Shown here in pieces: positions 1-64,000 of a stretch of DNA of 64,000 nt. The position numbers were made by a program, and so were the translations under genes. The notes under the pieces are model-generated. The model saw nothing but the letters and a program-made list of their open reading frames with translations. It had not been told where the DNA came from and did not search any database. Origin of the DNA: Oikopleura dioica (taxonomy: Eukaryota > Animalia > Chordata); NCBI GenBank assembly GCA_907165135.1, contig OU015566.1, positions 5,704,001-5,768,000 of the forward strand, in the 5' to 3' direction. Within the stretch, counting starts at the first letter, position 1. Every line of letters begins with the position of its first letter.

Positions 1-3000
1 CCACATTGGTTTCCGCGCCTCAACTTGGGCAACGATTTTTATCTGTTGGATCGTTTTGAAATGGAACATCCTCACGAAAGAGAAGCGCCAAGAGCTCAAC
101 AAAAAAGACATGCAAGATTATGACGATTTAGTCAATTTCAACGTCCCTATTTTTTCTGAAATGTCAATTGATAAATTTATCAAAAATTTAAAAGCATTTA
201 ATTTTTTTGGCTGGAAAAACTTGTAAATTATATTTTCTCAAAATTCTCATTCGAAAACTTTCAGAAGAAAAATGGGATGGCTTTCTTCTTACGGCCCTCA
301 TCACGTGAGAGCTATCAGGAGAATCAGCAGGACTCGTCCTCTTCGACTTTTTGAGAAGATCGATGATTTCGCTAAGCTGCCATCGAAAATTAAGCTGATC
401 AACGACATCAATTACAAAAGATATCGGGAAGCGACTAAAGCCGAGTTGAAAGTTTTTGGAGAAAAGGCGAATCTGTCCAATTATAAAAAGCTCGGAAGTG
501 GGCCTCCTTACAAGGTAGATTCGTTCGAAAATCTGGAAAGTTAACGATTCTAGTTTAAAAATACATGGCGCGAGGACGATTTCAAACGGACAGGAGCGCA
601 CTTGCTGGTGAACCATACAGTCTTTGGCAAGCTCCGACAAGATACAGTCAACCAAACCGAGCTCTGGAATCCAATCGCGCATTTCAACATCTCCCCCGCG
701 TCCCAGAAACTCATCAACGAATTCTACCTCCAGATTCCAGCGAAAAACGGGCTGCAATGGATGCACCATCAAATTGGATGGAGATATTTGAAGAATTTCA
801 TGTGGTGGAGGAGTTTTCGAAAGCCGGACTATATTTTTGACATGAAGGACTTTGAGAACTCATGGGCTGTGATGGATCAGTTTTTGGATAAAGTCGAGAA
901 AGCGGCGGAAAAACACTCGATTTCGACGATGAAATTTACAGCCGACTCGGTGAAGAATAATTATTTGGATATAACCGACACGCTGTATTTCGACCAGCCA
1001 AGATATTATTTTATGCTCAGAACGCTTGAATTTTACAAACGTTGTAATCCAGAAGTTCAGGAAATTCTAAAGCATCGAATTGACGAGTATTTCTCTCGTG
1101 AAAACATCAAAGAAGGCCAGCTCGTTTTGAGAAGACAAATCACAGACCCCCTTGATCGAGAAAATTTAAACGAGTACCTCGAAAACCCACCAAGTTATAT
1201 CGACAAATATGTTCCTGCGATGGACAAAATCTGGGAGCAACGAATCGGTGATTTCAAAATAAAACGGAATGAAGAGCTCTTTGCCGACGAAGAAAAACTC
1301 CGAGAGCTTTTTGAAAAACAGATGGAAATTGAAGCAAGAGGGTCAATCACTGTCGATGTTGATTATCCCTCGCAGACGAAATACGAACATAATCGCAAGC
1401 GACTCAATTTAGAAAAGTTCACCCCTGAGTTGGTCAAATCGATGCTAGAGAAATACATGGTCGAGTGGGAAAAGATCCTTGGCGACAGGATGATCCAAAT
1501 GTACATTGAAATGTCGGAGCATGCGATTTCCGACTTGAATCTTCTCGAGTCTCTCAAATTCCTTGAAATACGCGCGTTTTTTGAAACACTTGTTGAAGCA
1601 GGCGGCGACGATCCCGAGAAGTTCATCCGATATCTGGCCAAGCAGATGGTCTGGGGAAGCTACAGCGAAGTTGCGATGTCACAAGAATATCTCGTCACAA
1701 CCATGATTCTGCTCCCACATGTTTGGGATTATTGCATCATGACACTGGAGAAGGCCTTGATCAATCCGACCTTCGAGGATTACAAAAGATGGTTCACTGG
1801 GGACAATAATGATCACGTCGGCAATGCGGGAGCGTTGTTCCATGATTTGGCGTATCATAAGTCTTCAGAAATCGGACTTCAGTTGAATAGAGTGCTAGTC
1901 AATTTGATGAGGGAGACTCTTCAGTTTCATAGGTAAGCTCATGTTGAATATCTAGAGGATAGGAGTTCGTGAACGATTAGTTTATCAAGTCTGTAATACT
2001 CTTCTCAGAACTCCGGCAGAAGCACTAGAATGGTACAACTCAACTCGTCCTTTAGAAGAGGATCTTCTCAACAACCAGCTTCATCCGTGGATCATGCTAA
2101 CCGACAGAGATCATCCCTCTCAAAACATGTTTCAAGACCTCGCTTTTATCTTTCGCATGGGAACTTACACGGACAAATACTCTGCGATGCCGATGGTTTG
2201 TCCGCCAAGACCCTACAAGATCTTCGATAATCAAATCAAAGGCCAATTTCTTACCTCGCCAAGATTGCTGGTCAAAAGAAAAAAGATGCGAAACCCGAAG
2301 CCGTATCACATCGAAGAGTCCTACGGCTGGAAACAGTATCCGAAAGAAAAGATCAATCACATGCTCACTGCCTGCAACGCCATTGCCCAACAAAGCTGGA
2401 GCATCAACAAAGAAATCGTTGATATACTCGAAGAAGTAACAAAAGAAGGAGGAATGTACACATTGAAAGTTCCAATGCGCGACTGCTGGGATGTTTCTCA
2501 CGGAATCAAGTCGATTGTAACCACCTCAACGTCTGATCCTCTTTACAATAGACACAAGCAAGTAGAAACACGACTAAGGGTTGAAGAAAAGGGACTGTAT
2601 GTTACTTTCCAGAGCCATTTAGGCCTCGCCAAGTACTTTTCCCAGTTCGACGAGTTCTGGCTCCCTCTGGACTTGGACTACAGAGGTCGGATTTATCCAA
2701 CAACGGCTATTATGAATCCGCTATCGAGTGACCCCTACAGAGCGACTTTTCAGTTTGGACGAGCAAGAAAACTAGGTGGAAGGCAAAAGAATGGTTTCAC
2801 CGGATTCGAGTGGCTGTTGATTCAGTGCATCGCACTTTCTGATAAGAAAAAGAAAGCGACTCACGAGGAAATGCTCCATTTCGCATGGCAAAATTTCCAC
2901 GCGATTTGTGACTCTGGTCGAGAACCTCTTACTGGCTATAGATGGTGGGAAACTTGTGAGAAACCGTTTCAGGTGCTCGCTGCTTGTATGGAGATTTGGA

Positions 3001-4190
3001 AGGCGACACAACTGGACGATCCAGCGGAGTATGAGACGAAAATTTCAGTCCACATGGACGGAACTTGCAACGGATTCCAGCACTACTCTGCCATGGGAAG
3101 AGATACTATCGGCGCTATCTTCACAAATGTTCTTCCAACTGAGCGGCCTTCTGACTTCTACCACTCGATTCTCGAATCAGCGCTGAAGCTGATGGATGAA
3201 GATATTGCCGCCGAAGGAGCAAACTTCGAAAAGCTTCGAATCGCGAAAATCGCCCGCAAAGTCGTCAACCGTTCAATTGTCAAGAGACCTGTCATGGCTA
3301 TTCCGTACGGCTTATCTGTCAGAGGCGCCGTCGACATTTGCAGAAACAATCTTCACGGGAAAATTTCCACTGCCGATTTGACCCCCGTGGCGCAGTATAT
3401 CATCAGGAACTTGTTCAGTTCGATCAATCAGACGTTCCGAAACTCGATGGCGATCAAGCAGTGGCTCGCTGGGTACAATCGATTTTGCTCCTCGAAACTC
3501 GGAGTTCCGATTGAGTACATTTCGCCGATGGGATTTCCTGGTGAGCTTTAATTTTTCTTTTCCAAGTTTTACCTGGCGATTTCAGTGTCGCAGATTGGAT
3601 ACAAAAGTATGCTGCAAAGAAAGACCTCGATGGAAGTACTGATAGCTGCTGTAGACGAGAATAGAATAAAGAACGAAAGGGATAATTGCTACGGAGTGTT
3701 TCCCGCGGCAGATGGTCAACGATCCGGAAACTCGCTCTCGCCGAACTTTGTTCATGCGATTGATGCGAGTCATTTGCTCATGAGTTACACTATGTTTGCT
3801 AAAGGTAGAGCGCTCTTTCATGTCCTCTTTTGATAACTTTTTTTAGCTGCGAAAGAAGAAAGAGGGACGGAAGCAGATTTCGGATCAATCCACGACTCGT
3901 TTTGGTGCCACCCTTCTCAAGTAGATCTATTGAATGAAAACCTCCGCGAAGCGTTCATCGACATGTATGAAAATTTCGACCCTATCACGACTTTTGCTGA
4001 ACACATGGAGAACTGGGTGATTCCGGAACGTCTGTGGCCGAAGCGATTCGATAATTTGCCGGAAAGTGTAACGACGCTGGAGAATAAGCTGTCGCATCTG
4101 GAAAGAAGAGAAACGCTGTTTCATAACCGGCCGGAGAAAGGAGATATGGATATACAAAAAGTCAGAGATTCAAAGTATTTCTTCTGCTGA
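1..4190 (+). CDS. POLRMT: Mitochondrial single-subunit (T7-like) RNA polymerase, multi-exon; 5' end at or before the window start
   Basis: Motifs DYRGRIYP, MDGTCNGFQHYSAMGRD, RSIVKRPVMAIPYG, SPNFVHAIDASHL, IHDSFWCHP and terminal KYFFC. ORFs 602-1936, 2094-3551, 3585-3833 and 3930-4190 join through phase-compatible GT-AG introns (e.g. 1933-2008, 3541-3585). Confidence 0.95.
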
Positions 4191-4285
4191 ACAGTTCCAC
4201 TTTTCTACCTTCAATATGATTGTAAATATAATTAAACCTGACTAGATCTATTCTTGCTGAAAAGTCTTATTTAGTTTATAACTGA

Positions 4286-5287
4286 ATGTTTTCTATAATA
4301 AGAATGAATAAAAATGAAATAAACGCGTTTCTGCGCAGGTATTTGCTGGCAACAGGGCGGCAAAAATCTCTTGATGCACTTGAAGATGACTGGAAAAGGA
4401 CTCAAAAAGGGAATGAACTGAAAAAGGAAGGATTCAAGCTCAGTTTTGAAATTCAAAAGCCTCCAAAAAGAATGTCACTTCTTGAAGATGCGAAGGTGAC
4501 TGAAAGAAAGCGACCGAAAAAAGCAAAAATTGCTTCAGATGATTCGGATGTAAAAGGTTTGATATTATCTAGGAACTTGCGAATAAAAAGGGTTTTAGAG
4601 AAGAAAGTAGAAGTTCCGAAAGAATTCAAGAAGTTGGCTAAAGCTGTTGGTCTCCCAAAAGATCACCTCGAATTCTTCTACGAGTACCGAGAAAGCTTCC
4701 ACTGGGAGGTGAAGAAGGACAACAGTATTTACTGTACTGGGAAATGCGGCAACTGCAAATTCAGCAGCAAAGTCAAGAAAAACTGCCTCGTCGAACACAT
4801 GATCTCTGTCCACAATCACGGCGACTTCAAATGCAAAGAACAAAACTGCAAATATGTTGGATTCTCTCATGGAAATCTTCAGCGGCACACAGCGCAATTC
4901 CACGGGATGGGCAAAGTCGGGTACAAGCTCAATAGAGTGCTTCAGTGCAAGTATTGTGATTACAGCTCGAGTCAGCGGAAAGTTCTCGACGAGCACGTGG
5001 CTGTGCACGAGAATAGGCTCCACCAATGCGAGTTCTGTACTTATAAATGTGCGACGCTGACAAATCTGAAATACCATCTCTTTGCCCACTTCAATATCCG
5101 ACCATTTGAATGTCAAACCTGCTCGGCTACTTTTCCCAGTCAATCCAAACTCGACTTCCACAAGAAGTTTCATTCAAAAGACTTTACGTGTAATCATTGC
5201 CTTGAAACCTATCCTACTCATAACTTGCTCGAAAAACACTTGAAAGTCTGCAGAGTCAGAATTCAAAAATTTAGGGATAGTCGATGA
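4286..5287 (+). CDS. LisH-motif + C2H2 zinc-finger protein, paralog 1
   Basis: N-terminal NKNEINAFLRRYLLATGRQKSLDALEDD fits the LisH pattern. Tandem CxxC...HxxxH fingers with a NIRPFEC linker. Probable 42-nt in-frame intron near 4557-4598. Confidence 0.8.
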   Translation: MFSIIRMNKNEINAFLRRYLLATGRQKSLDALEDDWKRTQKGNELKKEGFKLSFEIQKPPKRMSLLEDAKVTERKRPKKAKIASDDSDVKGLILSRNLRIKRVLEKKVEVPKEFKKLAKAVGLPKDHLEFFYEYRESFHWEVKKDNSIYCTGKCGNCKFSSKVKKNCLVEHMISVHNHGDFKCKEQNCKYVGFSHGNLQRHTAQFHGMGKVGYKLNRVLQCKYCDYSSSQRKVLDEHVAVHENRLHQCEFCTYKCATLTNLKYHLFAHFNIRPFECQTCSATFPSQSKLDFHKKFHSKDFTCNHCLETYPTHNLLEKHLKVCRVRIQKFRDSR

Positions 5288-5363
5288 CACTTTCTTCCTT
5301 TCTCAACCAAGCACTGTAGAACAGATCAAATAAAATCACTCAATAAAATATGAACTCATAAGA

Positions 5364-6330
5364 ATGGATAAAACTCGGATAAATGCGTTTCTATTAAAAT
5401 ATCTAATGGAAACAGAGCGGCGAAGAACCCTTGACGCTCTCAAAAATGAGCTGCACGAAAAGACTTCGAAATCGGAAGGAGTAAAACTGAGTTTTGCCAT
5501 TCAAAAACCTCCAAAAAGAAAGCCATCATTTGCACCTCCAGCAATTCACAAACGAACGAAAAAAGCAAAAATTTCTCGTGATGATTTGGATCCAAAAGGT
5601 AGATCAAACGTCCGATAGATTTTTGTGAGATTCTCATTTAGAGAAGAAAATCGAAGTTCCAGAAGAATTCAAGAAATTGGCAAAAGCTGTTGGTCTCCCA
5701 AAAGACCATCTTGAGTTCTTCTACGAGCATCGAGAGAGCTTTCACTGGGAAATGAAGAAAGACAACCATATCTACTGCACTGGAAGACGTGGCAACTGTA
5801 AATTCAACACAACCGTAAAGAAGAACTGTCTTGCCGAGCACATGATTTCTGACCACAATCACGGTGAATTCAAATGTCAAGAAGAAAACTGCCAATTTGT
5901 TGGTTTCTCGAAGGGAAATCTCAAACGACACAAAGCGCATTTTCACGGAATGGGCAAAGTCGGTTACAGGCAAAATCGAGTTCTTCAGTGCAAGTATTGC
6001 GACTACAGTTCCAGCCAGCAAAAAGTCCTCGACGAGCACCAAGCTGTCCACGAAAACACTCTCCAACACTGTGAGTTCTGTACTTATACTTGCGCAACGA
6101 TGGCCAATCTCAAAAATCATCTCTTCGCGCATTTCAACATTCGACCATTTGAGTGTGAAATCTGTTCCTCCACTTTTGCCAGTCAGGCAAAACTCAACTA
6201 CCACAAAAGAGCTCATTTCAACGACTTCTCTTGCAATCATTGCCTTGAAACTTGCCAGTCGGCGAGTTTACTTTTTAAACATCTGAAAAAATGCAAAGTT
6301 CGAATTGAAAAGTATCATGAAAGCCGGTGA
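5364..6330 (+). CDS. LisH-motif + C2H2 zinc-finger protein, paralog 2 (two exons)
   Basis: Exon 1 begins MDKTRINAFLLKYLMETERRRTLDALKNEL. After an intron near 5598-5641, exon 2 (KKLAKAVGLPKDHLEFFYEHRESFHW...) is closely similar to paralog 1. Confidence 0.8.
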
Positions 6331-6467
6331 AAATATCCGATTTTATTGCAAAAAGTCAAGCAGATGTGTTGAACAGATCACTTTAGAATGGATTTATGTT
6401 GAAAACATCGAATGGTTGAAGTCGTGTTTACTTGTCAGAATTGATTATTTAGCCTTAATTGTTGTTG

Positions 6468-9400
6468 AAACTTTCTTATTTCCAAACAATGAGAAATATT
6501 CTCTTAATTTTTTCACATTTCCTAATGGGAGATTCATCATAAAGAGAAAAATTTCCACCACTTTTGCGTCCGTCACTTTTTCTTCCCCAGCACTGCATGC
6601 ACACAGCAGTTAGTGCTAGAATAAGTCCTAAAACAGCAATGATCCTTATTTACACTATCTTCCGAACCTAAGTAAACTAAGACATCGGTGACGAACTTAT
6701 TCGTAGAGTACGTTGAATGTTCTTCTACGAAAGTAACTTTTTCTAAAAAAAACGGATTTTTTATCAAGCGAGTTTTGTTGAGAAAACCTTCAGTTGTACG
6801 TAAAACCGCTCTCATGAAATATTGGTCTGTATCTTTCCTTGTATTCGACGGCTCTTCGTATTGAATGGTGACTGGCTTGAATTCGTAGCTCTGGCAGGCA
6901 GGCAGACAGGTTCTGTTCAATGCCCGTGGTTTTTTTACATAGCGCTTGATCCTTTGCGCGACGCATTTTGCATTGTCAAAGAATGAGCACGCAAATTTTT
7001 GGACGAAATCTCTACACAGAGTTTACTCAAGAACAGTCCTGGATGAGTTACCTCTCTGGAAGATTATGAAGATAATCTGGTTGACAATTGCATTTATCGA
7101 CTATTTCGCGAATAAGTTGAACCATCTCGCAAGCCGATTTACTGTATGTATCAGAAGGAGGGACAGAAATGCACTTGGTATACGGAACCCCTAGATAAGA
7201 GTTTTTGAAAAGCTTGAAATTGACGATTGAAATCAGCTCAGATTGAAGGGTGAAGGCCTTTTTTCTTCCTCCATAATATCGGTATAATAATTGTAGTAGA
7301 GTTGGAGACCGCGCTTTTCTCCAAACCACCCATAGGTTTCGTCGGACTTGTTCATTCCCGCCACAAAGTCCAAGTTATGCTCCGATGAATCTTTATTTCC
7401 ATATTCTGGATAGAGGTCCAATTCGAGACATCGCCCGAGCTTGGTCTTCTTTGTTTTCCAAAGGTGATCACAATTCAAACTACCGTCGAAAAGGCAATTC
7501 TGTATCTCAATATCTGGCTGCGTTTTAACAAAAAAATCATTGAGGTCTATTCGATCGAATCTTTCCCAGTGCTTCTCATCCCAATAAAGGCTCTCTTCGG
7601 ACGACCCATAAAATGCTCTAATAAAGTAATTATTCAATGCTTGCCAAGAAACTTACTTAAGAATAGAATCGTTGATCTCCGGGTAATATTTTTGCATCTT
7701 CCATTTTGAGTGCATCTGGTAAGGGCAAATCGTTATTTTTGGGAAGGTCTTAGGTCGGATTTATAGCTCCTGATAGATAGAAATATCAAAAGGAGAAAGA
7801 AGAATCCCATCACGAAACTTGCTCGACTTCCCTATCAACTAACACCGAAGGATATTGAAGATAAATTTTCTATAAAGAAATAATGGGACGTGAAAATATA
7901 AATTTTTCGTTTTGACAAAATGTCGTAAACGTAACATTTTTCAAAATCTGAAAGTGCAGGTATGTCGAGCTTGATGTGCCATTTATGAATCTGCAAAAAA
8001 ATTTTGGGATTTCATTATTATGAAGCGTGGGCGGGGCGATCTAAGAAAAAGTTACGGACTCGCCTAGGGACCAGGGGTACTTCTTTTTTCGAATTTTCTT
8101 TGTGCTTTATTATTCTCTATGATCCAAGGACGCTTCATCTTTTTTTAGATTTAAAATTACTCATCGCAATCCAGAAATATTGCGTAATTCATGATTTTCT
8201 TGTATAAACTATTAATTTATAACACCTACACTATTTATATTGATTATATCGCCGTCCTCGGCCAGGATATGGCCACTTAAGGTCGAATTCGGTCAAGTTT
8301 GGCCGGAGGACCTCCCGGAGGACCACCCTGATGGAAGACTAATAGCTGGAAGACCAATATTTACAAAAGTTAGTGAATAGCTACGGAGGGCCAGTAATTG
8401 CCATTTTCGGCTAACTTCGGTCATTTTATGCCGGAGGACCTCCCGGAGGACCACTCTGGTGGAAGACTAACTGCTGGAAAACCAATATTTATAAAAATTA
8501 GTAAATAGCCATGGAGGGCCAGTTTTTGCCATTTTCGGCAAATTTCGCTAATTTTCTGCCGGAGGACCTCCCGGAGGACGACCCTTGTGGAAGACTAACT
8601 AAAAGAAGACCAATATTTATAAGAGGCGTTTTTATTGTAAATAGCCGTGTTATTGCCAATTCGGGCCGACTACGGTCATTTTGCGCCAAAAATATCTTAA
8701 AGGATCTGTTTGCTGGAAAACCTTATATTAAAAACCTGCGAATACTTAATATTAAATTAATAAATTGTCTTTTTGCTTCATATATTGAATTTAGTGTGAG
8801 ACGGGGCCAAGCCACGAGTAGCGGGGCAACCCGCTTATATTAAATTAAATCTTAGACAGGGCTCAGCCGACCCAAAGGAGAGGCATGCCCGTTTATTCAA
8901 TTAAATCCGAGACAGGGCCGACTCAATCCGAAGAGGCGGAAAGCCCGGTATGTTGAATTAAGTCTGAGACAAAACCAAGCTGACCCGAAGGGGATGCAAG
9001 CCCTGTTTATTCAGTTATATCTGACACGAAGCCAAGTCAACCCGTAGGTGAGGCAAGCCCCGTATATTCAATTCAATCTAAGACGGGGCAAAGCCGACCC
9101 AAAGAGGGCCCAACCGAACCGAAAGGAAGGCAAGCCCTGTATTATCAATTAAATTTTAGACGGAGCCAAGCCGACCCGAAGGAAAGGTAATCTCCCCATA
9201 GATATTTAAGTTTTAGAGTAAGAATACATCCTTATGCGCAGCCTAATTCACTGTAGATTTTAAACCAGCTAGTTGCAAACTTAGCCCTTAAATATTATCT
9301 CTTCCCTTGCTACAATATATTCTCAATAATACGCTGGTCTAGTTTTGCCCGTCATAATTATATTGACGCGCTTTTTTTAAGGTTGGGGTATTTAAATCTC

Positions 9401-11570
9401 CCACTAACTTCATTTTAGGCCCGGAACACCATATATATTTAGAATCAGTAGGAAAAATCTAGAAACTTGACCGTAACCGATTCTCAAAAATCGTACCCCA
9501 CTTCTGCTGCTTCACCCAACTCCCCCAGTTGACCTGTTGTGCCGCGCTCCCTTTCGGTTGGGCCCCGTCTCAGACTGAATTGAATAAACGTGGCAAGCCT
9601 CCCCTTCGGGTCGGCTTCTCCCTGTCTCAGACTGAAATAATTATACGGGGCTTGCCTCCTCTTTGGGTCGGCTTTGCCCCGTCTTAGATTGAATTGAATA
9701 TACGGGGCTTGCCTCACCTACGGGTTGACTTGGCTTCGTGTCAGATATAACTGAATAAACAGGGCTTGCATCCCCTTCGGGTCAGCTTGGTTTTGTCTCA
9801 GACTTAATTCAACATACCGGGCTTTCCGCCTCTTCGGATTGAGTCGGCCCTGTCTCGGATTTAATTGAATAAACGGGCATGCCTCTCCTTTGGGTCGGCT
9901 GAGCCCTGTCTAAGATTTAATTTAATATAAGCGGGTTGCCCCGCTACTCGTGGCTTGGCCCCGTCTCACACTAAATTCAATATATGAAGCAAAAAGACAA
10001 TTTATTAATTTAATATTAAGTATTCGCAGGTTTTTAATATAAGGTTTTCCAGCAAACAGATCCTTTAAGATATTTTTGGCGCAAAATGACCGTAGTCGGC
10101 CCGAATTGGCAATAACACGGCTATTTACAATAAAAACGCCTCTTATAAATATTGGTCTTCTTTTAGTTAGTCTTCCACAAGGGTCGTCCTCCGGGAGGTC
10201 CTCCGGCAGAAAATTAGCGAGATTTGCCGAAAATGGCAAAAACTGGCCCTCCATGGCTATTTACTAATTTTTATAAATATTGGTTTTCCAGCAGTTAGTC
10301 TTCCACCAGAGTGGTCCTCCGGGAGGTCCTCCGGCATAAAATGACCGAAGTTAGCCGAAAATGGCAATTACTGGCCCTCCGTAGCTATTCACTAACTTTT
10401 GTAAATATTGGTCTTCCAGCTATTAGTCTTCCATCAGGGTGGTCCTCCGGGAGGTCCTCCGGCCAAACTTGACCGAATTCGACCTTAAGTGGCCATATCC
10501 TGGCCGAGGACGGCGATATAATCAATATAAATAGTGTAGGTGTTATAAATTAATAGTTTATACAAGAAAATCATGAATTACGCAATATTTCTGGATTGCG
10601 ATGAGTAATTTTAAATCTAAAAAAAGATGAAGCGTCCTTGGATCATAGAGAATAATAAAGCACAAAGAAAATTCGAAAAAAGAAGTACCCCTGGTCCCTA
10701 GGCGAGTCCGTAACTTTTTCTTAGATCGCCCCGCCCACGCTTCATAATAATGAAATCCCAAAATTTTTTTGCAGATTCATAAATGGCACATCAAGCTCGA
10801 CATACCTGCACTTTCAGATTTTGAAAAATGTTACGTTTACGACATTTTGTCAAAACCGAAAATTTATATTTTCACGTCCCAATGCATAAGTTTCAGCTCA
10901 AAAATGATTTTAACTTACAATGGCACTGCGAGTCATCATGGCTAGATAAAAGACGATAAGGCAGTAGATAGCCAGCATCACTAGCTTGCATCTTTTCCCC
11001 AAAGAAAAGCTCTTTATCATACTCAGAATACTATCATACCAGTAGTCGCCTAGGGTCGGACTCCTTAACAGTTTCCCCATAAGGATTAAGGAAAGGAAAG
11101 TTTTCTGGCCAAAACCTACTAAGGATTAAGGAAAGGAAATTTTTCCGGGCAGAATGCAAAAAGGATTAAGGAAAGGGTTTTTCGAAAATTCAAAAATATT
11201 AAGGAAAAGGGTTTCAGAAAGGATTTTTCGCAATTTTTCTTGATAAAATCAAACCCAATTTTAGTACAAAAAATTTGTTGCAGTCAAAAATGGACTGAAA
11301 AATTCTTATGGCGTGAAAATTTGGCGAAATATCCTTTCTAAAACCCTGAATCTGAAAGGATTTAAGGGAAAATTATCAAGGATTTTTTTTCCTTGATAAA
11401 TGCCCGGAAAGGATAAAGGAAAGAGTTTTCCCTGTTGCAAAAGTCAAAAAGGATTAAGGAAAAATTAAGGATTAAGGAAAAAGGATCCTTAAAAAGGGTT
11501 AAAAAAAGGAAAGGAGTCCGACCCTAGGTAGTCGCCCATCCCATATGGAATATTTTCTCTGATGTTTCTC
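6468..11570 (-). CDS. Divergent DEG/ENaC (ASIC-like) channel subunit, multi-exon
   Basis: Reconstructed exons give TM1 (KLVMLAIYCLIVFYLAMM), YLQYP, TFPKITICP, TKLGRCLEL, Cys-rich YSKSACEM...KCNCQP, CLPACQSYEF and TM2 (FVTDVLVYLGLILALTAV). The 5' boundary is uncertain. Confidence 0.8.
7885..10880. mobile_element. Foldback-type non-autonomous DNA element with 1223-bp near-identical TIRs and a 3-bp AAT target duplication
   Basis: 7885-9107 is the reverse complement of 9658-10880; I noticed only two small substitution sites. Termini are GGGACGTG...CACGTCCC, with AAT on both flanks (7882-7884, 10881-10883). The arms contain roughly 127-bp and 56-bp subrepeats. The spacer has no credible ORF. Confidence 0.92.
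11050..11527. mobile_element. hAT-like MITE (478 bp)
   Basis: TIR CTAGGGTCGGACTCCTT / AAGGAGTCCGACCCTAG, 8-bp TSD GTAGTCGC (11042-11049, 11528-11535), and multiple subterminal AAGGATTAAGGAAA motifs. Confidence 0.9.
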
Positions 11571-11726
11571 CTTCAGCGCTTGTCTTTGAAAAAGGTTCAG
11601 GGCGCGCGAACCTCTACTGTATTATTAAAACTACTGTATAATTTCCTCAGCATATCTGTATTATACTCTCTTATAACGATGCCTAAAAGCGAGCTCTGTC
11701 AGATTTATTGACTGTATCAGTTTAGT

Positions 11727-12712
11727 ATGGACCGAAATCGCATAAATGCATTTCTATTGACATTCCTGAGGGAAACGGGGCGAAAAGAAACCTTAAATGT
11801 ACTCAAAAATGAACTACAAGAAGATAAAAAAGAAGAGAACACAATATCGGCGAGAGTAAAACTAAGTTTTACCATTCAAAGACCTCCGAAAAGAAAGCCA
11901 TTGCTCGAAGTTCCAGTTATCAAAGAACGAGCGAAAAAAGCAAAAATTGCCAGTGATGACCCCCAAGTAACAGGTTTTGATTACACTAGTATCTCACGAA
12001 AAACATTCCTTTAGAGAAGATAGAAAAAATTCCGAAAGAATTCAAGAAGCTAGCGAAAGCCGTTGGTCTCCCAAAAAGCCACCTGGACTTTTTCTACAAG
12101 CATCGAGACAGCTTTCATTGGGAAATGAAGAAAGACAACAATATCTACTGCACTGGCAAGCGCGGCAACTGTAAATTCAAGACAAAAGTAAAGAAGAACT
12201 GCCTTTTCGATCACATGATTTCCGTCCACAATCACGGCGAGTTCAAATGCAAGCAAGAGAACTGCGAATACGTCGGCTACTCCCAGACAAATCTGAAAAT
12301 GCACGTCGCCCAATTCCACGGTATCGGAAAATTCGGCTCCAATCGAAACAGAGGATTTCCATGCTCCTTTTAAACTTGTGATTACGCCGCTACTAGTGCT
12401 GCCGATCTTCAAAAGCACCAAGCTGTTCATAAAAATATCCTTCTCCGTTGCGAATTCTGTACTTACAGTTCTACGAATATGAAAAACTTAGATTTCCACA
12501 TGCTTGTTCATTTCCGCATCCTAAACTTTCAATGTGATCTCTGTCCATCCAAGTTTTCCCGTAAGCTCGATTTGAATCGACATAAGGAAATCCACACTCA
12601 AGAATCTCGTGACTGCAATTACTGCCATGCAGGATTTCCGAAACGGCATTTGCTTCAGAAACACCTTTTGACTTGTGAGACTCGGCTTAGATTTTACAAG
12701 GAATATCACTGA
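11727..12712 (+). pseudogene. LisH + C2H2 zinc-finger paralog 3 with an in-frame TAA inside a finger
   Basis: Begins MDRNRINAFLLTFLRETGRKETLNVLKNEL. ORFs 12125-12373 and 12479-12712 share a frame and are separated by TAA at 12371-12373 within C-S-F-*-T-C-D-Y. Confidence 0.7.
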
Positions 12713-12789
12713 ATATCCGTCAGCCAATAAGAATTTGATCTTATACTGATACCACGGTGTAGACTCATAAATCAGCAAGATGTTTTAAG

Positions 12790-13736
12790 ATGGGCCGTCG
12801 AGAACGAGACGAGGATAAATACTACGGAAGAAGCGAAAGAGATCGAGAAAGAAGAAAACGAAGCAGATCAAGGGATCGAAGTCGAGACAGAGATCGTCGA
12901 AAGCGATCACGTGATCGGTCGAGATCTCGAGATCGTCGACGAGATCAAGGCAGAGGAAGGCAAAATGGGCAAAACAAAGAAAAGAGCTTGAAAAATCAAG
13001 CAAATCATCCGCCAGTCAGGTATTTTTGCAGATTCTTCTGTCTCATATTTTCTCAAAGACCGCCAAACAAATCCCTCTTTATTCGCCCTCTCCAGCCAAA
13101 TATCTCTCCAGAACAAATCGCCCCGTTCTTCCAAGACTTTGGCGAAATTCGCGACATTCATATTCCAATTGATTTCAAAACGCAGAAAATGCGAGGTTTT
13201 TGCTACGTCGAGTTCGAGGAACTTGGCGACGCTGAAGTGGCGAGAGAGCACTACAACAATCCCGACAATAAGCTTGAAATTGGCGGGAAACAGCTATCGG
13301 TTCAATATGCTTTTGGTGATCGAAAAAGTAAGACTGAAGTAGTTCGTTTGTTAATCTATTAAAAATTTTCTAGCGCCCGGTCAGATGAAGGGTCAAAAAG
13401 AGGCTTCAGCGTTGTTGAACGAAATCAAAGTTATTCAATTGAAATTCAGGTGATTCAGAATCTTCTGACTGCATTTTTACTGCTTGTTTCAGGCGAGAAC
13501 AGCGCGATAAAAGACGACGATCAAGGGAAAGAAGAGCCGCTGCTGGACTGCCTCCAACAACAAGTGACGAAGATACCAGGTTCAAAATACTCCCTCATCA
13601 GAGTATTATTCGTTTTTCTAGTGATGAAGAATACATTCTCGAAGAACGAAAAGGCCGAAAACGAGGCCTCTTCGACCAAGACACCTTCGTGCGTCGAAGA
13701 AAGAGATCCCGTAGCCGAGATCGTTTTAAAACATAA
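12790..13736 (+). CDS. SRSF10: SR splicing factor, SRSF10/12-like RRM with RS regions on both sides
   Basis: RPPNKSLFIR...DIHIPIDFKTQKMRGFCYVEFE...QYAFGDRK..PGQMK matches the SRSF10/12 RRM. RS-rich N- and C-terminal segments. Confidence 0.75.
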
Positions 13737-13894
13737 TTTCTTAGATTGCTGTTTTACTACTGCCTCTGTTCCTTTAAAATTTCTCTCTGTGTAAACGGAA
13801 AACATTTCAAAAACTTCAACAATATATCATCAATCAAAAATTAAGAGTCTGAAAAAGGGGCTGATCGGAGGAGAGAATCCTCGGCAGATGCATC

Positions 13895-15459
13895 ATGCAG
13901 TACGTTAATCATGAATACTATCACGTGATACTTGAGCCTACTCCCACTCCAGATACTGAAGTAAACGAGCCCGAAGCAAGGGAGACTGTGGAGTCAGAAG
14001 AAAACAAAGAAAAATACTACGTCCCGACTCGTTTTCCCAATGAGGAGCTTTCAAAAGAAGCCATGCGGAAGTACATCGCAGATCCTTGCAACACAACACT
14101 CGTTATCAAACACCCAAAAGTCGCCCAAAAGTCATATGGGCGGGAAAGACGACTCATTTGCCCACCCCCGATAATTTCTCTCGAAGGGGAGGGCTGGAAA
14201 CTCAAGCAAAAGGAGATTCACGACAGAGCCGACTACAAAGACGGAGATGAAGAAATTTTCGCGTTCATCGGCATTGATAGCGATTATCAACAACTATACT
14301 TTGGAAAAAATGACTTTTCTGTAGCTCGAACGCTTTCTGTTACCGAAACGGAAAAGAGGAGCTGCGGAAGCACCGCCAAACGTGACTTCACACTGAATTT
14401 GAAAATGTTTTTCGGGAATGGAGAAAGCTTGGGCAATTTCGAGTCCCTACCAATGTCCGTGATCGCCAAGCCGTCAAAGAAAAGAAAGGTTGCAAGAATG
14501 TCAATTTCTCCATTCTTGGCGGTGCCAAAGTGGCCCTATTCAATCGTCAAAGATCTCAGACGCTCAGAACAAAATATCTTCGCGCAGAAGGGGAAAAAAT
14601 CCTCGCATCTTCAGAAAAATGGGGCTCTTTTTACATCTATGTGGTGCCGTATGATCAAGCCGAAAGCGAGGAATTCAAAGCCGAAGAGGGGATTATCCAC
14701 TACGGGAATACTGTAAAGCTGGTCTGCACAGAAACAAGCATGGCACTGCCCTTGGCAATCATAGGCAGAGTTGACGGTACACAGGCTCTGCTTGATGAAG
14801 ACGATCCTGTTTCCGAGCTTCAGAAATGCTGTTTCCGTTTCAGAGACAATCCTATGCACTACCTTGCTGTCCAAGGTGAAAAGATCGTCCAGCATGTTGC
14901 TGTGCCCGTCTTAGGAGACCATCGAAGACACATCATTCCCGAAAACTGCGTTCTGACGATTATATCGACGCATCAAGAAAAATACACCTTTTGCGATACT
15001 TCCTCCGCCGCCGACTTTTCATTGCCGCATCCAGTTATCCAAAAAGTCCTGCTCGATGCCTCAAGAGGAAATGCCTGCTTGGATCTACTCGGGAAAAACT
15101 TCAGTTCGACTTTGAAGGTTTGGTTTGGCGATTGCGAGGCGAAGACAATCATTCAATCGGATACGAACATCATCGCAATGGTACCTGACAGGAAGTTGGT
15201 CCAGCCCGATTTGAGCCCCGAAATGGCAAAAGAAAAGCTAGATGTTCCGATCAGTCTTGTTCGTTTCGATGGAGTGATCTTCCCCTACGAAGAATTCCAC
15301 TTCACTTATTGCCCCGAAACTGACGAAACTTCGGGTGCACCTGTCGTCGACAATCCAAGCCCGAAGCGAGCAAAAATCGACGAAAATCCCACTCTCGACA
15401 CAGAAAACAACCCCTTAGCCGCGATCCAACCTAGTTCACCGACCAAAACTGACACTTAG
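13895..15459 (+). CDS. RBPJ: Divergent intronless CSL/Su(H)/RBPJ homolog with a 1-nt frameshift near 14486
   Basis: KVAQKSYGRERRLICPPP, KVALFNRQRSQT, WGSFYI, IHYGNTVKLVC, DDPVSELQKCCF, LKVWFGD and ISLVRFDGVIF give the NTD-BTD-CTD order. Confidence 0.9.
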
Positions 15460-15623
15460 CTGTTCTTTTTTCAACTGCCTCTCTTCGTACTGCCTCTTTG
15501 CTGTACTTACTCTTACGTTCCAGTTTCCCTCTACTGAAGTCTGATGCAAATCTTTTATTGGAAATACTCAAAAATGAAAAACAATATTAATTTCTTTCTC
15601 TCATTCAGGCAAAGCATGAAAAT

Positions 15624-18600
15624 ATGAATCGAGGACGGGGCGGAAGAAAAGGTCCATCTCACGTGGCCCCGTCAAATGTCCAGACACTCGGAGTTCGCGG
15701 ACAACAAAAGTCAAATCTACCGGCAAGTCTTCAAGCTCGTCCTCCAGGAATCCTGAGAGGCTCTTCAAGCAGAACGAATATTGGCGGAACTCGATCTGAG
15801 AGTCCGAAACTCCGTGATGCTGTGGAACAAGTCAAAATCGCGTTCGACTTTTCCGTCATCAAGAAACTGGGAGATGCGAGCTCAGAAAAACCTTCTCTCG
15901 AAGAAATGGGTAAAATGCGACATTTGTTCCTCAAGCTGAAATTTTTGCGAATCGGAAGAGATGATCCAAAAGGAGAAGTGCTAAACAATATCACGACTGG
16001 ACTGAGCTACTTGGCCATCAAGAGACCATCGTTGTTTCAAACTGACAGTGCGTTGATAGACGCGCAAGCTATCTTTTCCGGCGATGGAATTCCCCCGAGC
16101 CAAAGAACTCCGTACAGCAAGTACCACCAAATCGAGCTGTTTACTGTCAATCTTCTTTGGTCAGCCTTCAAGAGCGTCCCGAAGTGGCCACTGGAACTGG
16201 CGCGAATTTACATAGAAGACGCAGCTCGAAATCGCGACTGGGTCGATCACCCACTTTGTTTTCCATTCACTGAAAACATCAAGGCCCATTTCAAGTCGTT
16301 TCCAGTCCCGAATGAGCATCGAACCTGGTCTGTTGAAAACGCCGCTTCTGGTGTTCTAACTGAGCCGGCTTTTGACAGATTTGAGGAAGAACAGTCCCCG
16401 GCCATTCAACAAATGATCCTTGATCAATATATGCGGCGGCCAACAGCTGATCCATTGACGAGATCTCTCGTGATTCTTGGGATCGCGACAACAGGTTTCT
16501 TTGACGTCCGAAAAATGATTGTTTCGCGACTCGAAGCGATGTTTAACAATCCAAAGCTGCTGAAGCCCGGGCAAGAAATGTTCGCGTCTCTCTGCATAAA
16601 TGCTACGACTAGCAACGAGGTCGAAATCATCCACGGGATTTTGAACATCCGTCATCGTCAAAAACCAGTCAACTTCTTTCTCAACTCTTTGTCGCTCTTG
16701 TCCAAGGCGAGTCCCAACAATTTCACTTTGATGATCCAGCGCATTGTTTTCGCAGAATTCGACTCGGTCAAGAATACGCAGGGACACATGGCGATCATGA
16801 ACCATTTCTTGAACTCTGGTCAGGAGCTACGAGAAAAAACAGCGGCCGAACTTGCGCGACAGTTCAATATGGTCACTGGACAGGTCAACCAGTCACAATT
16901 TGCGCAGATAATGAGGACTCTGCGAAACACATTGCGGGAAATCAGCAAAATATCAAAATCGAATATCGGCCATTTTCTCAAGCATTTTTCAAGAGCGCTT
17001 CTTGAAGAGTGCCGTCCCGGAACACAAGAAACGCGACAAGCGACGATTGACGGACTCTTGGATCTGGCGAATCTTTGTTGTTATTTGAGAGCATCAGGAA
17101 TTCGCGATCAATTGTTGAAAGGACCGATAAGCGACGATGAACGCGCAGAACGACTCAAGTTTGAGAATGATATCGCTGATATTCAACAGCAGCAAATCCG
17201 ATGGATTCAGAATACATTCGTTCAGGTCTTCAGCCCAACAAATGATGAGATGACAGCTGCTGTGGATCAGATCATGTTCATGGGAAAGAAGGAATCGCCT
17301 GTTTCTCTCTTTGAGCCAGCCTGGCCGCCGGAAACTGATAGAACGATGATGTCATCTGCTGTGACATCTTGTGATGTTCGAGAAGGAACGATTTTGCGCC
17401 TTACTTTTATCGGTAGAAAGTTTGGAAATTCGTATGCGATGGAATTGATCTGGAAGATTATCAACAGATGCTGCGAAAAGGGCTCTCGACTGTCGGGAAT
17501 AAATGATCCAGCTCAATTAACGGAAAGTCTTCTTCAACTCGCCTGGCACGATGATCCGCCAATAAAGATCAATAGTTCTGTCGGGAAATTCGCGAGTACA
17601 GAAGCACTTTGGAAGTGGCATCTTTTGGCGCTCATTCTTTCGGCTTTTTCACCACAAGAAATAGGAAAACACGTTTGGGCCTGCTACCCGCAAATGCGAA
17701 TACTGATCACTTACTGTATCACTGGACAAATTTTACTCACTCAAGAGGAGAGACAGAAAATACTCTACCAACGACAGCGGGAAGCAGATGCAATTCTAGT
17801 TGCAGAAGCGACGAATCGAGCTTTAGAAACGATCCCAAAAGACGATTCGAAATACCTCGCTGATTTTTGCATCATTAACGCCAATGAAAACCTCCGTAAC
17901 GTTCCAACCTCTCTCCAGGAAGAAATTTCAAGTTTGAATAAAACGATCAAGCTTGATTCGCTCTTATCTGAAAACCGAGATCCAGACTTTCTCGAACTCC
18001 TAGTCAAGGAAAGTACAGTCGACAGTACTCTCGACTGGATCATTGATCTCGTCAATCAACAGCCTAAAGAGCGATTCAAGATGCTTCCGATTTCCGTCCT
18101 CGCTGAATACTTGATCCTAACGAGAATTCCGCTCAATAATGAAAGCGCAGGTGAAAATTCTCAACTGAGTGCTTCAAAGAAGCGGATCGAAGAAGTGTTT
18201 TCTCATTTGGAAGATCAGTTGAAAGAAAACCCAGAACCGTTACTCGACCATATTGTCAAGCGGCTCGCATCCGAGAGCTACACTCAGCGGAGCTGCGCGA
18301 CGCAGCTCATTGTCCAGCTTTACAAAAAAGAAGCGATGGAGGACTCGGTCATGGAATGCTCCGATGATAAACCGGTAGAGCTCAGTTTGATCCTCAGTCA
18401 TTTGCTCGTGCTGAAAAACTCGAAATACGCGCGGAAGAATTTGATAAACGCAATATACGTCGAGTCTAATTTGCAAATGATCGTTGGCTATTTGTCGCTC
18501 TTGGAGGAATTTATTCAGTTCGACAATGAAAGCTTCGAGGATGTTTTCGACCTGGCGGCTGCTCTTTCGCACTTTTTACTCCATGGCTTGCTGACATCCA

Positions 18601-21600
18601 CGCGTCACTTGCAAAACCAAAAAATTGCTGACAATAGAACTATGGTCACGTTTATTATCAAAGGTAATCCCGAATTTATCAGTCAATTCTTACCCTTTTC
18701 AAGTCTTCAATAAGATCACCAACTGGATTTTCGTCCTCAACGACGATGAGAAGATCTCAAAGAAGCTTCAAAACTGGACTTGCGAGCGCAACACCGACGT
18801 AATAACATTTTCCATGGAAGGGAGAAACATTTGCATTCCCAAAAACTTCCTCTATTCCGTCCTGATCGTCCTCTCCCTCAAATTCAACAATGAACTAGCG
18901 CTTCACTGGTTGAACGATTTCAACACGGGCTTCACATCTGAAATCAAAACTGAACTGCCTAAATGGCTGATCGAGTTTGCTTCCGGAAGCTTCTGCCCTG
19001 AAATAATCGAACTCGCAGTCAGAAAAATGAGCAAAGCTGAAATTATGAAGAGCGCTCGGTGGCACGATTTGGAAGGGGAGCATATGTCCCAGTTCCTCAA
19101 AATTGTCGACAAGAGATTCAAGGAAGACGCATCAAAGCCGAATGCTAGTAAATTTCCTTCACTGAACTTTTCCATCCGCCTGCTGAACGAACATGTCTCC
19201 GAGTCACCGGATAAAGAGGGATCTGAGCTGCTCAAAGCACTAGAAGGGATCAAAATAACCGACTCAAAAGAACCTTCAGCTTTCAAGTTTCCACAGGTCA
19301 AAAAAGAAGAGCCTAAAGATGACCAGATGGAAGCAGAAATGTCATTGACCAACGAACTAAAGAGCTACTTCGAAACTGAAAAAGTGACTTCAGCGAGACT
19401 TCATTCACTCTTGAAGAAGATTTCTTCAGCCGAAGATCTCTCTCCAGCTATTGCTACGCTGATGCCCCTGATTGGTAAGAACAACTCTGCTGTGTACACA
19501 ACTCACATTTCTGGCTTCGGAAATATCATCAGGCGGATCGGAACGACTTTGCAGAAGAAAAACAAGCTCATCGATCTGGAAGACTTTGTCCCGATTATGA
19601 CTCGGCATCTCTCAGAAGAACGCGTCGCGCAGAATCCGAAGCTGAATACGCTTCGTCTTATTGCTTTGGATTTCCATCGAAAAATCTTCACAAAAGCCAA
19701 GCCAGCTCCGAAACCAAAAGAAATCCCAGAAACCGTCGCCGTCAAATCGTTGGTTGCTCTTATCAACAAAGAGAGGACAAAAACCAACCGGGTTTCTTTG
19801 CAATCATTGGACACTTCTCCTGATGAAGACCAGCTGATCGGTTATCTCAGTGACATTTTGATAAATGATTATCATCGAGTGTTTTCTGAGACGAATGAGG
19901 ACGATTTGAAGCTGTTTTTCAATGCATCATCTCAACAGCTACAGGTAATTTCGGAAATTCGATGGTCTCTTCGTTGATTTCTTTATTCTCAGTCCATTTT
20001 TCTTTCTACTGCGGATTGGAACGTCATTCAAAACGCCATATCATTCCTCTTGTCCGAACGCTCCGCAGATGTGAATCACAACTCCGTTCTCGACTTTCTC
20101 TGGGCCTCCGAACGTATCCGGCGACTTTGGAAGGGACGAGAACAGCCAGCAGAGAAGTCGAAAGAATACATCATCAAAATGACAGTGCCACAGGTCGAAA
20201 TGTATCTTCACCACTTTTTGGCCGGCTGCGCAGATGAGTCGGAGATGGAGACAAGACTTCCTCAGCTTTTCCACTTTCTTCGTGGAGCAAAGATGAAAGG
20301 TAGCTTATTCAGAGCATTCATCAAATACTTAGTAACTTTCCTCTAGACTCGCAATTTATAAATCTTCGGAAGCACGTGGAATCTCTTAAAGTCGGCTCAC
20401 AAGACCTTCGAGGCAAGCTTGGAAATCTTCTCTACCTATTCCGTCCAGCAGGGCAAGAAGGCACCAAACTCGTTGGAACAGAATCTTCGGCTTGTTCCGT
20501 CGATAAAATCGTCTACCGAGTCATTCTTGATCTGGCAGCAATTGGAGAGTCGCAAACTATTGGAGATAAGATGAAAGATGCGTTTTTGTTCTGCGTTTCT
20601 TTGACATCTACGCATCCGCATCTGCTCCTTCGCCACTTGAATCTGATGGCCAGGTTTGCTCATTACAGTGGACATCTTCTTAAAAGATATCTCAGACTTC
20701 TGAAAGGCCGTTGCCACAATGAACTGAAAGATTTCCGCAATCAACGGCACATGGATTACTTCACCAACATCAGCGCAGTCATGTGCCACCTAGCTCCGCA
20801 TATGATGGAAGAGCGATACCTCCCTACCTTCAAGGACATCATCGCAGAATGCCTCGAGTTCCTTAGAGTCTATCCAAAGATTGCGAGACGGCAGAGTCGC
20901 CCGACGACGAATTCGATTTTGGCAATGATTAAAAAATTCTTGGAGTTGGATATTGTGAACGGCTTGAAGTTCTTAGAAGGTTACACGAGTCTCTGGAACG
21001 ATTTACATGGAGTGTATGGAAATGACACGAGAGATGTTCAGCTGTATTATTCTGTGTTCGTGGCGAAAGTGCCTCCATACCATGGTGGTAAGTTTAGTCT
21101 AAGAAAATGAGGGTTGGGCAGAATTTTTCAGTCATTTATCATTTCTAGCTCCGGAACAAGTCCTCCTCGCAATGCAAAACGAACACTTCCGCGGTTTCAG
21201 CCCAGAAGAGCGCGCTCATCACGACCACAACCTCAAGAGCTATCCAAATATGGTCATCGAAAGCATTCGTGCACTCCATCTCGCGCTTGATCAATTCGAT
21301 CGCGGTCCGAGAGCGATTATTCCTTTCGAACAGGGTGTTCTTGACGCATTGACATGCATTCTTCCCGACGCACGAGCCATGGCGTTTGATATTTTGCTGG
21401 AAATTCTTCGAGTTGAACCGACGAAAATCAAGCTGTATTACCAAAGAATGCTCGATGCTATGGATCAAGGTACGATTAGAACAACTACTTATGTTTACTA
21501 ACTTTGTTTAGGCCCTGAAATTCTGGAGACTGAAAGAGTCATGAAATTCACAATTCTAGCGATGACGAAAAGCGATGAAATCCTCAAGGCCGTTTTTCAT

Positions 21601-21681
21601 CGCGGCCAGAAACATGAAATTTCGGTGGCAAAAACCATCGGCCGCACAATCTCACTGCTATCACTTCTCCCTGCTTACTAG
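15624..21681 (+). CDS. INTS1: Integrator complex subunit 1, multi-exon
   Basis: IYIEDAARNRDWVDHPLCFPFTENI, LDFLWASERIRRLWKGRE and LLRHL...LLKGRCHNELKDFRNQRH match conserved INTS1 segments; length is about 1900 aa. Confidence 0.88.
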
Positions 21682-21775
21682 TCTGAAAAACTTCTTCCTG
21701 CCCTAAAATTAGTTCAAAATTGACCTCCACATTTTAATTCTTTAAATTGTCAAAGAAACTTTCAGAGGGAGAAAA

Positions 21776-22060
21776 ATGAACGGAATGAACGAGCAGCAGC
21801 AGATGCAAATGCAGAGCGAAATGATGCGGGACTTCCTGAAGTCTTACAACAAAACAACAAAGATCTGCTTCGACGATTGCGTCAGAAACTTCACCTCTGG
21901 CGAGCTCAGCGCTGATGAGAAATCATGTGGCCAGCGGTATGCTATTTTATCGCTTCTTATCTGTTCCATGACCACGTTTCTTAGATGCGTTACAAAGTAT
22001 CTCGAGTACTCTGCCAGAGTAGCCAAAGAGTTCATGAAGCGAAACAACCCCGGCGCTTGA
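21776..22060 (+). CDS. TIMM9: Small Tim chaperone (twin CX3C), Tim9-like
   Basis: DFLKSYNKTTKICFDDCVRNF...EKSCGQR|CVTKYL, with a short intron between the halves of the second CX3C. Confidence 0.8.
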   Translation: MNGMNEQQQMQMQSEMMRDFLKSYNKTTKICFDDCVRNFTSGELSADEKSCGQRYAILSLLICSMTTFLRCVTKYLEYSARVAKEFMKRNNPGA

Positions 22061-22189
22061 ATTTGACTGTACACTCTTGAACACTCGCCAGAATTATTAT
22101 TCTTATTTATGAACTCGATTGAAAATATAGGCTAATCAAAATACAACCCTAACTCGATTTTTTAATTGAAGAAACGAGACTCGACGAAA

Positions 22190-22661
22190 ATGGGAATCTC
22201 TCAAAGTCTCCAAAAAGTACCAGAGACGATTGGGGCAAAAATGAAGGACGCTCAAAATGAGATGATGGGAGCACAGATGAGTAGACAATTGAAAATGCAG
22301 GGGGCGATGCGAGAGAAGCAAATGTGCTTTCAAGTTGCTATGGCGAGGCAGAGATTTTGGGTAAGCATCTTCTATCTGTGGAAGGCCTTCTTTTCCATGA
22401 TATTTAAAATTTTTACAGTATTATCAACTGTTCGCAAGTGGTGTCGCTTTTGGCTGCATTGCGGGCGCTCTCAAAACCAAAAACGCAAAACTCGTCGCCC
22501 CACTTTGGCCCATTGGAATCGGCTACTCTTTCCAACATGACATGGCGTACGGCAACCTAATGGATCGAGCGCGCCTTGAAGCCGAAGAGATTTTGCTTCA
22601 GAAGCCAGATTGGCTTCAGATGCCCGGTGGAATGCCGACTGTTGAAGAGCTTTCAAAATGA
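22190..22661 (+). CDS. PLGRKT: Plasminogen receptor KT family protein
   Basis: RQLKMQGAMREKQMCFQVAMARQ and, after one intron, QHDMAYGNLMDRARLEAEEIL...LQMPGG. Confidence 0.85.
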
Positions 22662-22948
22662 AGTCTTCCTTGATTTCAGTTTATTTTCCGGTTCATTCAA
22701 AAATTCAAACAAACAATGAAATTCTAATTACTGCGTTATCTTCATTCGAGTATTTTCTTTTCAATGCTTCTGATTCATTTTTAATTCTTATCTTCCCGAA
22801 AAAATAAATATAAACGCCTATATTTTCCAAACAGAATTGTCTCTCTTTTTAATATTTCTAAGTCTTTCTGTCCGCGAAGACAGATCAGCAGGCCGTAGCT
22901 AATTCCGCGATCACAGCGGACTGTATCTAGATAAACGCCACTTACTGT

Positions 22949-24970
22949 ATGAATCGCGCTTTCCGCTCCGTCCGTCACCTGAAGAAGAGATTCGAGCAAG
23001 ATCCGAAAGGGCGCCACAAGCGCTACAAAGACGAAATCTTCGAAAGCGCTCTCAAGGGCCAAAAAATCGGGCAGGCGGAGAAACATTCACTCGACAAAAA
23101 GAGTACCTTCAACAAATTCGGACTCAAGGTCGAAAAAACTGATGTCGACTACGCGCGTTATTATGGCGACCCAGCTTGGAAACGGCTTGAGAGAAAGAAG
23201 CAGGGGGAGAAGAATGAAATTATAAAATCCATCGGAAGGCCTGGAGAGAAAAATTCAAAGCCGACTCGTTTTGAGGTAATTGAAAGGTTTAACTCTTTGG
23301 GCGCGAGCCTGGTCCTATGCGTTGGCAACCGCGTGGCGCTTTAAAACGCCACGGAGTTTTTCTCAATTTTGAGCCATTTCTTAATAAATTTCTCTAATTT
23401 AAAAAGAAGTGTTAAAAAGAAAATCGTTTGGGCTATCCATTGATCCCAATTTTATCTTTTATCTCCGTCGGGAATAACTGTAAACAGCCATTGAAGATTG
23501 GCCGAAAAACAGGAAGGCGCCGCGCGCTCTCCCTCTGTTTTCCCTTTTTGAAGGGAAAAGCGCGTGAGTAACGCCTATTTTGGCCGAGTCAGACTTTTTC
23601 TTTTTGATTTTAGAGCAAGTTTTTGTAGCAAATTTATTTTTTTAAAACAATCACTAGGTAGAAAAATGTCCGAATTTTCCAGAAAAGTAAAAATTTTTAC
23701 ATTTCGCTAAGTTATTCGTAGAGAAATCGCCCGTCAAATTCCCCGTGGCGTTTAAAAACGCCACGCTCGCCCAAAGGGTTAAACAAGTGTTATTATGTGT
23801 TAAATCTCAGGGATCCGAGATACGTGGTAATCAGCTAATGGACGCGTTTGGCATCGTTGGGTTCACGGGCGCAACCTCAAAGTCGATTAGCGCCGACAAA
23901 CTTAAATCCATCGCGAGACAAAATCGCGAGCTGGAGAGCATCATCCCGACTTTGAACGAGAAATTGGCTCAACTAGCGATCAGCAATCCTGAATTGGAGG
24001 AAATATCTATCTTCGGAGTCAGAAAGCTCAGAAGAGACAAAATTCTAGTTTTACTGAGGCAAGACAAATGTGAGTAATGCTAGGAAAGTTTGCCCAAAGT
24101 AGGAATTACATGAATCATGAAAAAAGAAAGGGTCTTAAATTTAAACTGTTCTTTAGACAATAAATCATCACAAGACCAAATCCTGAGAGTGGTGAATCAC
24201 AACATTCGTTTTTTCAACGAACACGTTTCCGACCAAATCAATTCCGAGCAGCCTTTTGGCAGAAAAGTACGAGTTACAGTTGTTTTCGATTTGATGAGGA
24301 GGGATACCCAGCTCTTTGACCAAAGTTTATTTGTCGAGGACGTTTCTGAAGAAGAGCATGAAAAAGGTTAAGTTCAATTTATCTTGTCTAAAATTTCAAC
24401 TTGGCCAAATTGTGAACTGCGGTAAATCTTAATTTCCTGGTTGCTTTTTTAAACCCTTTCTTGTTCAATATTTCACTCAAAGCGATGTCCTGTCGCGATT
24501 CCCTGTGGCCATAAATAACCAATTCTGTCCTGTCCCCCGATATTGAGGATAGACAAATTAATTAACATTTATTCTTTGTAGCTATGACGGAGATCACCGA
24601 GCTCGCGAGAGCCCAATTCGAGTTCAAAAAAGAAAGAGATGCGGAGTACAGAAATGCGAAGGGATTAGAAAAGAGGCAATTTCGGATGCGAAAACAAGCT
24701 GATCAGATTTTGCCGCCAGAACAACTTGTTGATCATCGAAATCATAGTTCAGGAAAGGGTCGCAATGGCGGGCGTGTTCAAATCAATTCCTAAGCCTGTA
24801 CCTTTTTTAATATTGATGCTAAACAAATCTGACCCTTCTGACAGACGCCGCGTTTCAAAAAAGCAGTTCGGTCGAGCGACCAGAGTGGTTTCAAAAAGAC
24901 CAAAGAGAAGAGTTCGACGAAAATGTCATTTTTCTCGGAAAACAACGCTCACTTTCAGAATTCGATTAAT
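22949..24970 (+). CDS. Multi-exon protein, possibly mitochondrial RbfA-like
   Basis: Exons 22949-23276, 23811-about 24070, about 24168-24366 and later. LNEKLAQLAISNPELEEISIFGVRKL and RVTVVFD weakly recall the RbfA fold. The 3' end is uncertain. Confidence 0.4.
23293..23778. mobile_element. piggyBac-like MITE in an intron
   Basis: TTAA on both flanks (23289-23292, 23779-23782). Ends are CTCTTTGGGCG / CGCCCAAAGGG, with internal GTGGCG..AAACGCCAC palindromes. Lies in the GT-AG intron 23277-23810. Confidence 0.8.
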
Positions 24971-25010
24971 TTCGCTGTTGAGTTTTGAGCTGAGTGTGTT
25001 TAGACTGCCT

Positions 25011-26794
25011 ATGTATGGATCCAAATCGTCGTTGAGTTCCTTTCAGTCGAGCAAATTCGGCGATGACTCGGACGAAGAAGATAATTCTGAAATCAATCGA
25101 CACGGATTCAAGGTCGTTTTCTTCCTTGATTTCAACTTGTAAAAGGGCTTTCATTCAGGTGAAAAATGGCGAAATCGAAGACGGACTACATGTTTCTATC
25201 GAAAAGAACCGAGAGCGCGAGAGCAAGTGGCTACTCATGCTGGCCAATTGGCACTTGTACTCGAAGTCGAAAAAGTATCAGTCGAAACTGAAGAATCGAG
25301 TCCGCAAGGGAATTCCTGATGCTATTCGAGGAAAAGCCTGGATGTTCCTGAGGTACTTCAATTTCACCTTCTCGCTTCTCAACATTTCTAGTGGCGGAGA
25401 AGTCTTAAAAAGAGCATCGCAAGAAGGAAAGCTCCAGGACCAGACGACGTTTCAAATGCTCGACGAAAAGAGCTGCTCAGCGGAAGAAGAAGAGCAAATC
25501 GAAAAAGATCTGCACCGTCAATTCCCCGATCATGAAATGTTCTCGACAAAGGGAAGCGGCAAGCAGGATCTCTACCGGGTTCTCAAAGCGTGGGCAGTCT
25601 ACCGCCCGAATGTCGGCTACTGTCAAGGCCAAGCGCCCATCGCTAGTTTATTATTAATGCATCTGACAGGTAAGCTTATCAATGAACAACCGCGTGCATA
25701 ATTAAAATCATCGACAGCGGAGGACGCCTTCTGGAGTCTTGTGGCTATTTGCGACTATTTCATTCCCGGCTACTACGACGTTGGATTGACAGCTATTCAA
25801 ATGGACGGGCTAATTCTCGAGTCGCTTACGAGCTCATACTGCAGGTTTGTAAAAGGTCGTGTATTCTTTTGAATGATTTATTTGTCCAGCGATGTCCACA
25901 AGCTTCTGAAAGCAACAAAAGTCGAATCGATGTATTATATGACTGACTGGTTCATGTGCATATTTATACGAACGCTTCCCTGGAACACTGTGCTCCGCGT
26001 TTTCGACTTGTTCTTGTCTGAAGGAGTTAAAGTAAGGACATTCTTTTGAACCAAATTTTTATCGATTTTAGGTGCTTTTCCGTGTTGGCTTGACAATGTT
26101 GAGGGAAAACCTATCGACGCTATCGAAAAAACTCAAGAAAAATAACGCAGATGACTTGTTCATGGACGCAATGACTGTAATTAGAAATCATTAAGGAACT
26201 CCAATAAACTCACTTTCGTGTAGTTCGCAAAACGCTCTCCAGAAGCAGCAAAGAACGAGGACAACTTCATTCGCCAAGTTTGCTCCTGTCGAGTAACGGA
26301 ACGAGAGCTGACGAATGAGTTTCAGAGGCAGATGAAAAAATGGGACAGAACGAAAGGAGTACGCTCTTTATTCACTTATTCGAGAATTCATTGCCTTTTA
26401 GGACGTGAGAAGGAATTACTACAAGAGGGATCCCGAAAGCATCAGCGATGTAAAAATGCCATACACAAACGGAAAAATGTCGAAAACGATCAATCCAATC
26501 AGCGCTGATGCTTCAAATGTCACTGCTGCTCGTGAGAATTCAACCATTTTGTCCTCAATATTAACCTTCTTCAAAGAAAGACTAAAGACAGTTCCCGAAG
26601 CTCCCGAAGCACAAGAAGAAGACACGATTTCGCCGACCGACGAGCGCTGGAAAGGCGTCGACAGCAGCAACTACGACCCAAACGCGACGATCAAGCCATT
26701 GCCGCCGCTGAAAACGACTCCGCAGAAAATAGCGAAACCGCCGAGGTCGATTTCCGCGCCTGAGCGATTTCCGGACACTGAGACGAAACTGTGA
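25011..26794 (+). CDS. TBC1D10: Rab-GAP TBC domain protein, TBC1D10 family
   Basis: RESKW, RKGIPDAIRGKAW, IEKDLHRQFP.HEMF, GYCQGQAPIASLLLMH and DWFMCIFIRTLPW. Confidence 0.88.
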
Positions 26795-27324
26795 TCTTGA
26801 TCTCTTTTCCAAAGACTTGTCCCATTCACCGCATAGACCTTATAAATACTTTTTATTACTGTATTTTCTTGCTGACTTGCCATTTGCACCATTTAAGTCG
26901 ACTTTAAATATATTTATCAATCAGAAAACCCCAAGAACGAAAAAAACATCAATCAATTCTTTTTCTCCTTCGCAATTTTAATTCTCCTTTTGACAAAAAT
27001 ATTTTGTCGCTTTTAGATTATTCGCTCTCTTTTAGCAAAATTTTGCCTTTTCGTCAGTTTCAAAAATAATGCTGCTAGACTTAAAATTGATTCGGATCTC
27101 CATATTCTTCAAAATAGTAAAAATCCCATTTCTTATTTTTAGCTTTTTCCCATTTATGTTTCTTTTTTTTCAGTTTGAAATTTCTTCAATTTGAAATTCG
27201 AGTTCAGATTATTTATTTTCTTGATCCTTCATTTGACACTGAAATACATGAAAAAATAATTAAAATAAAAAACATAAATTTATTTTTCTGAAAATATTAA
27301 ATTTCAGAAAATTAAAAAGCAAAA

Positions 27325-29258
27325 ATGCCTTTTGGAGACAACGAGAAACCATTTGTGCATCAATGCCAGGGCGGCTATAATTTAAAAAGCAGACACTTCA
27401 AGTTCTTTCTCAAAGACATTCACTCGACAAGTAAAAAGCAGGCTTTTCTCAGGTCATTTAAAAAATCTCTCAGCGCTAGATCGGATGCCGCAGAACAACA
27501 AGCACGTGGACAACTACGAAAGAACATACAAAGTTCCAGTCATTTGCATGTTCGGCGAAACGCCCGACGATCACTCTGTAATGGTCTTTGTCCACAACTA
27601 CTTTCCCTATTTCTACATTGCAACGAATCCGCATGTGCTCGAAAGAGACATGAACGCAGTCCTCGAGCTTTTGAAAAACGACGCGCGACTCATGCACGGT
27701 TCCAAAAATCGCTTTTCTGAAATCATGAAAGACTCGCTTTTGAACCAGCTAAAAAGAGTACGAGGCGAATTTCTTGGAAAATTGAAGCCATTTTGGCGGA
27801 CTCCGTTTTACGGCTACACTACTGAAAAAAGATTGTACATCAAAATAACCTACACGAAGCCGTACTTGCACGATGCAATAAGAGGAGTGTTGGAGGAAAA
27901 GTTCAAGGTTCAAAATGGATTTTACAATTATGTGAATCAGTTTTACTCAGGCACAGGTTTCTGAGTCATCCTTCTTCAAAAATAGTCCCTAACCTTAACC
28001 CTAACCTTAACCCTAACCCTATTCTTATTCAAATGCAGTAACCTAAAAAGACCACAATGTCGCCTTGAACAAATCCGTTTACCTAAATCGCTTCCGCTAC
28101 GACGAGCGCCCGAAAGCGGAGTTCAACGGGATCGACTTTCTGACCGGCCTCCCCAGAGTGCAGCCAGGCTCGCGCCCGACAAGCTGCGACTACGAGCTGC
28201 ACTGCTCTTCCGACGACATTTTCAACAAAAAGCTTCTCCCGCATTTCGTGGAGCACGTGTACGTGGACCCGCGCTGCGACCATCCAGCTCTGCACATTCA
28301 CTGGCTCAACAGGAAAAATCAAGATCCGGAAAATCCAGTTATTGAGTACGACGACTTCGATTCTGATTCCGAGGCGCTGCTGGAAAGAGATCCGAACAGG
28401 TCACAAATTGACTTGGACGCGAGCCAGATTTTACGGGTCGTGGCGGATCTGGAATCCAGAGGAATTCGAGTCGATATGCAAGCGCTCGCAAAAAAGAACG
28501 AGGAAGAAGGAATCAAGGAAGAGCCCGAAAATGGCGCTAAAGAGTCGCCGAAGAGTCCAAATCCGATTCTTGACGAGCGAAAATCGCCAGAAGTTCTCTT
28601 GAGCTCAGATGAAGAAGGTAATTCTCAACCCTTATTCGCGGCTGGAGAAAATGACCTTCTGAGCCAGTCAATTTACCTCCCCGATTCTGAAAATGAAGAA
28701 GACAAAAAGAAACCAGTTCCTAGCGATTTGGATCGAGAGAGACGAAAGAGCCAATATCCGGAAACAGGGATTGATAGTCTTAGAATCGCGAGTCAGCGGA
28801 AAATAAGCGAGTCTGAAGAAGATGGCTCGATTGCTGAAAACTGGGACTCGGAAGGCGACGATTTCTGGGAAGAAGAACTTGAATCGAACGATTCGGAGAG
28901 GCTTATTGGCGACTTGAGCAAGAAAGACGGCGAAGAGAAGTCCAATGATTCCGTAAAGATTATTGGCGAAGAAAAGAAAGAAGAAGAGGAAGAGACCGGA
29001 CCGAGTTGTTCATTTTCTTCAAGAAGAAAACATTTAAAAATCGTGGAAGAAAAGCCAAAAAGAGCGGCATTTCTGGAATCCTCGGTAAATATCTTCGGAA
29101 TGAGAATTAACACGCGAAAAATTAAGAGCGACGAAGATTCAGCTGAAAGTAATCACTCCGATGATCTTTTTGCGAGAGACTCAGATTCAAGCTCGAAGAA
29201 TTCGTGCGAAGACGATTTCAACGAAAGTTTCGACGAAGAATACTATGAGACGTTATGA
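27325..29258 (+). CDS. REV3L: DNA polymerase zeta catalytic subunit, N-terminal region only (no polymerase domain)
   Basis: KVPVICMFGETP..SVMVFVHNYFPYFY, FYGY..EKRLYIKI, TSCDYELHCSSDDIFNK and HPALHIHWLNRK, followed by an acidic tail, a stop and AATAAA. Confidence 0.72.
27987..28021. repeat. Interstitial telomere-like repeat (CCCTAA/CCTTAA)
   Basis: ccctaaccttaaccctaaccttaaccctaacccta, lying between REV3L exons. Confidence 0.8.
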
Positions 29259-29410
29259 GCTTTGTTTTGCATATTTCACTGCCGAAGTCCAAATTTTTAC
29301 AGGTCAACATTGAATAAATATTTTATTTAAGAAATAAACGCTGTTCAAAATTCTGCTTATAGAATAAATAAATAAATGTAACGAGTAGACCGAAATATGA
29401 AAAGTCGGAA

Positions 29411-32400
29411 TCAAGGCAAATATAAGGGACCAGTAGTGATTGTAGGAAGGTACTCGTCGATTGATCTTCGTTTTCTTCCGCTGGAACAGTCGATGACGCA
29501 ATTTTCAACGCTAGAAGCAAAGTTTGGAAAGAACTCGTCTTGATTGTTACCTTGAGTCACAGACGTTAACATCGCAGTGAAGGAAAAGTGTTGACGCGTC
29601 AAGGAATTTGAAGGAGTTCATTCTGAATCTCGCAAAGTTCTCTTCGCCGTTTTCGAAGATTTCCAAAGTGTCGCCGGCGATTTCGTCATTGTTGCCGCAG
29701 AAGTTGTCGATGAATGAATAGGAGAGTGTATCTTGAGGATTGTCGCTGAAATTCATATTTTTTACGAATAAGAGTGTTCAAGTACGTTGAGGTGGCCCAG
29801 CAGCGGTTGAGTTGAAGTTTGAAATTGTCGCCAGCTGATTCTAGCGCAGTTTTGACGAAGAAAGGCTGCGGGACTGAGATGGTTTCGTTCACCGCGAAAT
29901 GATCGCTTTAATGCTTTTCAAAACGGCTCCATCGCTGATAATAAAAAATAGTTTTGAGAAACATTCCTGAAACCGTCGTCTTTGAATAGGTCAATGCTCA
30001 AGTCGAAGTTGCCGGTCGTTTCGCTCAAGTCCACGGTGAAATGATAGAGCGAGGTCAAAATCGGGCCCGAGTTGACTCGGATCAGTCGCTCGAAAGCGCA
30101 CGCCAAGTCGACTTTCAGCCTTCTTTGGCGAGTGATTCCCGCGTAATTGACGCCGGCGACGCCTTGAATCGAGCTCTTGATGATGATGTGCGTCGCGTTG
30201 GAGACGATTTCGTTTCCGCACTCGGCGACTTTTCCCTGCTGCCCGAAGTGGTACTCGTCGTTGATTAATGTTCCGCTGCAAGCGCTGTTTACTGCTCCGC
30301 CGCTCACTGCATTTGGTCCGCTCAACGAGGCAGCAGATGGATCCATATTCAAATGGTCGAAGACGCATTTGTGGATGGAAATGCCGAAATGATCGGGGCG
30401 GCATTTTGTCGAGGTCTTAGCGGAACAGTTTAAAATTGCGATCGAGAAGGAAATACTTCTTACTTGAAGACTTATGTCACCGGAATCACAAGGAGTGCTT
30501 CCTGCGGATGAAGTAGTTGGTGTTATGCTCGTTGAAGTTGTAGTAGTTGTGGTGTTTGCTAGAAAATTTATTCTGATTCACAAAATTCTTTATTTGCGTG
30601 AATCTTTTTTCCTATCCTGCGCAAAAAGCTCACTGTACCCGGTTTTTTGGAATGCCGAGCGTTTGGACATTTGTTCGATTTTACTCCGATAGATAAATAC
30701 TTGTTTATATAGTTTCGATAGGTTCATTTAATACTTACATGTGGTGGTTGTAGTCGTTGTTGTCGTTGTAGTTGTCGTGGTAGTTGTTGTTGCTAAAAGA
30801 TTGATTCTACGTTACTTTACCCGTTTTTTTTCCTTGAAAAAGAATGCACATAGGCATTTTGATATTTGTTTGATTATAACCAAAGAATAAATTTTATCTT
30901 TATATAATTATAATATTCACTCTCTACTTACGTTCAGGTCGAACAACAAATGTATCTGAGTGTGCTTTCCCGACCAGAACTGTATCTTCTCCTTGATTGT
31001 AGCAGAGGCTGAAGATCAGGGTGACAGCGGAGTGTTCGACCGTCGGCACGATATCGTTGAAAATCGCTCTTCCGCCGATATAGGCAACTTCCAAAGTTCC
31101 AGTGAGGGTTTCGTTTTGGTAAACTGGCGCTTCAACACAAACTCTGCACTCGTCGCCAGCTGGTCCACAGGAGCTCATGTACTCGCCATTTGTGTCGAAG
31201 ATTTGGATGCTTATTTCTGGCAGCGGCTGAAGCACGTAGTTGATTGTGACGTTGTCTGTGTACTCGATCTGTACCGAGCCTAAAGAGGGATTTGGTAAGG
31301 AGATCTTTTTACGCGAGTTTACCGGGTGGAGCAGCGATCACTTCGAAAGGCGCAGAAGTGATTTCAGGCATAGTGAAATTCGACTCAGTGCCGGAATATG
31401 AAAGCTCGGCGGTCAATTGATAAGAGCCGAGAGAGTGAATTCGGAGTCCACTGAAATCAGCAACGCCAGATCCTTAACAAAAAGTAATTTACTTGATATC
31501 TTTACTATTGTTTTACCAGGAGTAAATGCGACTTCTAGTGCGTCGATGTATTCTCCATTCGCTTCGCTAATGAGAACCCTCCATGGATCTCCGCTGTATC
31601 CGACATTTTCCATCTGGGCGCCATCTTTATCAAGCATAACGACCTAAGATTTAGTAATCAATCTATTTTCGACAAGAAAAAAATACCTTGAATCCTTGCT
31701 TGGGACGCTGACTGACGATCATATTGCCTGGTTCTTGAAGAATCGAGAACGTTGTTGGAATTTGATCGTAAACCTTTGCTTCAGTCGTCTTGGACATGAT
31801 TTCTTCTTGAGCCGCCTGTTTATCGATCGTTGTCTCGGAAATAAGGTCTTCTTTGCCAGCTTCGGCCGCTTTAGCTTCCACCATTGCCTGCAAGTTTTCT
31901 GCCTTTCTTCAAGATTGAAAATCATTTGTTGCAAAGATTAACCTCTGAAACATGATTTTTTCTTTTTCAAATCTTTCCTGGTTAGCTTCATCATCCGTAA
32001 TTCCGAGATCCTTGAGAATGGTGACATCCTCGCCCATTGTTCCTGGCTCGTACCAATCAGGGACATCTCCTTCGACAGCTTCGCCCGTCAATGTCGTCGC
32101 AACAACCTCTAACTCGGTTCCCTGCGCATCCGCCATATCCTTGATGCTCGTCTCCAACTCGCCGTCCATTTGCTTCTGAACGAGAATGCTTCCAATTTTG
32201 TCGAAGTCTGGATCACCGACGCTTCTTCGTTTTCTTGAAGAGTTGACGATTCCAAGAGGCTTTCCGAACTCGAATGAAACTTTCATGTTGATGCTGTTCT
32301 TTAATTGAGGCTTTGTCACCATTGTTGCTTCTGTCCAGCTCTTTTGAGCACTTGTCCAGTTTTCTTTCTTGACATCGACGACCTTAACTTGGCTAGGATC

Positions 32401-35400
32401 GAGTCCGAGAAGTGCTGCTAGAAGGTAGGGCAGATCAGGAGAAGCATAGAACTCATTGACTGTCATTGATGTCGCCACATCGAGCGTTAAAATGATCGAT
32501 TTTGCAATTTTTACTCGGAGTTTATCGCCTCCGCCAAGAACGAAATAGAGCATCTGGTCAGCACGGTCAAAGTAGTTACTGCCAGAGCTATCGGTAACAT
32601 CAGGAATGAACGCTGGACTCGGGAATTTCCAGTTGTGCGTGGCGAAGTCGTATTGATTTGAGTAGATCATGTTGTTGCCGTTGAGGAAAACATCTTGTCG
32701 ATTTTGACGATGAGTGAACATCTGGATTTTCACTTTACAGTCACTTTTAAATGGGTTAAATTTCTATTTTCTCGCCGAAGATTTCAAAATAGGGCTTTGA
32801 TTAAAAATTCATTTACCCCTTCCTTGGAACATTGTACATCGCGAACTGGACTTCTGTAGGAGTCGTTCCCGTTGCATGGAAATCGTAAGTTTCGCCGCAC
32901 TCAACAATAAAATGGTTCATTGTCGCACGGAGCGAGCAAGAGTACCCAGCACAGCATGAATTATCGTTGAGTCCGTTTGAGAGATCGATGTAACCAGTTG
33001 AAGATCGCAAACCGATTGGCGAGATTCGTCGTATTTCCGTGTCTTTGTCGAAGGATTCGAAGATCAAGTGCGCTCGTGTACTTCCGACGCAGTGATAAGC
33101 GGCGTGTGATTCTTTCCAGACGCAAGTGTCTCCTCTAGAAATGCCCTTGTGAGGCGCATAATCATCGATGGAGATGACTGTTCCATTCGTAAAGGTCAGC
33201 ATGCTCTCAGGAACTCGATAATCGCCCATGCCGTAGGAGTCATCGACGCTGTTTGACCAAGGGAACCCTTGAACTCCGCGCCAATGGAATTCGGACTGCG
33301 AAAAGATGGATGTCTCGACGCCGTTGCCAGTGAATGATCCGTCCATGTCCTTCACCAAAAGCTTCTTTTGCCCATCGCATGGCATGTCGATACAATCGGC
33401 AAGATTGACATTTTCCAGCAGTGGCCGCTTGAACTCGACGAGATGATCAGCGTGGCAGTTAGTCAAGCTTGAACCCGAAATGTCAACCGAATGAGTGACA
33501 TCTTGAGCGCGCGGGTTCGACATTACAATCACATTTCCTCTGCCGCATGTTGCATCCATAGAGTATTCCTTGAACAGATTGTTCGCGACGCAACTGTATC
33601 CGGTTGGTGATGGATAGTTGTCTTCCTTTGATCGAATGAGGAAGTTCTTTGGATAGTTATTGTAGTCAGCGACAAAGATAGGCATCATAATAGCAGTATG
33701 GCCAAAATGCTTGTTTGCCGGCGCTCTTGCCATTGTATTTCGACCGCCAGTCAAGGTGAGATAGTTTTCAAGGTTCTCCCAATCCTTGCAAGTGTGGTGG
33801 TCCGAAAGACCGATGAACTCGTTGTTGTCGATTGAGCAGCGAAGGTCACCGTGCCAGTGATCTAGAGGGCCTCCATTGCCAATCATCAAGTGGCCTACTC
33901 CAACGGTGCAATCAACGAATCTGTTGCCAAGTATGTGAATGTTTGCTTTGAATGCTTGCGTGTAGATGCCGTAGTCTGCGATTCGCCAGAACTCGAAGCC
34001 TTCTAGTAGAATACAAGGTCTGTTGTATTGAGGCTTGAGAATCGAATAGCCGAAACTCACCGAGTGAGCGTAATTGGTAATGTTCATTGTCCAGCTATCA
34101 CTCGTGCAGAGATCAGAATGCTGACAAGGAAGCCCTCGGCCCACGTAGCCAGGACCATCACCTCCGGCGACGCGATTGTTGTGGAGAAGTCCGGAAAAGC
34201 TGTTGATACCAAAGCCAGGGCCGGAGGCTCCAGCCTGGTTAATTCCGCTGAAAGAAGCACCAAGGAAGGCCTGTGCGTACGTCATTTGGCTGACAATCAT
34301 GACGGCTACATTGTTTGTTACAACTGAATCATCAGCCTGTACCGAGAATCCACTGCCAACAACGTTGAAGATTACATTTCTATCGATAACAAAGCTGTCA
34401 ACTTCTTCGCCAATATTAATTGCGCCCATGTAAGACGAGTGGATGGATGAACCTTTGAAGTAGGAAGGATTCTGGAGAGTTGATTGATCTCCCTTGTTGT
34501 AGAAAACGATAGGTCCTCTCCAGTCGTCGCCACGGTTATGACCATATTGACCCATGTAGACGAGCTCAATGTTTTCTAGTTGCGCCCATCCTCGTCGGTA
34601 AGAATCACCATCGTCCGCTTCAATAACTACAATTCTTCCACCAAACATATCTTCCGAGTCTCTACTCCCGTCAAGACGGATATTACGTGTCAGGTGGACT
34701 ACCTCAGTCTTGAAAGTTTCACCGACATCGGCTCCGCTATGATCAAAGTCGAGTGGCCTGTCGACAGTGACTGTGTTTCCAGCGATAGACACAATCTTGA
34801 GGGCGTCAAAATCACGCGGGTTGTAGGAAGACGCGGCAATGACAATTTCATCGCCAACTTTCCAATCTCCGCTTACGTCGTCCGTGAGCTCAATAGTATT
34901 TACGCCAGCGACGACAGAGTTTTGCAAAAAGGACAACGGTGTGTTCTGCGGGCATCCAACAAGACGTAAGCCACCCATAACACCAATCGTTTTGGCTCCG
35001 ATCGGATGGGATCCATGCGGAGCACCGAATTCTTCTTGCCATCGATCACCCTTGAAATTGATCTTGAAGGTATGACTACAGTTGAAAGGTTGGTCGGTAG
35101 TTCCGGCGAACAGATTTCCATTTTCAAATTGGACGGATCTTCGTTTTCGTCTTTCCCAAAGATGTTCATGGCCGCCAGCTCCTGTGTTGATTAGGATGTC
35201 TCTGATATCGAGAGTGATGTCTTGAGCATCTGAAATAGTGAGTGTTCCTTCCAGGAAGAGAATGTCGCCATCAAAATCACTGTTCAACGTAACATGCTTT
35301 TCAAGAGGAATAGTGACATTCGATCCGGGTGCAGGGACGACTCCATCTTCCCAGCAAAGCGGATCTTCCCAGTCGCATTCGTTGAGGTCGGTTGGCGGTG

Positions 35401-38400
35401 TCGTTGGCGGTGGAGTTGTCGGTGGCGTGCAATCGGGCCAGAAGCATTTGAAAACTTCGAAGTTGTAGTCAACATCGTAATAAATATTTTCAGCGTCGGT
35501 TTTTGCGAACATGATCGAGAAATCAAGAGTATGCTGGTCAATCATATAAGCTAGAGGTCCCATTGACACGTCAAGCGATGTTTCTTCTCGGCCGGCGTAC
35601 GATTCCCATTTCCAATCAGCGAAGCCTTTTTGTTTGAATCCGTCAATTTCAGCATAGTCGACCTCCTGCGTGAAAGGATGGCGAACAATCGCGTGCTTGT
35701 GCTGTCCAACATCGTAAACTGTTCCCCGATATGTAATATTTGTGATGTGCAGGAAGTCTTTCCAGAAAACATCGTGAGTTTCTCCTGCGAGAAGGATACC
35801 CATCCAACCAGTTGGATGTGTCGATCGACTGGTTTGAAAGGGGATAGTTGTGGATCCGTATTTATTCTCAATGTCCAGATTCAAGCCCTGGAGTGCGCTT
35901 GGTAGTACATTATTCATGCCATAGCGCATGAACTCGATTCCTTGACAGAAAGAACATGGAAATTTGACCGAAAACTCAGGCGCAGGTTCACACATCGAGG
36001 TCGGGTAGAGGCTTGATGTCGGTACTACTGACCAGCCAGCCATGCCTTTTCCAGTCAAAGAGCCATCTCGGTCGACAAGAACGGTTTCGTGCTCCCAGTC
36101 AGCCGAAAACTTTCTTGGAGAGTTAAACCACTGAATTCGCTCGAAATGACTAGTTCGACCGCAATCAAAGGGGTAAGAATGGTAGCAAGCGTCAATGGCG
36201 GTGCAGTGGCTTCCGTTTCCTTGATCGAAGTTGTGGAACTTGACACCTTCAATGGCGCACATTGCGTCTGGCTCCCACGGTGTTTCAATGCCGAAACGAG
36301 TGCACAGCGATAGCTCAGGGATGTTCTTATCAATGTATCCAATGACAGTCGAATCCTTGATGCCGGTAGCGTACTGAGTGTACTCTCCTCCGTAACGCCC
36401 GGAAATAGTTTCAAGGATCGACAAGCCGCCAAGAATATTGTTCGCTGCAATAAAGTCCTTCATCCAAATGTTATCTGCTACTCGGGCAAGTTCAGCACCT
36501 CTGAGACAGTTCCAGAAAATTCCTCTTTCAAAGGTAGCTTCTCCAGGAGGCCAGGTCGTCTGACAATCCTGTGTGCTTGGTCGATAGGCTGAGTTTGGAA
36601 TCATCGTCATCACCCAGAAGCCATAAAAGCCCATATCGTGGGCAGTGTTATTGTACCATTTGAGGACACCCCTGTTGACTGGACAGAGTGTATCTTTGTA
36701 GCCTGGCTGAACTCCTCTGTGAGGGAAGGCGTGTTCAAATGGATTAACCCAGTATCCAGTTTGAGCACCTCCTGCGGCTCGATTATGTTGAATGATATTC
36801 CAGGGATTGGTAATCCAAAAAGCAGCAGCTTTTTGATCAGTGTTTAGAAGCGAGTTCGACGGTTTTGTTTTGATAGCCAAATTGTACTGGATTATGTTGT
36901 TCTCTTCGCAGCCATCTTCAATGAAAAAGTTGTGGCCCATAGCATTGTAACCGACGTTCCATTCAACCAGAGCCTGATGAACTCCATGAGTTGTGATGAC
37001 GCGATTGAAAGTGTTGTAGACCGCGTTTCCTTTGAAATAAGAGTCGGGTTGGTGGCTTGATCTGTGGAAATGGAACGAGTATCGGGCAAACTGGGCTGCT
37101 TGTCCCATGTGGAAAGATTCAATGTGCGCGATTTTTCCCCACGTGATTTTGTGCATCAAGAAATGACCGCCAAACTCATCGGAGCCGATTTCATCACCCC
37201 ATTTATTCTCGTAACAGCTTTGGATAACTTCGTCTTCTTTCTGGTTTTCTCCAGTCTCATACTCCGTGTCGCAGGGTGGAAGTGTTTTTGTCCATTCATC
37301 ATTAACGTTTCCATACAGCTTGACGTTTCTTGTCAGAAGACCAACTTCGGCTGCAACTTCTAAGATTTCCCCATCCCATTCAGAGTAATGATAAAGATGT
37401 CGGTATGTTAGAGGCTCCGTCAAAAAGATAGTTCGTCCATCACTCGAGATCGAGTCAATGATTCTTTCTTCGCTTTGAGTAAGAGTTAGCCGCCCGCCAG
37501 TAGTTGCAATGACAATTTTATCGCCAGGTTTCCATGAGTTCATCGGAGCATCAGGATTTGTTACCGGATTGCGCACGAAGATGGAATTATCTCCTGCTTC
37601 TGCCGTTGCGTTTAACTGTGTCCAAGTTGTCTCGATTGGGCAACCGTGAAGACTGACAGTTCCGTCGCGAGTGATAAAACACTTGGCGCCGTAGATCGGA
37701 AGTCGAATGCTTCGGTGGTGGCCATAGAGCTCGATTTCCGCACCAATTGGATCTGACGGTGTTCCGCAGAAAGGCTCATATTCGTTTCCAAGTTCAAAGT
37801 GGCCTCCATCAGTGATTAAAATGTACTCGGCTCGGAGTTTAATGGCATCTTTGCGATCCCAGACGAGAGTACCGCCTTGGATGAGGAGAACTTTCAAAAG
37901 TGGAGTAGACTCGTCGAGCAAAACAGTCTGATTGTGGGGAATGACTGCAATATCTCCATCGACAGGTTTGCCAGTGCAGTTCACAGCGGCGTCACATCCC
38001 CAGGTGAATGGAGAGCTCCATCTGTCAACGTACCAGAATTTCGCGGCATCTGGGTGATGGAAAACAGCATTGCCATCAGGCACAGTCACATGAACCAAAT
38101 GAGCCGTCGAGTATTGATGAGCTTGTGTCTCGCAGACAATTTCTGTCACGCTTTCAGAAAGGATAACACACGAAACTCCGTCGATTTCAACAGTTGTTTG
38201 TCCGGGTACAAAGTTGTTTCCAGCGATAGTAATTCTTGTTCCACCTTGGGTGCCTCCCATGTTCGGGTGAATGCTGTCGATGTACGCAGTGGTTGAATTG
38301 TCAAAGACAAAGCTCTGACCCGCGTTGCGTCGTTTTCTAACGCCCTCTTCGACAGATTCATCATCGTTATGATACCACTCGTACACGCAATCTGTTGAGC

Positions 38401-41400
38401 TTTCCCACACCCAATTTTCAATCATGGGCGTTTTACAAATTGCTTCTGTGTGATCGTTGTTAATTTGACAGTCGACGAGCTCCTCACCGCAGAGCGTTCC
38501 CATGTTGTTGTCGTAAAATCCGCTTCCAGTGATGGTTATGAGTTTTCCGCCACCATACGATCCAATATTCGGGTTTACATTGTTAACTTTGAAACCCATT
38601 TCGAAGACAGAACTTTCGTGAATAGCACTACCAATGCTGTCGAAGTTGATATCCAGTTTATACTCACCAGCTTCTTGACCAGGAACTGTGCAAGAAAGGA
38701 AAGCATTCGTGCCATCGCAGTCGACTATTGGGCAGTCTTTGTCGCCGATGGAAATTGTCACGCCACTGCAGCCGTTTGGAAGACTGTCGAGTCCAAAGGT
38801 GACCTCTTCATTGGCAAGGTATTTGTTCGACCAAGTTGGCTCGCTTGACTCGCTCTGCTGAGTGATAGCAATGTTCGTTTGAGTATCAAATTCGTATTCG
38901 CAGACACCAGGGGCACATGATATTTTTTGGTTACTGAAAACGATGGTGGCTTTTCCGTCGAAATCTTCAGTTACAGAATTAAAAGCTGCAGGAGTAATAA
39001 TTTCGATTTTTGTTGAGCTGATTGCAGTGATTTTACAAGCTTTTGGATCATAATTTTGGCCACAAATATCGTCTTCTCCGACATAGAAATAGATCTCTCC
39101 AGTTGGAATCTGCAAGAAATTCTCACTCGTCGTGAAACGAAGTCGATGTCCGCCACCCATTGATCCCTTCTTTACAGCGTTGTCGAAAGATTGGATCTCA
39201 AGCTCGAGATGGAATTGTCCGACGTTGACGTATCCATAATTGTCAAGATACAAACGAACCTCGTAATCGTCAAAATTTGGATTAGGAAGATTCAAAGAGA
39301 AATGGCAAGTAGGACCAGAACAAGAGTGCGTAACGGTCATCGAGAGCCAATTGTTATTGTTATCTTCTCCTGCAGCACTCACTAATCGACACTCTGCTTC
39401 CGCCAAAGCGGGATGACCGAGAAGAGAAAGATCGAAATCGACAGTAAAAGCACTTTGAACCGATGGAGGACCTGCAACGTTAGCGATATCATTAGTTGGA
39501 TCAACAGCGGTATAAGTTTGTCCAGCAAATGCTGCGGTGAAGCCATAATCGCCAGTGTCAGCGCAAAGTTTAATATCGTCTGCATTGTACTCATCAAAAT
39601 CAGTCTCGCAATAGTAGACTGCGATTGCTGTTGGAACTCCAAGAGAATCGGTGTTTGACAATTTGCAGAGAATTTCCGTGGCGCTTACGGAAATTACATT
39701 ATCACAAACACTGACAGCCATTTTTGCAACTGGGAACTTATCGTATGCGAAATATTCGCCTGTGATCGTCAAAATGCCGCCTCCTTGATTTGAACCCTCG
39801 GCCGGATAGATGCCAGAGCATGTCGGGGAAAAGGTCTTTTGAAGTGCAGTCAAGCTTCCGTCGATCTGGGCCAACCCTCGCCCGAATTGATTTACGTGTA
39901 AATAGACTTTCTCATTGATGGGCCAATTATCAGTTGTCTGTCCGATATTAGCTACAAGCTCTCCAAAAGAGCTTATCGATGAGATCATAAAAGGAATCTT
40001 TGCATCCGGATTCGTTTTCGTCACAGCGTAGACTTCATACTGATCGAGGCAGTCTTTGTTGTCGGCGAGCCCTGAAGCGGTGAGCTGAACGGTATTGCCG
40101 CTCCAGGAACCACTCGTTACAATCGGACTTCGAGCAAAGGAGAATGTGTGTGTCAGACAGCCAGTGCAGTTCGCGGAAATCGTCGAGGACGGAAGTTGAG
40201 TTGAGATATCAGTGTCGATTGGGCCACAGTTTTTCTGTGTGTTCCATTTATTTTTCCAACCGGTCCATTTTTTGACCTGATTTTTGATAGCAGAAAAACC
40301 ATTAACCACGACTTCAACTTGGACCTCTCTGTCAACGGGATCGTTGATTTCAATAGTTCCTCCTGGTGTTACTGTTCCAAGATCATCAACAGGTCCGGTT
40401 GTAAAGGAATAGACTCCAGGTGCTTCATCAAAAACTCGATAAATCTCACCACTTGACGAGCTTTGTGGTGGATAAGAGAATTCTCCTGCAGGAACAGATT
40501 CTAGCGCAACGTTAATTGTGCTTTCGAGCTGCCATCTAAACACGATCTTGTCGTTTTGATTGATGACAAAGTCGGATGGTGACCATCCTGTTCCGATAAA
40601 ATTTGCTACATGAGTAGTGTAAGTTGCATGTGTCAAGCATACAATTTTCTTGTTCGTTTGCGAGACGATGTCGCAGTTTTGGCCACCAATTGTGACTTGA
40701 GTAATTGTCGAATCTACACCAAAACCTTCTCCATCAATTGTCAAAAGAGATCCACCTGCCATCGAGGACGATGTCGGGGCAATTGTATTGATACTGAGGA
40801 TTGTTTCTACGGTGATCGAGTCTGAGTATCCGAACTCTCCGATAAGTGCTCGGAACTGATGTGCTCCTGGTGCTCTCGCTTCAATGAAGAAACCATAAGT
40901 ACTTCCATTCACAATCGCAGTGTGGACTTCGTCATCCTCAATGAAGAAAGTGACTGTTTCATTGAGAATATCTCGATCAAACGTCACCGTTACATCGTTT
41001 CCCTCAACACTGAGTGAGGATACATCAAGTGTGACGACATTTGCAGCGGCGTCATAAACATATGTCCCGAGGGGCTCCACATCGCCATCAAAGAAGATAC
41101 TAACGGATGCGCCGAGACCATCGAAATTTTCAGGTGATCTCACAATCACGTCATCGACAGATCTGCCGACTACTTCCACGATGGTATCCCCGAAGGCGAT
41201 GTCACCTTGAGCTAGGCCAAATCCGTCACCGCTGATTGTTACTAATGTACCACCATTGACGTTTCTGCCATCGGGGCCAACGGTCACACTGACACTTGTT
41301 GAAGAAGAGACAGTTACTTCAAGAGCAGTTGTGTACTCAGCGAAACCTGAAATAAAAATGACGTTTATGTCAGAAAAATTAAAAAAATTAGATCTTAGCT

Positions 41401-44400
41401 CAGATTAATTTTGCATTATGGGTTTTTTCCTGTTAGACCGCAAGCTGAATTAATTTATGATTTTTAAAATGTCAAATTCTTTGATTTCCTGAAAAGTTAA
41501 CCTGATTCGGAAAGAACGTAGACAGCGCTTGACCCCCATGGAAGTTTTGTATATGAAACTTCAACAGAAGAAGAAGTTGCTGATTTGATCGTGCAGAAGA
41601 CCGTGTCAAAAGTACAAGAGGTATCGCCAAACATGACCGCAACTGTACTTCCAAGATCGCTTCCAAAGATTTTTATTGTCTGCTCCTGCCCGTCGAGAAT
41701 GATGTTGTTCGTGCCAAGTGAAGTTGCAGCTCCGCTATCGATAAATGCGAAGTCGCAATTGTCGCAAGAAGCCGGAACGTTTTTGATGAAAAGTTGGACC
41801 TAAAAATTTTCACCTGAGCTGGAAGCTTTTCAATTTTAAATTCACCTGAGGAGAAGACATTTCTTTTGTCAAAGCAGAGCCGGGAATTTTCCTAACTCTC
41901 ACGCCAGCATCATTTGTTCGCCAAGCCAAATCATTCCCGTGATTTGACATGTCATCACTTGTGATCATGATTTCCGGGAAATCCCCGAGAATCTGGAATT
42001 TGACAATGAAGAAAACACCGTGGCCACAATCTTTTCGGAAAACTTCCAAAATGCAGCCAAAAAAGTCTGGATGTCCCGATTGCAATATCGTCAAGAGATC
42101 ATCTTGCAGAATAGTTTCAGAATCAATCACTGGCGAAATCCACGTTTTGTAATGAAGTTGGAAGGATCCTTTCATTCCTGGGACGATCTGTTGATTCTCC
42201 CATGTGTCGATGATAATTGTATCGCCATTCTCAGTCATTGATGTTCGAAGACCAGTGACTTGCTCTCCAAAGGCGTTAGTAAATTGCATCGAGGTTGGTT
42301 CCGCAGCAAATTCACTGACAACTTCAATCGGTGCGAGAGTATTGGCACAGTTTGCGCCATTGAAAGTGACGGTGATTCTAGCGTCTCCATGCGAGCTACT
42401 GACATCGACGGAGTAAATATCGGCTCCGAATTTGAAATCATCAGAGAACCAACTATTCAGAAGAGCCGCTCCATTGTTCACAAGATCGCTCCAAGTCATC
42501 GGCTCCGTTGTTCGAGAAGACCATCCTCCAGTCAAGCGGAGTCGGAACTGCACGCTGCTTGAAACGGAGCCAGTTGAAAGGTGAATTATGTGTTTGGTCT
42601 TTTCGGCGAAAATCGGCCAGACGTGAATTTGTTGCCGCTCATATTGGTCCTCAAGCTTATGCCCGGAGGGTTGAATTATCTTATACGGTGGAATAGCCGA
42701 CTCAAGTGTAGCGGGGCTCCCATCGCCATGAAAAATGTAACCGTATGATTTTGCTTCGATTGTGTAGAAGCCGTACTGGTAATCGGCATCGAGATGAACT
42801 CTTTCTCCCCAGGAACGGATGTAGTTTCCGTCCTTGTTCAGATCGTAATGGAGACCGTGGTCGATACTGTAATAACCAGTCACGGGGACTCGGAAGAAAC
42901 CTCGCATCGTCCCAGTCTCTGATTGAAGATGATACTTTGTCTTCATAATTCCATCTTCAAAAATATCATTGGCTCCAAGACCGCCAGGAAATCGGGTTTC
43001 TTCAGGGTCAATATTCACTACTGATCGATCGACTTGACAAATGATTTCTTCGGAGGTCGAGGACAGGACTGAACAAGGGATATTTCCTGCGAGAATGATT
43101 TTTGGGGGAGAATTTGCTTTTAGCTTGAGATTTGTTCCAGTGATGGTGATGAGTGTTCCGCCAAATTTTGAGCCTTCGTTGGGCGAAATTGCGTCAATTC
43201 GTGGAGCGAGTGCAAAGTTGGCAGTTTTGCCCTCAGCTGTGAAGTAAAGGGACGTCTCATCGACTCCTCTACCCTTTTTCAAATGAATTGGGGAGATAGT
43301 ATAATCTCCGACGGTTTTCGCCTCTACGCGGCAGGTAAGTGCGCCATTCCATCGGTCTTTACTGTAGATCGAGTACAAATGATGAACCTCATCTTCGTCC
43401 GTGTATCCAAGGCCACAAACAGCGACCTCCTGTGGATTTGGGAAGTCGGTTTCTATCTTAACCGCCATCATATGGTTTTCACGCTCATCCACGTCAAAAG
43501 CGGCGTGATCGTTTTGGTCGCGATCGCCAGCGAGATACATGAAAACAGAACTGTCGTCGCAGAGAAATCGGAACTCGTAATCATCGCAGCCGCCTGATGG
43601 GCAGATGATCATGGAGGCCTGTGAGTGCTCGAAGAGATTTTCCATGTCTTCTTCGTTGAGAAGAGTTCCATCTTTGAATCGAACAGAGAAGCTGATGGGA
43701 GCGGGGCAGCCGAAAGTGGAAGTGAGGAAACGATCCTCGAAAATGATTTCTTCTTCTTCTGTCGTGCCACTCAGCGATGCCCACGGTGTCCACGCTGGAG
43801 ATTTTCCGGGAGCGACCGCGTTGCCATATTTCAAGTCGTACTTGACAGATGCTCTGCCCCAGTGATGAGGGCGAGTGTGGATGATACAGTCCCCGCACGT
43901 AGCCTCTAATTTTTCGCCGTTGAGGTAGACGAGAGTTGCCCATTCCGCCTCGCGATTAAATGGAGCAGCTTGGCAAGCAATCTCGCCTGGATTATACCAA
44001 TGCGTGATCAGCTCACAGGGAACGTAAGTGAGCCCGTTTGCGAAGAAGACCTGGATATCACTGTCGAATAGGTTAATACAATGATCGAAGGAGTCAACTA
44101 TTTTGCGCTAAAGGACTGTAATGGAAATTTTAGCTTTGTATTAGTCTCTTATTTCCGTAATAACCCTGACTGTTAGACATTCGCCCCTCTTCGCCAAACG
44201 AAGTCAGTGATTCTCCAAAATTTTCGCCTGAGATGGTAAAGATCGCACCACCTCTGGTTCCCACCGCATTCGGAATTACTTTCGTCACCATCGGTGTTTC
44301 GTCTCCGACGGCTTCTACCCGCTCATAAGAATTCGTGTCAGTTGATGGACTATCGTCGATTTTGATGATGCATGAATCAGCTCTTGCACAGGTAAACAGA

Positions 44401-44770
44401 GTCGAACCAGCGTCATTTTGGGCGAGAACGCTTATGTCGTACCGATCAAAGCCAGCATTCAAAGGAAGGCCGCATTCTACATTGTTGTCGGTGATTGATT
44501 TGATCTTGCAATCATATGTTAATCCTCCAGCGCTAAAATTCAATTTGACGCTGTGTTTTACTTATTTTTGATTTCTTATTTTTACAATTGAAAATTGAAT
44601 AATGATTAAACCTACTTTGCTCGCACGGAAACAACGTCAACATCTCGGAAGTCTCCACCAACGATGACAGAAGCTTTTTCATCATCAGCAAATCTTGTCT
44701 TCGCAAAATGGAGACGCGTTTCCTGGCCAAGCACCCCCACAAGGAGGAGCAAGGCCCTCAGAAAAGCCAT
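29411..44770 (-). CDS. PKHD1L1: Fibrocystin-L (PKHD1L1)-like giant protein with C-terminal Thr-rich stalk and ZP module, about 4700 aa by my estimate
   Basis: Signal peptide MAFLRALLLLVGVLG, many IPT/TIG repeats, two G8 domains (WSSPFTWG..; WEDPLCW..) and PbH1 repeats. All 3' junctions from 32.8 kb to 29.4 kb are phase-compatible into the Thr-rich exons, ZP-N and ZP-C. Confidence 0.9.
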
Positions 44771-45722
44771 TTTTCTCTAATTCGCGACTTTCGAATGAGA
44801 CCAGCAGAACCGAAGCGAGTTATCGCCGCTGCTATCTAGATGAAAAATAGCGCCGCCTGCCATAAACATTTTCAGAGTTTCTGACTGGAAAAATCTTGCG
44901 ATTTTCTTCGGTCAAAAGAACAATCAGGTTAGTGACCTTTTTTTAACTCATGCGTGGATTTTGCCATTTTTAATTGAAAAATTTCAAGAAAGCTTAATCA
45001 AATATGGTCGAAAAAACAAACCATCGGTTCAAAGATAATCAACAGAGCTTTGTCTGAGTTTTATTTGTCAAAATGAGATTAGAATTTTTCAATTTTGTTA
45101 CTTTTTTGACTCAATAACGGTTGTTGTTTTGCAATAAATGATGGAAAAGAGCGTCAAGTAGTTGTTTTTAAAATAAAATCGCTTCATCTTATCACTTGTT
45201 CGAAAGCTTCGGAATAAAAACGAGGCAGATTCGTCAAGTGGCCTCCTGGAAGATTCACGATAACGATTCAAATAAACTCAAACTTAAATAACATGAGATA
45301 ATTTGATCCTTCGGGCGGTGTTCGTAAAGGTCGACGAAACCGCAGATCTGAATTCATCATAATTGAGGGAACAAATCAAGCAAATAATCATGACCCCATT
45401 TTTGGCAAGTAAAATTTATTCGGGCGATCATGTGTTTCACTTTACGATCGTTGAGAATTCATGACCTTATTTGACTCATAAAAACGTCAAAATACGCTAA
45501 TGGTGATAAATGTAAATTTAAAACGGAAATCTCATAATAGTTGAATAAGGATTGTCAAAGCAATAAATGATTTGAAGCATGAAATTCTGAATTCAAGTAA
45601 CAAAAGTGATTTACTGACCTTTGAGATGGCAAATAGAAACATCAACATGGTTGATCATTAAGCTCATGGCCAGTTTATGAGCCCAATAAGTTAAGCAAAG
45701 ACAGAAAAAATTTTCTCCGAAA

Positions 45723-46913
45723 ATGATAGAGAAAGATAAAATTAAACTTTGGCTCCATGATTTGATACCAAAACTCGAAAGAAAAACTTCAAGAAGTGCA
45801 AAATGTAGGCTTATTAGATCTGTGGAACGACAAGTATTCAACGAAAACCATTTTATTGCTTCTACATGGGTTTCTTTTCAATTCAAAATGAGCAACAGGG
45901 GAATTCTTACAGGCTATGTTTTCAACAAGAACAATAAAGGAGGATACAAACTTCTTTCTTCTTGGCCGGCAACTCCGTTCCAAAATCACCTGATCCAGCG
46001 TTACAGATATTTGCTTGGCAAATATATTTTCAAAAATCAGATTCGAGCGGAAACAGAATTATGGACAGTTCAAACAGAAAAAAAGAAAGCTGGGAATTCA
46101 CCTCAATCAGGTACTTCGCCCATCCATTTCCTAGATTCAGGAGGAGAAGCGCTTATATGCAAAGAAGATGTCGCCTTCAATGCTCTCTACAGGGTTCATT
46201 ATTTTGATCCGTTTCTTTTCACAGAAAAGTTCTGCGATGAAATTCGATATCGAATCAACTTGGCTTCGGAATTTCTGGAAGCTTCAGATTCACGAGACCA
46301 AAAAGAAAATTCAATTCCTGCTCATAAAAATGTACTGAAACATATTGCAAATATTGAATTCTTTCACCATTCTGATAAAGATTTCGTCGAGTGCCTTGGT
46401 TGGATAACAATCATGGAAGAAGGTGGTAAAGACTTGCGATATTTTCTTCGAAAGAATGAATTCGACATTAAAAAAAGAAAAGATTTGGCGATTCAAATAC
46501 GTGATGGAATTAAGTACCTATTTGACATAGGACTTGAGCATAAAGATCAAAAATTGGAGAATATTGTCCTATTTGGGCCGAATAAAATTCCAAAATGGAT
46601 AGATTTTGGCTTGATGTATGATCATACTGGCAGGGAAAGTTATCGGCGAATGGGTTACGTGAGAAGAGGGAGCAAATTTCGACGACATCAATGTTTAGAA
46701 AGTGGGACTCCTGGAGCTTGTAGCACTCACCAAGTTCTTGGTGGGCGTGTTAAACAGAAAAACACGGTGCCTATCGGTAAGCATCCCTTTTTCTTTCTTT
46801 TTTGCGACTGGAAAACTGCATGGACTCTTCTTTTGATGCCTATTGATGAAGATAAACGAGCGATGTTTACCAATCTGTTAAATCGTTGCAACTGGGGTCA
46901 GCACATGAGCTGA
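45723..46913 (+). CDS. Divergent protein kinase-like ORF, possibly degraded at the 3' end
   Basis: FLDSGGEALI (G-loop-like), HKNVLK, IMEEGGKDL, HKDQKLENIV and WIDFGL. Confidence 0.75.
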   Translation: MIEKDKIKLWLHDLIPKLERKTSRSAKCRLIRSVERQVFNENHFIASTWVSFQFKMSNRGILTGYVFNKNNKGGYKLLSSWPATPFQNHLIQRYRYLLGKYIFKNQIRAETELWTVQTEKKKAGNSPQSGTSPIHFLDSGGEALICKEDVAFNALYRVHYFDPFLFTEKFCDEIRYRINLASEFLEASDSRDQKENSIPAHKNVLKHIANIEFFHHSDKDFVECLGWITIMEEGGKDLRYFLRKNEFDIKKRKDLAIQIRDGIKYLFDIGLEHKDQKLENIVLFGPNKIPKWIDFGLMYDHTGRESYRRMGYVRRGSKFRRHQCLESGTPGACSTHQVLGGRVKQKNTVPIGKHPFFFLFCDWKTAWTLLLMPIDEDKRAMFTNLLNRCNWGQHMS

Positions 46914-47170
46914 CTAAGTGAAGCCATCAAAGATCAAATTCTGAACCGTCTATGATGGCTCGCCAAATTCTTGTCAGTTATTTTATCTTAATAAGTCCAT
47001 TTTTATAGTTAAAAAAAATCTTTGAAAATGCAAAATGCCGAATAGTTTCGTCGGAAAATAAGCTATTTCTCGACAGGATATCTTTTAAAGTCACAGTAAT
47101 GATAAAATCGCTTTTATGATTTTTAATCAAAATTTTTGATCAAACAACGTTGGATGGATGGATCCTTTAA

Positions 47171-47715
47171 CCTTAGCCGGCCAGGGTGTACGAACTATAG
47201 AACAGGGGTCAAAGAACTACTCCCTAGGTCTCCCACCGAAGTGATTTTGAGTTTCGAAAAACGGAAGAAACTGTTGGGCTATTTATCGATAAGCTACTCT
47301 AATGTTAACTTTCGACTACTCTTGGTTAGCGTTAGGGTTCGCAAATAGGCTTATTTTGAGAACAGCTGCATGCGCCATGTATGGTGCATTGCAACAATGG
47401 CGCCGACACCTCTGAAGGTGTTTTTGGCCGGTAGGCAGTATTTTTCCGAAAAATCTCCCTCTTCAAATAGGATGACTTCATCCGATGCTAAAACCCAAAC
47501 CAAAATCCGCACCCCAACCCAAACCCAAACTAAACCCAGATCCGAACTCTAACCAAGAAGGCAAAAACAAACCCAAAGACGAACGTAATAGACTTTGACT
47601 AGATTTTTCAAGAATAAAAGCAGGTGATGCTGCATCACTGATGCTGCATCACTGATGCACCACTCATGGTGCATATTGCCGGTAGAGTCAGAAATAACAT
47701 TTTGACCGGCTAAGG
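47171..47715. mobile_element. piggyBac-like MITE (545 bp)
   Basis: TTAA|CCTTAGCCGG ... CCGGCTAAGG|TTAA. Interior has AACCC-like repeats and a TGATGCTGCATCAC tandem. Confidence 0.82.
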
Positions 47716-47891
47716 TTAAAGTACTTTTTGTCCTAAACTCAGGCCCTGTGTGAATAATTCAGGCCTGTCTTTTTGCTCAGATCAGGCTCAGAGTTCTTAT
47801 TCTCGAGTCTCGATTTACTCAGGCGTACAGGTCAGGCTGCAGAGATCAGGACGAGCGCATGTGCTGACTTCAGCATAGCAATGCTTCGTTT

Positions 47892-48832
47892 TTGAAGAAA
47901 AGTGAAAAAACGATCGATTGGTATCTCACAGACGATTATTTCAATTCCGTATCCGAAATTGTTTCCCTTCAGAATTCATCCTACAAGTTTGTGCTGGATA
48001 AACATTGGACTAAATCACTTCATGTATCAGAATTGTACGAAAAATTGAAAAGAAATTTTCATCCAGGCTTTGAAAATATCACGAAATATGTCGTCGACCA
48101 AAAAGACTCGAATCTTTGCGTTCCCATTTCTCTGACAACAATCCTTCGGACAGCTATCAGAAAATGTTTTAGCAATTATGTTTACCGGCCAGGAGTAGGT
48201 ATTTACGACGAGCAAATGGTCAAAAAGTCATGGAAGCCTTTTCGGCCGAACGAATTCTTTATTTTCTGACAATGAGAATATATCCCCGAAGTTTGGCTGG
48301 GTTGAATCAGAATCCAAAAGAATCTGAAAAAGACATGCAAGATTTTAACAGTTTCGAAGATATTCTTGAGCGAATGGTGAAGTCAACTTATGCATACGAG
48401 CCTGGATGGGGCTGGATTCGAAGAATTATAACTGATGATTTTTTGGCTGTTCCTTATCAGACAAAGAATTTATTGAAATCATTCAAATTTCGTTACAAAA
48501 AAACAACTATCGACAAAATAGTGTCCCAACGACCATTGTCTGTTACTGGCGCTATAATTTATTTCGATCGTCAGAATAATCAATTGTATACTTCACGCCA
48601 TCAAATGGTACTGGATAGAATAGAAAACACCGAGTTTATCCTTCAAAATACACAGGAAGACGAGGACAATCCTCGATTCTTGCCAGTTCCGGTAACTCGG
48701 AAATTGTTTCAGTTAAAAGATGGTTACATTGAATTTTGGGAGAATCCCCAAACAAGAGCAAACGATCAATCATTCGACGAAGATGTTTGGTACCTTTCGA
48801 CAGAAGCATATTCTGTTGAAATTTATATTTAG
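47892..48832 (+). CDS. Papain-fold cysteine peptidase-like ORF pair with a frameshift near 48225
   Basis: SNLCVPISL (catalytic Cys) and RHQMVLDRIE..FILQNTQ (His, Asn) in papain order. The two ORFs join if one A is added in the GTCAAAAAGTC run. Confidence 0.55.
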
Positions 48833-49073
48833 TTGCAGACTTTCGCCTTCAAAGTATAAAATAAAATTATCATTTACAATAAAAGTCTTACATCATTTGT
48901 ATTATAATTTCGATTATTTGTGATCGATAGAAAAATAATTTCTCTAAATATGAAAGCTCTTGATTACCTCATTATTTCGCAAGTAGTTTATCTAATTAAA
49001 CAAAATTTGAAGGATGAAATTCAAGGAACGTCAAAATTTTTATTTTCAAAATATTTCTGTCGAAAAAAGAAAG

Positions 49074-50050
49074 TTACATTCGATGCCGCATAACAGAAGT
49101 TTGTCTGGCAATAATGGACTTGGACATGCTCTGGCGAATACTTTGACTTTGGCGGTAGGAAAGCGGCCCCGTCAGATTCGCAGATTCGCGCAGCTCTTGA
49201 CCAGCGGCGGTGCAGGCGAGAACGCGCAGGGCTTCGTTGTTGGTCGTCAACGGATCGTTCAGAATCTGCATTTCTTCCATGATTCGGCACAGTTTCTCGC
49301 GGATTCGAGTGTATTCCCTAAATTTGTTTTACATTTCCGACCCCTAATTCTAATCTTTACCGCAAGTTTCTTTCCAGAGCGTTGATAATCATGAGTACAT
49401 CCTCGACTCTGTCAATATTCATGTTTCCGAGACCAGTTTTGAAAAGCGGCTTCTGCTTAAGTTTCTGGAAGGCTGGATGATTGGCCATAAAGATAAGGGA
49501 TGCTTCGTCCCCGTCGTCCATTTGGTTGTTGTTTTCTTCCACCTGAGTGGGCTTCTTTTCTTCCTGATCGTCTGTATCTTTCTCTGAAAACGAGTTAGAG
49601 GGTGGCTTTGAAAAAAGAAGGAAACCTGAGTCTCGGATCGCGTCTTGCTCCAGCATCGCGTTGTCCAAGTTTGTCACGACCCGGGCGACGATCATTGAGT
49701 TCATGATGATGCCTAGGTGAGTTTTCAATAGATAATACCTATGGTTTAAAGGGCACTTACTGAAGAGAATGATGAGCAGAATGTTGACAAAGTACCAAAA
49801 GATGAAAATGAGCTCCCGGTCGCCGAGTTCCGTGTCTTTGCCGTAGTCGTAGAAGTCGAAGCCGCTCTGGAAGTTCATTCGCCACCCATCCATCGTCAAA
49901 AACACGAAAGCCGTCCAAATGCCGTCTTGAAAGGTCTTGAAGTGCTCCTGGACGTACTCGCTTTCGACGAACATCTCGCAGCCGAGAGTTACTTGTTTTG
50001 TGGCTCAGAAACAAAATATAACCGAGCTTTTTTATCGTCATGATAAGGAC
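49074..50050 (-). CDS. CatSper-like (CATSPER4-like) channel, S5-pore-S6 and C-terminus only
   Basis: HFKTFQDGIWTAFVFLTMDGW (CatSper-type TxDGW pore), NSMIVARVVTNLDNAM and coiled-coil EDVLMIINALERNL. Confidence 0.7.
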
Positions 50051-50144
50051 GCGTTTTTATGGCTGAAGGATTTCTGCTTCAATATAATCTGTAGACACTT
50101 TTTGTCAGGGCAAGTATTGAGTTTTTTTTCAAATATGAGTTCTG

Positions 50145-50781
50145 AATTGAGAAAAAAAGCAATTTCCAGCAATTATTCTGAAACGAAAGTTGATGGATTT
50201 GCGGCTATGAATGGCGGAAACGACGACGAAAATGCCAAAAATCGCTGTTCAAAAGAAAAATGGAGCTTCAGAATTGCAATTGTCGTTTTTCTGATTTTAG
50301 CAGCATTGACAATTATGAACTTTATCTTTCCTGAATGCCACTACCCGCAGCGAAAATGCAAAACAGCCAACGGAACTGTCTGGTTCACAAGTATTTTTGA
50401 CATTTTTAAGCGAAAATTGATTATTTTCAAAAAGGTAAAACGCTGAAAACCCGCGAGGAGAGTATCGAGTACTGCGTAGAAGCTGGCTCCGAAATCGCGA
50501 ATGTCTCAATCGCTCGAAAAATATTCGAAGAAGTCGGAGACCATTTTAGCGAGCAGAAGAAGTTTTGGATTTTCGGTACGTTTTCTACTTTTCTATCTTT
50601 TTCTCAATCTCATCTTTCAGATGATAGTTTTGTATTGAACGAAACAAGAGAAACCGATAATGAGTTTGCAAATGACAGCAGACTTTATTACGAAACCAGT
50701 CCGAGTATGGCTTACGATAGTCGGAAAAAGTGTATATCTTTTCTTAAATCTGACCAGGAATCGGTTCGATGTTTGATTTAA
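50145..50781 (+). CDS. Type II membrane C-type lectin-like protein
   Basis: Cytoplasmic N-terminus and TM IAIVVFLILAALTIM, then CTLD-like TREESIEYC...KKFWI...KKCI across short introns. Confidence 0.55.
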
Positions 50782-51279
50782 CAGATTCAATTTTAAAAAT
50801 AGTTATTTTGGGAAAAATTGACAATTGAATTTGAGAACTAAGGCCCAAAATAGCTGATTTTTCAAGCTGAAAACTGTAGATTAGCTTGCCCATTACGAGT
50901 GTACCCCCAGCCTCGAATACAATTATTTCATGATGTTGACATTGGACAAAGCTTGTCCAGAAAGAAGCCCAGTTCGGATGACCTCGATGGATTCACTAGC
51001 TTGGCGCGTCGGGGATGTGAACATTTTGAAATACATGAATGTCTCGGAAATCGAATTCAAATCTCTTCGAAATGTTAAGAAAAAAACATGAAAGGGCAAA
51101 TCATTCTTTTTTAGGGAAGTTTCAGATTTTGGTGACGGTCGAAAAAAATTTTTTTCTTGTTTTGAGTCAATTATGAAAGAGTACTAAAAATGAAGCATTT
51201 TGGTATGTTTCTCGAGTTCTATCTCTTACGAATCTCGGAGATATGGCCTTCTGAAAGTTGAAAAACATGCTTTCTTATA

Positions 51280-51885
51280 TTGGTGATTGTGACTCATCCA
51301 CATTCTGAATCTTAAATTTCTCTGCGGATTCTGATTCAGCAGTGTCTGAACTAGCATGGATTTGAATTTCACTCGCCCACGATCATAATTATGGCGAGAA
51401 ATCATCATTTTCCTAGAGCCCTTTTTCAGTAACGAAGAAGAGTGAAATCCGGGCAAAAATAGGAACGCGCAGCGACAAAACGGCCTCAAAATCAGGCGCG
51501 TAAAATAAAGCTCATCCCATTTTCCAGCCTGATTCCCATTTCTGAGGTCGTGCAGCTACAAAACGGCCTCGAAATCAAGCAGGAAAGAAATTTTCTCATC
51601 CCATTTTCTTCCCATTTGACTACAACTATGATGATCATAGAAATTGAACACTGTTAGCTTTTTTTAAGTTTACTGGATTTATGAAATACATTTCAGCGTA
51701 ATTATACCTGGACCATCATAGAAATTTAAAATCAGCAGAAAAAAGCTTTAAACTTGACCCTTTCATGCTTCCGAAAATCACTTCCGCTTGCGATTCTAGA
51801 GCCGAAAATTGACGAAATTTATAAGAATGGCATGCTCGTGGGCTATCAAATTGAAGCTTAGAGCATTTTCAGTCATTTAAAAGAG
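51280..51885 (+). repeat. Dispersed repeat, left copy (candidate TIR of a large element)
   Basis: Closely similar reverse complement of 63503-64000, with an extra block of about 110 bp near 51655-51765. Confidence 0.9.
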
Positions 51886-51963
51886 GAACCGAGGCCAAGC
51901 GCGATTAAAAACTGCCTGTAAACGACCAGTAAAAATTGGTAAAAATGTCAAAAAAGCATGCTA

Positions 51964-52848
51964 TTTCTCGAACTCCTGGTCAAGGAAAGTACAGTTGACA
52001 ACTGTTTTTTTATGTTTCCGACAACTGGGGAGTCTATGTTCTCAGACCAGAGAAGTCGCAGAGAGTCCCCAAGGGTACCAAAATGTAGCTTAGGGTCTAA
52101 TTTGTGGCGTAGGTACACTGAGCAAATGTCAATGTCACGTGATCTTTCACAAATGACGTCATCAACTCGGAAATACCCGATTTCGCCAATTTTAACCTCA
52201 TTTTGGGAGTCGATGTTCTCAAAGTAAAATCATCGTACAGCTTCTCAAAGGGGCTCAAAAAAGAGCTGAAGGTCTACTCTGTGGCGTAGGGGGGTTAAGA
52301 TAACCTCAGGATGTACTCATCCCTTTTTTACAGAGGGTCGAAAATGAGGTCGGAAACATAAAAAAAACAGTGTCAGTGCACTCTACAGGATCATTGATCT
52401 CGTCAATCAAAAGCCCAAAGAGCGATTCAAGATGCTCCTGATTTCCGTCCTCGCTGAATATTTGATCCTAACGAAAATTCCTCTCAATAATGAGAGAGCT
52501 GGCGAAAATTCTCAACTGAACGCTTCATAGAAGAGGATCGAAGAAGTATTTTCTCATTTGGAAGATCAGTTGAAAGAAAACCCAGAGCCGTTACTTGACC
52601 ATATTGTCAATTGGCTCGCATCGGATAGCTACACTCAGCGGAACTGTGCGACGCTGTTTATTGTCCGGCTTAATAAAAAAGAAGCGATGGAAATTTCGGT
52701 CATGGATTGCTCCAAAGATCAACTGGTAGAGATCAGTTTGATCCTCAGTCATTTGCTCGTGCTGAATAACTCGAAATACGCGCAGAAAAACTTGATAAAG
52801 GCAATTTACGTCGAGTCTTATTTGTAAATGATCGTTGGCTATTTGTCG
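51964..52848 (+). pseudogene. Duplicated INTS1 exon fragment (source about 17988-18498), interrupted by a MITE
   Basis: Colinear nucleotide similarity to INTS1 (FLELLVKESTVD...EDQLKENPEPLLDHIV...IYVES) with new stop codons. Confidence 0.9.
52001..52371. mobile_element. MITE with about 22-bp TIRs inside the INTS1 fragment
   Basis: ACTGTTTTTTTATGTTTCCGAC / GTCGGAAACATAAAAAAAACAGT; TSD not resolved. Confidence 0.75.
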
Positions 52849-53030
52849 TTGTACTGGTCGAAACGCATTTGTTGTTATAGGAGCCGCTTTGGTCAGATTT
52901 GTTCAATACTAATCTTTTATAATATACAATAGTTATTTATTTCTTTTGATGACATAGTGGACATCGAGAATTCAGTTTTGATGACGATTTCTATTTAAAT
53001 TTCTACAATTTATGCAAGACGAATATCGTT

Positions 53031-56000
53031 ATTTTCTAATCGAACTTCTTCTCTTCTTTGCATTTCTTCAAGAATGTGGTCAATCTCGCTGTCCGTGAAC
53101 TTGTCTTCTAGATCCTTGTTTATTGTTGATCGGAGAGTCTCCATGGATACAACCTATTGGAATTGATTATAAATTCACAAAAATTGCATTACCTCTATCG
53201 GTAAATTTTCTATGAAAAGATCATTTAAGGTTGAAACAAAATGTTCACGCCGGGCATCAGAAATTTTCGGTGTCGCTCGCAAAGGTTGCATGAGGATTGT
53301 TTCTTCCTGCATAAAATCAGGAGTGTGAACGGTGCTTGAAGTTGATTGTTCGGAAAACGTCGATTTTGATGGAATATTTCGCCTAATGGAATCAGCTTGA
53401 CCGGATAGCCCTTAAATATAAGGTTTAATTGATTATATTTGATTTTTTTTCTTATTTTTTTCATATCAAGAATTTTCTTACGTTGACTTCGTCTTTTTGG
53501 TGCGAGATTTTCGACTGATCCGAACGGCATAGAAAAGTCTAGTTTTCGCTTGCGTTGTTTTGGAACTTCTGCATTTTCTTTATCATCAGACGATGTCAGC
53601 TTTAGCACCGGATGATCGATGAGTCTCAATTGGTCGGTCATGATTGATCGGATACTGTCCATCTCCACTGGCTTCGGATGCTGAGAGAGTTCTTGACGGC
53701 ATATTTCGAGCAATAAGGGAGCGCAGAATTCACTTGACGATGGAATATTTTTAGCAAAGGAAATATCCCAATTCTCGTAATCTGTCAGGGGAGCATCTGA
53801 CTCAATCAATGCAGCAATCCGGTGGCTTATAGTGATGAGTCTATGGCGCTCTCGTTGATCCATTCTATCCAGAGAAGTGTCAAGAATCTGGATCTCATAC
53901 TGCTCGCTGCACACTCGAATAAGCGTGAGATGATGGAGTTGATTCGTCGATGTTGGTTTTGTAACAACGGGCACAAGGATCAATGATGTATCCTGATCCG
54001 TTCTTGATGAAAGGAAATCGTCGGCGAGGGCGGTGATATCTTGAACCATCGGTAGAATTATCACATCCTTATCGTTGTTTGAAGAATTAAGCTGATTGAT
54101 AATTTTTGCGATGTCGGAATCACTTGTAAAGGTAAAAATCTATTTTTTGAGTGTTTTTTAGAAAATTTTGCTGAAAATGATTTTTACCATCCCTGTATCG
54201 GTAGCTCATGATGTGTTCATCTTTTGCCACATTTCTTAAGCTCATTGTCTGCTTTTTCTTGATTGTGACTTCGACTTGCTTTCCACTTTCAGCTGATTTC
54301 AGTGAGTATTGATGCCCAACCTGTTTCTTACAGTCGTGAATTCGTCCAGCTCGGCAAAACTCGCAGGTACAGACGTGTGATTTTACGTCGAAAACTCCGG
54401 ACTCGAACTTGATCATACTAGCGGAAGATATCGACGGTATTCGCACTAGATCGTTACGTTTTGATGCGACGAGATCAGAAGGTATCTGGGCGAAGATTCT
54501 TCCCTTTTGCAAGCTTTCAATTTGATATACATTTTTCATATAAAAATTTTTTTTATGAAAATGAATAATGAAAAAAAAATTTTTTGAAAGCTTTCCTGAA
54601 ATTCTTCTTTATCGTCGCGTTCATCATCTTTTTCACTCTCCCTCTCCTGGCAATATTTGATGGCATCCGGTATATTGCTCGCCAGATTGTAAAGCGTTGC
54701 CTTTCGCAGATAATTATTGACGGCGGTGTGCGCACCGTCCACGGATGATTTTCCGTGGACGGGCGTTTTGTAGACAAGACACGTTGGAATATCCACATCA
54801 GTGTCCCTGAGCTGGTTGATGATTTCGTAGCTCTTAAACTCGCTAAAAGGCTCATTTTTTGATAATCTTTAGAAGATACTTTAAGTAATAATCTTATTTA
54901 ATGAATTCAAAATTCGAAAATTAAGAGCCTATCCTGGGTGCATTATCGGAAATGCGCATCAGCGAGTCAAATGTGAAGCCTCTCTGTCGCAACTCTTGCA
55001 GAATGATGCCTTCTGAGTATCTGACGTTTCGATTGCATTTGTGAGAAGCAAAGAAGTGAAAGTAGTATTTCATCGGCTTCCCATCAATGGTGAATTTGAC
55101 GACGGAGGTGAGGACGTTTATATTTCCTTCCGAAGACAAAAACGCACTTTGAGTTTCAGTATTGGCTTTCAAGCGTGTTTTCGAAGCATAGTCCGACTCC
55201 ACTTGAAGAACGCCAGCTGGGACAGGGCTATCGTCGAGAGTCTTCAGCTCTTGCTCGTTTTCATTCTTGTCAACCCAGTGCTCCAGGTAAGATCGAAATC
55301 GGGCTTGAACGTGTTCAAAAACTTCCTTGACGGTTATTTTTCCGCTGCCAACTTCAGTCTCACTGATGAAACTACAGCGAGGGTCACCCTTATCAACAGA
55401 TTCGAATCGGGAGACTCCAATTTTCATCGAGCCGTACTCATTGATCAGTGGCGCCCAGTGATTTTCGATTTTTTCTTGTATCCATTTGTCTACTCCTGTG
55501 CAATCTTGATGAAGACAGTGCGAGCATCCAGTTGTTTTCTTCATATGTTGAAAACAGCTTCCGTTGCGATTACGGATGCAATCCACAATTGTTGTCGCAT
55601 TCGGCCCAAGACGGCATGTCGATTCGTTCAGGATCACATCGATAGAAAGCGTCGCTAGTTCGGCACCAATAGCTCCGAGACGCTCGTTGGCGCGCGCTGT
55701 CTCGCCGATTCGGTTGATTGCATCGATGAAGTTGTTCAAGTTGGTGTGCTTTTAACGGGTTATGATGATAAAACGAAAATCAGAAAAGATGATTTTATGA
55801 TCATGTTTGATTCAAATAAATTTAGGAGAGCAATGAATTCAATAATTAACCCTTTCCTTTAGACACGCACAGATTCGCCTGCTTCGATCGTGTTCTTCAT
55901 AAATGTAGAATGGGCACATATCCTTGAAATGCTTGAAACTCAGATGTTCGTACTCAGGAAACGCTGCGAGGAATGAGAAATAGAGCGTTTTCAGCGGCTT

Positions 56001-56903
56001 TTCAAGCACCAATCGCGGAGACTCGAATTTCTCCAAACCACGCTTAGCAGTTTTTGTCAGGTGACAGTTCTTTTTGTAGAACGCGAAGATAGTATCATCC
56101 TTCACATTTTTCGTCGAGATTGTTACATATCCCCTTTTGCTCGGATCACAGAAAGAGTTGCTTTTCAAGAATTGGTCGAGGTTGATCAAAAGCTCCATCG
56201 AGACATTTCGCAATTGATCCTTGGAGCGATAGGCCTCATTTTTCGCGTTTTTCATCTTGAGAACTCTATCCTGTCTTCTTCCAAAGAATTTCGAAAGCCC
56301 GGAGAGGATTTTTTTGCTCGGTTTCGACGGCGTCAGGTTTTTGATGATCTGAGTTTTGACTGATTTCGGCAAGTTCGCAGTCGCAGTTTTAAAAGCTGAC
56401 GCTTGCAACAGTTGTGCATTAAGACTCTCAACTTCAGATGAGGCGCAGTTTCCATCGATGAATTGATACAACAATCGATTTTTTTCGGCCGTCGTCAAAA
56501 GGCTTATAGCAGTTCGGACTTCTTCCTCAGCTTTTTTAATCAATGGTTCTCTGACGCTCGCTTTGAAGCCGCTTGAGGCATCAGAAGGGTACGATTGCGC
56601 CTTTGATTCCGCTTTGGATGAAGATTGTCCTTCTTGAGATCCTTGAGATTCTGCCGCTTGGTCGTCATTGCCGAGTGAACCTTGAGAGTGCGCCACTTGT
56701 GACGGAGGAGACATATCGCCTTGATTCATGCCAGAGTCGGTCGTTTCCAGCTGATCGACGTCATCTTGATTGACATCGATATGAGTTTCTTCGTGGAGTT
56801 CAAGATGCTCTCGTGGGACGCGAATCCAGCATTTTCGGCAAATCGAAAGTTGGCATTTCGAATGATGTTGATTTGATTGAAGTCCTGCTAGTTTATTCTT
56901 CAA
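53031..56903 (-). mobile_element. Spliced DDD-type transposase gene (Sola-like signature) with a C-terminal Ulp1/C48-like protease region
   Basis: LKTLYFSFLAAFP..LSFKHFKDMCP..RRICAC, ESDYASK...ETQS, ISDNAP|EFK, HGKSSVDG and VCTCEFC..G...C; then ILVPV..HHLTLIRV..ILDTS..FCAPLLL. ORFs are separated by short introns. Confidence 0.7.
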
Positions 56904-57039
56904 TTCGTAGCAGCATTTCCAATATTGCTATAAATTTATATTTAATCAAGCAAATATATACGCTTTTTTAAAGCTTTTAAAAAAGAAGCCGCACGCGGCT
57001 ACAATGACGCGCTTTTTTAGGTTATGGAGGTACTCTAGC

Positions 57040-57512
57040 CAACTTGCGCCCTATTAACACTAAAACACCATATTTTGTGGAATCGGCAGAAAATTCTTAG
57101 AATTCCTTTTTCGGTCCGATTCTAGAGCCAATTGACGAAATTTAGGAGTAAGAGTAAAGTTGACCAATCAAATAGTTGCTCAGAAAATTTTGAGTCATCC
57201 TTTAATCAATATTTCAGAAGAAACAGTCCCAAACGTAGTCAATCGAGGGGTAAAATTATGAAAAAATCGCATAAATTGATGAAATTTTATTCAGTTTTAA
57301 CCGGTTGGTTTGGCCGCGATCGGGGTCGATTCCTCCTTTAAATGATGGGAAATATTCTGAGGTCTCACTTCTACCCTAACTCCCAAATTTGGTCATTTTC
57401 TGGCTCTAGAATCGGATCGGAAATGGAATTTTCGAAAACTTAAAGGGTCAAAATTCTTAAAATTTCCTACTGATTCAAAAAAGGTATGGTGTTCTAGGAT
57501 TTTTAAAGCGCT
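57040..57512. mobile_element. Degenerate MITE or imperfect inverted repeat
   Basis: 57040-57165 is an imperfect reverse complement of 57360-57512 and shares the GATTCTAGAGCC motif with the 51.3/63.5-kb repeat. Confidence 0.6.
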
Positions 57513-57561
57513 AGAAAACCTCAACAACTTTAAAAAAGCGCGTCTCTCGAGTCGGCATTTT

Positions 57562-58770
57562 TCAAAAACAACTTACGTTTGGGAACTTTTGGTGTCTCTG
57601 ATCCATTTCTTTCACAATGACCTCGACTTCATGATCTCTCGAGCACGAAGATAAGTGGTTGTTGTAAGATTCAATCGATCCGAAAGTATCTTGGCATCCA
57701 TGGCAAAGCTTCCCAGAGCACGAAGAGCGGTGTTTTTGGTAGATCTTGCTCGAATCACCGGCTCTTCCAACATAAACGTAGTCAGCACATCTGTCACACT
57801 GCTTGTATTTTAGGATTGGAAAGCCGATTTCGATCTCCCATAGTCCATTTATCCGACTTCCAAAGCGTGCAGTTCGCAATTCATGAAGGAGCGCTTTCTT
57901 GATGAATTGATGAATCTCTGTGACGGTAAAGACTTTTTGCTGTCTTTTGCAGATCATTTCCAGGGTCGTGCGCTGTCTGCCTTCATTCAATTGTTCGATT
58001 GAAAAAACAAGGTTTTTCAATTCGTCGAACTAAATCATATTTTTAAATTAGTAAGTAGAGATTTTTGACAAAGCTTTGTAAAAACCAAAAGCTTTCAGCC
58101 TTTGATTATCGAAACGAGCAAAAATAGCTGAATAGATAGGGCTTTAGAAGAAATTATATCGATGTTATTCCACCGAATATTATCCCCTTAAGTTTTCACT
58201 ATATCTGAAAAAATGGCTTTCTTACCGATTGAATCTTATTTTCGACCAATGAGTTGAGCAAAGCAGCGTCTTTTGGAAATAAGAGCTGAAGCTCACGGCA
58301 ATGTTGAGTTGCTTTGTGGCGTAGTTTGAGAGGAAACACCATCGAATCGCCGAGCTTCTTCTCCTTCATGAGCGCTTTTTGGTGAATTTTCTGGAGCCGA
58401 TCAGGGAGTAAATGCGACAGAGCCTCTTCCGCCACATCATTTGGTGGAAAAGCATCGTCACTCGTGCTCGATGTTGTTAGACTGTCTCTAGGTAATGGCT
58501 CGGCTTCAAACAGCTCGCTGATGAAGTCACCACGCAAAAAGGATCCGATCGGGGAAAACTGGTCGAATTGAAGACCACTCTCGTCGACAAACGGTATTTC
58601 ATACTGGACCGGATTTTCGGCTGAAAGGCAAAACTCAGGCTGAGTTGCCATCATAACGTCGAGATCGGCAGTCAAATTTTCTTGATAATATGAAGCGGCA
58701 GCGGCCTGTTCAGGAGGACTGAAAAAATATAAATTTTATAATGTTCTATCATCTTACATAGTCATGAATT
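57562..58770 (-). CDS. Uncharacterised multi-exon gene with a C-terminal CxxC/HxxxC zinc-binding region
   Basis: ORFs 58199-58675 and 57562-58020; CDRC...HRSSC and CHGC...HLSSC. Confidence 0.5.
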
Positions 58771-58789
58771 GTATCTTTGATAGTTAAAG

Positions 58790-60920
58790 GTGTCACCTAA
58801 GCTTGGGGTTTCACGCGCATACTTTTGGATATGTATGGGGTCTCATGCGCATTCATGCTGTTTTTATAATTTGCGCGCATTTTATTCAGTAATTTATGTC
58901 ATTTTTGATAGTTAAGGGTGTCACGCGCAGATCTGGAATAACATTGGGATGTAACGCGCATGTTTTGATTCAGTAAGGGGGCTTCACGCGCATTCATATT
59001 GTTTTCATAATTTGCACGCATCTTTAAAGTTTTTATCTAATTTTTGGTAGTTAAGGGTGTCGCGCGCATATCTTGAATAAGTTTTGGGAGTCACGCGCAT
59101 GTTTTGATTGAGTAAGGGGGCTTCACGCGCATTCATGTAGTCTTCATTATTGGCGCGCATTTTATTCAGTAATTTATGTCATTTTTGATAGTTAAGGGTG
59201 TCACGCGCAGATCTGGAATAACATTGGGATGTAACGCGCATGTTTTGATTCAGTAAGGGGGCTTCACGCGCATTCATATTGTTTTCATAATTTGCACGCA
59301 TCTTTTAAGTTTTTATCTAATTTTTGGTAGTTAAGGGTGTCGCGCGCATATCTTGAATATGTTCTGGGAGTCACGCGCATGTTTTGATTTAGTAAGGGAG
59401 CTTCACGCGCATTCATGTAGTCTTCATTATTGGCGCGCATTTCATTCAATTATTCATGTCATTTTTGATAGTTAAGGTTGTCACGCGCAGATCTGGAATA
59501 ATATTGGGATGTAACGCGCATGTTTTGATTCCGTAGGGGGCTTCACGCGCATTCATATTGTTTTCATAATTTGCACGCATCTTTGAAGTTATTTATCTAA
59601 TTTTTGGTAGTTAAGGGTGTCGCGCGCATATCTTGAATATGTTCTGGGAGTCACGCGCATGTTCTGATTTATGAAGGGGGCTTCACGCGCATTCATGTAG
59701 TTTTTCATTATTCGCGCGCATTTCATTCAATTATTCATGTCATTTTTGATAGTTAAGGTTGTCACGCGCAGATCTGGAATAATATTGGGATGTAACGCGC
59801 ATGTTTTGATTCCGTAGGGGGCTTCACGCGCATTCATATTGTTTTCATAATTTGCACGCATCTTTGAAGTTATTTATCTAATTTTTGGTAGCTAAGGGTG
59901 TCGCGCGCATATCTTGAATAAGTTTTCGGAGTCACGCGCATGTTCTGATTTATGAAGGGGGCTTCACGCGCATTCATGTAGTTTTTCATTATTCGCGCGC
60001 ATTTCATTCAATTATTCATGTCATTTTTGATAGTTAAGGAAGTCACGCGCAGATCTGGAATAACATTGGGATGCAACGCGCATGTTTTGATTCAGAAGGG
60101 GGCTTCACGCGCATTCATATTGTTTTCATAATTTGCACGCATCTTTGAAGTTATTTATCTAATTTTTGGTAGTTAAGGGTGTCGCGCGCATATCTTGAAT
60201 AAGTTTTGGGAGTCACGCGCATGTTTTGATTTAGTAAGGGGGCTTCACGCGCATTCATGTTGTCTTCATTATTCGCGCGCATTTCATTCAATTATTCATG
60301 TCATTTTTGATCGTTAAGGTTGTCACGCGCAGATCTGGAATAACATTGGGAGTCACGCGCATGTTTTGATTCAGTAGGGGCCTCACGCGCTTTGATATAG
60401 TGTTTATAATTCACGCGCATTTTATTGAGTAAATTATCTCATTAATGATAAAAAAGGGATTCACGCGCATGCCTTGAATAAGTTTGGGTAGTCACGCGCA
60501 TGTACTCAATCAGTATTGGGCCTAACGCGCTTTAAATAAGTTTTCATAGTACGCGCGCATTTTATCCAGTAATTTATCTTGTTTTTAAGTTAAAGGTGTC
60601 ACGCGCATTTCTTGAATAAGTTTTGGTTGTCACGCGCATTTTTTCAATCAATATGGGGCCTTACGCGCATAGATATAGTGTTCATAATTCGTGCGCATAT
60701 TATTTAGTTATTAATCTAATTGTTTATATTTGAGAGTGTCACGCGCATATCTTGAATGAGTTTGGGGTCTCACGCGCATGTATTGAATAAGTATGGGGCC
60801 TTACGCGCATTTTATAGTGCTCATAATTCGTGCGCATTTTATCTGTTTTTAATAAGTAAGGTTGTTGTTGAATCAGTAAGGGGTCTCACGCGCGATCACA
60901 TCGTTTTCATAATTTGCGCG
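58790..60920. repeat. Tandem satellite with higher-order structure (about 35-bp ACGCGCA monomers, 139/141-142-bp units, about 280-bp dimers)
   Basis: GTTAAGG anchor at 58911, 59050, 59191, 59330, 59471, 59610, 59752, 59891, 60033, 60172 and 60313. Confidence 0.95.
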
Positions 60921-60972
60921 CAATTAATTTTTTTCTTTCATTGATTTGATATCTCGGGCCGATTCACAAAAC

Positions 60973-61332
60973 TTACATGATGCGGGTTGAATCATCAAAG
61001 TCCCGAAGATGACTTTCCATTTGGTTGGCCGACGTCGTAGGAAAGACTGCAGCTGGTTGCAAACTTGTCACTGATGGTGTGCAGACAGACGTTGAAGTTG
61101 GAGTGGGTAGTCGGACAGCTGGTGGTACATAACGAGGCTGATGGTAAGAACGTGCCCACATTTGTCGTGGCGAATTGTATTCAATTCTGGATAGATCAGA
61201 ATTAATACGCTGTGCATTATCAGCAACCAAATTCCATCTAAGCGTTTGAAGGCGCTGTTCACGGCATGAACAGCTTTCGGCATCGTCGGTAGTCTGGGAG
61301 AAATCCCGAAGCGTATAGAGCCTCATCTTCAA
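60973..61332 (-). CDS. Short uncharacterised ORF
   Basis: 119-aa ORF only; no recognised motif. Confidence 0.25.
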   Translation of the reverse strand: MKMRLYTLRDFSQTTDDAESCSCREQRLQTLRWNLVADNAQRINSDLSRIEYNSPRQMWARSYHQPRYVPPAVRLPTPTSTSVCTPSVTSLQPAAVFPTTSANQMESHLRDFDDSTRIM

Positions 61333-61989
61333 GCAGCAGAATTGTTGTAGTCAATGTCGCCAGTGTCGATAATGTTGAAGACTATAAAACCTTGAAAATA
61401 ACGATAACATATTAAACGCAAGTTTTTTCAAGTGATCTCTTCCAATTTCAAAAATTTCGTCGACTTTTTTAATGAGGGGTTCGAGAAAACTTAGACATAG
61501 CAGAATCAGAAAAAAATGATGAAATATTTAGCAAGATCTGGGTTTTTGGCGACTATTAATGTCTTTAGAGATGTTTTTAGAGGTAATTCCCAATTTAAAT
61601 TTATAGGAGCCCCCCATCAAGAATTGTGAAAAAGGGCTGTTAAGTGAAAGCTTCTCTTGGAAACTTTCAAAGGTAGACCCTTAATTTTAATTGCATCCTT
61701 AAGATCAAACCCTCGACTGCAATCGTTCCCCTTATGATTATCTTTCAATATCAAACTCAAGGTTATACAGGCCCTTAAAGGTAAGGTTACTAAGTGAAGA
61801 TTTTTTTCGGGGTTTTAATGAGGGTAGAGCCTTAATTTTTTCTCAGGGTAAAGTTTAGGCCCTAAGCTACTTTCGAGAGTTTTTAGTCAATGAACTTAAG
61901 GAGGACAAACCCTTTAAAGATATATAAGGCGAAAATTCAGTAGGTAGCATTTGAAGTCAAAAATGAGCACTAGAAACTTTCGAGCGTCC

Positions 61990-62610
61990 GGAAAGGGATG
62001 AATACTCCAGCCTATCAGTGCGCGCCTAATTCCATATTGTAGAGCAGGTTCCATTGATGATTTAAAAAAAAAAACTTCGCGGGCCCGGAAATCGTCAAAA
62101 AACCTCTTATCTAGTTTTGTAGAGCTCGTCAAGACGAGTCGAATGATATATCAAAGTCAATTTCAGCTCGTAATCACATATCCTGCCTAGTTATCAGCGA
62201 AAAATTAAAAATTTAGTGTATTTTGTTGTCGCTCGTTCCTAATTTCTGGCCCATTTCCAGTCCCATTTCCATTGGAAAATGAAATATACTGATAAACTCG
62301 GCTGGGTAGATGATGACGGGCTGAAATTTTTTGGAACATTTTCCGGGGTCAAACGTTACCGCAGCTATTCTAGAACAAAAACGGCGGCGGTCAGAAAATT
62401 TTTGATAAGCCACCTTCTTATCACTTAGAATTTTCAGGACTTTGATATATCATTTGACTCGTCTCGACGAGCTCTACAAAACTAGGTTAGAAGTTTTGAG
62501 ACGATTTCCGGGCCGGCGAAATTTTTTTTGAAATCAGCATTCTATCTAATCATTGCCCGAAGAAGCTCGAAAAATGAAGCAAAATTGAGTACTCATACCT
62601 TTCCGGGGCA
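61990..62610. mobile_element. MITE-like inverted repeat
   Basis: GTAGAGCTCGTCAAGACGAGTCGAATGATATATCAAAGTC (about 62119) pairs with GACTTTGATATATCATTTGACTCGTCTCGACGAGCTCTAC (about 62438). Imperfect pairing extends outward to CCGGAAAGG. Confidence 0.75.
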
Positions 62611-63110
62611 CGTAAACCCTAGTTATCCCCTTAATTATAATTAAAAAAGAAAAAACTAAGGACCTTTATCAAAAAAATGATGAAAATAACTAATTTTAGA
62701 AAGGTTTCTGACTGACAATCATTTTTTCTTTTGAAACTTACCTTTGAAGTCGTTCCGTTTTCTTTCTTGGTCGTCTTCCAGTTGAATCAGTTTTAGGAGC
62801 AACGTTCCAGTAGGAGCCAAGCGAATTGTCCGATTGCTTGATTTGAGCAAAGAGACTTTGTTGGTTAAGACTTTCGTTTGATGATTGTCTTTCTCTTCTT
62901 CAATTTTCAAAAAATTGAAAAAAATTTGATTTCCAGCTTTTTTTTCGTCTGTCTGCTCTTCTGAGAAAATTGAATTCAAAGCGAGCGAAATTTTCCGCTT
63001 AAACGGAACAGAACTCGGCAGGGTACGTCAGCTGACCTAGCTGATAAAATCAGCTGATTTTATGGAATTATAATTTCAAAAATCTGATTTCACACAAGAC
63101 ACAATTTTTC

Positions 63111-63502
63111 ATGCCTTGGGTCCAACGTGGATGGATGAACATTCGCATGTCTAGCGATGATCTTACAAGAAACTACGAACTTAATGACTATACCGAGATT
63201 CTTTTCTCTAAAGATGTAACATCTGAGATGGTATGGAATCCACTGAAGGAAAGCCTCAATCAAGTTGAAGATCTGGGGGACTTCGCTCATCGATTGTTTT
63301 TCTGGTGGCAATTTCATGGATACCCGCGCCTTCCTTTGAACCGGTATCTATTGCTCAACTGACCTACACAGGTAACGCATCGAATTACCCGGAAATTGTT
63401 GCTGCTCAAATCTGCCCAGATAAATCTCGTGACAAAATATTCGATTTCATAAAACATAGTCGAGGAATCGAGGAAGAGTTTAGGCGCCGCAGTTCGATAT
63501 AA
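63111..63502 (+). other. Uncharacterised coding fragment(s)
   Basis: Two overlapping ORFs in different frames; no recognised family. Confidence 0.2.
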
Positions 63503-64000
63503 TTCCTATTTTAAATGACTGAAAATGCTCTAAGCTTCAATTTGATAGCCCACGAGCATGCCATTCTTATAAATTTCGTCAATTTTCGGCTCTAGAATCG
63601 CAACCGGAAGTGATTTTCGGAAGCATGTCAGTGTTCAATTTCTATGATCATCATAGTAGTAGTCAAATGGGAAGAAAATGGGATGAGAAAATTTCTTCCC
63701 TGCTTGATTTCGAGGCCGTTTTGTAGCTGCACGACCTCAGAAATGGGAATCAGGCTGGAAAATGGGATGAGCCTTATTTTACGCGCCTGATTTTGAGGCC
63801 GTTTTGTCGCTGCGCTTTCCTATTTTTGCCCGGATTTCTCTCTTCTTCGTTACTGAAAAAGGGCTCTAGGAAAATGATGATTTCTCGCCATAATTATGAT
63901 CGTGAGCGAGTGAAATTCAAATCCAGGGTAGTTCGGACACTGCTGAATCAGAATCCGAGAAGAAATTTAAGATTCATAATGTGGATGAGTCACAATCACC
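63503..64000 (-). repeat. Dispersed repeat, right inverted copy, running off the window end
   Basis: Reverse complement of 51280-51885; the inner ends of both copies coincide at ...CAGTCATTTAAAA.AGGAA. Confidence 0.9.

Follow-up and report, generated by a model that had tools for sequence, protein, structure and literature searches.

Does Oikopleura dioica encode the catalytic subunit of Pol zeta, REV3, as two separate genes, or has it lost the catalytic half of this enzyme? The question is raised by a locus in the 64-kb stretch of O. dioica DNA analyzed here (hereafter the window, which contains no N), where a first, sequence-only reading had noticed about 600 amino acids of REV3 N-terminal domain (NTD) and acidic tail ending at a stop codon. 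According to work of 2020 and 2026, REV3L of mammals is cleaved into an N fragment and a catalytic fragment, and the enzyme made of both chains is stable and more active; the reason for this separation of the NTD is part of the interest of the present locus. The background given in that reading holds: in human REV3L the site of cleavage by Taspase-1 (TASP1) is D525/G526, and the two products remain bound to each other (PMC7144948). The resulting p70/p300 heterodimer, held by an interface between NTD and EXO, has the higher activity, and the TASP1 site was reportedly acquired in vertebrates (PMC13408197).

The gene, for which we coined the name REV3N, occupies positions 27325-29258 of the window on the plus strand, from an ATG at 27325 to a TGA at 29256-29258, and consists of five exons separated by four GT-AG introns of 43, 66, 94 and 42 nt. 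Under this model the predicted product has 562 aa (65 kDa, pI 4.8). When only the two stop-containing introns are spliced out and introns 2 and 4 are read through, the product has 598 aa, in agreement with the length given by the earlier reading, whose coordinates were also right. Orthologues were gathered from metagenome and Logan contigs, namely L001-L003 (group one) and L005 and L006 (group two), along with further ORF fragments. That of L002 is the sole complete copy among them; its start, intron positions and C-terminal motif agree with those of the window, and the diverged relatives have the introns of the window wherever their contigs cover them.

Exon 1 (27325-27430) contains the start codon and 35 codons plus one base; the ATG and first 40 aa are 64% identical in L002, and the start is also found in the environmental ORF P0004. 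Intron 1 (27431-27473, 43 nt, GT-AG) is required to join the reading frames, and L002 has a 43-nt GT-AG intron at the matching place. Exon 2 (27474-27698) encodes the REV3-type first half of the NTD, with the motifs VPVICMFGET and HNYFPYFY, and exon 3 (27765-27956) encodes the second part of the NTD core, with the motifs PFYGY, LYIKI and QNGFYNYVNQF. Intron 3 (27957-28050, 94 nt, GT-AG) has stops inside. Exon 4 (28051-29084) begins with a remodelled distal part of the NTD, in the order DHNVALNKSVYL, CDYELHCSSDDIFNK and HWLNRKNQ, and continues into an acidic, Ser-rich tail with the basic stretch RRKHLKIVEEKPKRAAFLESS. Exon 5 (29127-29258) ends in the acidic-aromatic C-terminal motif SCEDDFNESFDEEYYETL followed by the TGA, and is 60% identical to its counterpart in L002.

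Introns 2 (27699-27764, 66 nt, GT-AG) and 4 (29085-29126, 42 nt, GT-AG), both on the plus strand like all parts of the gene, are in frame and stop-free, so that they could also be read through; both are probable introns. We count them as introns because the relatives have stop-containing introns at exactly those sites and because splicing them yields gap-free alignments. Relatives carry a stop-containing intron at the codon phase of intron 2, which measures 71 nt in the L002 model, and the region of intron 2 has low pLDDT in the AlphaFold model described below. At intron 4, the ORFs of the relatives break after FLESS and resume at SDE, as in the window. Retention of introns 2 and 4 would add 22 and 14 residues, respectively, with the protein frame unbroken. 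The local genome is very compact, with introns of 40-90 nt and convergent genes 150 bp apart.

Residues 1-270 of REV3N are a REV3-type NTD of B-family polymerases. The Pfam family POL3_N (PF24055) was matched above its cut-off (E 1.3e-7, 32.5 bits against 24.1), and REV3_N (PF24065) was matched below its cut-off by a piece scanned without exon 1 (E 0.0028, 18.2 bits against 29.9). In the read-through model of 598 aa, residues 36-179 scored 79.7 bits with a custom HMM built from 30 REV3 N-termini; this match, like those to the two Pfam families and to Rev3 in the PDB, supports both exon 2 and exon 3. Among 1.84 billion representative proteins, searched exhaustively with an HMM, 77 matched at E <= 1e-3, the top five being larvacean/Oikopleura fragments, with many long proteins among those below. 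Pfam REV3_N was present in 13 of the 14 long matches that were scanned, the remaining one being Pol delta-like, and the named entries that were looked up (n = 6) proved to be Pol zeta, family-B polymerase or hypothetical proteins. With the larvacean NTD profile, 120 residues of yeast Rev3 were matched at E 4e-6, as against 32 residues of human POLD1 at 0.044.

To this sequence evidence we added a structural comparison. AlphaFold (AF2) gave a model with pLDDT 79 and pTM 0.73 from a 39-sequence alignment, and pLDDT 37 from a 5-sequence alignment. When the AF2 model was searched with Foldseek, four yeast Pol zeta (Rev3) chains ranked first (E 2e-5, TM 0.55), ahead of human Pol delta and other B-family NTDs; this support is partly circular, since the alignment behind the model was made of REV3 sequences. 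Rev3 is thus the best PDB match of REV3N by both sequence and structure. We also considered an origin of the NTD from POLD1, which was rejected on the two profile values given above and on the presence of REV3_N in 13 of 14 long matches.

The distal part of the NTD, at the start of exon 4, retains the canonical motif order but is otherwise remodelled, with weak similarity to the REV3 NTD. The canonical YEaHIPYLLQF...DYNLYG segment in particular is remodelled in REV3N and aligns weakly. The distal segment DHNVALNKSVYL is the best-conserved part among larvaceans, yet departs from the REV3 consensus. Across four sequences, exon 4 has 45 invariant columns, and identity to L002 is 57% over its first 108 aa. 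When the distal NTD and tail encoded by exon 4 were searched against the PDB and Pfam, no meaningful match came back. The residue that aligns by hand with K49 of human REV3L is Ser in the window; K49 is an interface residue in the human protein (PMC13408197).

Residues 271-562 form a tail of 292 aa, with 29% Asp plus Glu, 15% Ser and a pI of 4.25. Two features of the tail are conserved, the basic stretch RRKHLKIVEEKPKRAAFLESS and the C-terminal motif SCEDDFNxSFDEEYY. The REV3N protein contains no TASP1-type QLDG site. A simple hydrophobic-x-P-x3-P-type pattern found no REV7-binding-like motif in it, a motif that is short and degenerate; this result fits the binding of REV7 to the C fragment, as in human.

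We then asked what the rest of the window contains. The family-B polymerase motifs A (DxxSLYPS), B and C (YGDTDS) were found in none of the six frames of the 64 kb, and in tblastn, seven full-length REV3 proteins matched the window at 27467-27931 only. Accordingly, the family-B polymerase domain (PF00136) is represented by neither a motif nor a tblastn match across the 64 kb. For the exonuclease-like domain (PF03104) there was no Pfam match in a 401-aa exon piece and no tblastn match in the window. The CysA/CysB domain (PF14260) likewise had no tblastn match in the window, and REV3N ends in the acidic-aromatic motif with no Cys finger. The claim that no PolB or CysA/CysB sequence lies downstream was therefore confirmed for the 64-kb window, by motif scan for PolB and by tblastn for both. 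In a protein word search with the REV3 polymerase domain (P0010 residues 914-1363), the best 120 of 8000 candidates were all fungal. The catalytic half of REV3 is absent from the window and from the fetched loci. The exonuclease-like, polymerase and Cys domains are three defining features of a Pol zeta catalytic subunit, and since REV3N has none of them, annotation as such a subunit would be wrong.

REV3N is a homologue of part of REV3, and in content and size it resembles the N-terminal fragment of mammalian REV3L, called p70 or N70. Both polypeptides consist of the REV3 NTD and part of a disordered spacer, both are of similar size (525 aa and about 70 kDa in human, 562 aa and 65 kDa for REV3N), and both are devoid of exonuclease-like domain, polymerase domain and Cys-finger; p70/N70 also lacks the REV7-binding motifs, and the simple pattern above matched none in REV3N. 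They differ in that the end of REV3N is set by a stop codon in a separate gene, whereas that of p70/N70 is set by proteolysis. In mammals, p70/N70 is a stable polypeptide that binds the EXO of the C fragment. The tail of REV3N is a putative, not a demonstrated, counterpart of the human spacer.

With one-chain REV3, as in yeast Rev3 (PDB 6V8P and 7LXD), REV3N shares the fold and the NTD core motifs VPVIxxFGxT, H..FPYFY, PFYGY and LYxKI. One-chain REV3 has the architecture REV3_N, POL3_N, DNA_pol_B_exo1, DNA_pol_B and zf-C4pol, whereas REV3N is devoid of every domain past the NTD. On the marine protist contigs L007-L009, NTD and polymerase domain lie on one contig. Two-gene family-B polymerases exist in some archaea, as in the split PolB of Methanothermobacter, which offers a precedent for a two-polypeptide B-family enzyme, but one that is split elsewhere in the protein and belongs to another domain of life. 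A cellular PolB of a eukaryote that is divided between NTD and EXO was not described in the literature that we searched, and no report linked Oikopleura to REV3 or Pol zeta, or Pol zeta to gene fission. Both the REV3N gene and a split eukaryotic REV3 are thus undescribed in that literature.

We tentatively favor the possibility that two genes encode the Pol zeta catalytic subunit of Oikopleura, with the break in the spacer behind the NTD. In such a scheme, the ancestral REV3 gene would have broken in the disordered spacer that follows the NTD, and REV3N would act as a detached N-subunit of Pol zeta. Its docking site would be the exonuclease-like domain of a catalytic half encoded by another gene, and the contact would be non-covalent, like that of p70, made by TASP1 in mammals, with p300. 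The basic motif RRKHLKIVEEKPKRAAFLESS in the tail may serve nuclear import. SL trans-splicing and operons occur in O. dioica, and they could have eased the acquisition by the 3′ half of an mRNA 5′ end of its own. If the partner gene exists, a tunicate with a hard-wired, separate N fragment would provide a natural experiment, in which the covalent link would be dispensable over evolutionary time.

Several observations argue for this two-gene arrangement. To our knowledge, the REV3 NTD has a role only within the polymerase itself, where it forms a bridge between the EXO and finger domains. We favor the split because the NTD is known just as a polymerase part, and because in mammals the detached N fragment attaches to EXO and the enzyme is more active as two chains. 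The match in size between REV3N and human N70 lends it further support. Finally, a fragment orphaned by loss of the enzyme should not remain under selection, and the comparison of relatives bears directly on this point. Over 242 NTD codons of L002 and L006, dN/dS was 0.145 (dS 0.6), and over the large exon including the tail, compared between L001 and L003, it was 0.22 (dS 0.27), with the NTD part equal to the tail. Between the window and other lineages synonymous sites are saturated, with dN about 0.3. At least three lineages have retained REV3N as one orthologous gene, and these comparisons show it to be an old gene on which purifying selection acts in several lineages that diverged deeply.

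Other observations weaken the case for a split. Neither the window nor the fetched loci contain the catalytic half that it calls for. The NTD is very diverged, with REV3_N below its cut-off and a remodelled distal segment, and Ser stands at the position of the human interface residue K49. REV3N also evolves much faster than its neighbor gene, and this too weakens the case: in the same two lineages, protein identity is 32-57% for REV3N as against 78-90% for the neighbor.

The alternative that the catalytic half of REV3 was lost is nearly as likely as the split. A gene for the NTD and tail would then have kept a function independent of Pol zeta, either acquired or original, for example as a scaffold or regulator. 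Such a function could act, for instance, via the remodelled NTD surface and the acidic-aromatic C-terminal motif. Loss would be in keeping with the strong remodelling of the NTD, in which the segment most conserved among larvaceans, DHNVALNKSVYL, departs from the REV3 consensus, with the faster evolution of REV3N relative to the adjoining gene and with the lack of any polymerase part within the 64-kb window. We know of no independent function of a REV3 NTD, however, and decay is the expected fate of an orphan fragment, yet NTD and tail have dN/dS values of 0.15-0.22, and the start, the introns and the stop have been retained. The extensive loss of DNA-repair genes for which O. dioica is known, and which extends to the entire c-NHEJ pathway, speaks for loss (PMC12426944; PMC4122922); REV3L, on the other hand, is not listed in the published table of repair genes thought to be absent from Oikopleura (PMC4122922). 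This omission speaks against loss and lends weak support to the split, insofar as the table covered translesion polymerases. If the partner was indeed lost, a REV3 NTD could carry a selectable function of its own, and Pol zeta would be one more DNA-repair activity that this fast-evolving chordate with its scrambled genome lacks.

The two outcomes against which the sequence-only reading had weighed its proposal, a full-length REV3L elsewhere and splicing to distant polymerase exons, are less likely. It is improbable that a full-length REV3L with its own NTD is encoded elsewhere and that REV3N is an old, now autonomous partial duplicate of it. REV3N does spawn partial copies, as shown by the Y-specific region of O. 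dioica OKI2018_I69 (OU015570.1), where L004 9879-10977 contains three rearranged REV3N pieces, 94-99% identical, that match window positions 27604-27933, 28133-28297 and 28290-28393. In the annotation, these pieces make up the 5′ part of CAG5101555.1 (Oidioi.mRNA.OKI2018_I69.YSR.g17205), a chimeric protein of 220 aa that continues into coiled-coil sequence. Intact REV3N was not among the annotated proteins in either protein search. Against a duplicate stands the retention of a single orthologous gene in at least three lineages. In addition, among larvacean/Oikopleura proteins the NTD profile retrieved only the lineages' own copies and the Y fragment, and no second NTD-bearing protein was found in a searched set that included the OKI2018_I69 proteome, a search of limited sensitivity that misses unannotated genes.

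Less probable still is an artefact of the gene model, in which the transcript would skip the stop and splice or trans-splice to distant polymerase exons. The 3′ end is predicted from sequence, which leaves room for such a continuation; three oligo-dT runs and one single-cell run cover nothing in 26500-30000, and since the adjoining genes are equally bare, this says nothing about REV3N. The sequence around the stop speaks against it. On the plus strand there is no AATAAA in 27264-29313, followed by a cluster of five at 29313-29376, within the gap before the convergent gene, where a polyadenylation site is putative. Taken alone this cluster is weak evidence, since the hexamer is common here (93 found against 74 expected). 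The convergent gene, the 3′ end of a fibrocystin-like/ZP gene represented by minus-strand ORFs at 29411-29760, has its stop at 29411-29413, 152 bp past that of REV3N, and bounds REV3N while being separate from it. An AATAAA and a convergent gene about 150 bp later had been described from the first reading, and both are borne out.

In L002, the REV3N stop lies within one codon of that in the window (EEYYQT-stop and EEYYETL-stop), and the C-terminal 40 aa are conserved up to it. A convergent neighbor again follows, about 85 bp past the stop, but it is a homologue of the gene at 49.1-50.0 kb of the window and not of the fibrocystin/ZP gene. A convergent gene is thus present within 85-152 bp in both lineages, a different one each time, and a REV3N end shared by two lineages with different neighbors makes a hidden continuation very unlikely. 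The introns of REV3N, of just 42-94 nt, and the lack of PolB sequence on either strand of the 64 kb also argue against distant exons.

That REV3N is a decaying pseudogene remnant of REV3 is largely refuted. Its sequence is indeed very diverged, and in L002, an environmental haplotype, a MITE-like insert of 125 bp brings a stop into the frame. A consistent set of GT-AG introns nevertheless leaves the frame of REV3N open, several comparisons give dN/dS values well under 1, and start, stop and terminal motif are conserved. Collectively, the conserved start, introns and stop, the different neighbor and the dN/dS of 0.15-0.22 indicate that REV3N is neither a pseudogene nor a truncated gene model. 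The premise of the earlier reading, a complete unit under selection that encodes the REV3 NTD and tail alone, is thereby upheld, its end being conserved in L002 despite a different neighbor. From the genomic comparison, REV3N is best described as an intact, independently terminated gene predicted to encode the REV3 NTD and a 292-aa acidic tail alone.

Some further features of the locus deserve mention. In L002, the convergent gene right next to REV3N corresponds to the gene at 49071-49993 of the window (minus strand), with 78-90% tblastx identity. In the window the two lie about 20 kb apart, with the 15-kb fibrocystin-like/ZP gene in between, and this spacing reflects a local rearrangement or an insertion between the lineages. 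Right after the stop, a short stretch of 3′ UTR, TTTCACTGCC, is common to the window (29268-29284) and L002 (2730-2746), which are deeply diverged lineages. The MITE-like insert of L002 (1585-1712) is palindromic, about 125 bp long and flanked by GTAGCAC direct repeats at its ends; it lies in the large coding exon, introduces the in-frame stop and is missing from L001 and L003. It marks either a new intron that is spliced out or a null allele.

Intron 3 of the window harbors a telomere-like (CCCTAA/CCTTAA)n run of about 50 nt (27984-28037), which the intron of the relatives does not have and which was skipped as a repeat in the placement of RNA reads. The intron after NQF(L/Y)SG has a GT donor in the window and none in L002 (1188-1255) or L006 (about 5196-5250), where it starts with GA or CT. 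Non-canonical introns are known in Oikopleura, and the GT-less donors of L002 and L006 fit this pattern. In our own comparison, four partial RNA reads enter sequence that resembles intron 3 of the L006-type lineage, which suggests that the RNA runs come from another cryptic lineage labelled O. dioica and that these four reads are unspliced.

What the first reader, a model, noticed from the sequence alone, without database searches (positions are those of the whole stretch)
29411..44770. Fibrocystin-L fused to a ZP module with no membrane anchor: a candidate secreted giant matrix polymer
Seen: the PKHD1L1-like frame does not end in a TM helix. It continues through phase-compatible splices (31950>31906, 31322>31280, 30935>30792, 30738>30559, then into 30417) into two poly-Thr exons, ZP-N (CGNEIVSN...VDLAC) and ZP-C (LNRCWAT...FLHCDVNVC), and ends SSGRKRRSIDEYLPTITTGPLYLP*. 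Known: vertebrate fibrocystin/fibrocystin-L are type I membrane proteins, and ZP modules polymerise after furin cleavage removes an external hydrophobic patch (GPL-like). Inference: a roughly 4700-aa soluble precursor that could form filaments decorated with IPT/G8/beta-helix arrays, plausibly in an extracellular structure such as the larvacean house or egg coat. I do not know this architecture from elsewhere.
Basis: partly seen in the sequence, partly recalled or inferred. Interest (0 to 1): 0.9.

Follow-up and report, generated by a model that had tools for sequence, protein, structure and literature searches.

The report
Secreted fibrocystin-like giant ending in ZP module
A larvacean (Oikopleura-type) gene appears to encode a 4,751-residue secreted relative of the kidney and ear protein fibrocystin-L, with the usual membrane anchor replaced by a mucin stalk and a filament-forming zona-pellucida module. 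This domain combination was not found elsewhere, although anchor-less fibrocystin-like "house" proteins are already known in this animal group.

Summary
On the minus strand a 16-exon open frame runs from ATG 44770 to the stop at 29411-29413 and encodes 4,751 aa. It contains a signal peptide, a TIG array, two G8/beta-helix units and two Ig-like domains. These are followed by a poly-Thr stalk, ZP-N and ZP-C (both above Pfam thresholds), an RKRR furin site, a GP-type hydrophobic patch and the stop. No transmembrane helix is present, whereas the same test finds one in eight vertebrate, ascidian, amphioxus and echinoderm controls.

Evidence for the fusion is genomic only:
- The ZP exons are under purifying selection (dN/dS 0.23).
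- They have no start codon or signal peptide of their own.
- Relatives switch to other C-terminal modules at exactly the same domain boundary.

No RNA confirms the key join between exon 10 and exon 11. The reads I laid gave no usable coverage.

Two points temper the novelty. A fibrocystin-like house protein that probably lacks an anchor (oik14) and a ZP house protein (oik20) were published in 2012. Close stand-alone ZP relatives also lack an anchor. None of 120 listed homologues carries a ZP domain.

This scan's first readers flagged two more fibrocystin+ZP genes on the same chromosome (unchecked). New here: four RKRR sites (0.006 expected) suggest multi-site furin processing.

The parts
44616..44770 (-). 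Exon 1: ATG at 44770 and signal peptide MAFLRALLLLVGVLGQ.
   Evidence: Homologous to the N-terminus of O. dioica P0001.
44171..44532 (-). Exon 2 (aa 52-172), first TIG-like region.
   Evidence: Splice pair chosen by best alignment to P0001.
41846..44097 (-). Exon 3 (aa 173-923), N-terminal array with a TIG domain.
   Evidence: Pfam TIG E 1.4e-12. tblastn to P0001 gives 62% identity.
41502..41799 (-). Exon 4 (aa 924-1022).
32817..41346 (-). Exon 5, the giant exon (aa 1023-3865). It holds the TIG repeats, G8 + beta-helix unit 1 and G8 + beta-helix unit 2. Inserted RKRR motifs lie at aa 2026 and 3088.
   Evidence: Pfam. 33% identity with E = 0 to fibrocystin-L of many animals. RKRR insertions shown.
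31943..32743 (-). Exon 6 (aa 3866-4132). It contains SRKRRS at aa 4036, the position where the O. dioica LRR-ended relative P0080 has RRRR.
31687..31906 (-). Exon 7 (aa 4133-4206), preceded by a 36-nt GT-AG intron.
   Evidence: Homology to P0001 continues across it.
31517..31643 (-). Exon 8 (aa 4207-4248), first half of an Ig-like domain.
31323..31472 (-). Exon 9 (aa 4249-4298), second half of that Ig-like domain.
30932..31279 (-). Exon 10 (aa 4299-4414), the last fibrocystin-like Ig-like domain, ending ...DTFVVRPE. If the following intron were retained, the frame would stop after two more codons (RK*).
   Evidence: Homology to P0001, P0002, L001 and L008 ends exactly here.
30739..30792 (-). 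Exon 11: 54 nt encoding 18 Thr (mucin-like stalk). Its length is a multiple of three, so it could be skipped without changing the frame.
   Evidence: GTAAGT donor and TTTTAG acceptor.
30464..30558 (-). Exon 12: Thr/Ser-rich stalk ending PCDSGDISLQ.
   Evidence: Conserved in frame in L003, with a 6-nt indel. Contiguous in frame with ZP-N in L004, and present as a poly-Thr exon upstream of ZP-N in L010.
29967..30415 (-). Exon 13: ZP-N, the interdomain linker and the first strand of ZP-C.
   Evidence: Pfam PF23344 E 1.3e-9. dN/dS 0.23 against L003.
29906..29966 (-). Non-canonical GA-AG intron, 61 nt.
   Evidence: The same CAG|GAATGT donor is present in L003 and L004. The intron-less homologues L005 and L010 read straight through the predicted junction.
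29786..29905 (-). Exon 14: ZP-C part 1 (...LNRCWATS).
   Evidence: PF00100, profile positions 27-59.
29551..29745 (-). Exon 15: ZP-C part 2 (...FLHCDVNVCDS).
   Evidence: PF00100 E 2e-12, profile positions 62-125.
29411..29510 (-). Exon 16: the last Cys pair (ENCVIDC), the consensus furin site RKRR (29465-29476), the external hydrophobic patch LPTITTGPLYLP (29414-29449) and the stop TGA (29411-29413).
   Evidence: Aligns column for column with anchor-less stand-alone ZP proteins.
29322..29327 (-). AATAAA polyadenylation signal, 84 nt after the stop codon.
30567..30594 (-). Two AATAAA hexamers inside the 180-nt intron 11. They could serve as an alternative 3' end for a ZP-less isoform.
   Evidence: This is inference only.

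Best explanation
This is one gene (minus strand, 44770 to 29411, 16 exons). It encodes a 4,751-aa secreted precursor.

**Domain order**
- Signal peptide.
- The full fibrocystin-L-type ectodomain: TIG array, two G8 + parallel beta-helix units and two membrane-proximal Ig-like domains.
- In place of the ancestral transmembrane helix and tail, a roughly 50-residue O-glycosylatable Thr/Ser stalk.
- A complete uromodulin-type ZP module (ZP-N, linker, ZP-C).
- A furin site (RKRR), an external hydrophobic patch, and the stop.

**Inferred mechanism**
- The precursor travels the secretory pathway with the patch blocking ZP-C.
- A furin-type convertase cuts at RKRR 4731-4734 and releases the last 17 residues.
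- The ZP modules then assemble head to tail into filaments, as shown for uromodulin.
- The filament core carries the mucin stalk and fibrocystin-like domains as side arms.

Three additional RKRR motifs (aa 2026, 3088, 4036) are insertions absent from the closest relatives. They make it likely that the same protease also nicks the ectodomain. The arms may therefore be held non-covalently or be partly shed.

The most likely destination is the larvacean house. Fibrocystin-like and ZP oikosins are already known there.

**Shown:** the sequence features, their conservation, and the absence of an anchor.
**Inferred:** the exon 10 to 11 splice, the cleavage, the polymerisation and the tissue.
For: - **Open frame.** It runs through 15 introns with no stops. 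Fourteen are GT-AG and one is a conserved GA-AG. The two introns flanking the first Thr exon have the strongest donors in the gene (GTAAGT).
- **Domains.** Pfam finds TIG, G8 and CEMIP_beta-hel plus ZP-N and ZP-C above their cut-offs.
- **No transmembrane helix.** It is absent here and present in all eight non-larvacean controls.
- **The ZP exons are functional coding DNA.**
  - dN/dS is 0.23 against a relative that is 94% identical at nucleotide level.
  - The intron between them is much less conserved.
  - The Thr exon carries an in-frame 6-nt indel.
- **The ZP part cannot be a secreted protein on its own.**
  - There is no in-frame ATG before residue 24 of the ZP-N exon.
  - No ATG-led hydrophobic ORF lies between 30932 and 30415.
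  - True stand-alone relatives have their own signal peptides.
- **Homologues never start at ZP-N.** In L004 the stalk and ZP-N lie in one ORF with further upstream domains. In L010 a poly-Thr exon in the matching splice phase lies just upstream of ZP-N.
- **Relatives switch module at the same boundary.** Each does so right after the F-x-V strand that ends exon 10.
  - O. dioica P0001/P0002 and L008 continue into an unknown Cys-rich domain of about 330 aa. In L008 that domain begins within the same ORF as the boundary.
  - L001 continues into five or more calcium-binding EGF domains within the same ORF.
- **Polyadenylation.** A canonical AATAAA follows the ZP stop codon.
- **RKRR count.** Four observed, 0.006 expected from composition. 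Three are insertions relative to P0001 and P0002.
- **Literature.**
  - oik14 is fibrocystin-like, probably lacks a transmembrane region and is expressed in giant Fol cells; oik20 has a ZP domain (PMC3390340).
  - Four of eight O. dioica fibrocystin homologues are preferentially expressed in the house-making epithelium (bioRxiv 10.64898/2026.03.31.715263).
Against: - **No RNA evidence.** Three bulk oligo-dT runs and one single-cell run with the species label gave zero depth over 29150-33350, apart from cross-mapping on the Thr repeat. No indexed RNA run holds the stretch.
- **Weak frame argument.** Frame compatibility at the decisive exon 10 to 11 join has about a one in three chance on its own.
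- **Possible early termination.** Intron 11 holds two AATAAA hexamers and intron 10 starts with an in-frame stop. A ZP-less transcript is therefore feasible.
- **The ZP module also occurs in another context.** The homologue in L004 sits behind a different, non-fibrocystin N-terminal region. This type of ZP cassette is evidently mobile between genes.
- **No public protein model.** No database protein of 90% identity or more was found for this gene. No public model supports or contradicts the fusion.
- **Untested steps.** Polymerisation, cleavage and house localisation are all untested for this protein.
Confidence: 0.68

Rival explanations
1. The locus makes mainly or only a ZP-less protein. Transcripts end by polyadenylation inside intron 10 or intron 11, giving ...VVRPERK* or ...TTTTCKY*. 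The ZP exons would then be used only in a minor alternative isoform.
For: An in-frame stop lies six bases into intron 10. Two AATAAA hexamers lie in intron 11. Introns 10 and 11 are 139 and 180 nt, three to four times longer than most other introns of the gene. No RNA proves the splice.
Against: The ZP-N exon is under purifying selection (dN/dS 0.23) and has no other route to translation and secretion. Every relative carries some C-terminal module after this boundary. Both introns have strong GTAAGT donors and pyrimidine-rich acceptors. AATAAA also occurs by chance five times inside exons of this gene.
Confidence: 0.2
2. Two independent genes lie head to tail. A separate mucin-ZP gene starts downstream of 30.9 kb, with its own promoter or spliced-leader acceptor.
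For: O. dioica has operons and trans-splicing (general knowledge). A TATATAAA-like box followed by an ATG (MPMCILFQGKKT) lies in intron 10, in a phase compatible with the Thr exon. The ZP cassette occurs behind a non-fibrocystin N-terminal region in L004.
Against: The only candidate first exon encodes 12-13 residues and has no credible signal peptide. It would also need a 28-nt intron. No other ATG-led ORF in 30415-30932 is hydrophobic. Genuine stand-alone relatives have clear signal peptides. A ZP protein without one could not be secreted.
Confidence: 0.07
3. The ZP end is a decaying remnant, or a mis-assembly joins two unrelated regions.
For: One intron lacks GT. No public protein model exists.
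Against: The GA-AG intron is conserved at the same codon in two other loci. Its junction is confirmed by intron-less homologues. All ZP cysteines, the furin site and the hydrophobic patch are intact. Two DNA runs hold 100% of the sampled words across 30300-31400, though they may be the source sample. L003, an independent metagenome contig, shows the same arrangement of exon 12, intron and exon 13.
Confidence: 0.03

Closest known systems
Oikosin 14 (oik14) of Oikopleura dioica, a fibrocystin/polyductin-like house protein (Hosp et al. 2012, PMC3390340)
   Same: It comes from a larvacean and has overall fibrocystin similarity with IPT/TIG, G8 and PbH1 domains. It has a signal peptide, and its transmembrane region is predicted absent. 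It is a secreted matrix (house) component made by giant Fol cells.
   Different: No ZP module is reported for oik14. I could not tell which paralogue oik14 is: its published probe primers match neither the window nor the O. dioica locus L002. The closest O. dioica proteins I could read (P0001, P0002; 66-70% identity) end in an unknown Cys-rich domain instead of stalk + ZP.
Vertebrate fibrocystin-L (PKHD1L1) and fibrocystin (PKHD1)
   Same: The ectodomain plan matches: signal peptide, TIG array, and two G8 + beta-helix units. Identity is 33% over about 73% of the giant exon with E = 0. A proprotein-convertase-type basic site (SRKRRS, aa 4036) lies in the membrane-proximal region; the O. dioica relative P0080 has RRRR at the aligned position.
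   Different: Those proteins are type I membrane proteins with a C-terminal helix, detected in every control. This one has none, carries a mucin stalk and ZP module instead, and gave no PA14 hit.
Uromodulin / GP2 type ZP proteins
   Same: It has ZP-N and ZP-C with the UMOD-type extra cysteines, a consensus furin-type cleavage site and an external hydrophobic patch with the G-P motif. Its stand-alone larvacean relative P0124 matches uromodulin structures at E 1.5e-35. P0124 aligns with the window module along its whole length.
   Different: Uromodulin and GP2 are GPI-anchored and are cut at the membrane. This protein and its larvacean ZP relatives stop a few residues after the patch, with no anchor.
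Alpha-tectorin and other giant matrix proteins with a C-terminal ZP module
   Same: The design principle is the same: a large adhesive or structural ectodomain is delivered into an extracellular gel by a C-terminal ZP polymerisation module. An alpha-tectorin-like protein (NIDO, VWD x4, ZP) appeared among the ZP-N hits (P0156).
   Different: The cargo domains are unrelated (VWD/NIDO versus TIG/G8/beta-helix). Alpha-tectorin is GPI-anchored.

Membership tests
Fibrocystin-L (PKHD1L1) family | Multiple IPT/TIG domains in the ectodomain | tested here: met
   PF01833 E 4.6e-43 with 4 stretches in the giant exon, plus one in exon 3.
Fibrocystin-L (PKHD1L1) family | Two G8 domains, each followed by a parallel beta-helix region | tested here: met
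   PF10162 x2 (E 2.4e-41) and PF24606 x2 (E 9.7e-50).
Fibrocystin-L (PKHD1L1) family | Full-length sequence similarity to named fibrocystin-L proteins | tested here: met
   More than 100 named fibrocystin-L proteins hit at E = 0 to 1e-186, with about 30-34% identity over about 70% of the giant exon.
Fibrocystin-L (PKHD1L1) family | Single C-terminal transmembrane helix with a short cytoplasmic tail (type I membrane protein) | tested here: not met
   The maximum 19-residue hydropathy is 1.39 and lies nowhere near the C-terminus. Controls scored 1.88-4.05 at their C-terminal helix.
Fibrocystin-L (PKHD1L1) family | PA14 domain in the N-terminal half | tested here: not met
   No PF07691 hit in exons 3 or 5 at E <= 0.01. 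Many but not all homologues list it.
ZP-module proteins | ZP-N domain | tested here: met
   PF23344 E 1.3e-9, 38.7 bits against a 24.7 cut-off, profile positions 1-100 of 101.
ZP-module proteins | ZP-C domain | tested here: met
   PF00100, profile 27-59 and 62-125 on two consecutive exons, E 2e-12 for the larger one.
ZP-module proteins | Conserved cysteine framework (C1-C4 in ZP-N; C5-C8 plus Ca and Cb in ZP-C) | tested here: met
   All Cys columns are shared with the stand-alone ZP proteins P0124, P0127, P0128 and P0136 in the alignment. P0124 in turn matches uromodulin structures.
ZP-module proteins | Consensus furin cleavage site followed by an external hydrophobic patch | tested here: met
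   RKRR at aa 4731-4734, then LPTITTGPLYLP. It aligns with the RRRR ... xVGPxxV ends of relatives. Actual cleavage was not tested.
ZP-module proteins | C-terminal membrane anchor (transmembrane helix or GPI), as in mammalian polymerising ZP proteins | tested here: not met
   The protein stops directly after the patch, as do its larvacean relatives. A GPI signal would need a hydrophobic tail, and none is present.
ZP-module proteins | Polymerisation into filaments | not testable with these tools
   Needs expression, cleavage and electron microscopy.
Oikosins (larvacean house proteins) | Detected in the house proteome and expressed in a defined field of the oikoplastic epithelium | not testable with these tools
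   RNA runs gave no usable coverage. Only paralogues have published support.

The most novel reading that the evidence does not exclude
Larvaceans turned the ectodomain of a ciliary or stereociliary membrane protein into a family of secreted building blocks by swapping the anchor for interchangeable assembly modules: ZP here, and calcium-binding EGF, LRR or an unknown Cys-rich domain in relatives. The ZP-ended member would be a furin-processed polyprotein that self-assembles, without any membrane tether, into filaments displaying G8/beta-helix arms in the food-filtering house. That would be a natural example of membrane-independent ZP polymerisation carrying a very large cargo.
Probability: 0.35. 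Interest if true: 0.75.

Novelty: new variant of a known kind. Interest (0 to 1): 0.6.

Why it matters
If the fused transcript is real, it shows a fibrocystin-type ectodomain acting as a structural matrix element. The molecular role of that ectodomain is still unclear in polycystic kidney disease (PKHD1) and in the hair-cell stereocilia coat (PKHD1L1).

It also shows domain shuffling at a single boundary generating a family of house components in a fast-evolving chordate.

It offers a test of two open points in ZP biology:
- whether polymerisation needs a membrane anchor;
- how large a cargo a ZP filament can carry.

The four inserted RKRR sites suggest a polyprotein-like maturation that could be tested directly.

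For genome annotation, it flags a giant gene with a conserved GA-AG intron that standard predictors would truncate.

Tried and rejected
- **RNA support.** I laid three bulk oligo-dT runs and one single-cell run on 29150-33350 at 90% likeness or more. Depth was zero everywhere except 30701-30841, the Thr repeat. There the reads were 90-95% alike and ran on into unrelated sequence, so they come from other mucin-like transcripts. This is uninformative.
- **A canonical GT-AG join between ZP-N and ZP-C.** Every GT or GC donor gave a product lacking conserved strands. I rejected these in favour of the GA-AG intron.
- **The same fusion in relatives.**
  - O. dioica locus L002 and contigs L001, L008 and L009 have no ZP exons downstream.
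  - Contigs L011 and L012 end too soon.
  - The metagenome scan returned only two short stand-alone ZP loci.
  - L010 is too short upstream to decide.
- **Synteny** between the window flanks and the O. dioica P0001 locus: none.
- **Identifying the genome's own annotation through neighbours.** The kinase-like ORF is not on record. The REV3L-like and INTS1 exons gave only environmental relatives at 38% and 82%. Lineage and public gene model remain unknown to me.
- **Matching oik14 and oik20 probe primers** to the window and L002: no convincing match.
- **PDB search with the ZP-N exon alone:** only marginal hits. I used the full-length relative P0124 instead.
Full report
**1. What is in the sequence**

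The minus strand between 44770 and 29411 carries a very large gene.

- A single open reading frame of 2,824 aa (32813-41287) dominates it. Pfam finds four TIG stretches, two G8 domains and two CEMIP-type beta-helix regions there. It finds another TIG in the 674-aa frame upstream.
- I used the closest database protein (O. dioica P0001) as a guide and enumerated GT-AG pairs. This gave five 5' exons starting at ATG 44770, which opens with a typical signal peptide, MAFLRALLLLVGVLGQ.
- Downstream of the giant exon the frame continues through short introns of 36-73 nt into five more exons homologous to P0001.
- It then passes through two longer introns (139 and 180 nt, both with GTAAGT donors) into a 54-nt exon of 18 Thr codons and a 95-nt Thr/Ser exon ending PCDSGDISLQ.
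- The next exon, 30415-29967, is a ZP-N domain (PF23344, E 1.3e-9, full-length match).
- The following two exons cover ZP-C (PF00100, profile positions 27-59 and 62-125, E 2e-12).
- The last exon supplies ENCVIDC, the furin consensus RKRR, the patch LPTITTGPLYLP and the stop codon. An AATAAA lies 84 nt further on.
- The complete model has 16 exons and 4,751 aa.

**2. The one non-canonical intron**

No GT or GC donor joins ZP-N to ZP-C without deleting conserved strands.

A GA-AG intron (29966-29906, donor CAG|GAATGT) gives ...FKDDGF-S-DHFAVNETISVPQPFFV...

- The same donor sits at the same codon in two independent contigs, L003 and L004.
- Two intron-less homologues (L005, L010) read FKDDTFSTHITADEVISIPEP straight through the predicted junction.
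- In the alignment with L003, conservation drops within about 15 nt downstream of the proposed donor.

Non-canonical introns are a known peculiarity of Oikopleura (general knowledge).

**3. No membrane anchor**

The highest 19-residue hydropathy mean in the protein is 1.39, in internal beta-rich regions.

The same script finds a C-terminal helix scoring 1.88-4.05 in fibrocystin-L of two frogs, two mammals, a sea star, two ascidians and amphioxus.

The three O. dioica fibrocystin-like proteins I could read (P0001, P0002, P0080) also lack one.

**4. Is the ZP part really joined to the fibrocystin-like part?**

RNA could not answer this.

- Four runs with the species label gave zero depth over 4.2 kb, apart from spurious matches on the Thr repeat.
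- No indexed RNA run holds the stretch.

The case therefore rests on DNA.

(a) *The ZP-N exon is under purifying selection.* Against L003 (94% nucleotide identity), dS is 0.159, dN is 0.037 and the ratio is 0.23. The intron between exons 12 and 13 is much more diverged, and the Thr exon differs by an in-frame 6-nt indel.

(b) *The ZP exons cannot make a secreted protein alone.*
- The first in-frame ATG lies 24 codons into ZP-N, past its first conserved cysteine.
- None of the ATG-led frames between 30932 and 30415 is a signal peptide.
- Genuine stand-alone relatives of about 320 aa have clear signal peptides.

(c) *The Thr stalk plus PCDSGDISLQ belongs with this ZP type.* In L004 it lies in the same reading frame as ZP-N. 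In L010 and L003 it forms the exon just upstream of ZP-N, in the matching splice phase. The coding region therefore extends upstream at least to the Thr exons.

(d) *Every relative carries a module after the same boundary,* the F-x-V strand that ends exon 10.
- An unknown Cys-rich domain of about 330 aa follows in O. dioica P0001/P0002 and in L008. In L008 it begins within the same ORF as the boundary.
- Five or more calcium-binding EGF domains follow within the same ORF in L001.

In the window, the only thing that can follow is the stalk and ZP module.

(e) *Splice signals are strong,* and the only AATAAA downstream of the last exon follows the ZP stop codon.

Against this:
- The decisive exon 10 to 11 phase match has about a one in three chance by itself.
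- Intron 10 begins with an in-frame stop.
- Intron 11 holds two AATAAA hexamers, so a ZP-less isoform is conceivable.

I put the fused reading at about 0.7.

**5. What it is related to**

- The giant exon hits over a hundred named fibrocystin-L proteins at E = 0 with about 33% identity. None of the 120 listed carries PF00100 or PF23344.
- The best hits are two O. dioica proteins at 66% (Okinawa assembly) and 70% (Norwegian). They are 92% identical to each other over a 1,657-residue aligned block.
- The window gene is therefore a paralogue of them or an orthologue in a different species. No protein of 90% identity or more exists in the database within the searchable length range.
- Flanking genes show no synteny with that O. 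dioica locus.
- Earlier follow-ups of this scan call the genome Okinawa O. dioica. I could not confirm the lineage.
- The ZP module aligns over its whole length with environmental and O. dioica stand-alone ZP proteins. One cluster contains CBY40357.1 from O. dioica.
- Those proteins end the same way: basic site, G-P patch, stop, no anchor.
- One of them, P0124, matches uromodulin and GP2 structures at E 1e-35 to 1e-30.
- A homologous stalk + ZP cassette (70% identity) sits behind a quite different N-terminal region in L004. The cassette has evidently moved between genes.

**6. What the literature already has**

Hosp et al. 2012 (PMC3390340) identified 80 house proteins of O. dioica.
- oik14 is fibrocystin/polyductin-like with IPT/TIG, G8 and PbH1 domains and a signal peptide. 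Its transmembrane probability is very low. It is expressed in giant Fol cells.
- oik20, from the same cells, has a ZP domain, which the authors proposed stabilises the food-concentrating filter.

A 2026 preprint (10.64898/2026.03.31.715263) counts eight fibrocystin homologues in O. dioica, four preferentially expressed in the house-making epithelium.

No paper in the library combines fibrocystin and a ZP domain in one protein.

The anchor-less secreted fibrocystin idea is therefore known. The ZP ending is the new element.

First readers of this scan independently flagged related genes. I could not check any of these loci directly.
- Two further fibrocystin-L + ZP genes on the same chromosome: s1-363075 and s1-319413.
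- An LRR-ended one (s1-326507). I saw weak, sub-threshold LRR hits at the C-terminus of O. dioica P0080.
- A cbEGF-ended one (s1-354958). L001 has the same arrangement.

**7.

The exact motif RKRR occurs four times: aa 2026, 3088, 4036 and 4731. Composition predicts 0.006.

- The first three are short insertions (4-9 residues) absent from P0001, P0002, L001 and L008.
- The one at 4036 aligns with an RRRR in the O. dioica LRR-ended relative P0080.
- A fifth basic site, RQRR at 4560, lies inside ZP-N and is conserved in relatives as part of the fold.

The likely meaning is that a furin-type convertase releases the C-terminal patch and also nicks the ectodomain. The site at 3088 lies inside the second G8 domain, so the pieces there could stay together.

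This qualifies the picture of filaments carrying the entire array.

**8. Mechanism and verdict**

The most likely reading is a secreted precursor. Furin activates its C-terminal uromodulin-type ZP module for head-to-tail polymerisation. The resulting filaments carry a glycosylated stalk and fibrocystin-like arms, probably in the larvacean house.

| Step | Status |
|---|---|
| Domain content | Shown |
| Intactness and selection | Shown |
| Absence of an anchor | Shown |
| Boundary-specific module swapping among relatives | Shown |
| The key splice (exon 10 to 11) | Inferred |
| Cleavage | Inferred |
| Polymerisation | Inferred |
| Tissue | Inferred |

It is a new variant of a known kind and of moderate to good interest. 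It is directly testable with one RT-PCR.

Noticed in passing
window aa 2026, 3088, 4036, 4731 of the model (DNA within 32817-41346, 31943-32743 and 29465-29476): Four exact RKRR motifs where 0.006 are expected. Three are small insertions relative to the closest O. dioica proteins, suggesting multi-site convertase processing of the precursor.
   Followed up: partly
P0001/P0002 C-termini; L008:18560-19818: The closest O. dioica relatives and an environmental larvacean contig end in a conserved Cys-rich domain of about 330 aa (VLNRCVGNNTYDEDL ... DFRxMVxYIR) with no Pfam match. It is an unassigned module occupying the place of the ZP module.
   Followed up: partly
L001:13345-16461: In a more distant larvacean-like contig, the same membrane-proximal Ig-like region runs on within one ORF into five or more calcium-binding EGF domains. 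This is a third kind of C-terminal ending for this family.
   Followed up: partly
P0080 (O. dioica XSR.g14489) C-terminus: This other O. dioica fibrocystin-L homologue also lacks a transmembrane helix. It shows weak, sub-threshold LRR matches at its C-terminus.
   Followed up: partly
L004:1-2919: A 70%-identical stalk + ZP cassette follows a long poly-Thr tract, a PAN/Apple-like Cys motif and a region with its own SRKRRQS site. It does not follow fibrocystin-like exons. This is evidence that the cassette shuffles between genes.
   Followed up: partly
window 30793-30931 (intron 10, minus strand): A TATATAAA-like box lies about 45 nt upstream of an ATG (MPMCILFQGKKT). That ATG could splice in phase to the Thr exon through a 28-nt intron. 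It is probably chance, but it is the only candidate internal start.
   Followed up: partly
window 30701-30841: RNA reads from all four runs pile up on the ACN-repeat Thr exon at 90-95% likeness and continue into unrelated sequence. They evidently come from other abundant mucin-like transcripts, so this is a mapping trap for this locus.
   Followed up: yes
window 15624-21110 (+), 13895-15459 (+), 2094-3551 (+), 25063-25701 (+): Neighbouring genes by Pfam are Integrator subunit 1, an RBPJ/Su(H)-type LAG1 DNA-binding protein, a mitochondrial-type single-subunit RNA polymerase and a TBC RabGAP. The nearest database relative of the INTS1 exon is only 82% identical.
   Followed up: partly

Follow-up and report, generated by a model that had tools for sequence, protein, structure and literature searches.

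Positions 51114-64168 of the analysed stretch of Oikopleura dioica DNA (the window, 64,000 nucleotides, whose numbering is used throughout) very probably constitute one autonomous-type class II DNA transposon of 13,055 bp with a single Sola-type multi-exon transposase gene. The host assembly is OKI2018_I69, chr1, and its 64-Mb genome was searched for relatives. It departs in unusual ways from a known type of transposon but does not represent a new type.

Extent, termini and relatives of the element

For the analysis, 10 kb past the window were added, and the right end of the element was located 168 bp beyond it. An earlier note on this DNA had described an inverted repeat of at least 600 bp between 51280 and a point beyond 64000; the repeat is present and longer than claimed, and its outer ends were set by a genome-wide search for the terminus pattern at 51114 and 64168.

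51111-51113, unstranded: left TSD copy, TTA
51114-51888, + strand: left TIR, 775 bp, beginning GGGAAGTTTCAG
63503-64168, − strand: right TIR, 666 bp in all (window part 63503-64000)
64169-64171, just past the window: right TSD copy, TTA

The two arms are 97-98% identical overall. A first repeat search, within the window only, aligned 51282-51653 with 63629-64000 at 97%. In the extended sequence, blastn matched an outer block of 542 nt (51113-51653 against 64169-63629, 97.4%), which is far above chance, and an inner block of 125 nt (51764-51888 against 63627-63503, 98.4%); the 110 bp at 51654-51763 of the left arm are missing from the right arm. The left TIR also contains two direct subrepeats of ~57 bp (51469-51524 and 51552-51609). 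The terminal 60 nt are the same in both arms, with TTA outside each. Scanning the element for Rfam families and tRNA genes gave no match.

In the pattern search of the 64-Mb genome, the terminus was found exactly six times, as three inverted pairs with a 3-bp TSD each, and no solo arm was found anywhere. Likewise, only three elements possess the arm's outer 540 bp (six occurrences). Two short elements (C1 and C5) have the same terminus and their own 3-bp TSDs and share only TIR sequence with the present element, whose gene-bearing form occurs once in the genome. Because TTA lies only outside both arms, no solo arm exists and two short elements bear the same terminus, the 13,055-bp TIR-bounded stretch inserted as a unit. 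The proposal of a single large element, made before its right end was in view, is thus upheld by the pairing of the TTA flanks, which a TSD search beyond the window brought out, and by the lack of solo arms. The word "composite", implying two flanking mobile units, finds no support. Neither arm has its own TIRs or TSD.

Between the inner ~240 bp of the arms (51657-51898 and 63503-63627) and the arms of a palindromic, high-copy MITE of ~585 bp, identity is 71-82%; this MITE is bounded by GACGTGC termini and 3-bp TSDs of its own (AAT, ATA, AAA). The possibility, raised by the earlier note, that the repeat is itself a high-copy MITE does not apply to the outer 540 bp, and the inner part is MITE-related only. 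Nor is the other refuting condition of that note, internal genes with no link to the repeat elsewhere, borne out, since a homologous transposase goes with homologous termini in the six sister copies described next.

A sister family of six copies (for example C1:1226606-1237465 and C2:5049829-5063436) was found, 10.9-13.6 kb in length with ~500-bp TIRs and 98-99.5% identical, of which five have perfect 3-bp TSDs (AGA, TCA, CAT, TTT, ACT). When the first 60 nt of this family were compared with the terminus of the element, the alignment beat all 2000 shuffles, with ~45 nt alignable. The two families resemble each other in a homologous transposase, block order, terminus start, 3-bp TSD, size and a gene on the same side of a one-orientation array with periods of 31-36 and 135-139 bp. 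In contrast, core amino-acid identity is 27-30%, and the sister family is multi-copy and young, possesses a Pfam-significant Peptidase_C48 exon and a TGAGC-based array, and lacks the INTS1 fragment; no match to the MCM3-type tail was found in it. Regarding the expected recurrence of the same internal order, a homologous transposase and an array therefore recur in six sister copies, but the gene-bearing copy itself is single.

The transposase gene and its placement

The element contains one gene. Its annotated protein P0009 (1543 aa) maps to nine collinear blocks, with exons on the minus strand at 53013-58717 and an annotated first exon at 60976-61326. Alignment of P0009 with P0004, an intronless metagenomic homologue of 1461 aa, covers ~950 aa (E 1e-52). 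In the predicted order, C2HC zinc fingers at the N-terminus precede an RNase-H-like DDD core and a Cys cluster; a degenerate Ulp1-like domain comes next, and the protein ends in an MCM3-type winged-helix tail.

60976-61326, − strand: annotated first exon, 117 aa (database gene model; putative)
58226-58717, − strand: annotated exon 2, with in-frame ATGs near 58651
57577-58029, − strand: zinc-finger exon, formerly taken as a second gene (ORF 57562-58020)
56928-57576, − strand: 649-nt intron, GTAAGT...TTTATAG
55851-56927, − strand: C2HC-type zinc-finger exon that also encodes a helical region; aligns collinearly with P0004 residues 379-712
54934-55748, − strand: exon with the first two predicted catalytic blocks (Asp codons at 55191-55193 and 54945-54947)
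54637-54843, − strand: exon with the predicted third catalytic block, HGKSSVDG (Asp codon 54737-54739)
54129-54595, − strand: exon with a Cys cluster, CxCxxC...HxC, from 54371
53480-54073, − strand: exon with a degenerate Ulp1/C48-like domain
53013-53408, − strand: last annotated exons, MCM3-type C-terminal winged helix (Pfam WH_MCM3_C)

The first exon is unique in the genome and has no known domain, and the ATGs near 58651 could serve as an alternative start. Within the 649-nt intron, 57385-57451 is a piece of a GAC-type MITE arm. The intron upstream of the third-block exon (about 54933/54843) is probably of the non-canonical GA-AG type; owing to this intron and to a second junction that is ambiguous, it is the gene model in the database that vouches for an intact reading frame. 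The separate Zn-finger gene of the earlier note exists as an ORF but belongs to the transposase as one of its exons, as the P0009 blocks and the collinearity with P0004 indicate. The Cys cluster comes after the catalytic core, as it does in the homologues.

The transposase is single-copy in the genome and is annotated there as an ordinary gene. When the full HMMER library was searched with the 272-aa core exon, four matches were obtained, one of which, P0002, a bacterial DUF11 repeat protein, is spurious. The sole result of a word-based protein search was a fragment of this exon, 78% identical, from an ENA assembly that presumably represents another Oikopleura lineage; with the P0004 core, this type of search returned P0004 itself alone. 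PDB sequence searches gave no significant match, and two AlphaFold models (pLDDT 59.8 and 44.8) were too poor for a fold search.

The core appears to be of the Sola type, a superfamily that reportedly goes back to Bao et al. in 2009, and closest to Sola2, judging from blocks compared by eye with one published sequence. The catalytic blocks here are ESDYAS, ISDNAPSEFKS and HGKSSVDGAH with the spacing D82-D39-D, and those of Sola2_DFa-2 are MDFKEN, WSDGAKHFKS and HGKSDVDRH with D87-D43-D (PMC3627910, Additional file 3). The patterns DxxxN/K, SD[GN]AxxFKS and HGKSxVDxH are common to both in this comparison of motif blocks by eye, for which Sola2_DFa-2 was the sole reference; the Repbase superfamily criterion is PSI-BLAST convergence. 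No transposase or protease family emerged from Pfam scans of the exons, P0009 and P0004, even with E allowed up to 1-10; Pfam has no model for Sola cores (PMC5751038), which would account for the blank results. DUF7869, the sole Pfam lead from Atlas, had no match in the genome.

Besides the local sequence of the Asp blocks and their similar spacing, the element shares with Sola2 a large size, dictyostelid Sola2-Fanzor elements being 10-15 kb long (Bao & Jurka 2013, PMC3627910), and short A/T-leaning target duplications. It differs in the length of its TIRs (500-775 bp across the two families, against 12-22 bp in dictyostelid Sola2 elements; PMC3627910), in its zinc fingers, Ulp1-like domain, MCM3-type tail and internal tandem array, and in its TSD, which is 3 bp here and has been reported as 4 bp in Sola2. 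A 3-bp TSD was read in 11 of 12 elements (3/3 of the element's own family, 5/6 of the sister family and 3/3 GAC-type MITEs); a 4-bp reading was rejected, as it fails in most elements read.

Other superfamilies fit less well. PIF/Harbinger elements combine a transposase of the DDE_Tnp_4 type with a second, Myb-like gene and a TWA TSD of 3 bp. Only the TSD length agrees: the TSDs include AGA, TCA, CAT and ACT, no DDE_Tnp_4 match was obtained, and the second gene is missing, the supposed one being a transposase exon. Zisupton/KDZ was rejected on the 3-bp TSD, that of Zisupton being 8 bp, and on the lack of a KDZ Pfam match in the exons, P0009 and P0004. CACTA/CMC was rejected on termini that start GGGAAG or GGTAGAAG and on the lack of a Transposase_21-type Pfam match, and Ginger was rejected as the identity of the element as well.

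KI-MULEs of plants, Ginger1 and Zisupton possess a Ulp1-type cysteine-protease-like domain fused to or beside a cut-and-paste transposase. The present gene resembles them in the joining of such a domain to a transposase and differs in giving no MULE, rve or KDZ Pfam match and in a protease domain that fails its Pfam model. An Atlas lead (0.89) pointed to a C48-like domain, and Peptidase_C48 had no Pfam match in the exon at E up to 10 or in P0009 at E up to 1. The equivalent exon of the sister family matches Peptidase_C48 (E 1.9e-6, 28.3 bits against a cut-off of 20.7). In a three-way alignment of this Pfam-positive exon, P0004 and the present exon, a candidate triad is in register (His 53930-53932, Asp 53879-53881, Cys 53723-53725), with the oxyanion Gln replaced by Ser here. 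Pairwise similarity is not significant, and the fold model of the Ulp1-like domain is the one with pLDDT 44.8. Judged by its sequence, the SUMO-protease part appears to be a degenerate look-alike. Of the transposase-SUMO protease reported earlier, the spliced transposase thus stands, and the protease part is apparently degenerate here and Pfam-positive in the sister family only. The tail, for which a six-frame Pfam search gave a WH_MCM3_C match at 53022-53159, corresponds to the last two exons of MCM3 and is an older fragment than the INTS1 piece.

Internal gene fragments, nested repeats and tandem array

The remaining interior had been described as an INTS1 fragment, nested MITEs and a 2.1-kb higher-order satellite, all of which were recovered.

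51964-52000 and 52367-52848, + strand: decayed INTS1 exon fragment, 89% identical to 17988-18497
51996-52378, unstranded: nested ~385-bp MITE within the INTS1 fragment (at least 15 genome copies, the best 93% identical)
58811-60839, + strand: element-private tandem array, periods ~31, 139 and 280 bp
61594-63426, unstranded: nested repeat block
61594-61937: ~340-bp MITE, dozens of copies
62050-62543: palindromic MITE
62705-62880 and 63108-63426: low-copy repeats

The parent INTS1 exon (17988-18497; Pfam INTS1_RP2B-bd) lies in the same window, and the parent gene is the only match of the fragment in the genome. Read in the parental frame, the fragment contains two stops and one frameshift, and a MITE interrupts it. 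Since the parent gene is only 33 kb away, the piece may have been picked up in place. The nested MITEs, at least three in number, are later independent insertions into the element. Pack-MULEs and Pack-TIRs likewise hold host gene pieces within TIRs, as the INTS1 exon and the last two MCM3 exons are held here, and they are usually non-autonomous and multi-copy, with demonstrable carriage. In contrast, the present element is of the autonomous type and single-copy, with its INTS1 parent close by. With one gene-bearing copy, the carriage of the INTS1, MCM3 and MITE pieces is unproven, and so is the label "cargo-carrying" that had been given to the element.

The array comprises 7.3 copies of 280 bp with 88% matches. 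CACGCGCA occurs in it 30 times in a single orientation, with no occurrence outside the array in 74 kb (the window plus 10 kb); as this motif is not in the TIRs, it was rejected as a TIR mark. The array occupies the annotated first intron; should exon 1 prove false, its place would be upstream of the gene. Both families possess a 1-2 kb array on the same side of the gene and in one orientation, with a ~31-36-bp period within a ~135-140-bp period. Their motifs differ wholly and are family-private, CACGCGCA here and TGAGC runs in the sister family, neither being found in the TIRs. The tandem array would thus be an architectural feature common to this transposon group. Because arrays of like layout have been kept in two families whose cores are <30% identical, the array could, on a tentative reading that we hold with more doubt than confidence, be a functional module of the group rather than junk. 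It might serve in self-regulation by binding the zinc fingers that the element encodes or a host factor, might seed small RNAs or heterochromatin, or might be a cradle, carried by the transposon, in which new satellites arise. With similar doubt, the transposase gene may be turning into a host gene.

Alternative readings, proposed mechanism and significance

The gene might instead be a host-retained single-copy gene, domesticated or stranded between relic TIRs, in an element that is immobile. Its single-copy state and its annotation as an ordinary gene are consistent with this, as are an interior in which at least three MITEs and a pseudo-fragment of 11% divergence have had time to build up, the loss of Gln from the Ulp1-like domain and the 78%-identical exon fragment in what is presumably another Oikopleura lineage. 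However, the arms have remained 97-98% identical and agree fully in their terminal 60 nt, and the sister family, multi-copy with 98-99.5% identity, is young, which makes immobility unlikely. Rather improbable, too, is a nested origin, in which a Sola-like element with GAC-type ends and long TIRs similar to the ~585-bp palindromic MITE family inserted centrally in a foldback-like element whose ends are GGGAAG; the ends of the inner element would then have decayed, leaving a compound that moves, or moved, by its outer ends. Such an origin would account for the likeness of the inner 240 bp of the arms to the GACGTGC-ended high-copy MITE, a homology that in the window ends exactly five bases before the MITE terminus. 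The short C1 and C5 relatives, at 16% divergence, nevertheless retain remnants of the inner segment, identically spaced, in each of their arms, which indicates that the outer and inner parts were one TIR before that divergence; the inner TSD, moreover, is unreadable because the junction is deleted in the right arm.

The relationship of part of each arm to a high-copy MITE and the several unrelated MITEs nested inside could also suggest that two independent repeat insertions bracket unrelated genes, a satellite and fragments, with no single element. This can hardly be reconciled with an outer 540 bp that occurs six times in 64 Mb and always in inverted pairs, with arms that have no TIRs or TSD of their own between paired TTA flanks, or with six sister copies in which a homologous gene lies between homologous termini, and it is given almost no credence.

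For the preferred reading of one transposon, a possible mechanism was proposed. The transposase would bind the long TIRs, whose first ~45 nt, conserved with the sister family, are the likely recognition and cleavage site; it would then excise the element, and reinsertion could proceed via a 3-bp staggered cut. The INTS1 piece and the MITEs would be DNA gathered inside the element, and the MCM3 tail probably belongs with them. The TIRs, termini, 3-bp TSDs, gene structure, homology and single-copy state were observed directly; catalysis, binding sites and present activity are predicted, and with only one gene-bearing copy there is no direct sign of recent movement.

The genome of Oikopleura dioica is among the smallest of animals. 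In the paper describing it, 44% of repeats are unclassified (PMC8008620), and part of these would be a lineage of very large Sola-like DNA transposons that comprises the element and its sister family. None of these findings overturns known transposon biology. The combination of long TIRs, a 3-bp footprint and a protease-fused transposase is not described for Sola in the literature searched, and the INTS1 fragment would offer a tidy case of gene-fragment pickup beside the donor gene. Furthermore, the element supplies a second, independent transposon-private satellite, so that a functional role of such arrays can be probed by comparison.

Ends of the 13-kb element and of a sister family

Within the window, a repeat search returned inverted arms at 51282-51653 / 63629-64000 (97%) and a second inverted pair at 51750-51888 / 63503-63641 (94%). 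When 10 kb had been fetched past the window, comparison of the arms by blastn gave an outer block (51113-51653 versus 64169-63629, 542 nt, 97.4%) and an inner block (51764-51888 versus 63627-63503, 98.4%), with 110 additional bases in the left arm. The first 60 nt, starting GGGAAGTTTCAG, are identical in both arms, and TTA abuts the element on each outer side, which bears out the earlier note's proposal that the arms bracket one large element. A 25-nt terminus pattern (≤3 mismatches) was found at exactly six sites in the 64.28-Mb genome (assembly G000, 19 contigs, C1-C5 below), which form three inverted pairs; its reversed control was found at none. On this assembly the window corresponds to C4:5704001-5768000.

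Inverted pairs from the terminus-pattern search
Pair 1: 51114-64168 (right end 168 bp past the window), the 13,055-bp element
Pair 2: C1:15661651-15663482, 1,832 bp
Pair 3: C5:5408416-5410136, 1,721 bp

The arms of the two short elements are ~84% identical to 51110-51640, and TTT stands at both of their outer flanks. Since the terminus occurs only in these three pairs, each with matching 3-bp flanks, the arm is not a free-standing high-copy repeat, such as the MITE that the earlier note had set against its own reading, and the 13-kb unit has the footprint left by one insertion. Sequence of the left flank (51050-51094) also occurs at C4:5678606-5678647 (91%), and insertion may thus have taken place in or next to another repeat. 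About 4 kb left of the element, a 396-codon ORF (45723-46913) encodes a partial protein-kinase domain.

A 272-aa exon of the transposase core matches six paralogous sites in the genome at 27-29% identity. These belong to six complete elements, whose lengths run from 10,860 to 13,635 bp, with TIRs of ~500 bp and termini starting GGTAGAAGTCTCC. Five copies measure ~13.6 kb, and one of 10.9 kb has lost its N-terminal transposase exons through a 2.7-kb internal deletion; two copies that were compared are 98-99.5% identical. The 3-bp TSD is perfect in five copies (AGA, TCA, CAT, TTT, ACT) and imperfect in the sixth (AAA/TAA).

Copies of the sister family
C1:1226606-1237465
C1:9120147-9133763
C2:2757732-2771366
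C2:5049829-5063436
C3:2658287-2671911
C5:4897297-4910926

Over the first 60 nt, sister and element termini align with a score of 15, versus a mean of -9.4 (SD 4.3, maximum 6) for 2000 shuffles. Because the core exons are homologous and the termini align above every shuffle, a homologous gene is bound to homologous ends elsewhere in the genome, the association that the earlier note had proposed to look for.

Transposase gene and superfamily placement

Seven long open blocks lie on the minus strand between 58735 and 53228, separated by short gaps except for one pair 640 nt apart, and most junctions have good splice sites. One junction requires a GA-AG intron and one other is ambiguous; judged from sequence only, the intron at 54843-54933, between catalytic blocks 2 and 3, apparently requires a non-canonical GA...AG pair. 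Such introns are a known oddity of O. dioica. Searches were run exon by exon and with the annotated 1543-aa transposase P0009 as a whole; one exon is 100% identical to a database protein, Oidioi.mRNA.OKI2018_I69.chr1.g1528.

Introns and P0009 blocks
58225-58030, minus, intron, GTAAGA...TTTAG
57576-56928, minus, intron, GTAAGT...TTTATAG
54636-54596, minus, intron, GTGAAA...TTTCAG
61326-60976, minus, P0009 block
58717-58226, minus, P0009 block
58029-57577, minus, P0009 block
56927-54900, minus, P0009 block, one HSP reading through the intron between 56927-55851 and 55748-54934
54868-54596, minus, P0009 block
54506-54129, minus, P0009 block
54073-53480, minus, P0009 block
53408-53013, minus, P0009 block

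P0004, a 1461-aa ENA metagenome protein encoded without introns, is collinear with P0009 over ~950 residues (E 1e-52). As this collinear span takes in the zinc-finger block, the block and the transposase exons constitute one gene, and the separate zinc-finger gene of the earlier note is not upheld. For the SUMO protease proposed there, Pfam scans of exon 54073-53480 and of P0009 gave no match to Peptidase_C48, and the exon has an Atlas lead only (0.89) with an unusable fold model (pLDDT 44.8). The sister-family exon at the equivalent position matches Peptidase_C48 above the cut-off (E 1.9e-6). When that exon, P0004 and the exon of the element are aligned together, all three share the His, Asp and Cys columns; where the other two have the oxyanion Gln, the element has Ser. 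The exon is therefore read as a putative degenerate Ulp1-like domain of doubtful activity.

Pfam gave no match in the exons, P0009 or P0004, the winged-helix tail excepted, which fits a report that Sola cores have no Pfam counterpart (PMC5751038). An exhaustive HMMER search with the core exon gave four matches: three unnamed ENA proteins and one bacterial repeat protein, a spurious match. The Sola2_DFa-2 transposase, printed in Additional file 3 of its publication (PMC3627910), was compared with P0009 by eye: ESDYAS stands against MDFKEN in block 1, ISDNAPSEFKS against WSDGAKHFKS in block 2 and HGKSSVDGAH against HGKSDVDRH in block 3, with a catalytic spacing of D82-D39-D versus D87-D43-D (PMC3627910). 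That two multi-residue blocks would match by chance in the right order and spacing seems very unlikely. The reported Sola2 TSD is 4 bp and A/T-rich, whereas that of the element is 3 bp, and dictyostelid Sola2 TIRs are 12-22 bp, compared with 500-775 bp here. The 13-kb unit is one genuine transposon. It is best placed, as a divergent member present in a single copy, in an O. dioica lineage of large Sola2-like elements that have long TIRs and leave a 3-bp footprint.

Host-gene fragments, tandem array and nested repeats

Positions 51964-52000 and 52367-52848 match window 17988-18497 at 89%, within a 1029-codon ORF containing the INTS1 RPB2-binding domain. With 53 mismatches, a 1-bp deletion, two stops and 29 non-synonymous versus 17 synonymous codon changes, this copy is a dead fragment; a 385-bp MITE, which shares 93% identity with its nearest relatives, later inserted into the fragment and split it. 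The donor gene lies 33 kb from the fragment. Chance could also have placed the two so close, but a span of ~70 kb makes up roughly 0.1% of 64 Mb, and it is more likely that the fragment was picked up in place or ahead of a local hop. The donor is also one of two upstream host genes, as follows.

Upstream host genes
13895-15459, Su(H)/CSL-type gene (LAG1 DNA-binding, BTD and TIG domains)
15624-19977, INTS1

P0009 residues 1472-1540 match WH_MCM3_C (31.9 bits, cut-off 27), and the sole other match in the genome is C1:7988189-7988332. The two align in two pieces (55% and 34% identity), and in both an intron lies between the pieces at a similar position, which suggests that the last exons of MCM3 were captured as genomic DNA long ago; at the DNA level there is no match.

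An array at 58811-60839 (period 280 bp, 7.3 copies, 88% matches) is built of two ~139-bp halves with ~31-bp sub-periods and has no second occurrence in the genome. The motif CACGCGCA occurs 30 times within it, all on one strand, and is absent from the rest of the 74 kb, TIRs included. In the sister family, an array of ~1 kb occupies the corresponding side of the gene; it is based on TGAGC runs, and its periods are 31-36 and 135-139 bp. Position and periodicity are conserved between the two families, and sequence is not.

Nested repeats are present in the element's right-hand part. Over its inner 240 bp, each arm shares 71-82% identity with the arms of a palindromic, high-copy MITE of ~585 bp, which ends in GACGTGC termini and has 3-bp TSDs of its own (AAT, ATA, AAA). 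This homology ends five bases before the MITE terminus and may be the trace of an ancient nesting event.

Examples of the GACGTGC MITE
C2:11630879-11631471
C1:7195337-7195930
C5:11935681-11936275

A ~2.2-kb palindromic element at C4:11763072-11765265, whose outer parts match the TIR subrepeat region (about 51457-51581) and whose centre is a complete GAC-type MITE, may be a further nested or related non-autonomous form. Elsewhere in the window, 7884-9107 and 9658-10881 form a 1,224-nt inverted repeat, 100% complementary, with arms 550 nt apart and 128-bp tandem units at 8269-8652 and 10143-10526; this repeat would be very young, unless assembly produced it. The locus contributes a second family, an array of conserved architecture and host-gene fragments.
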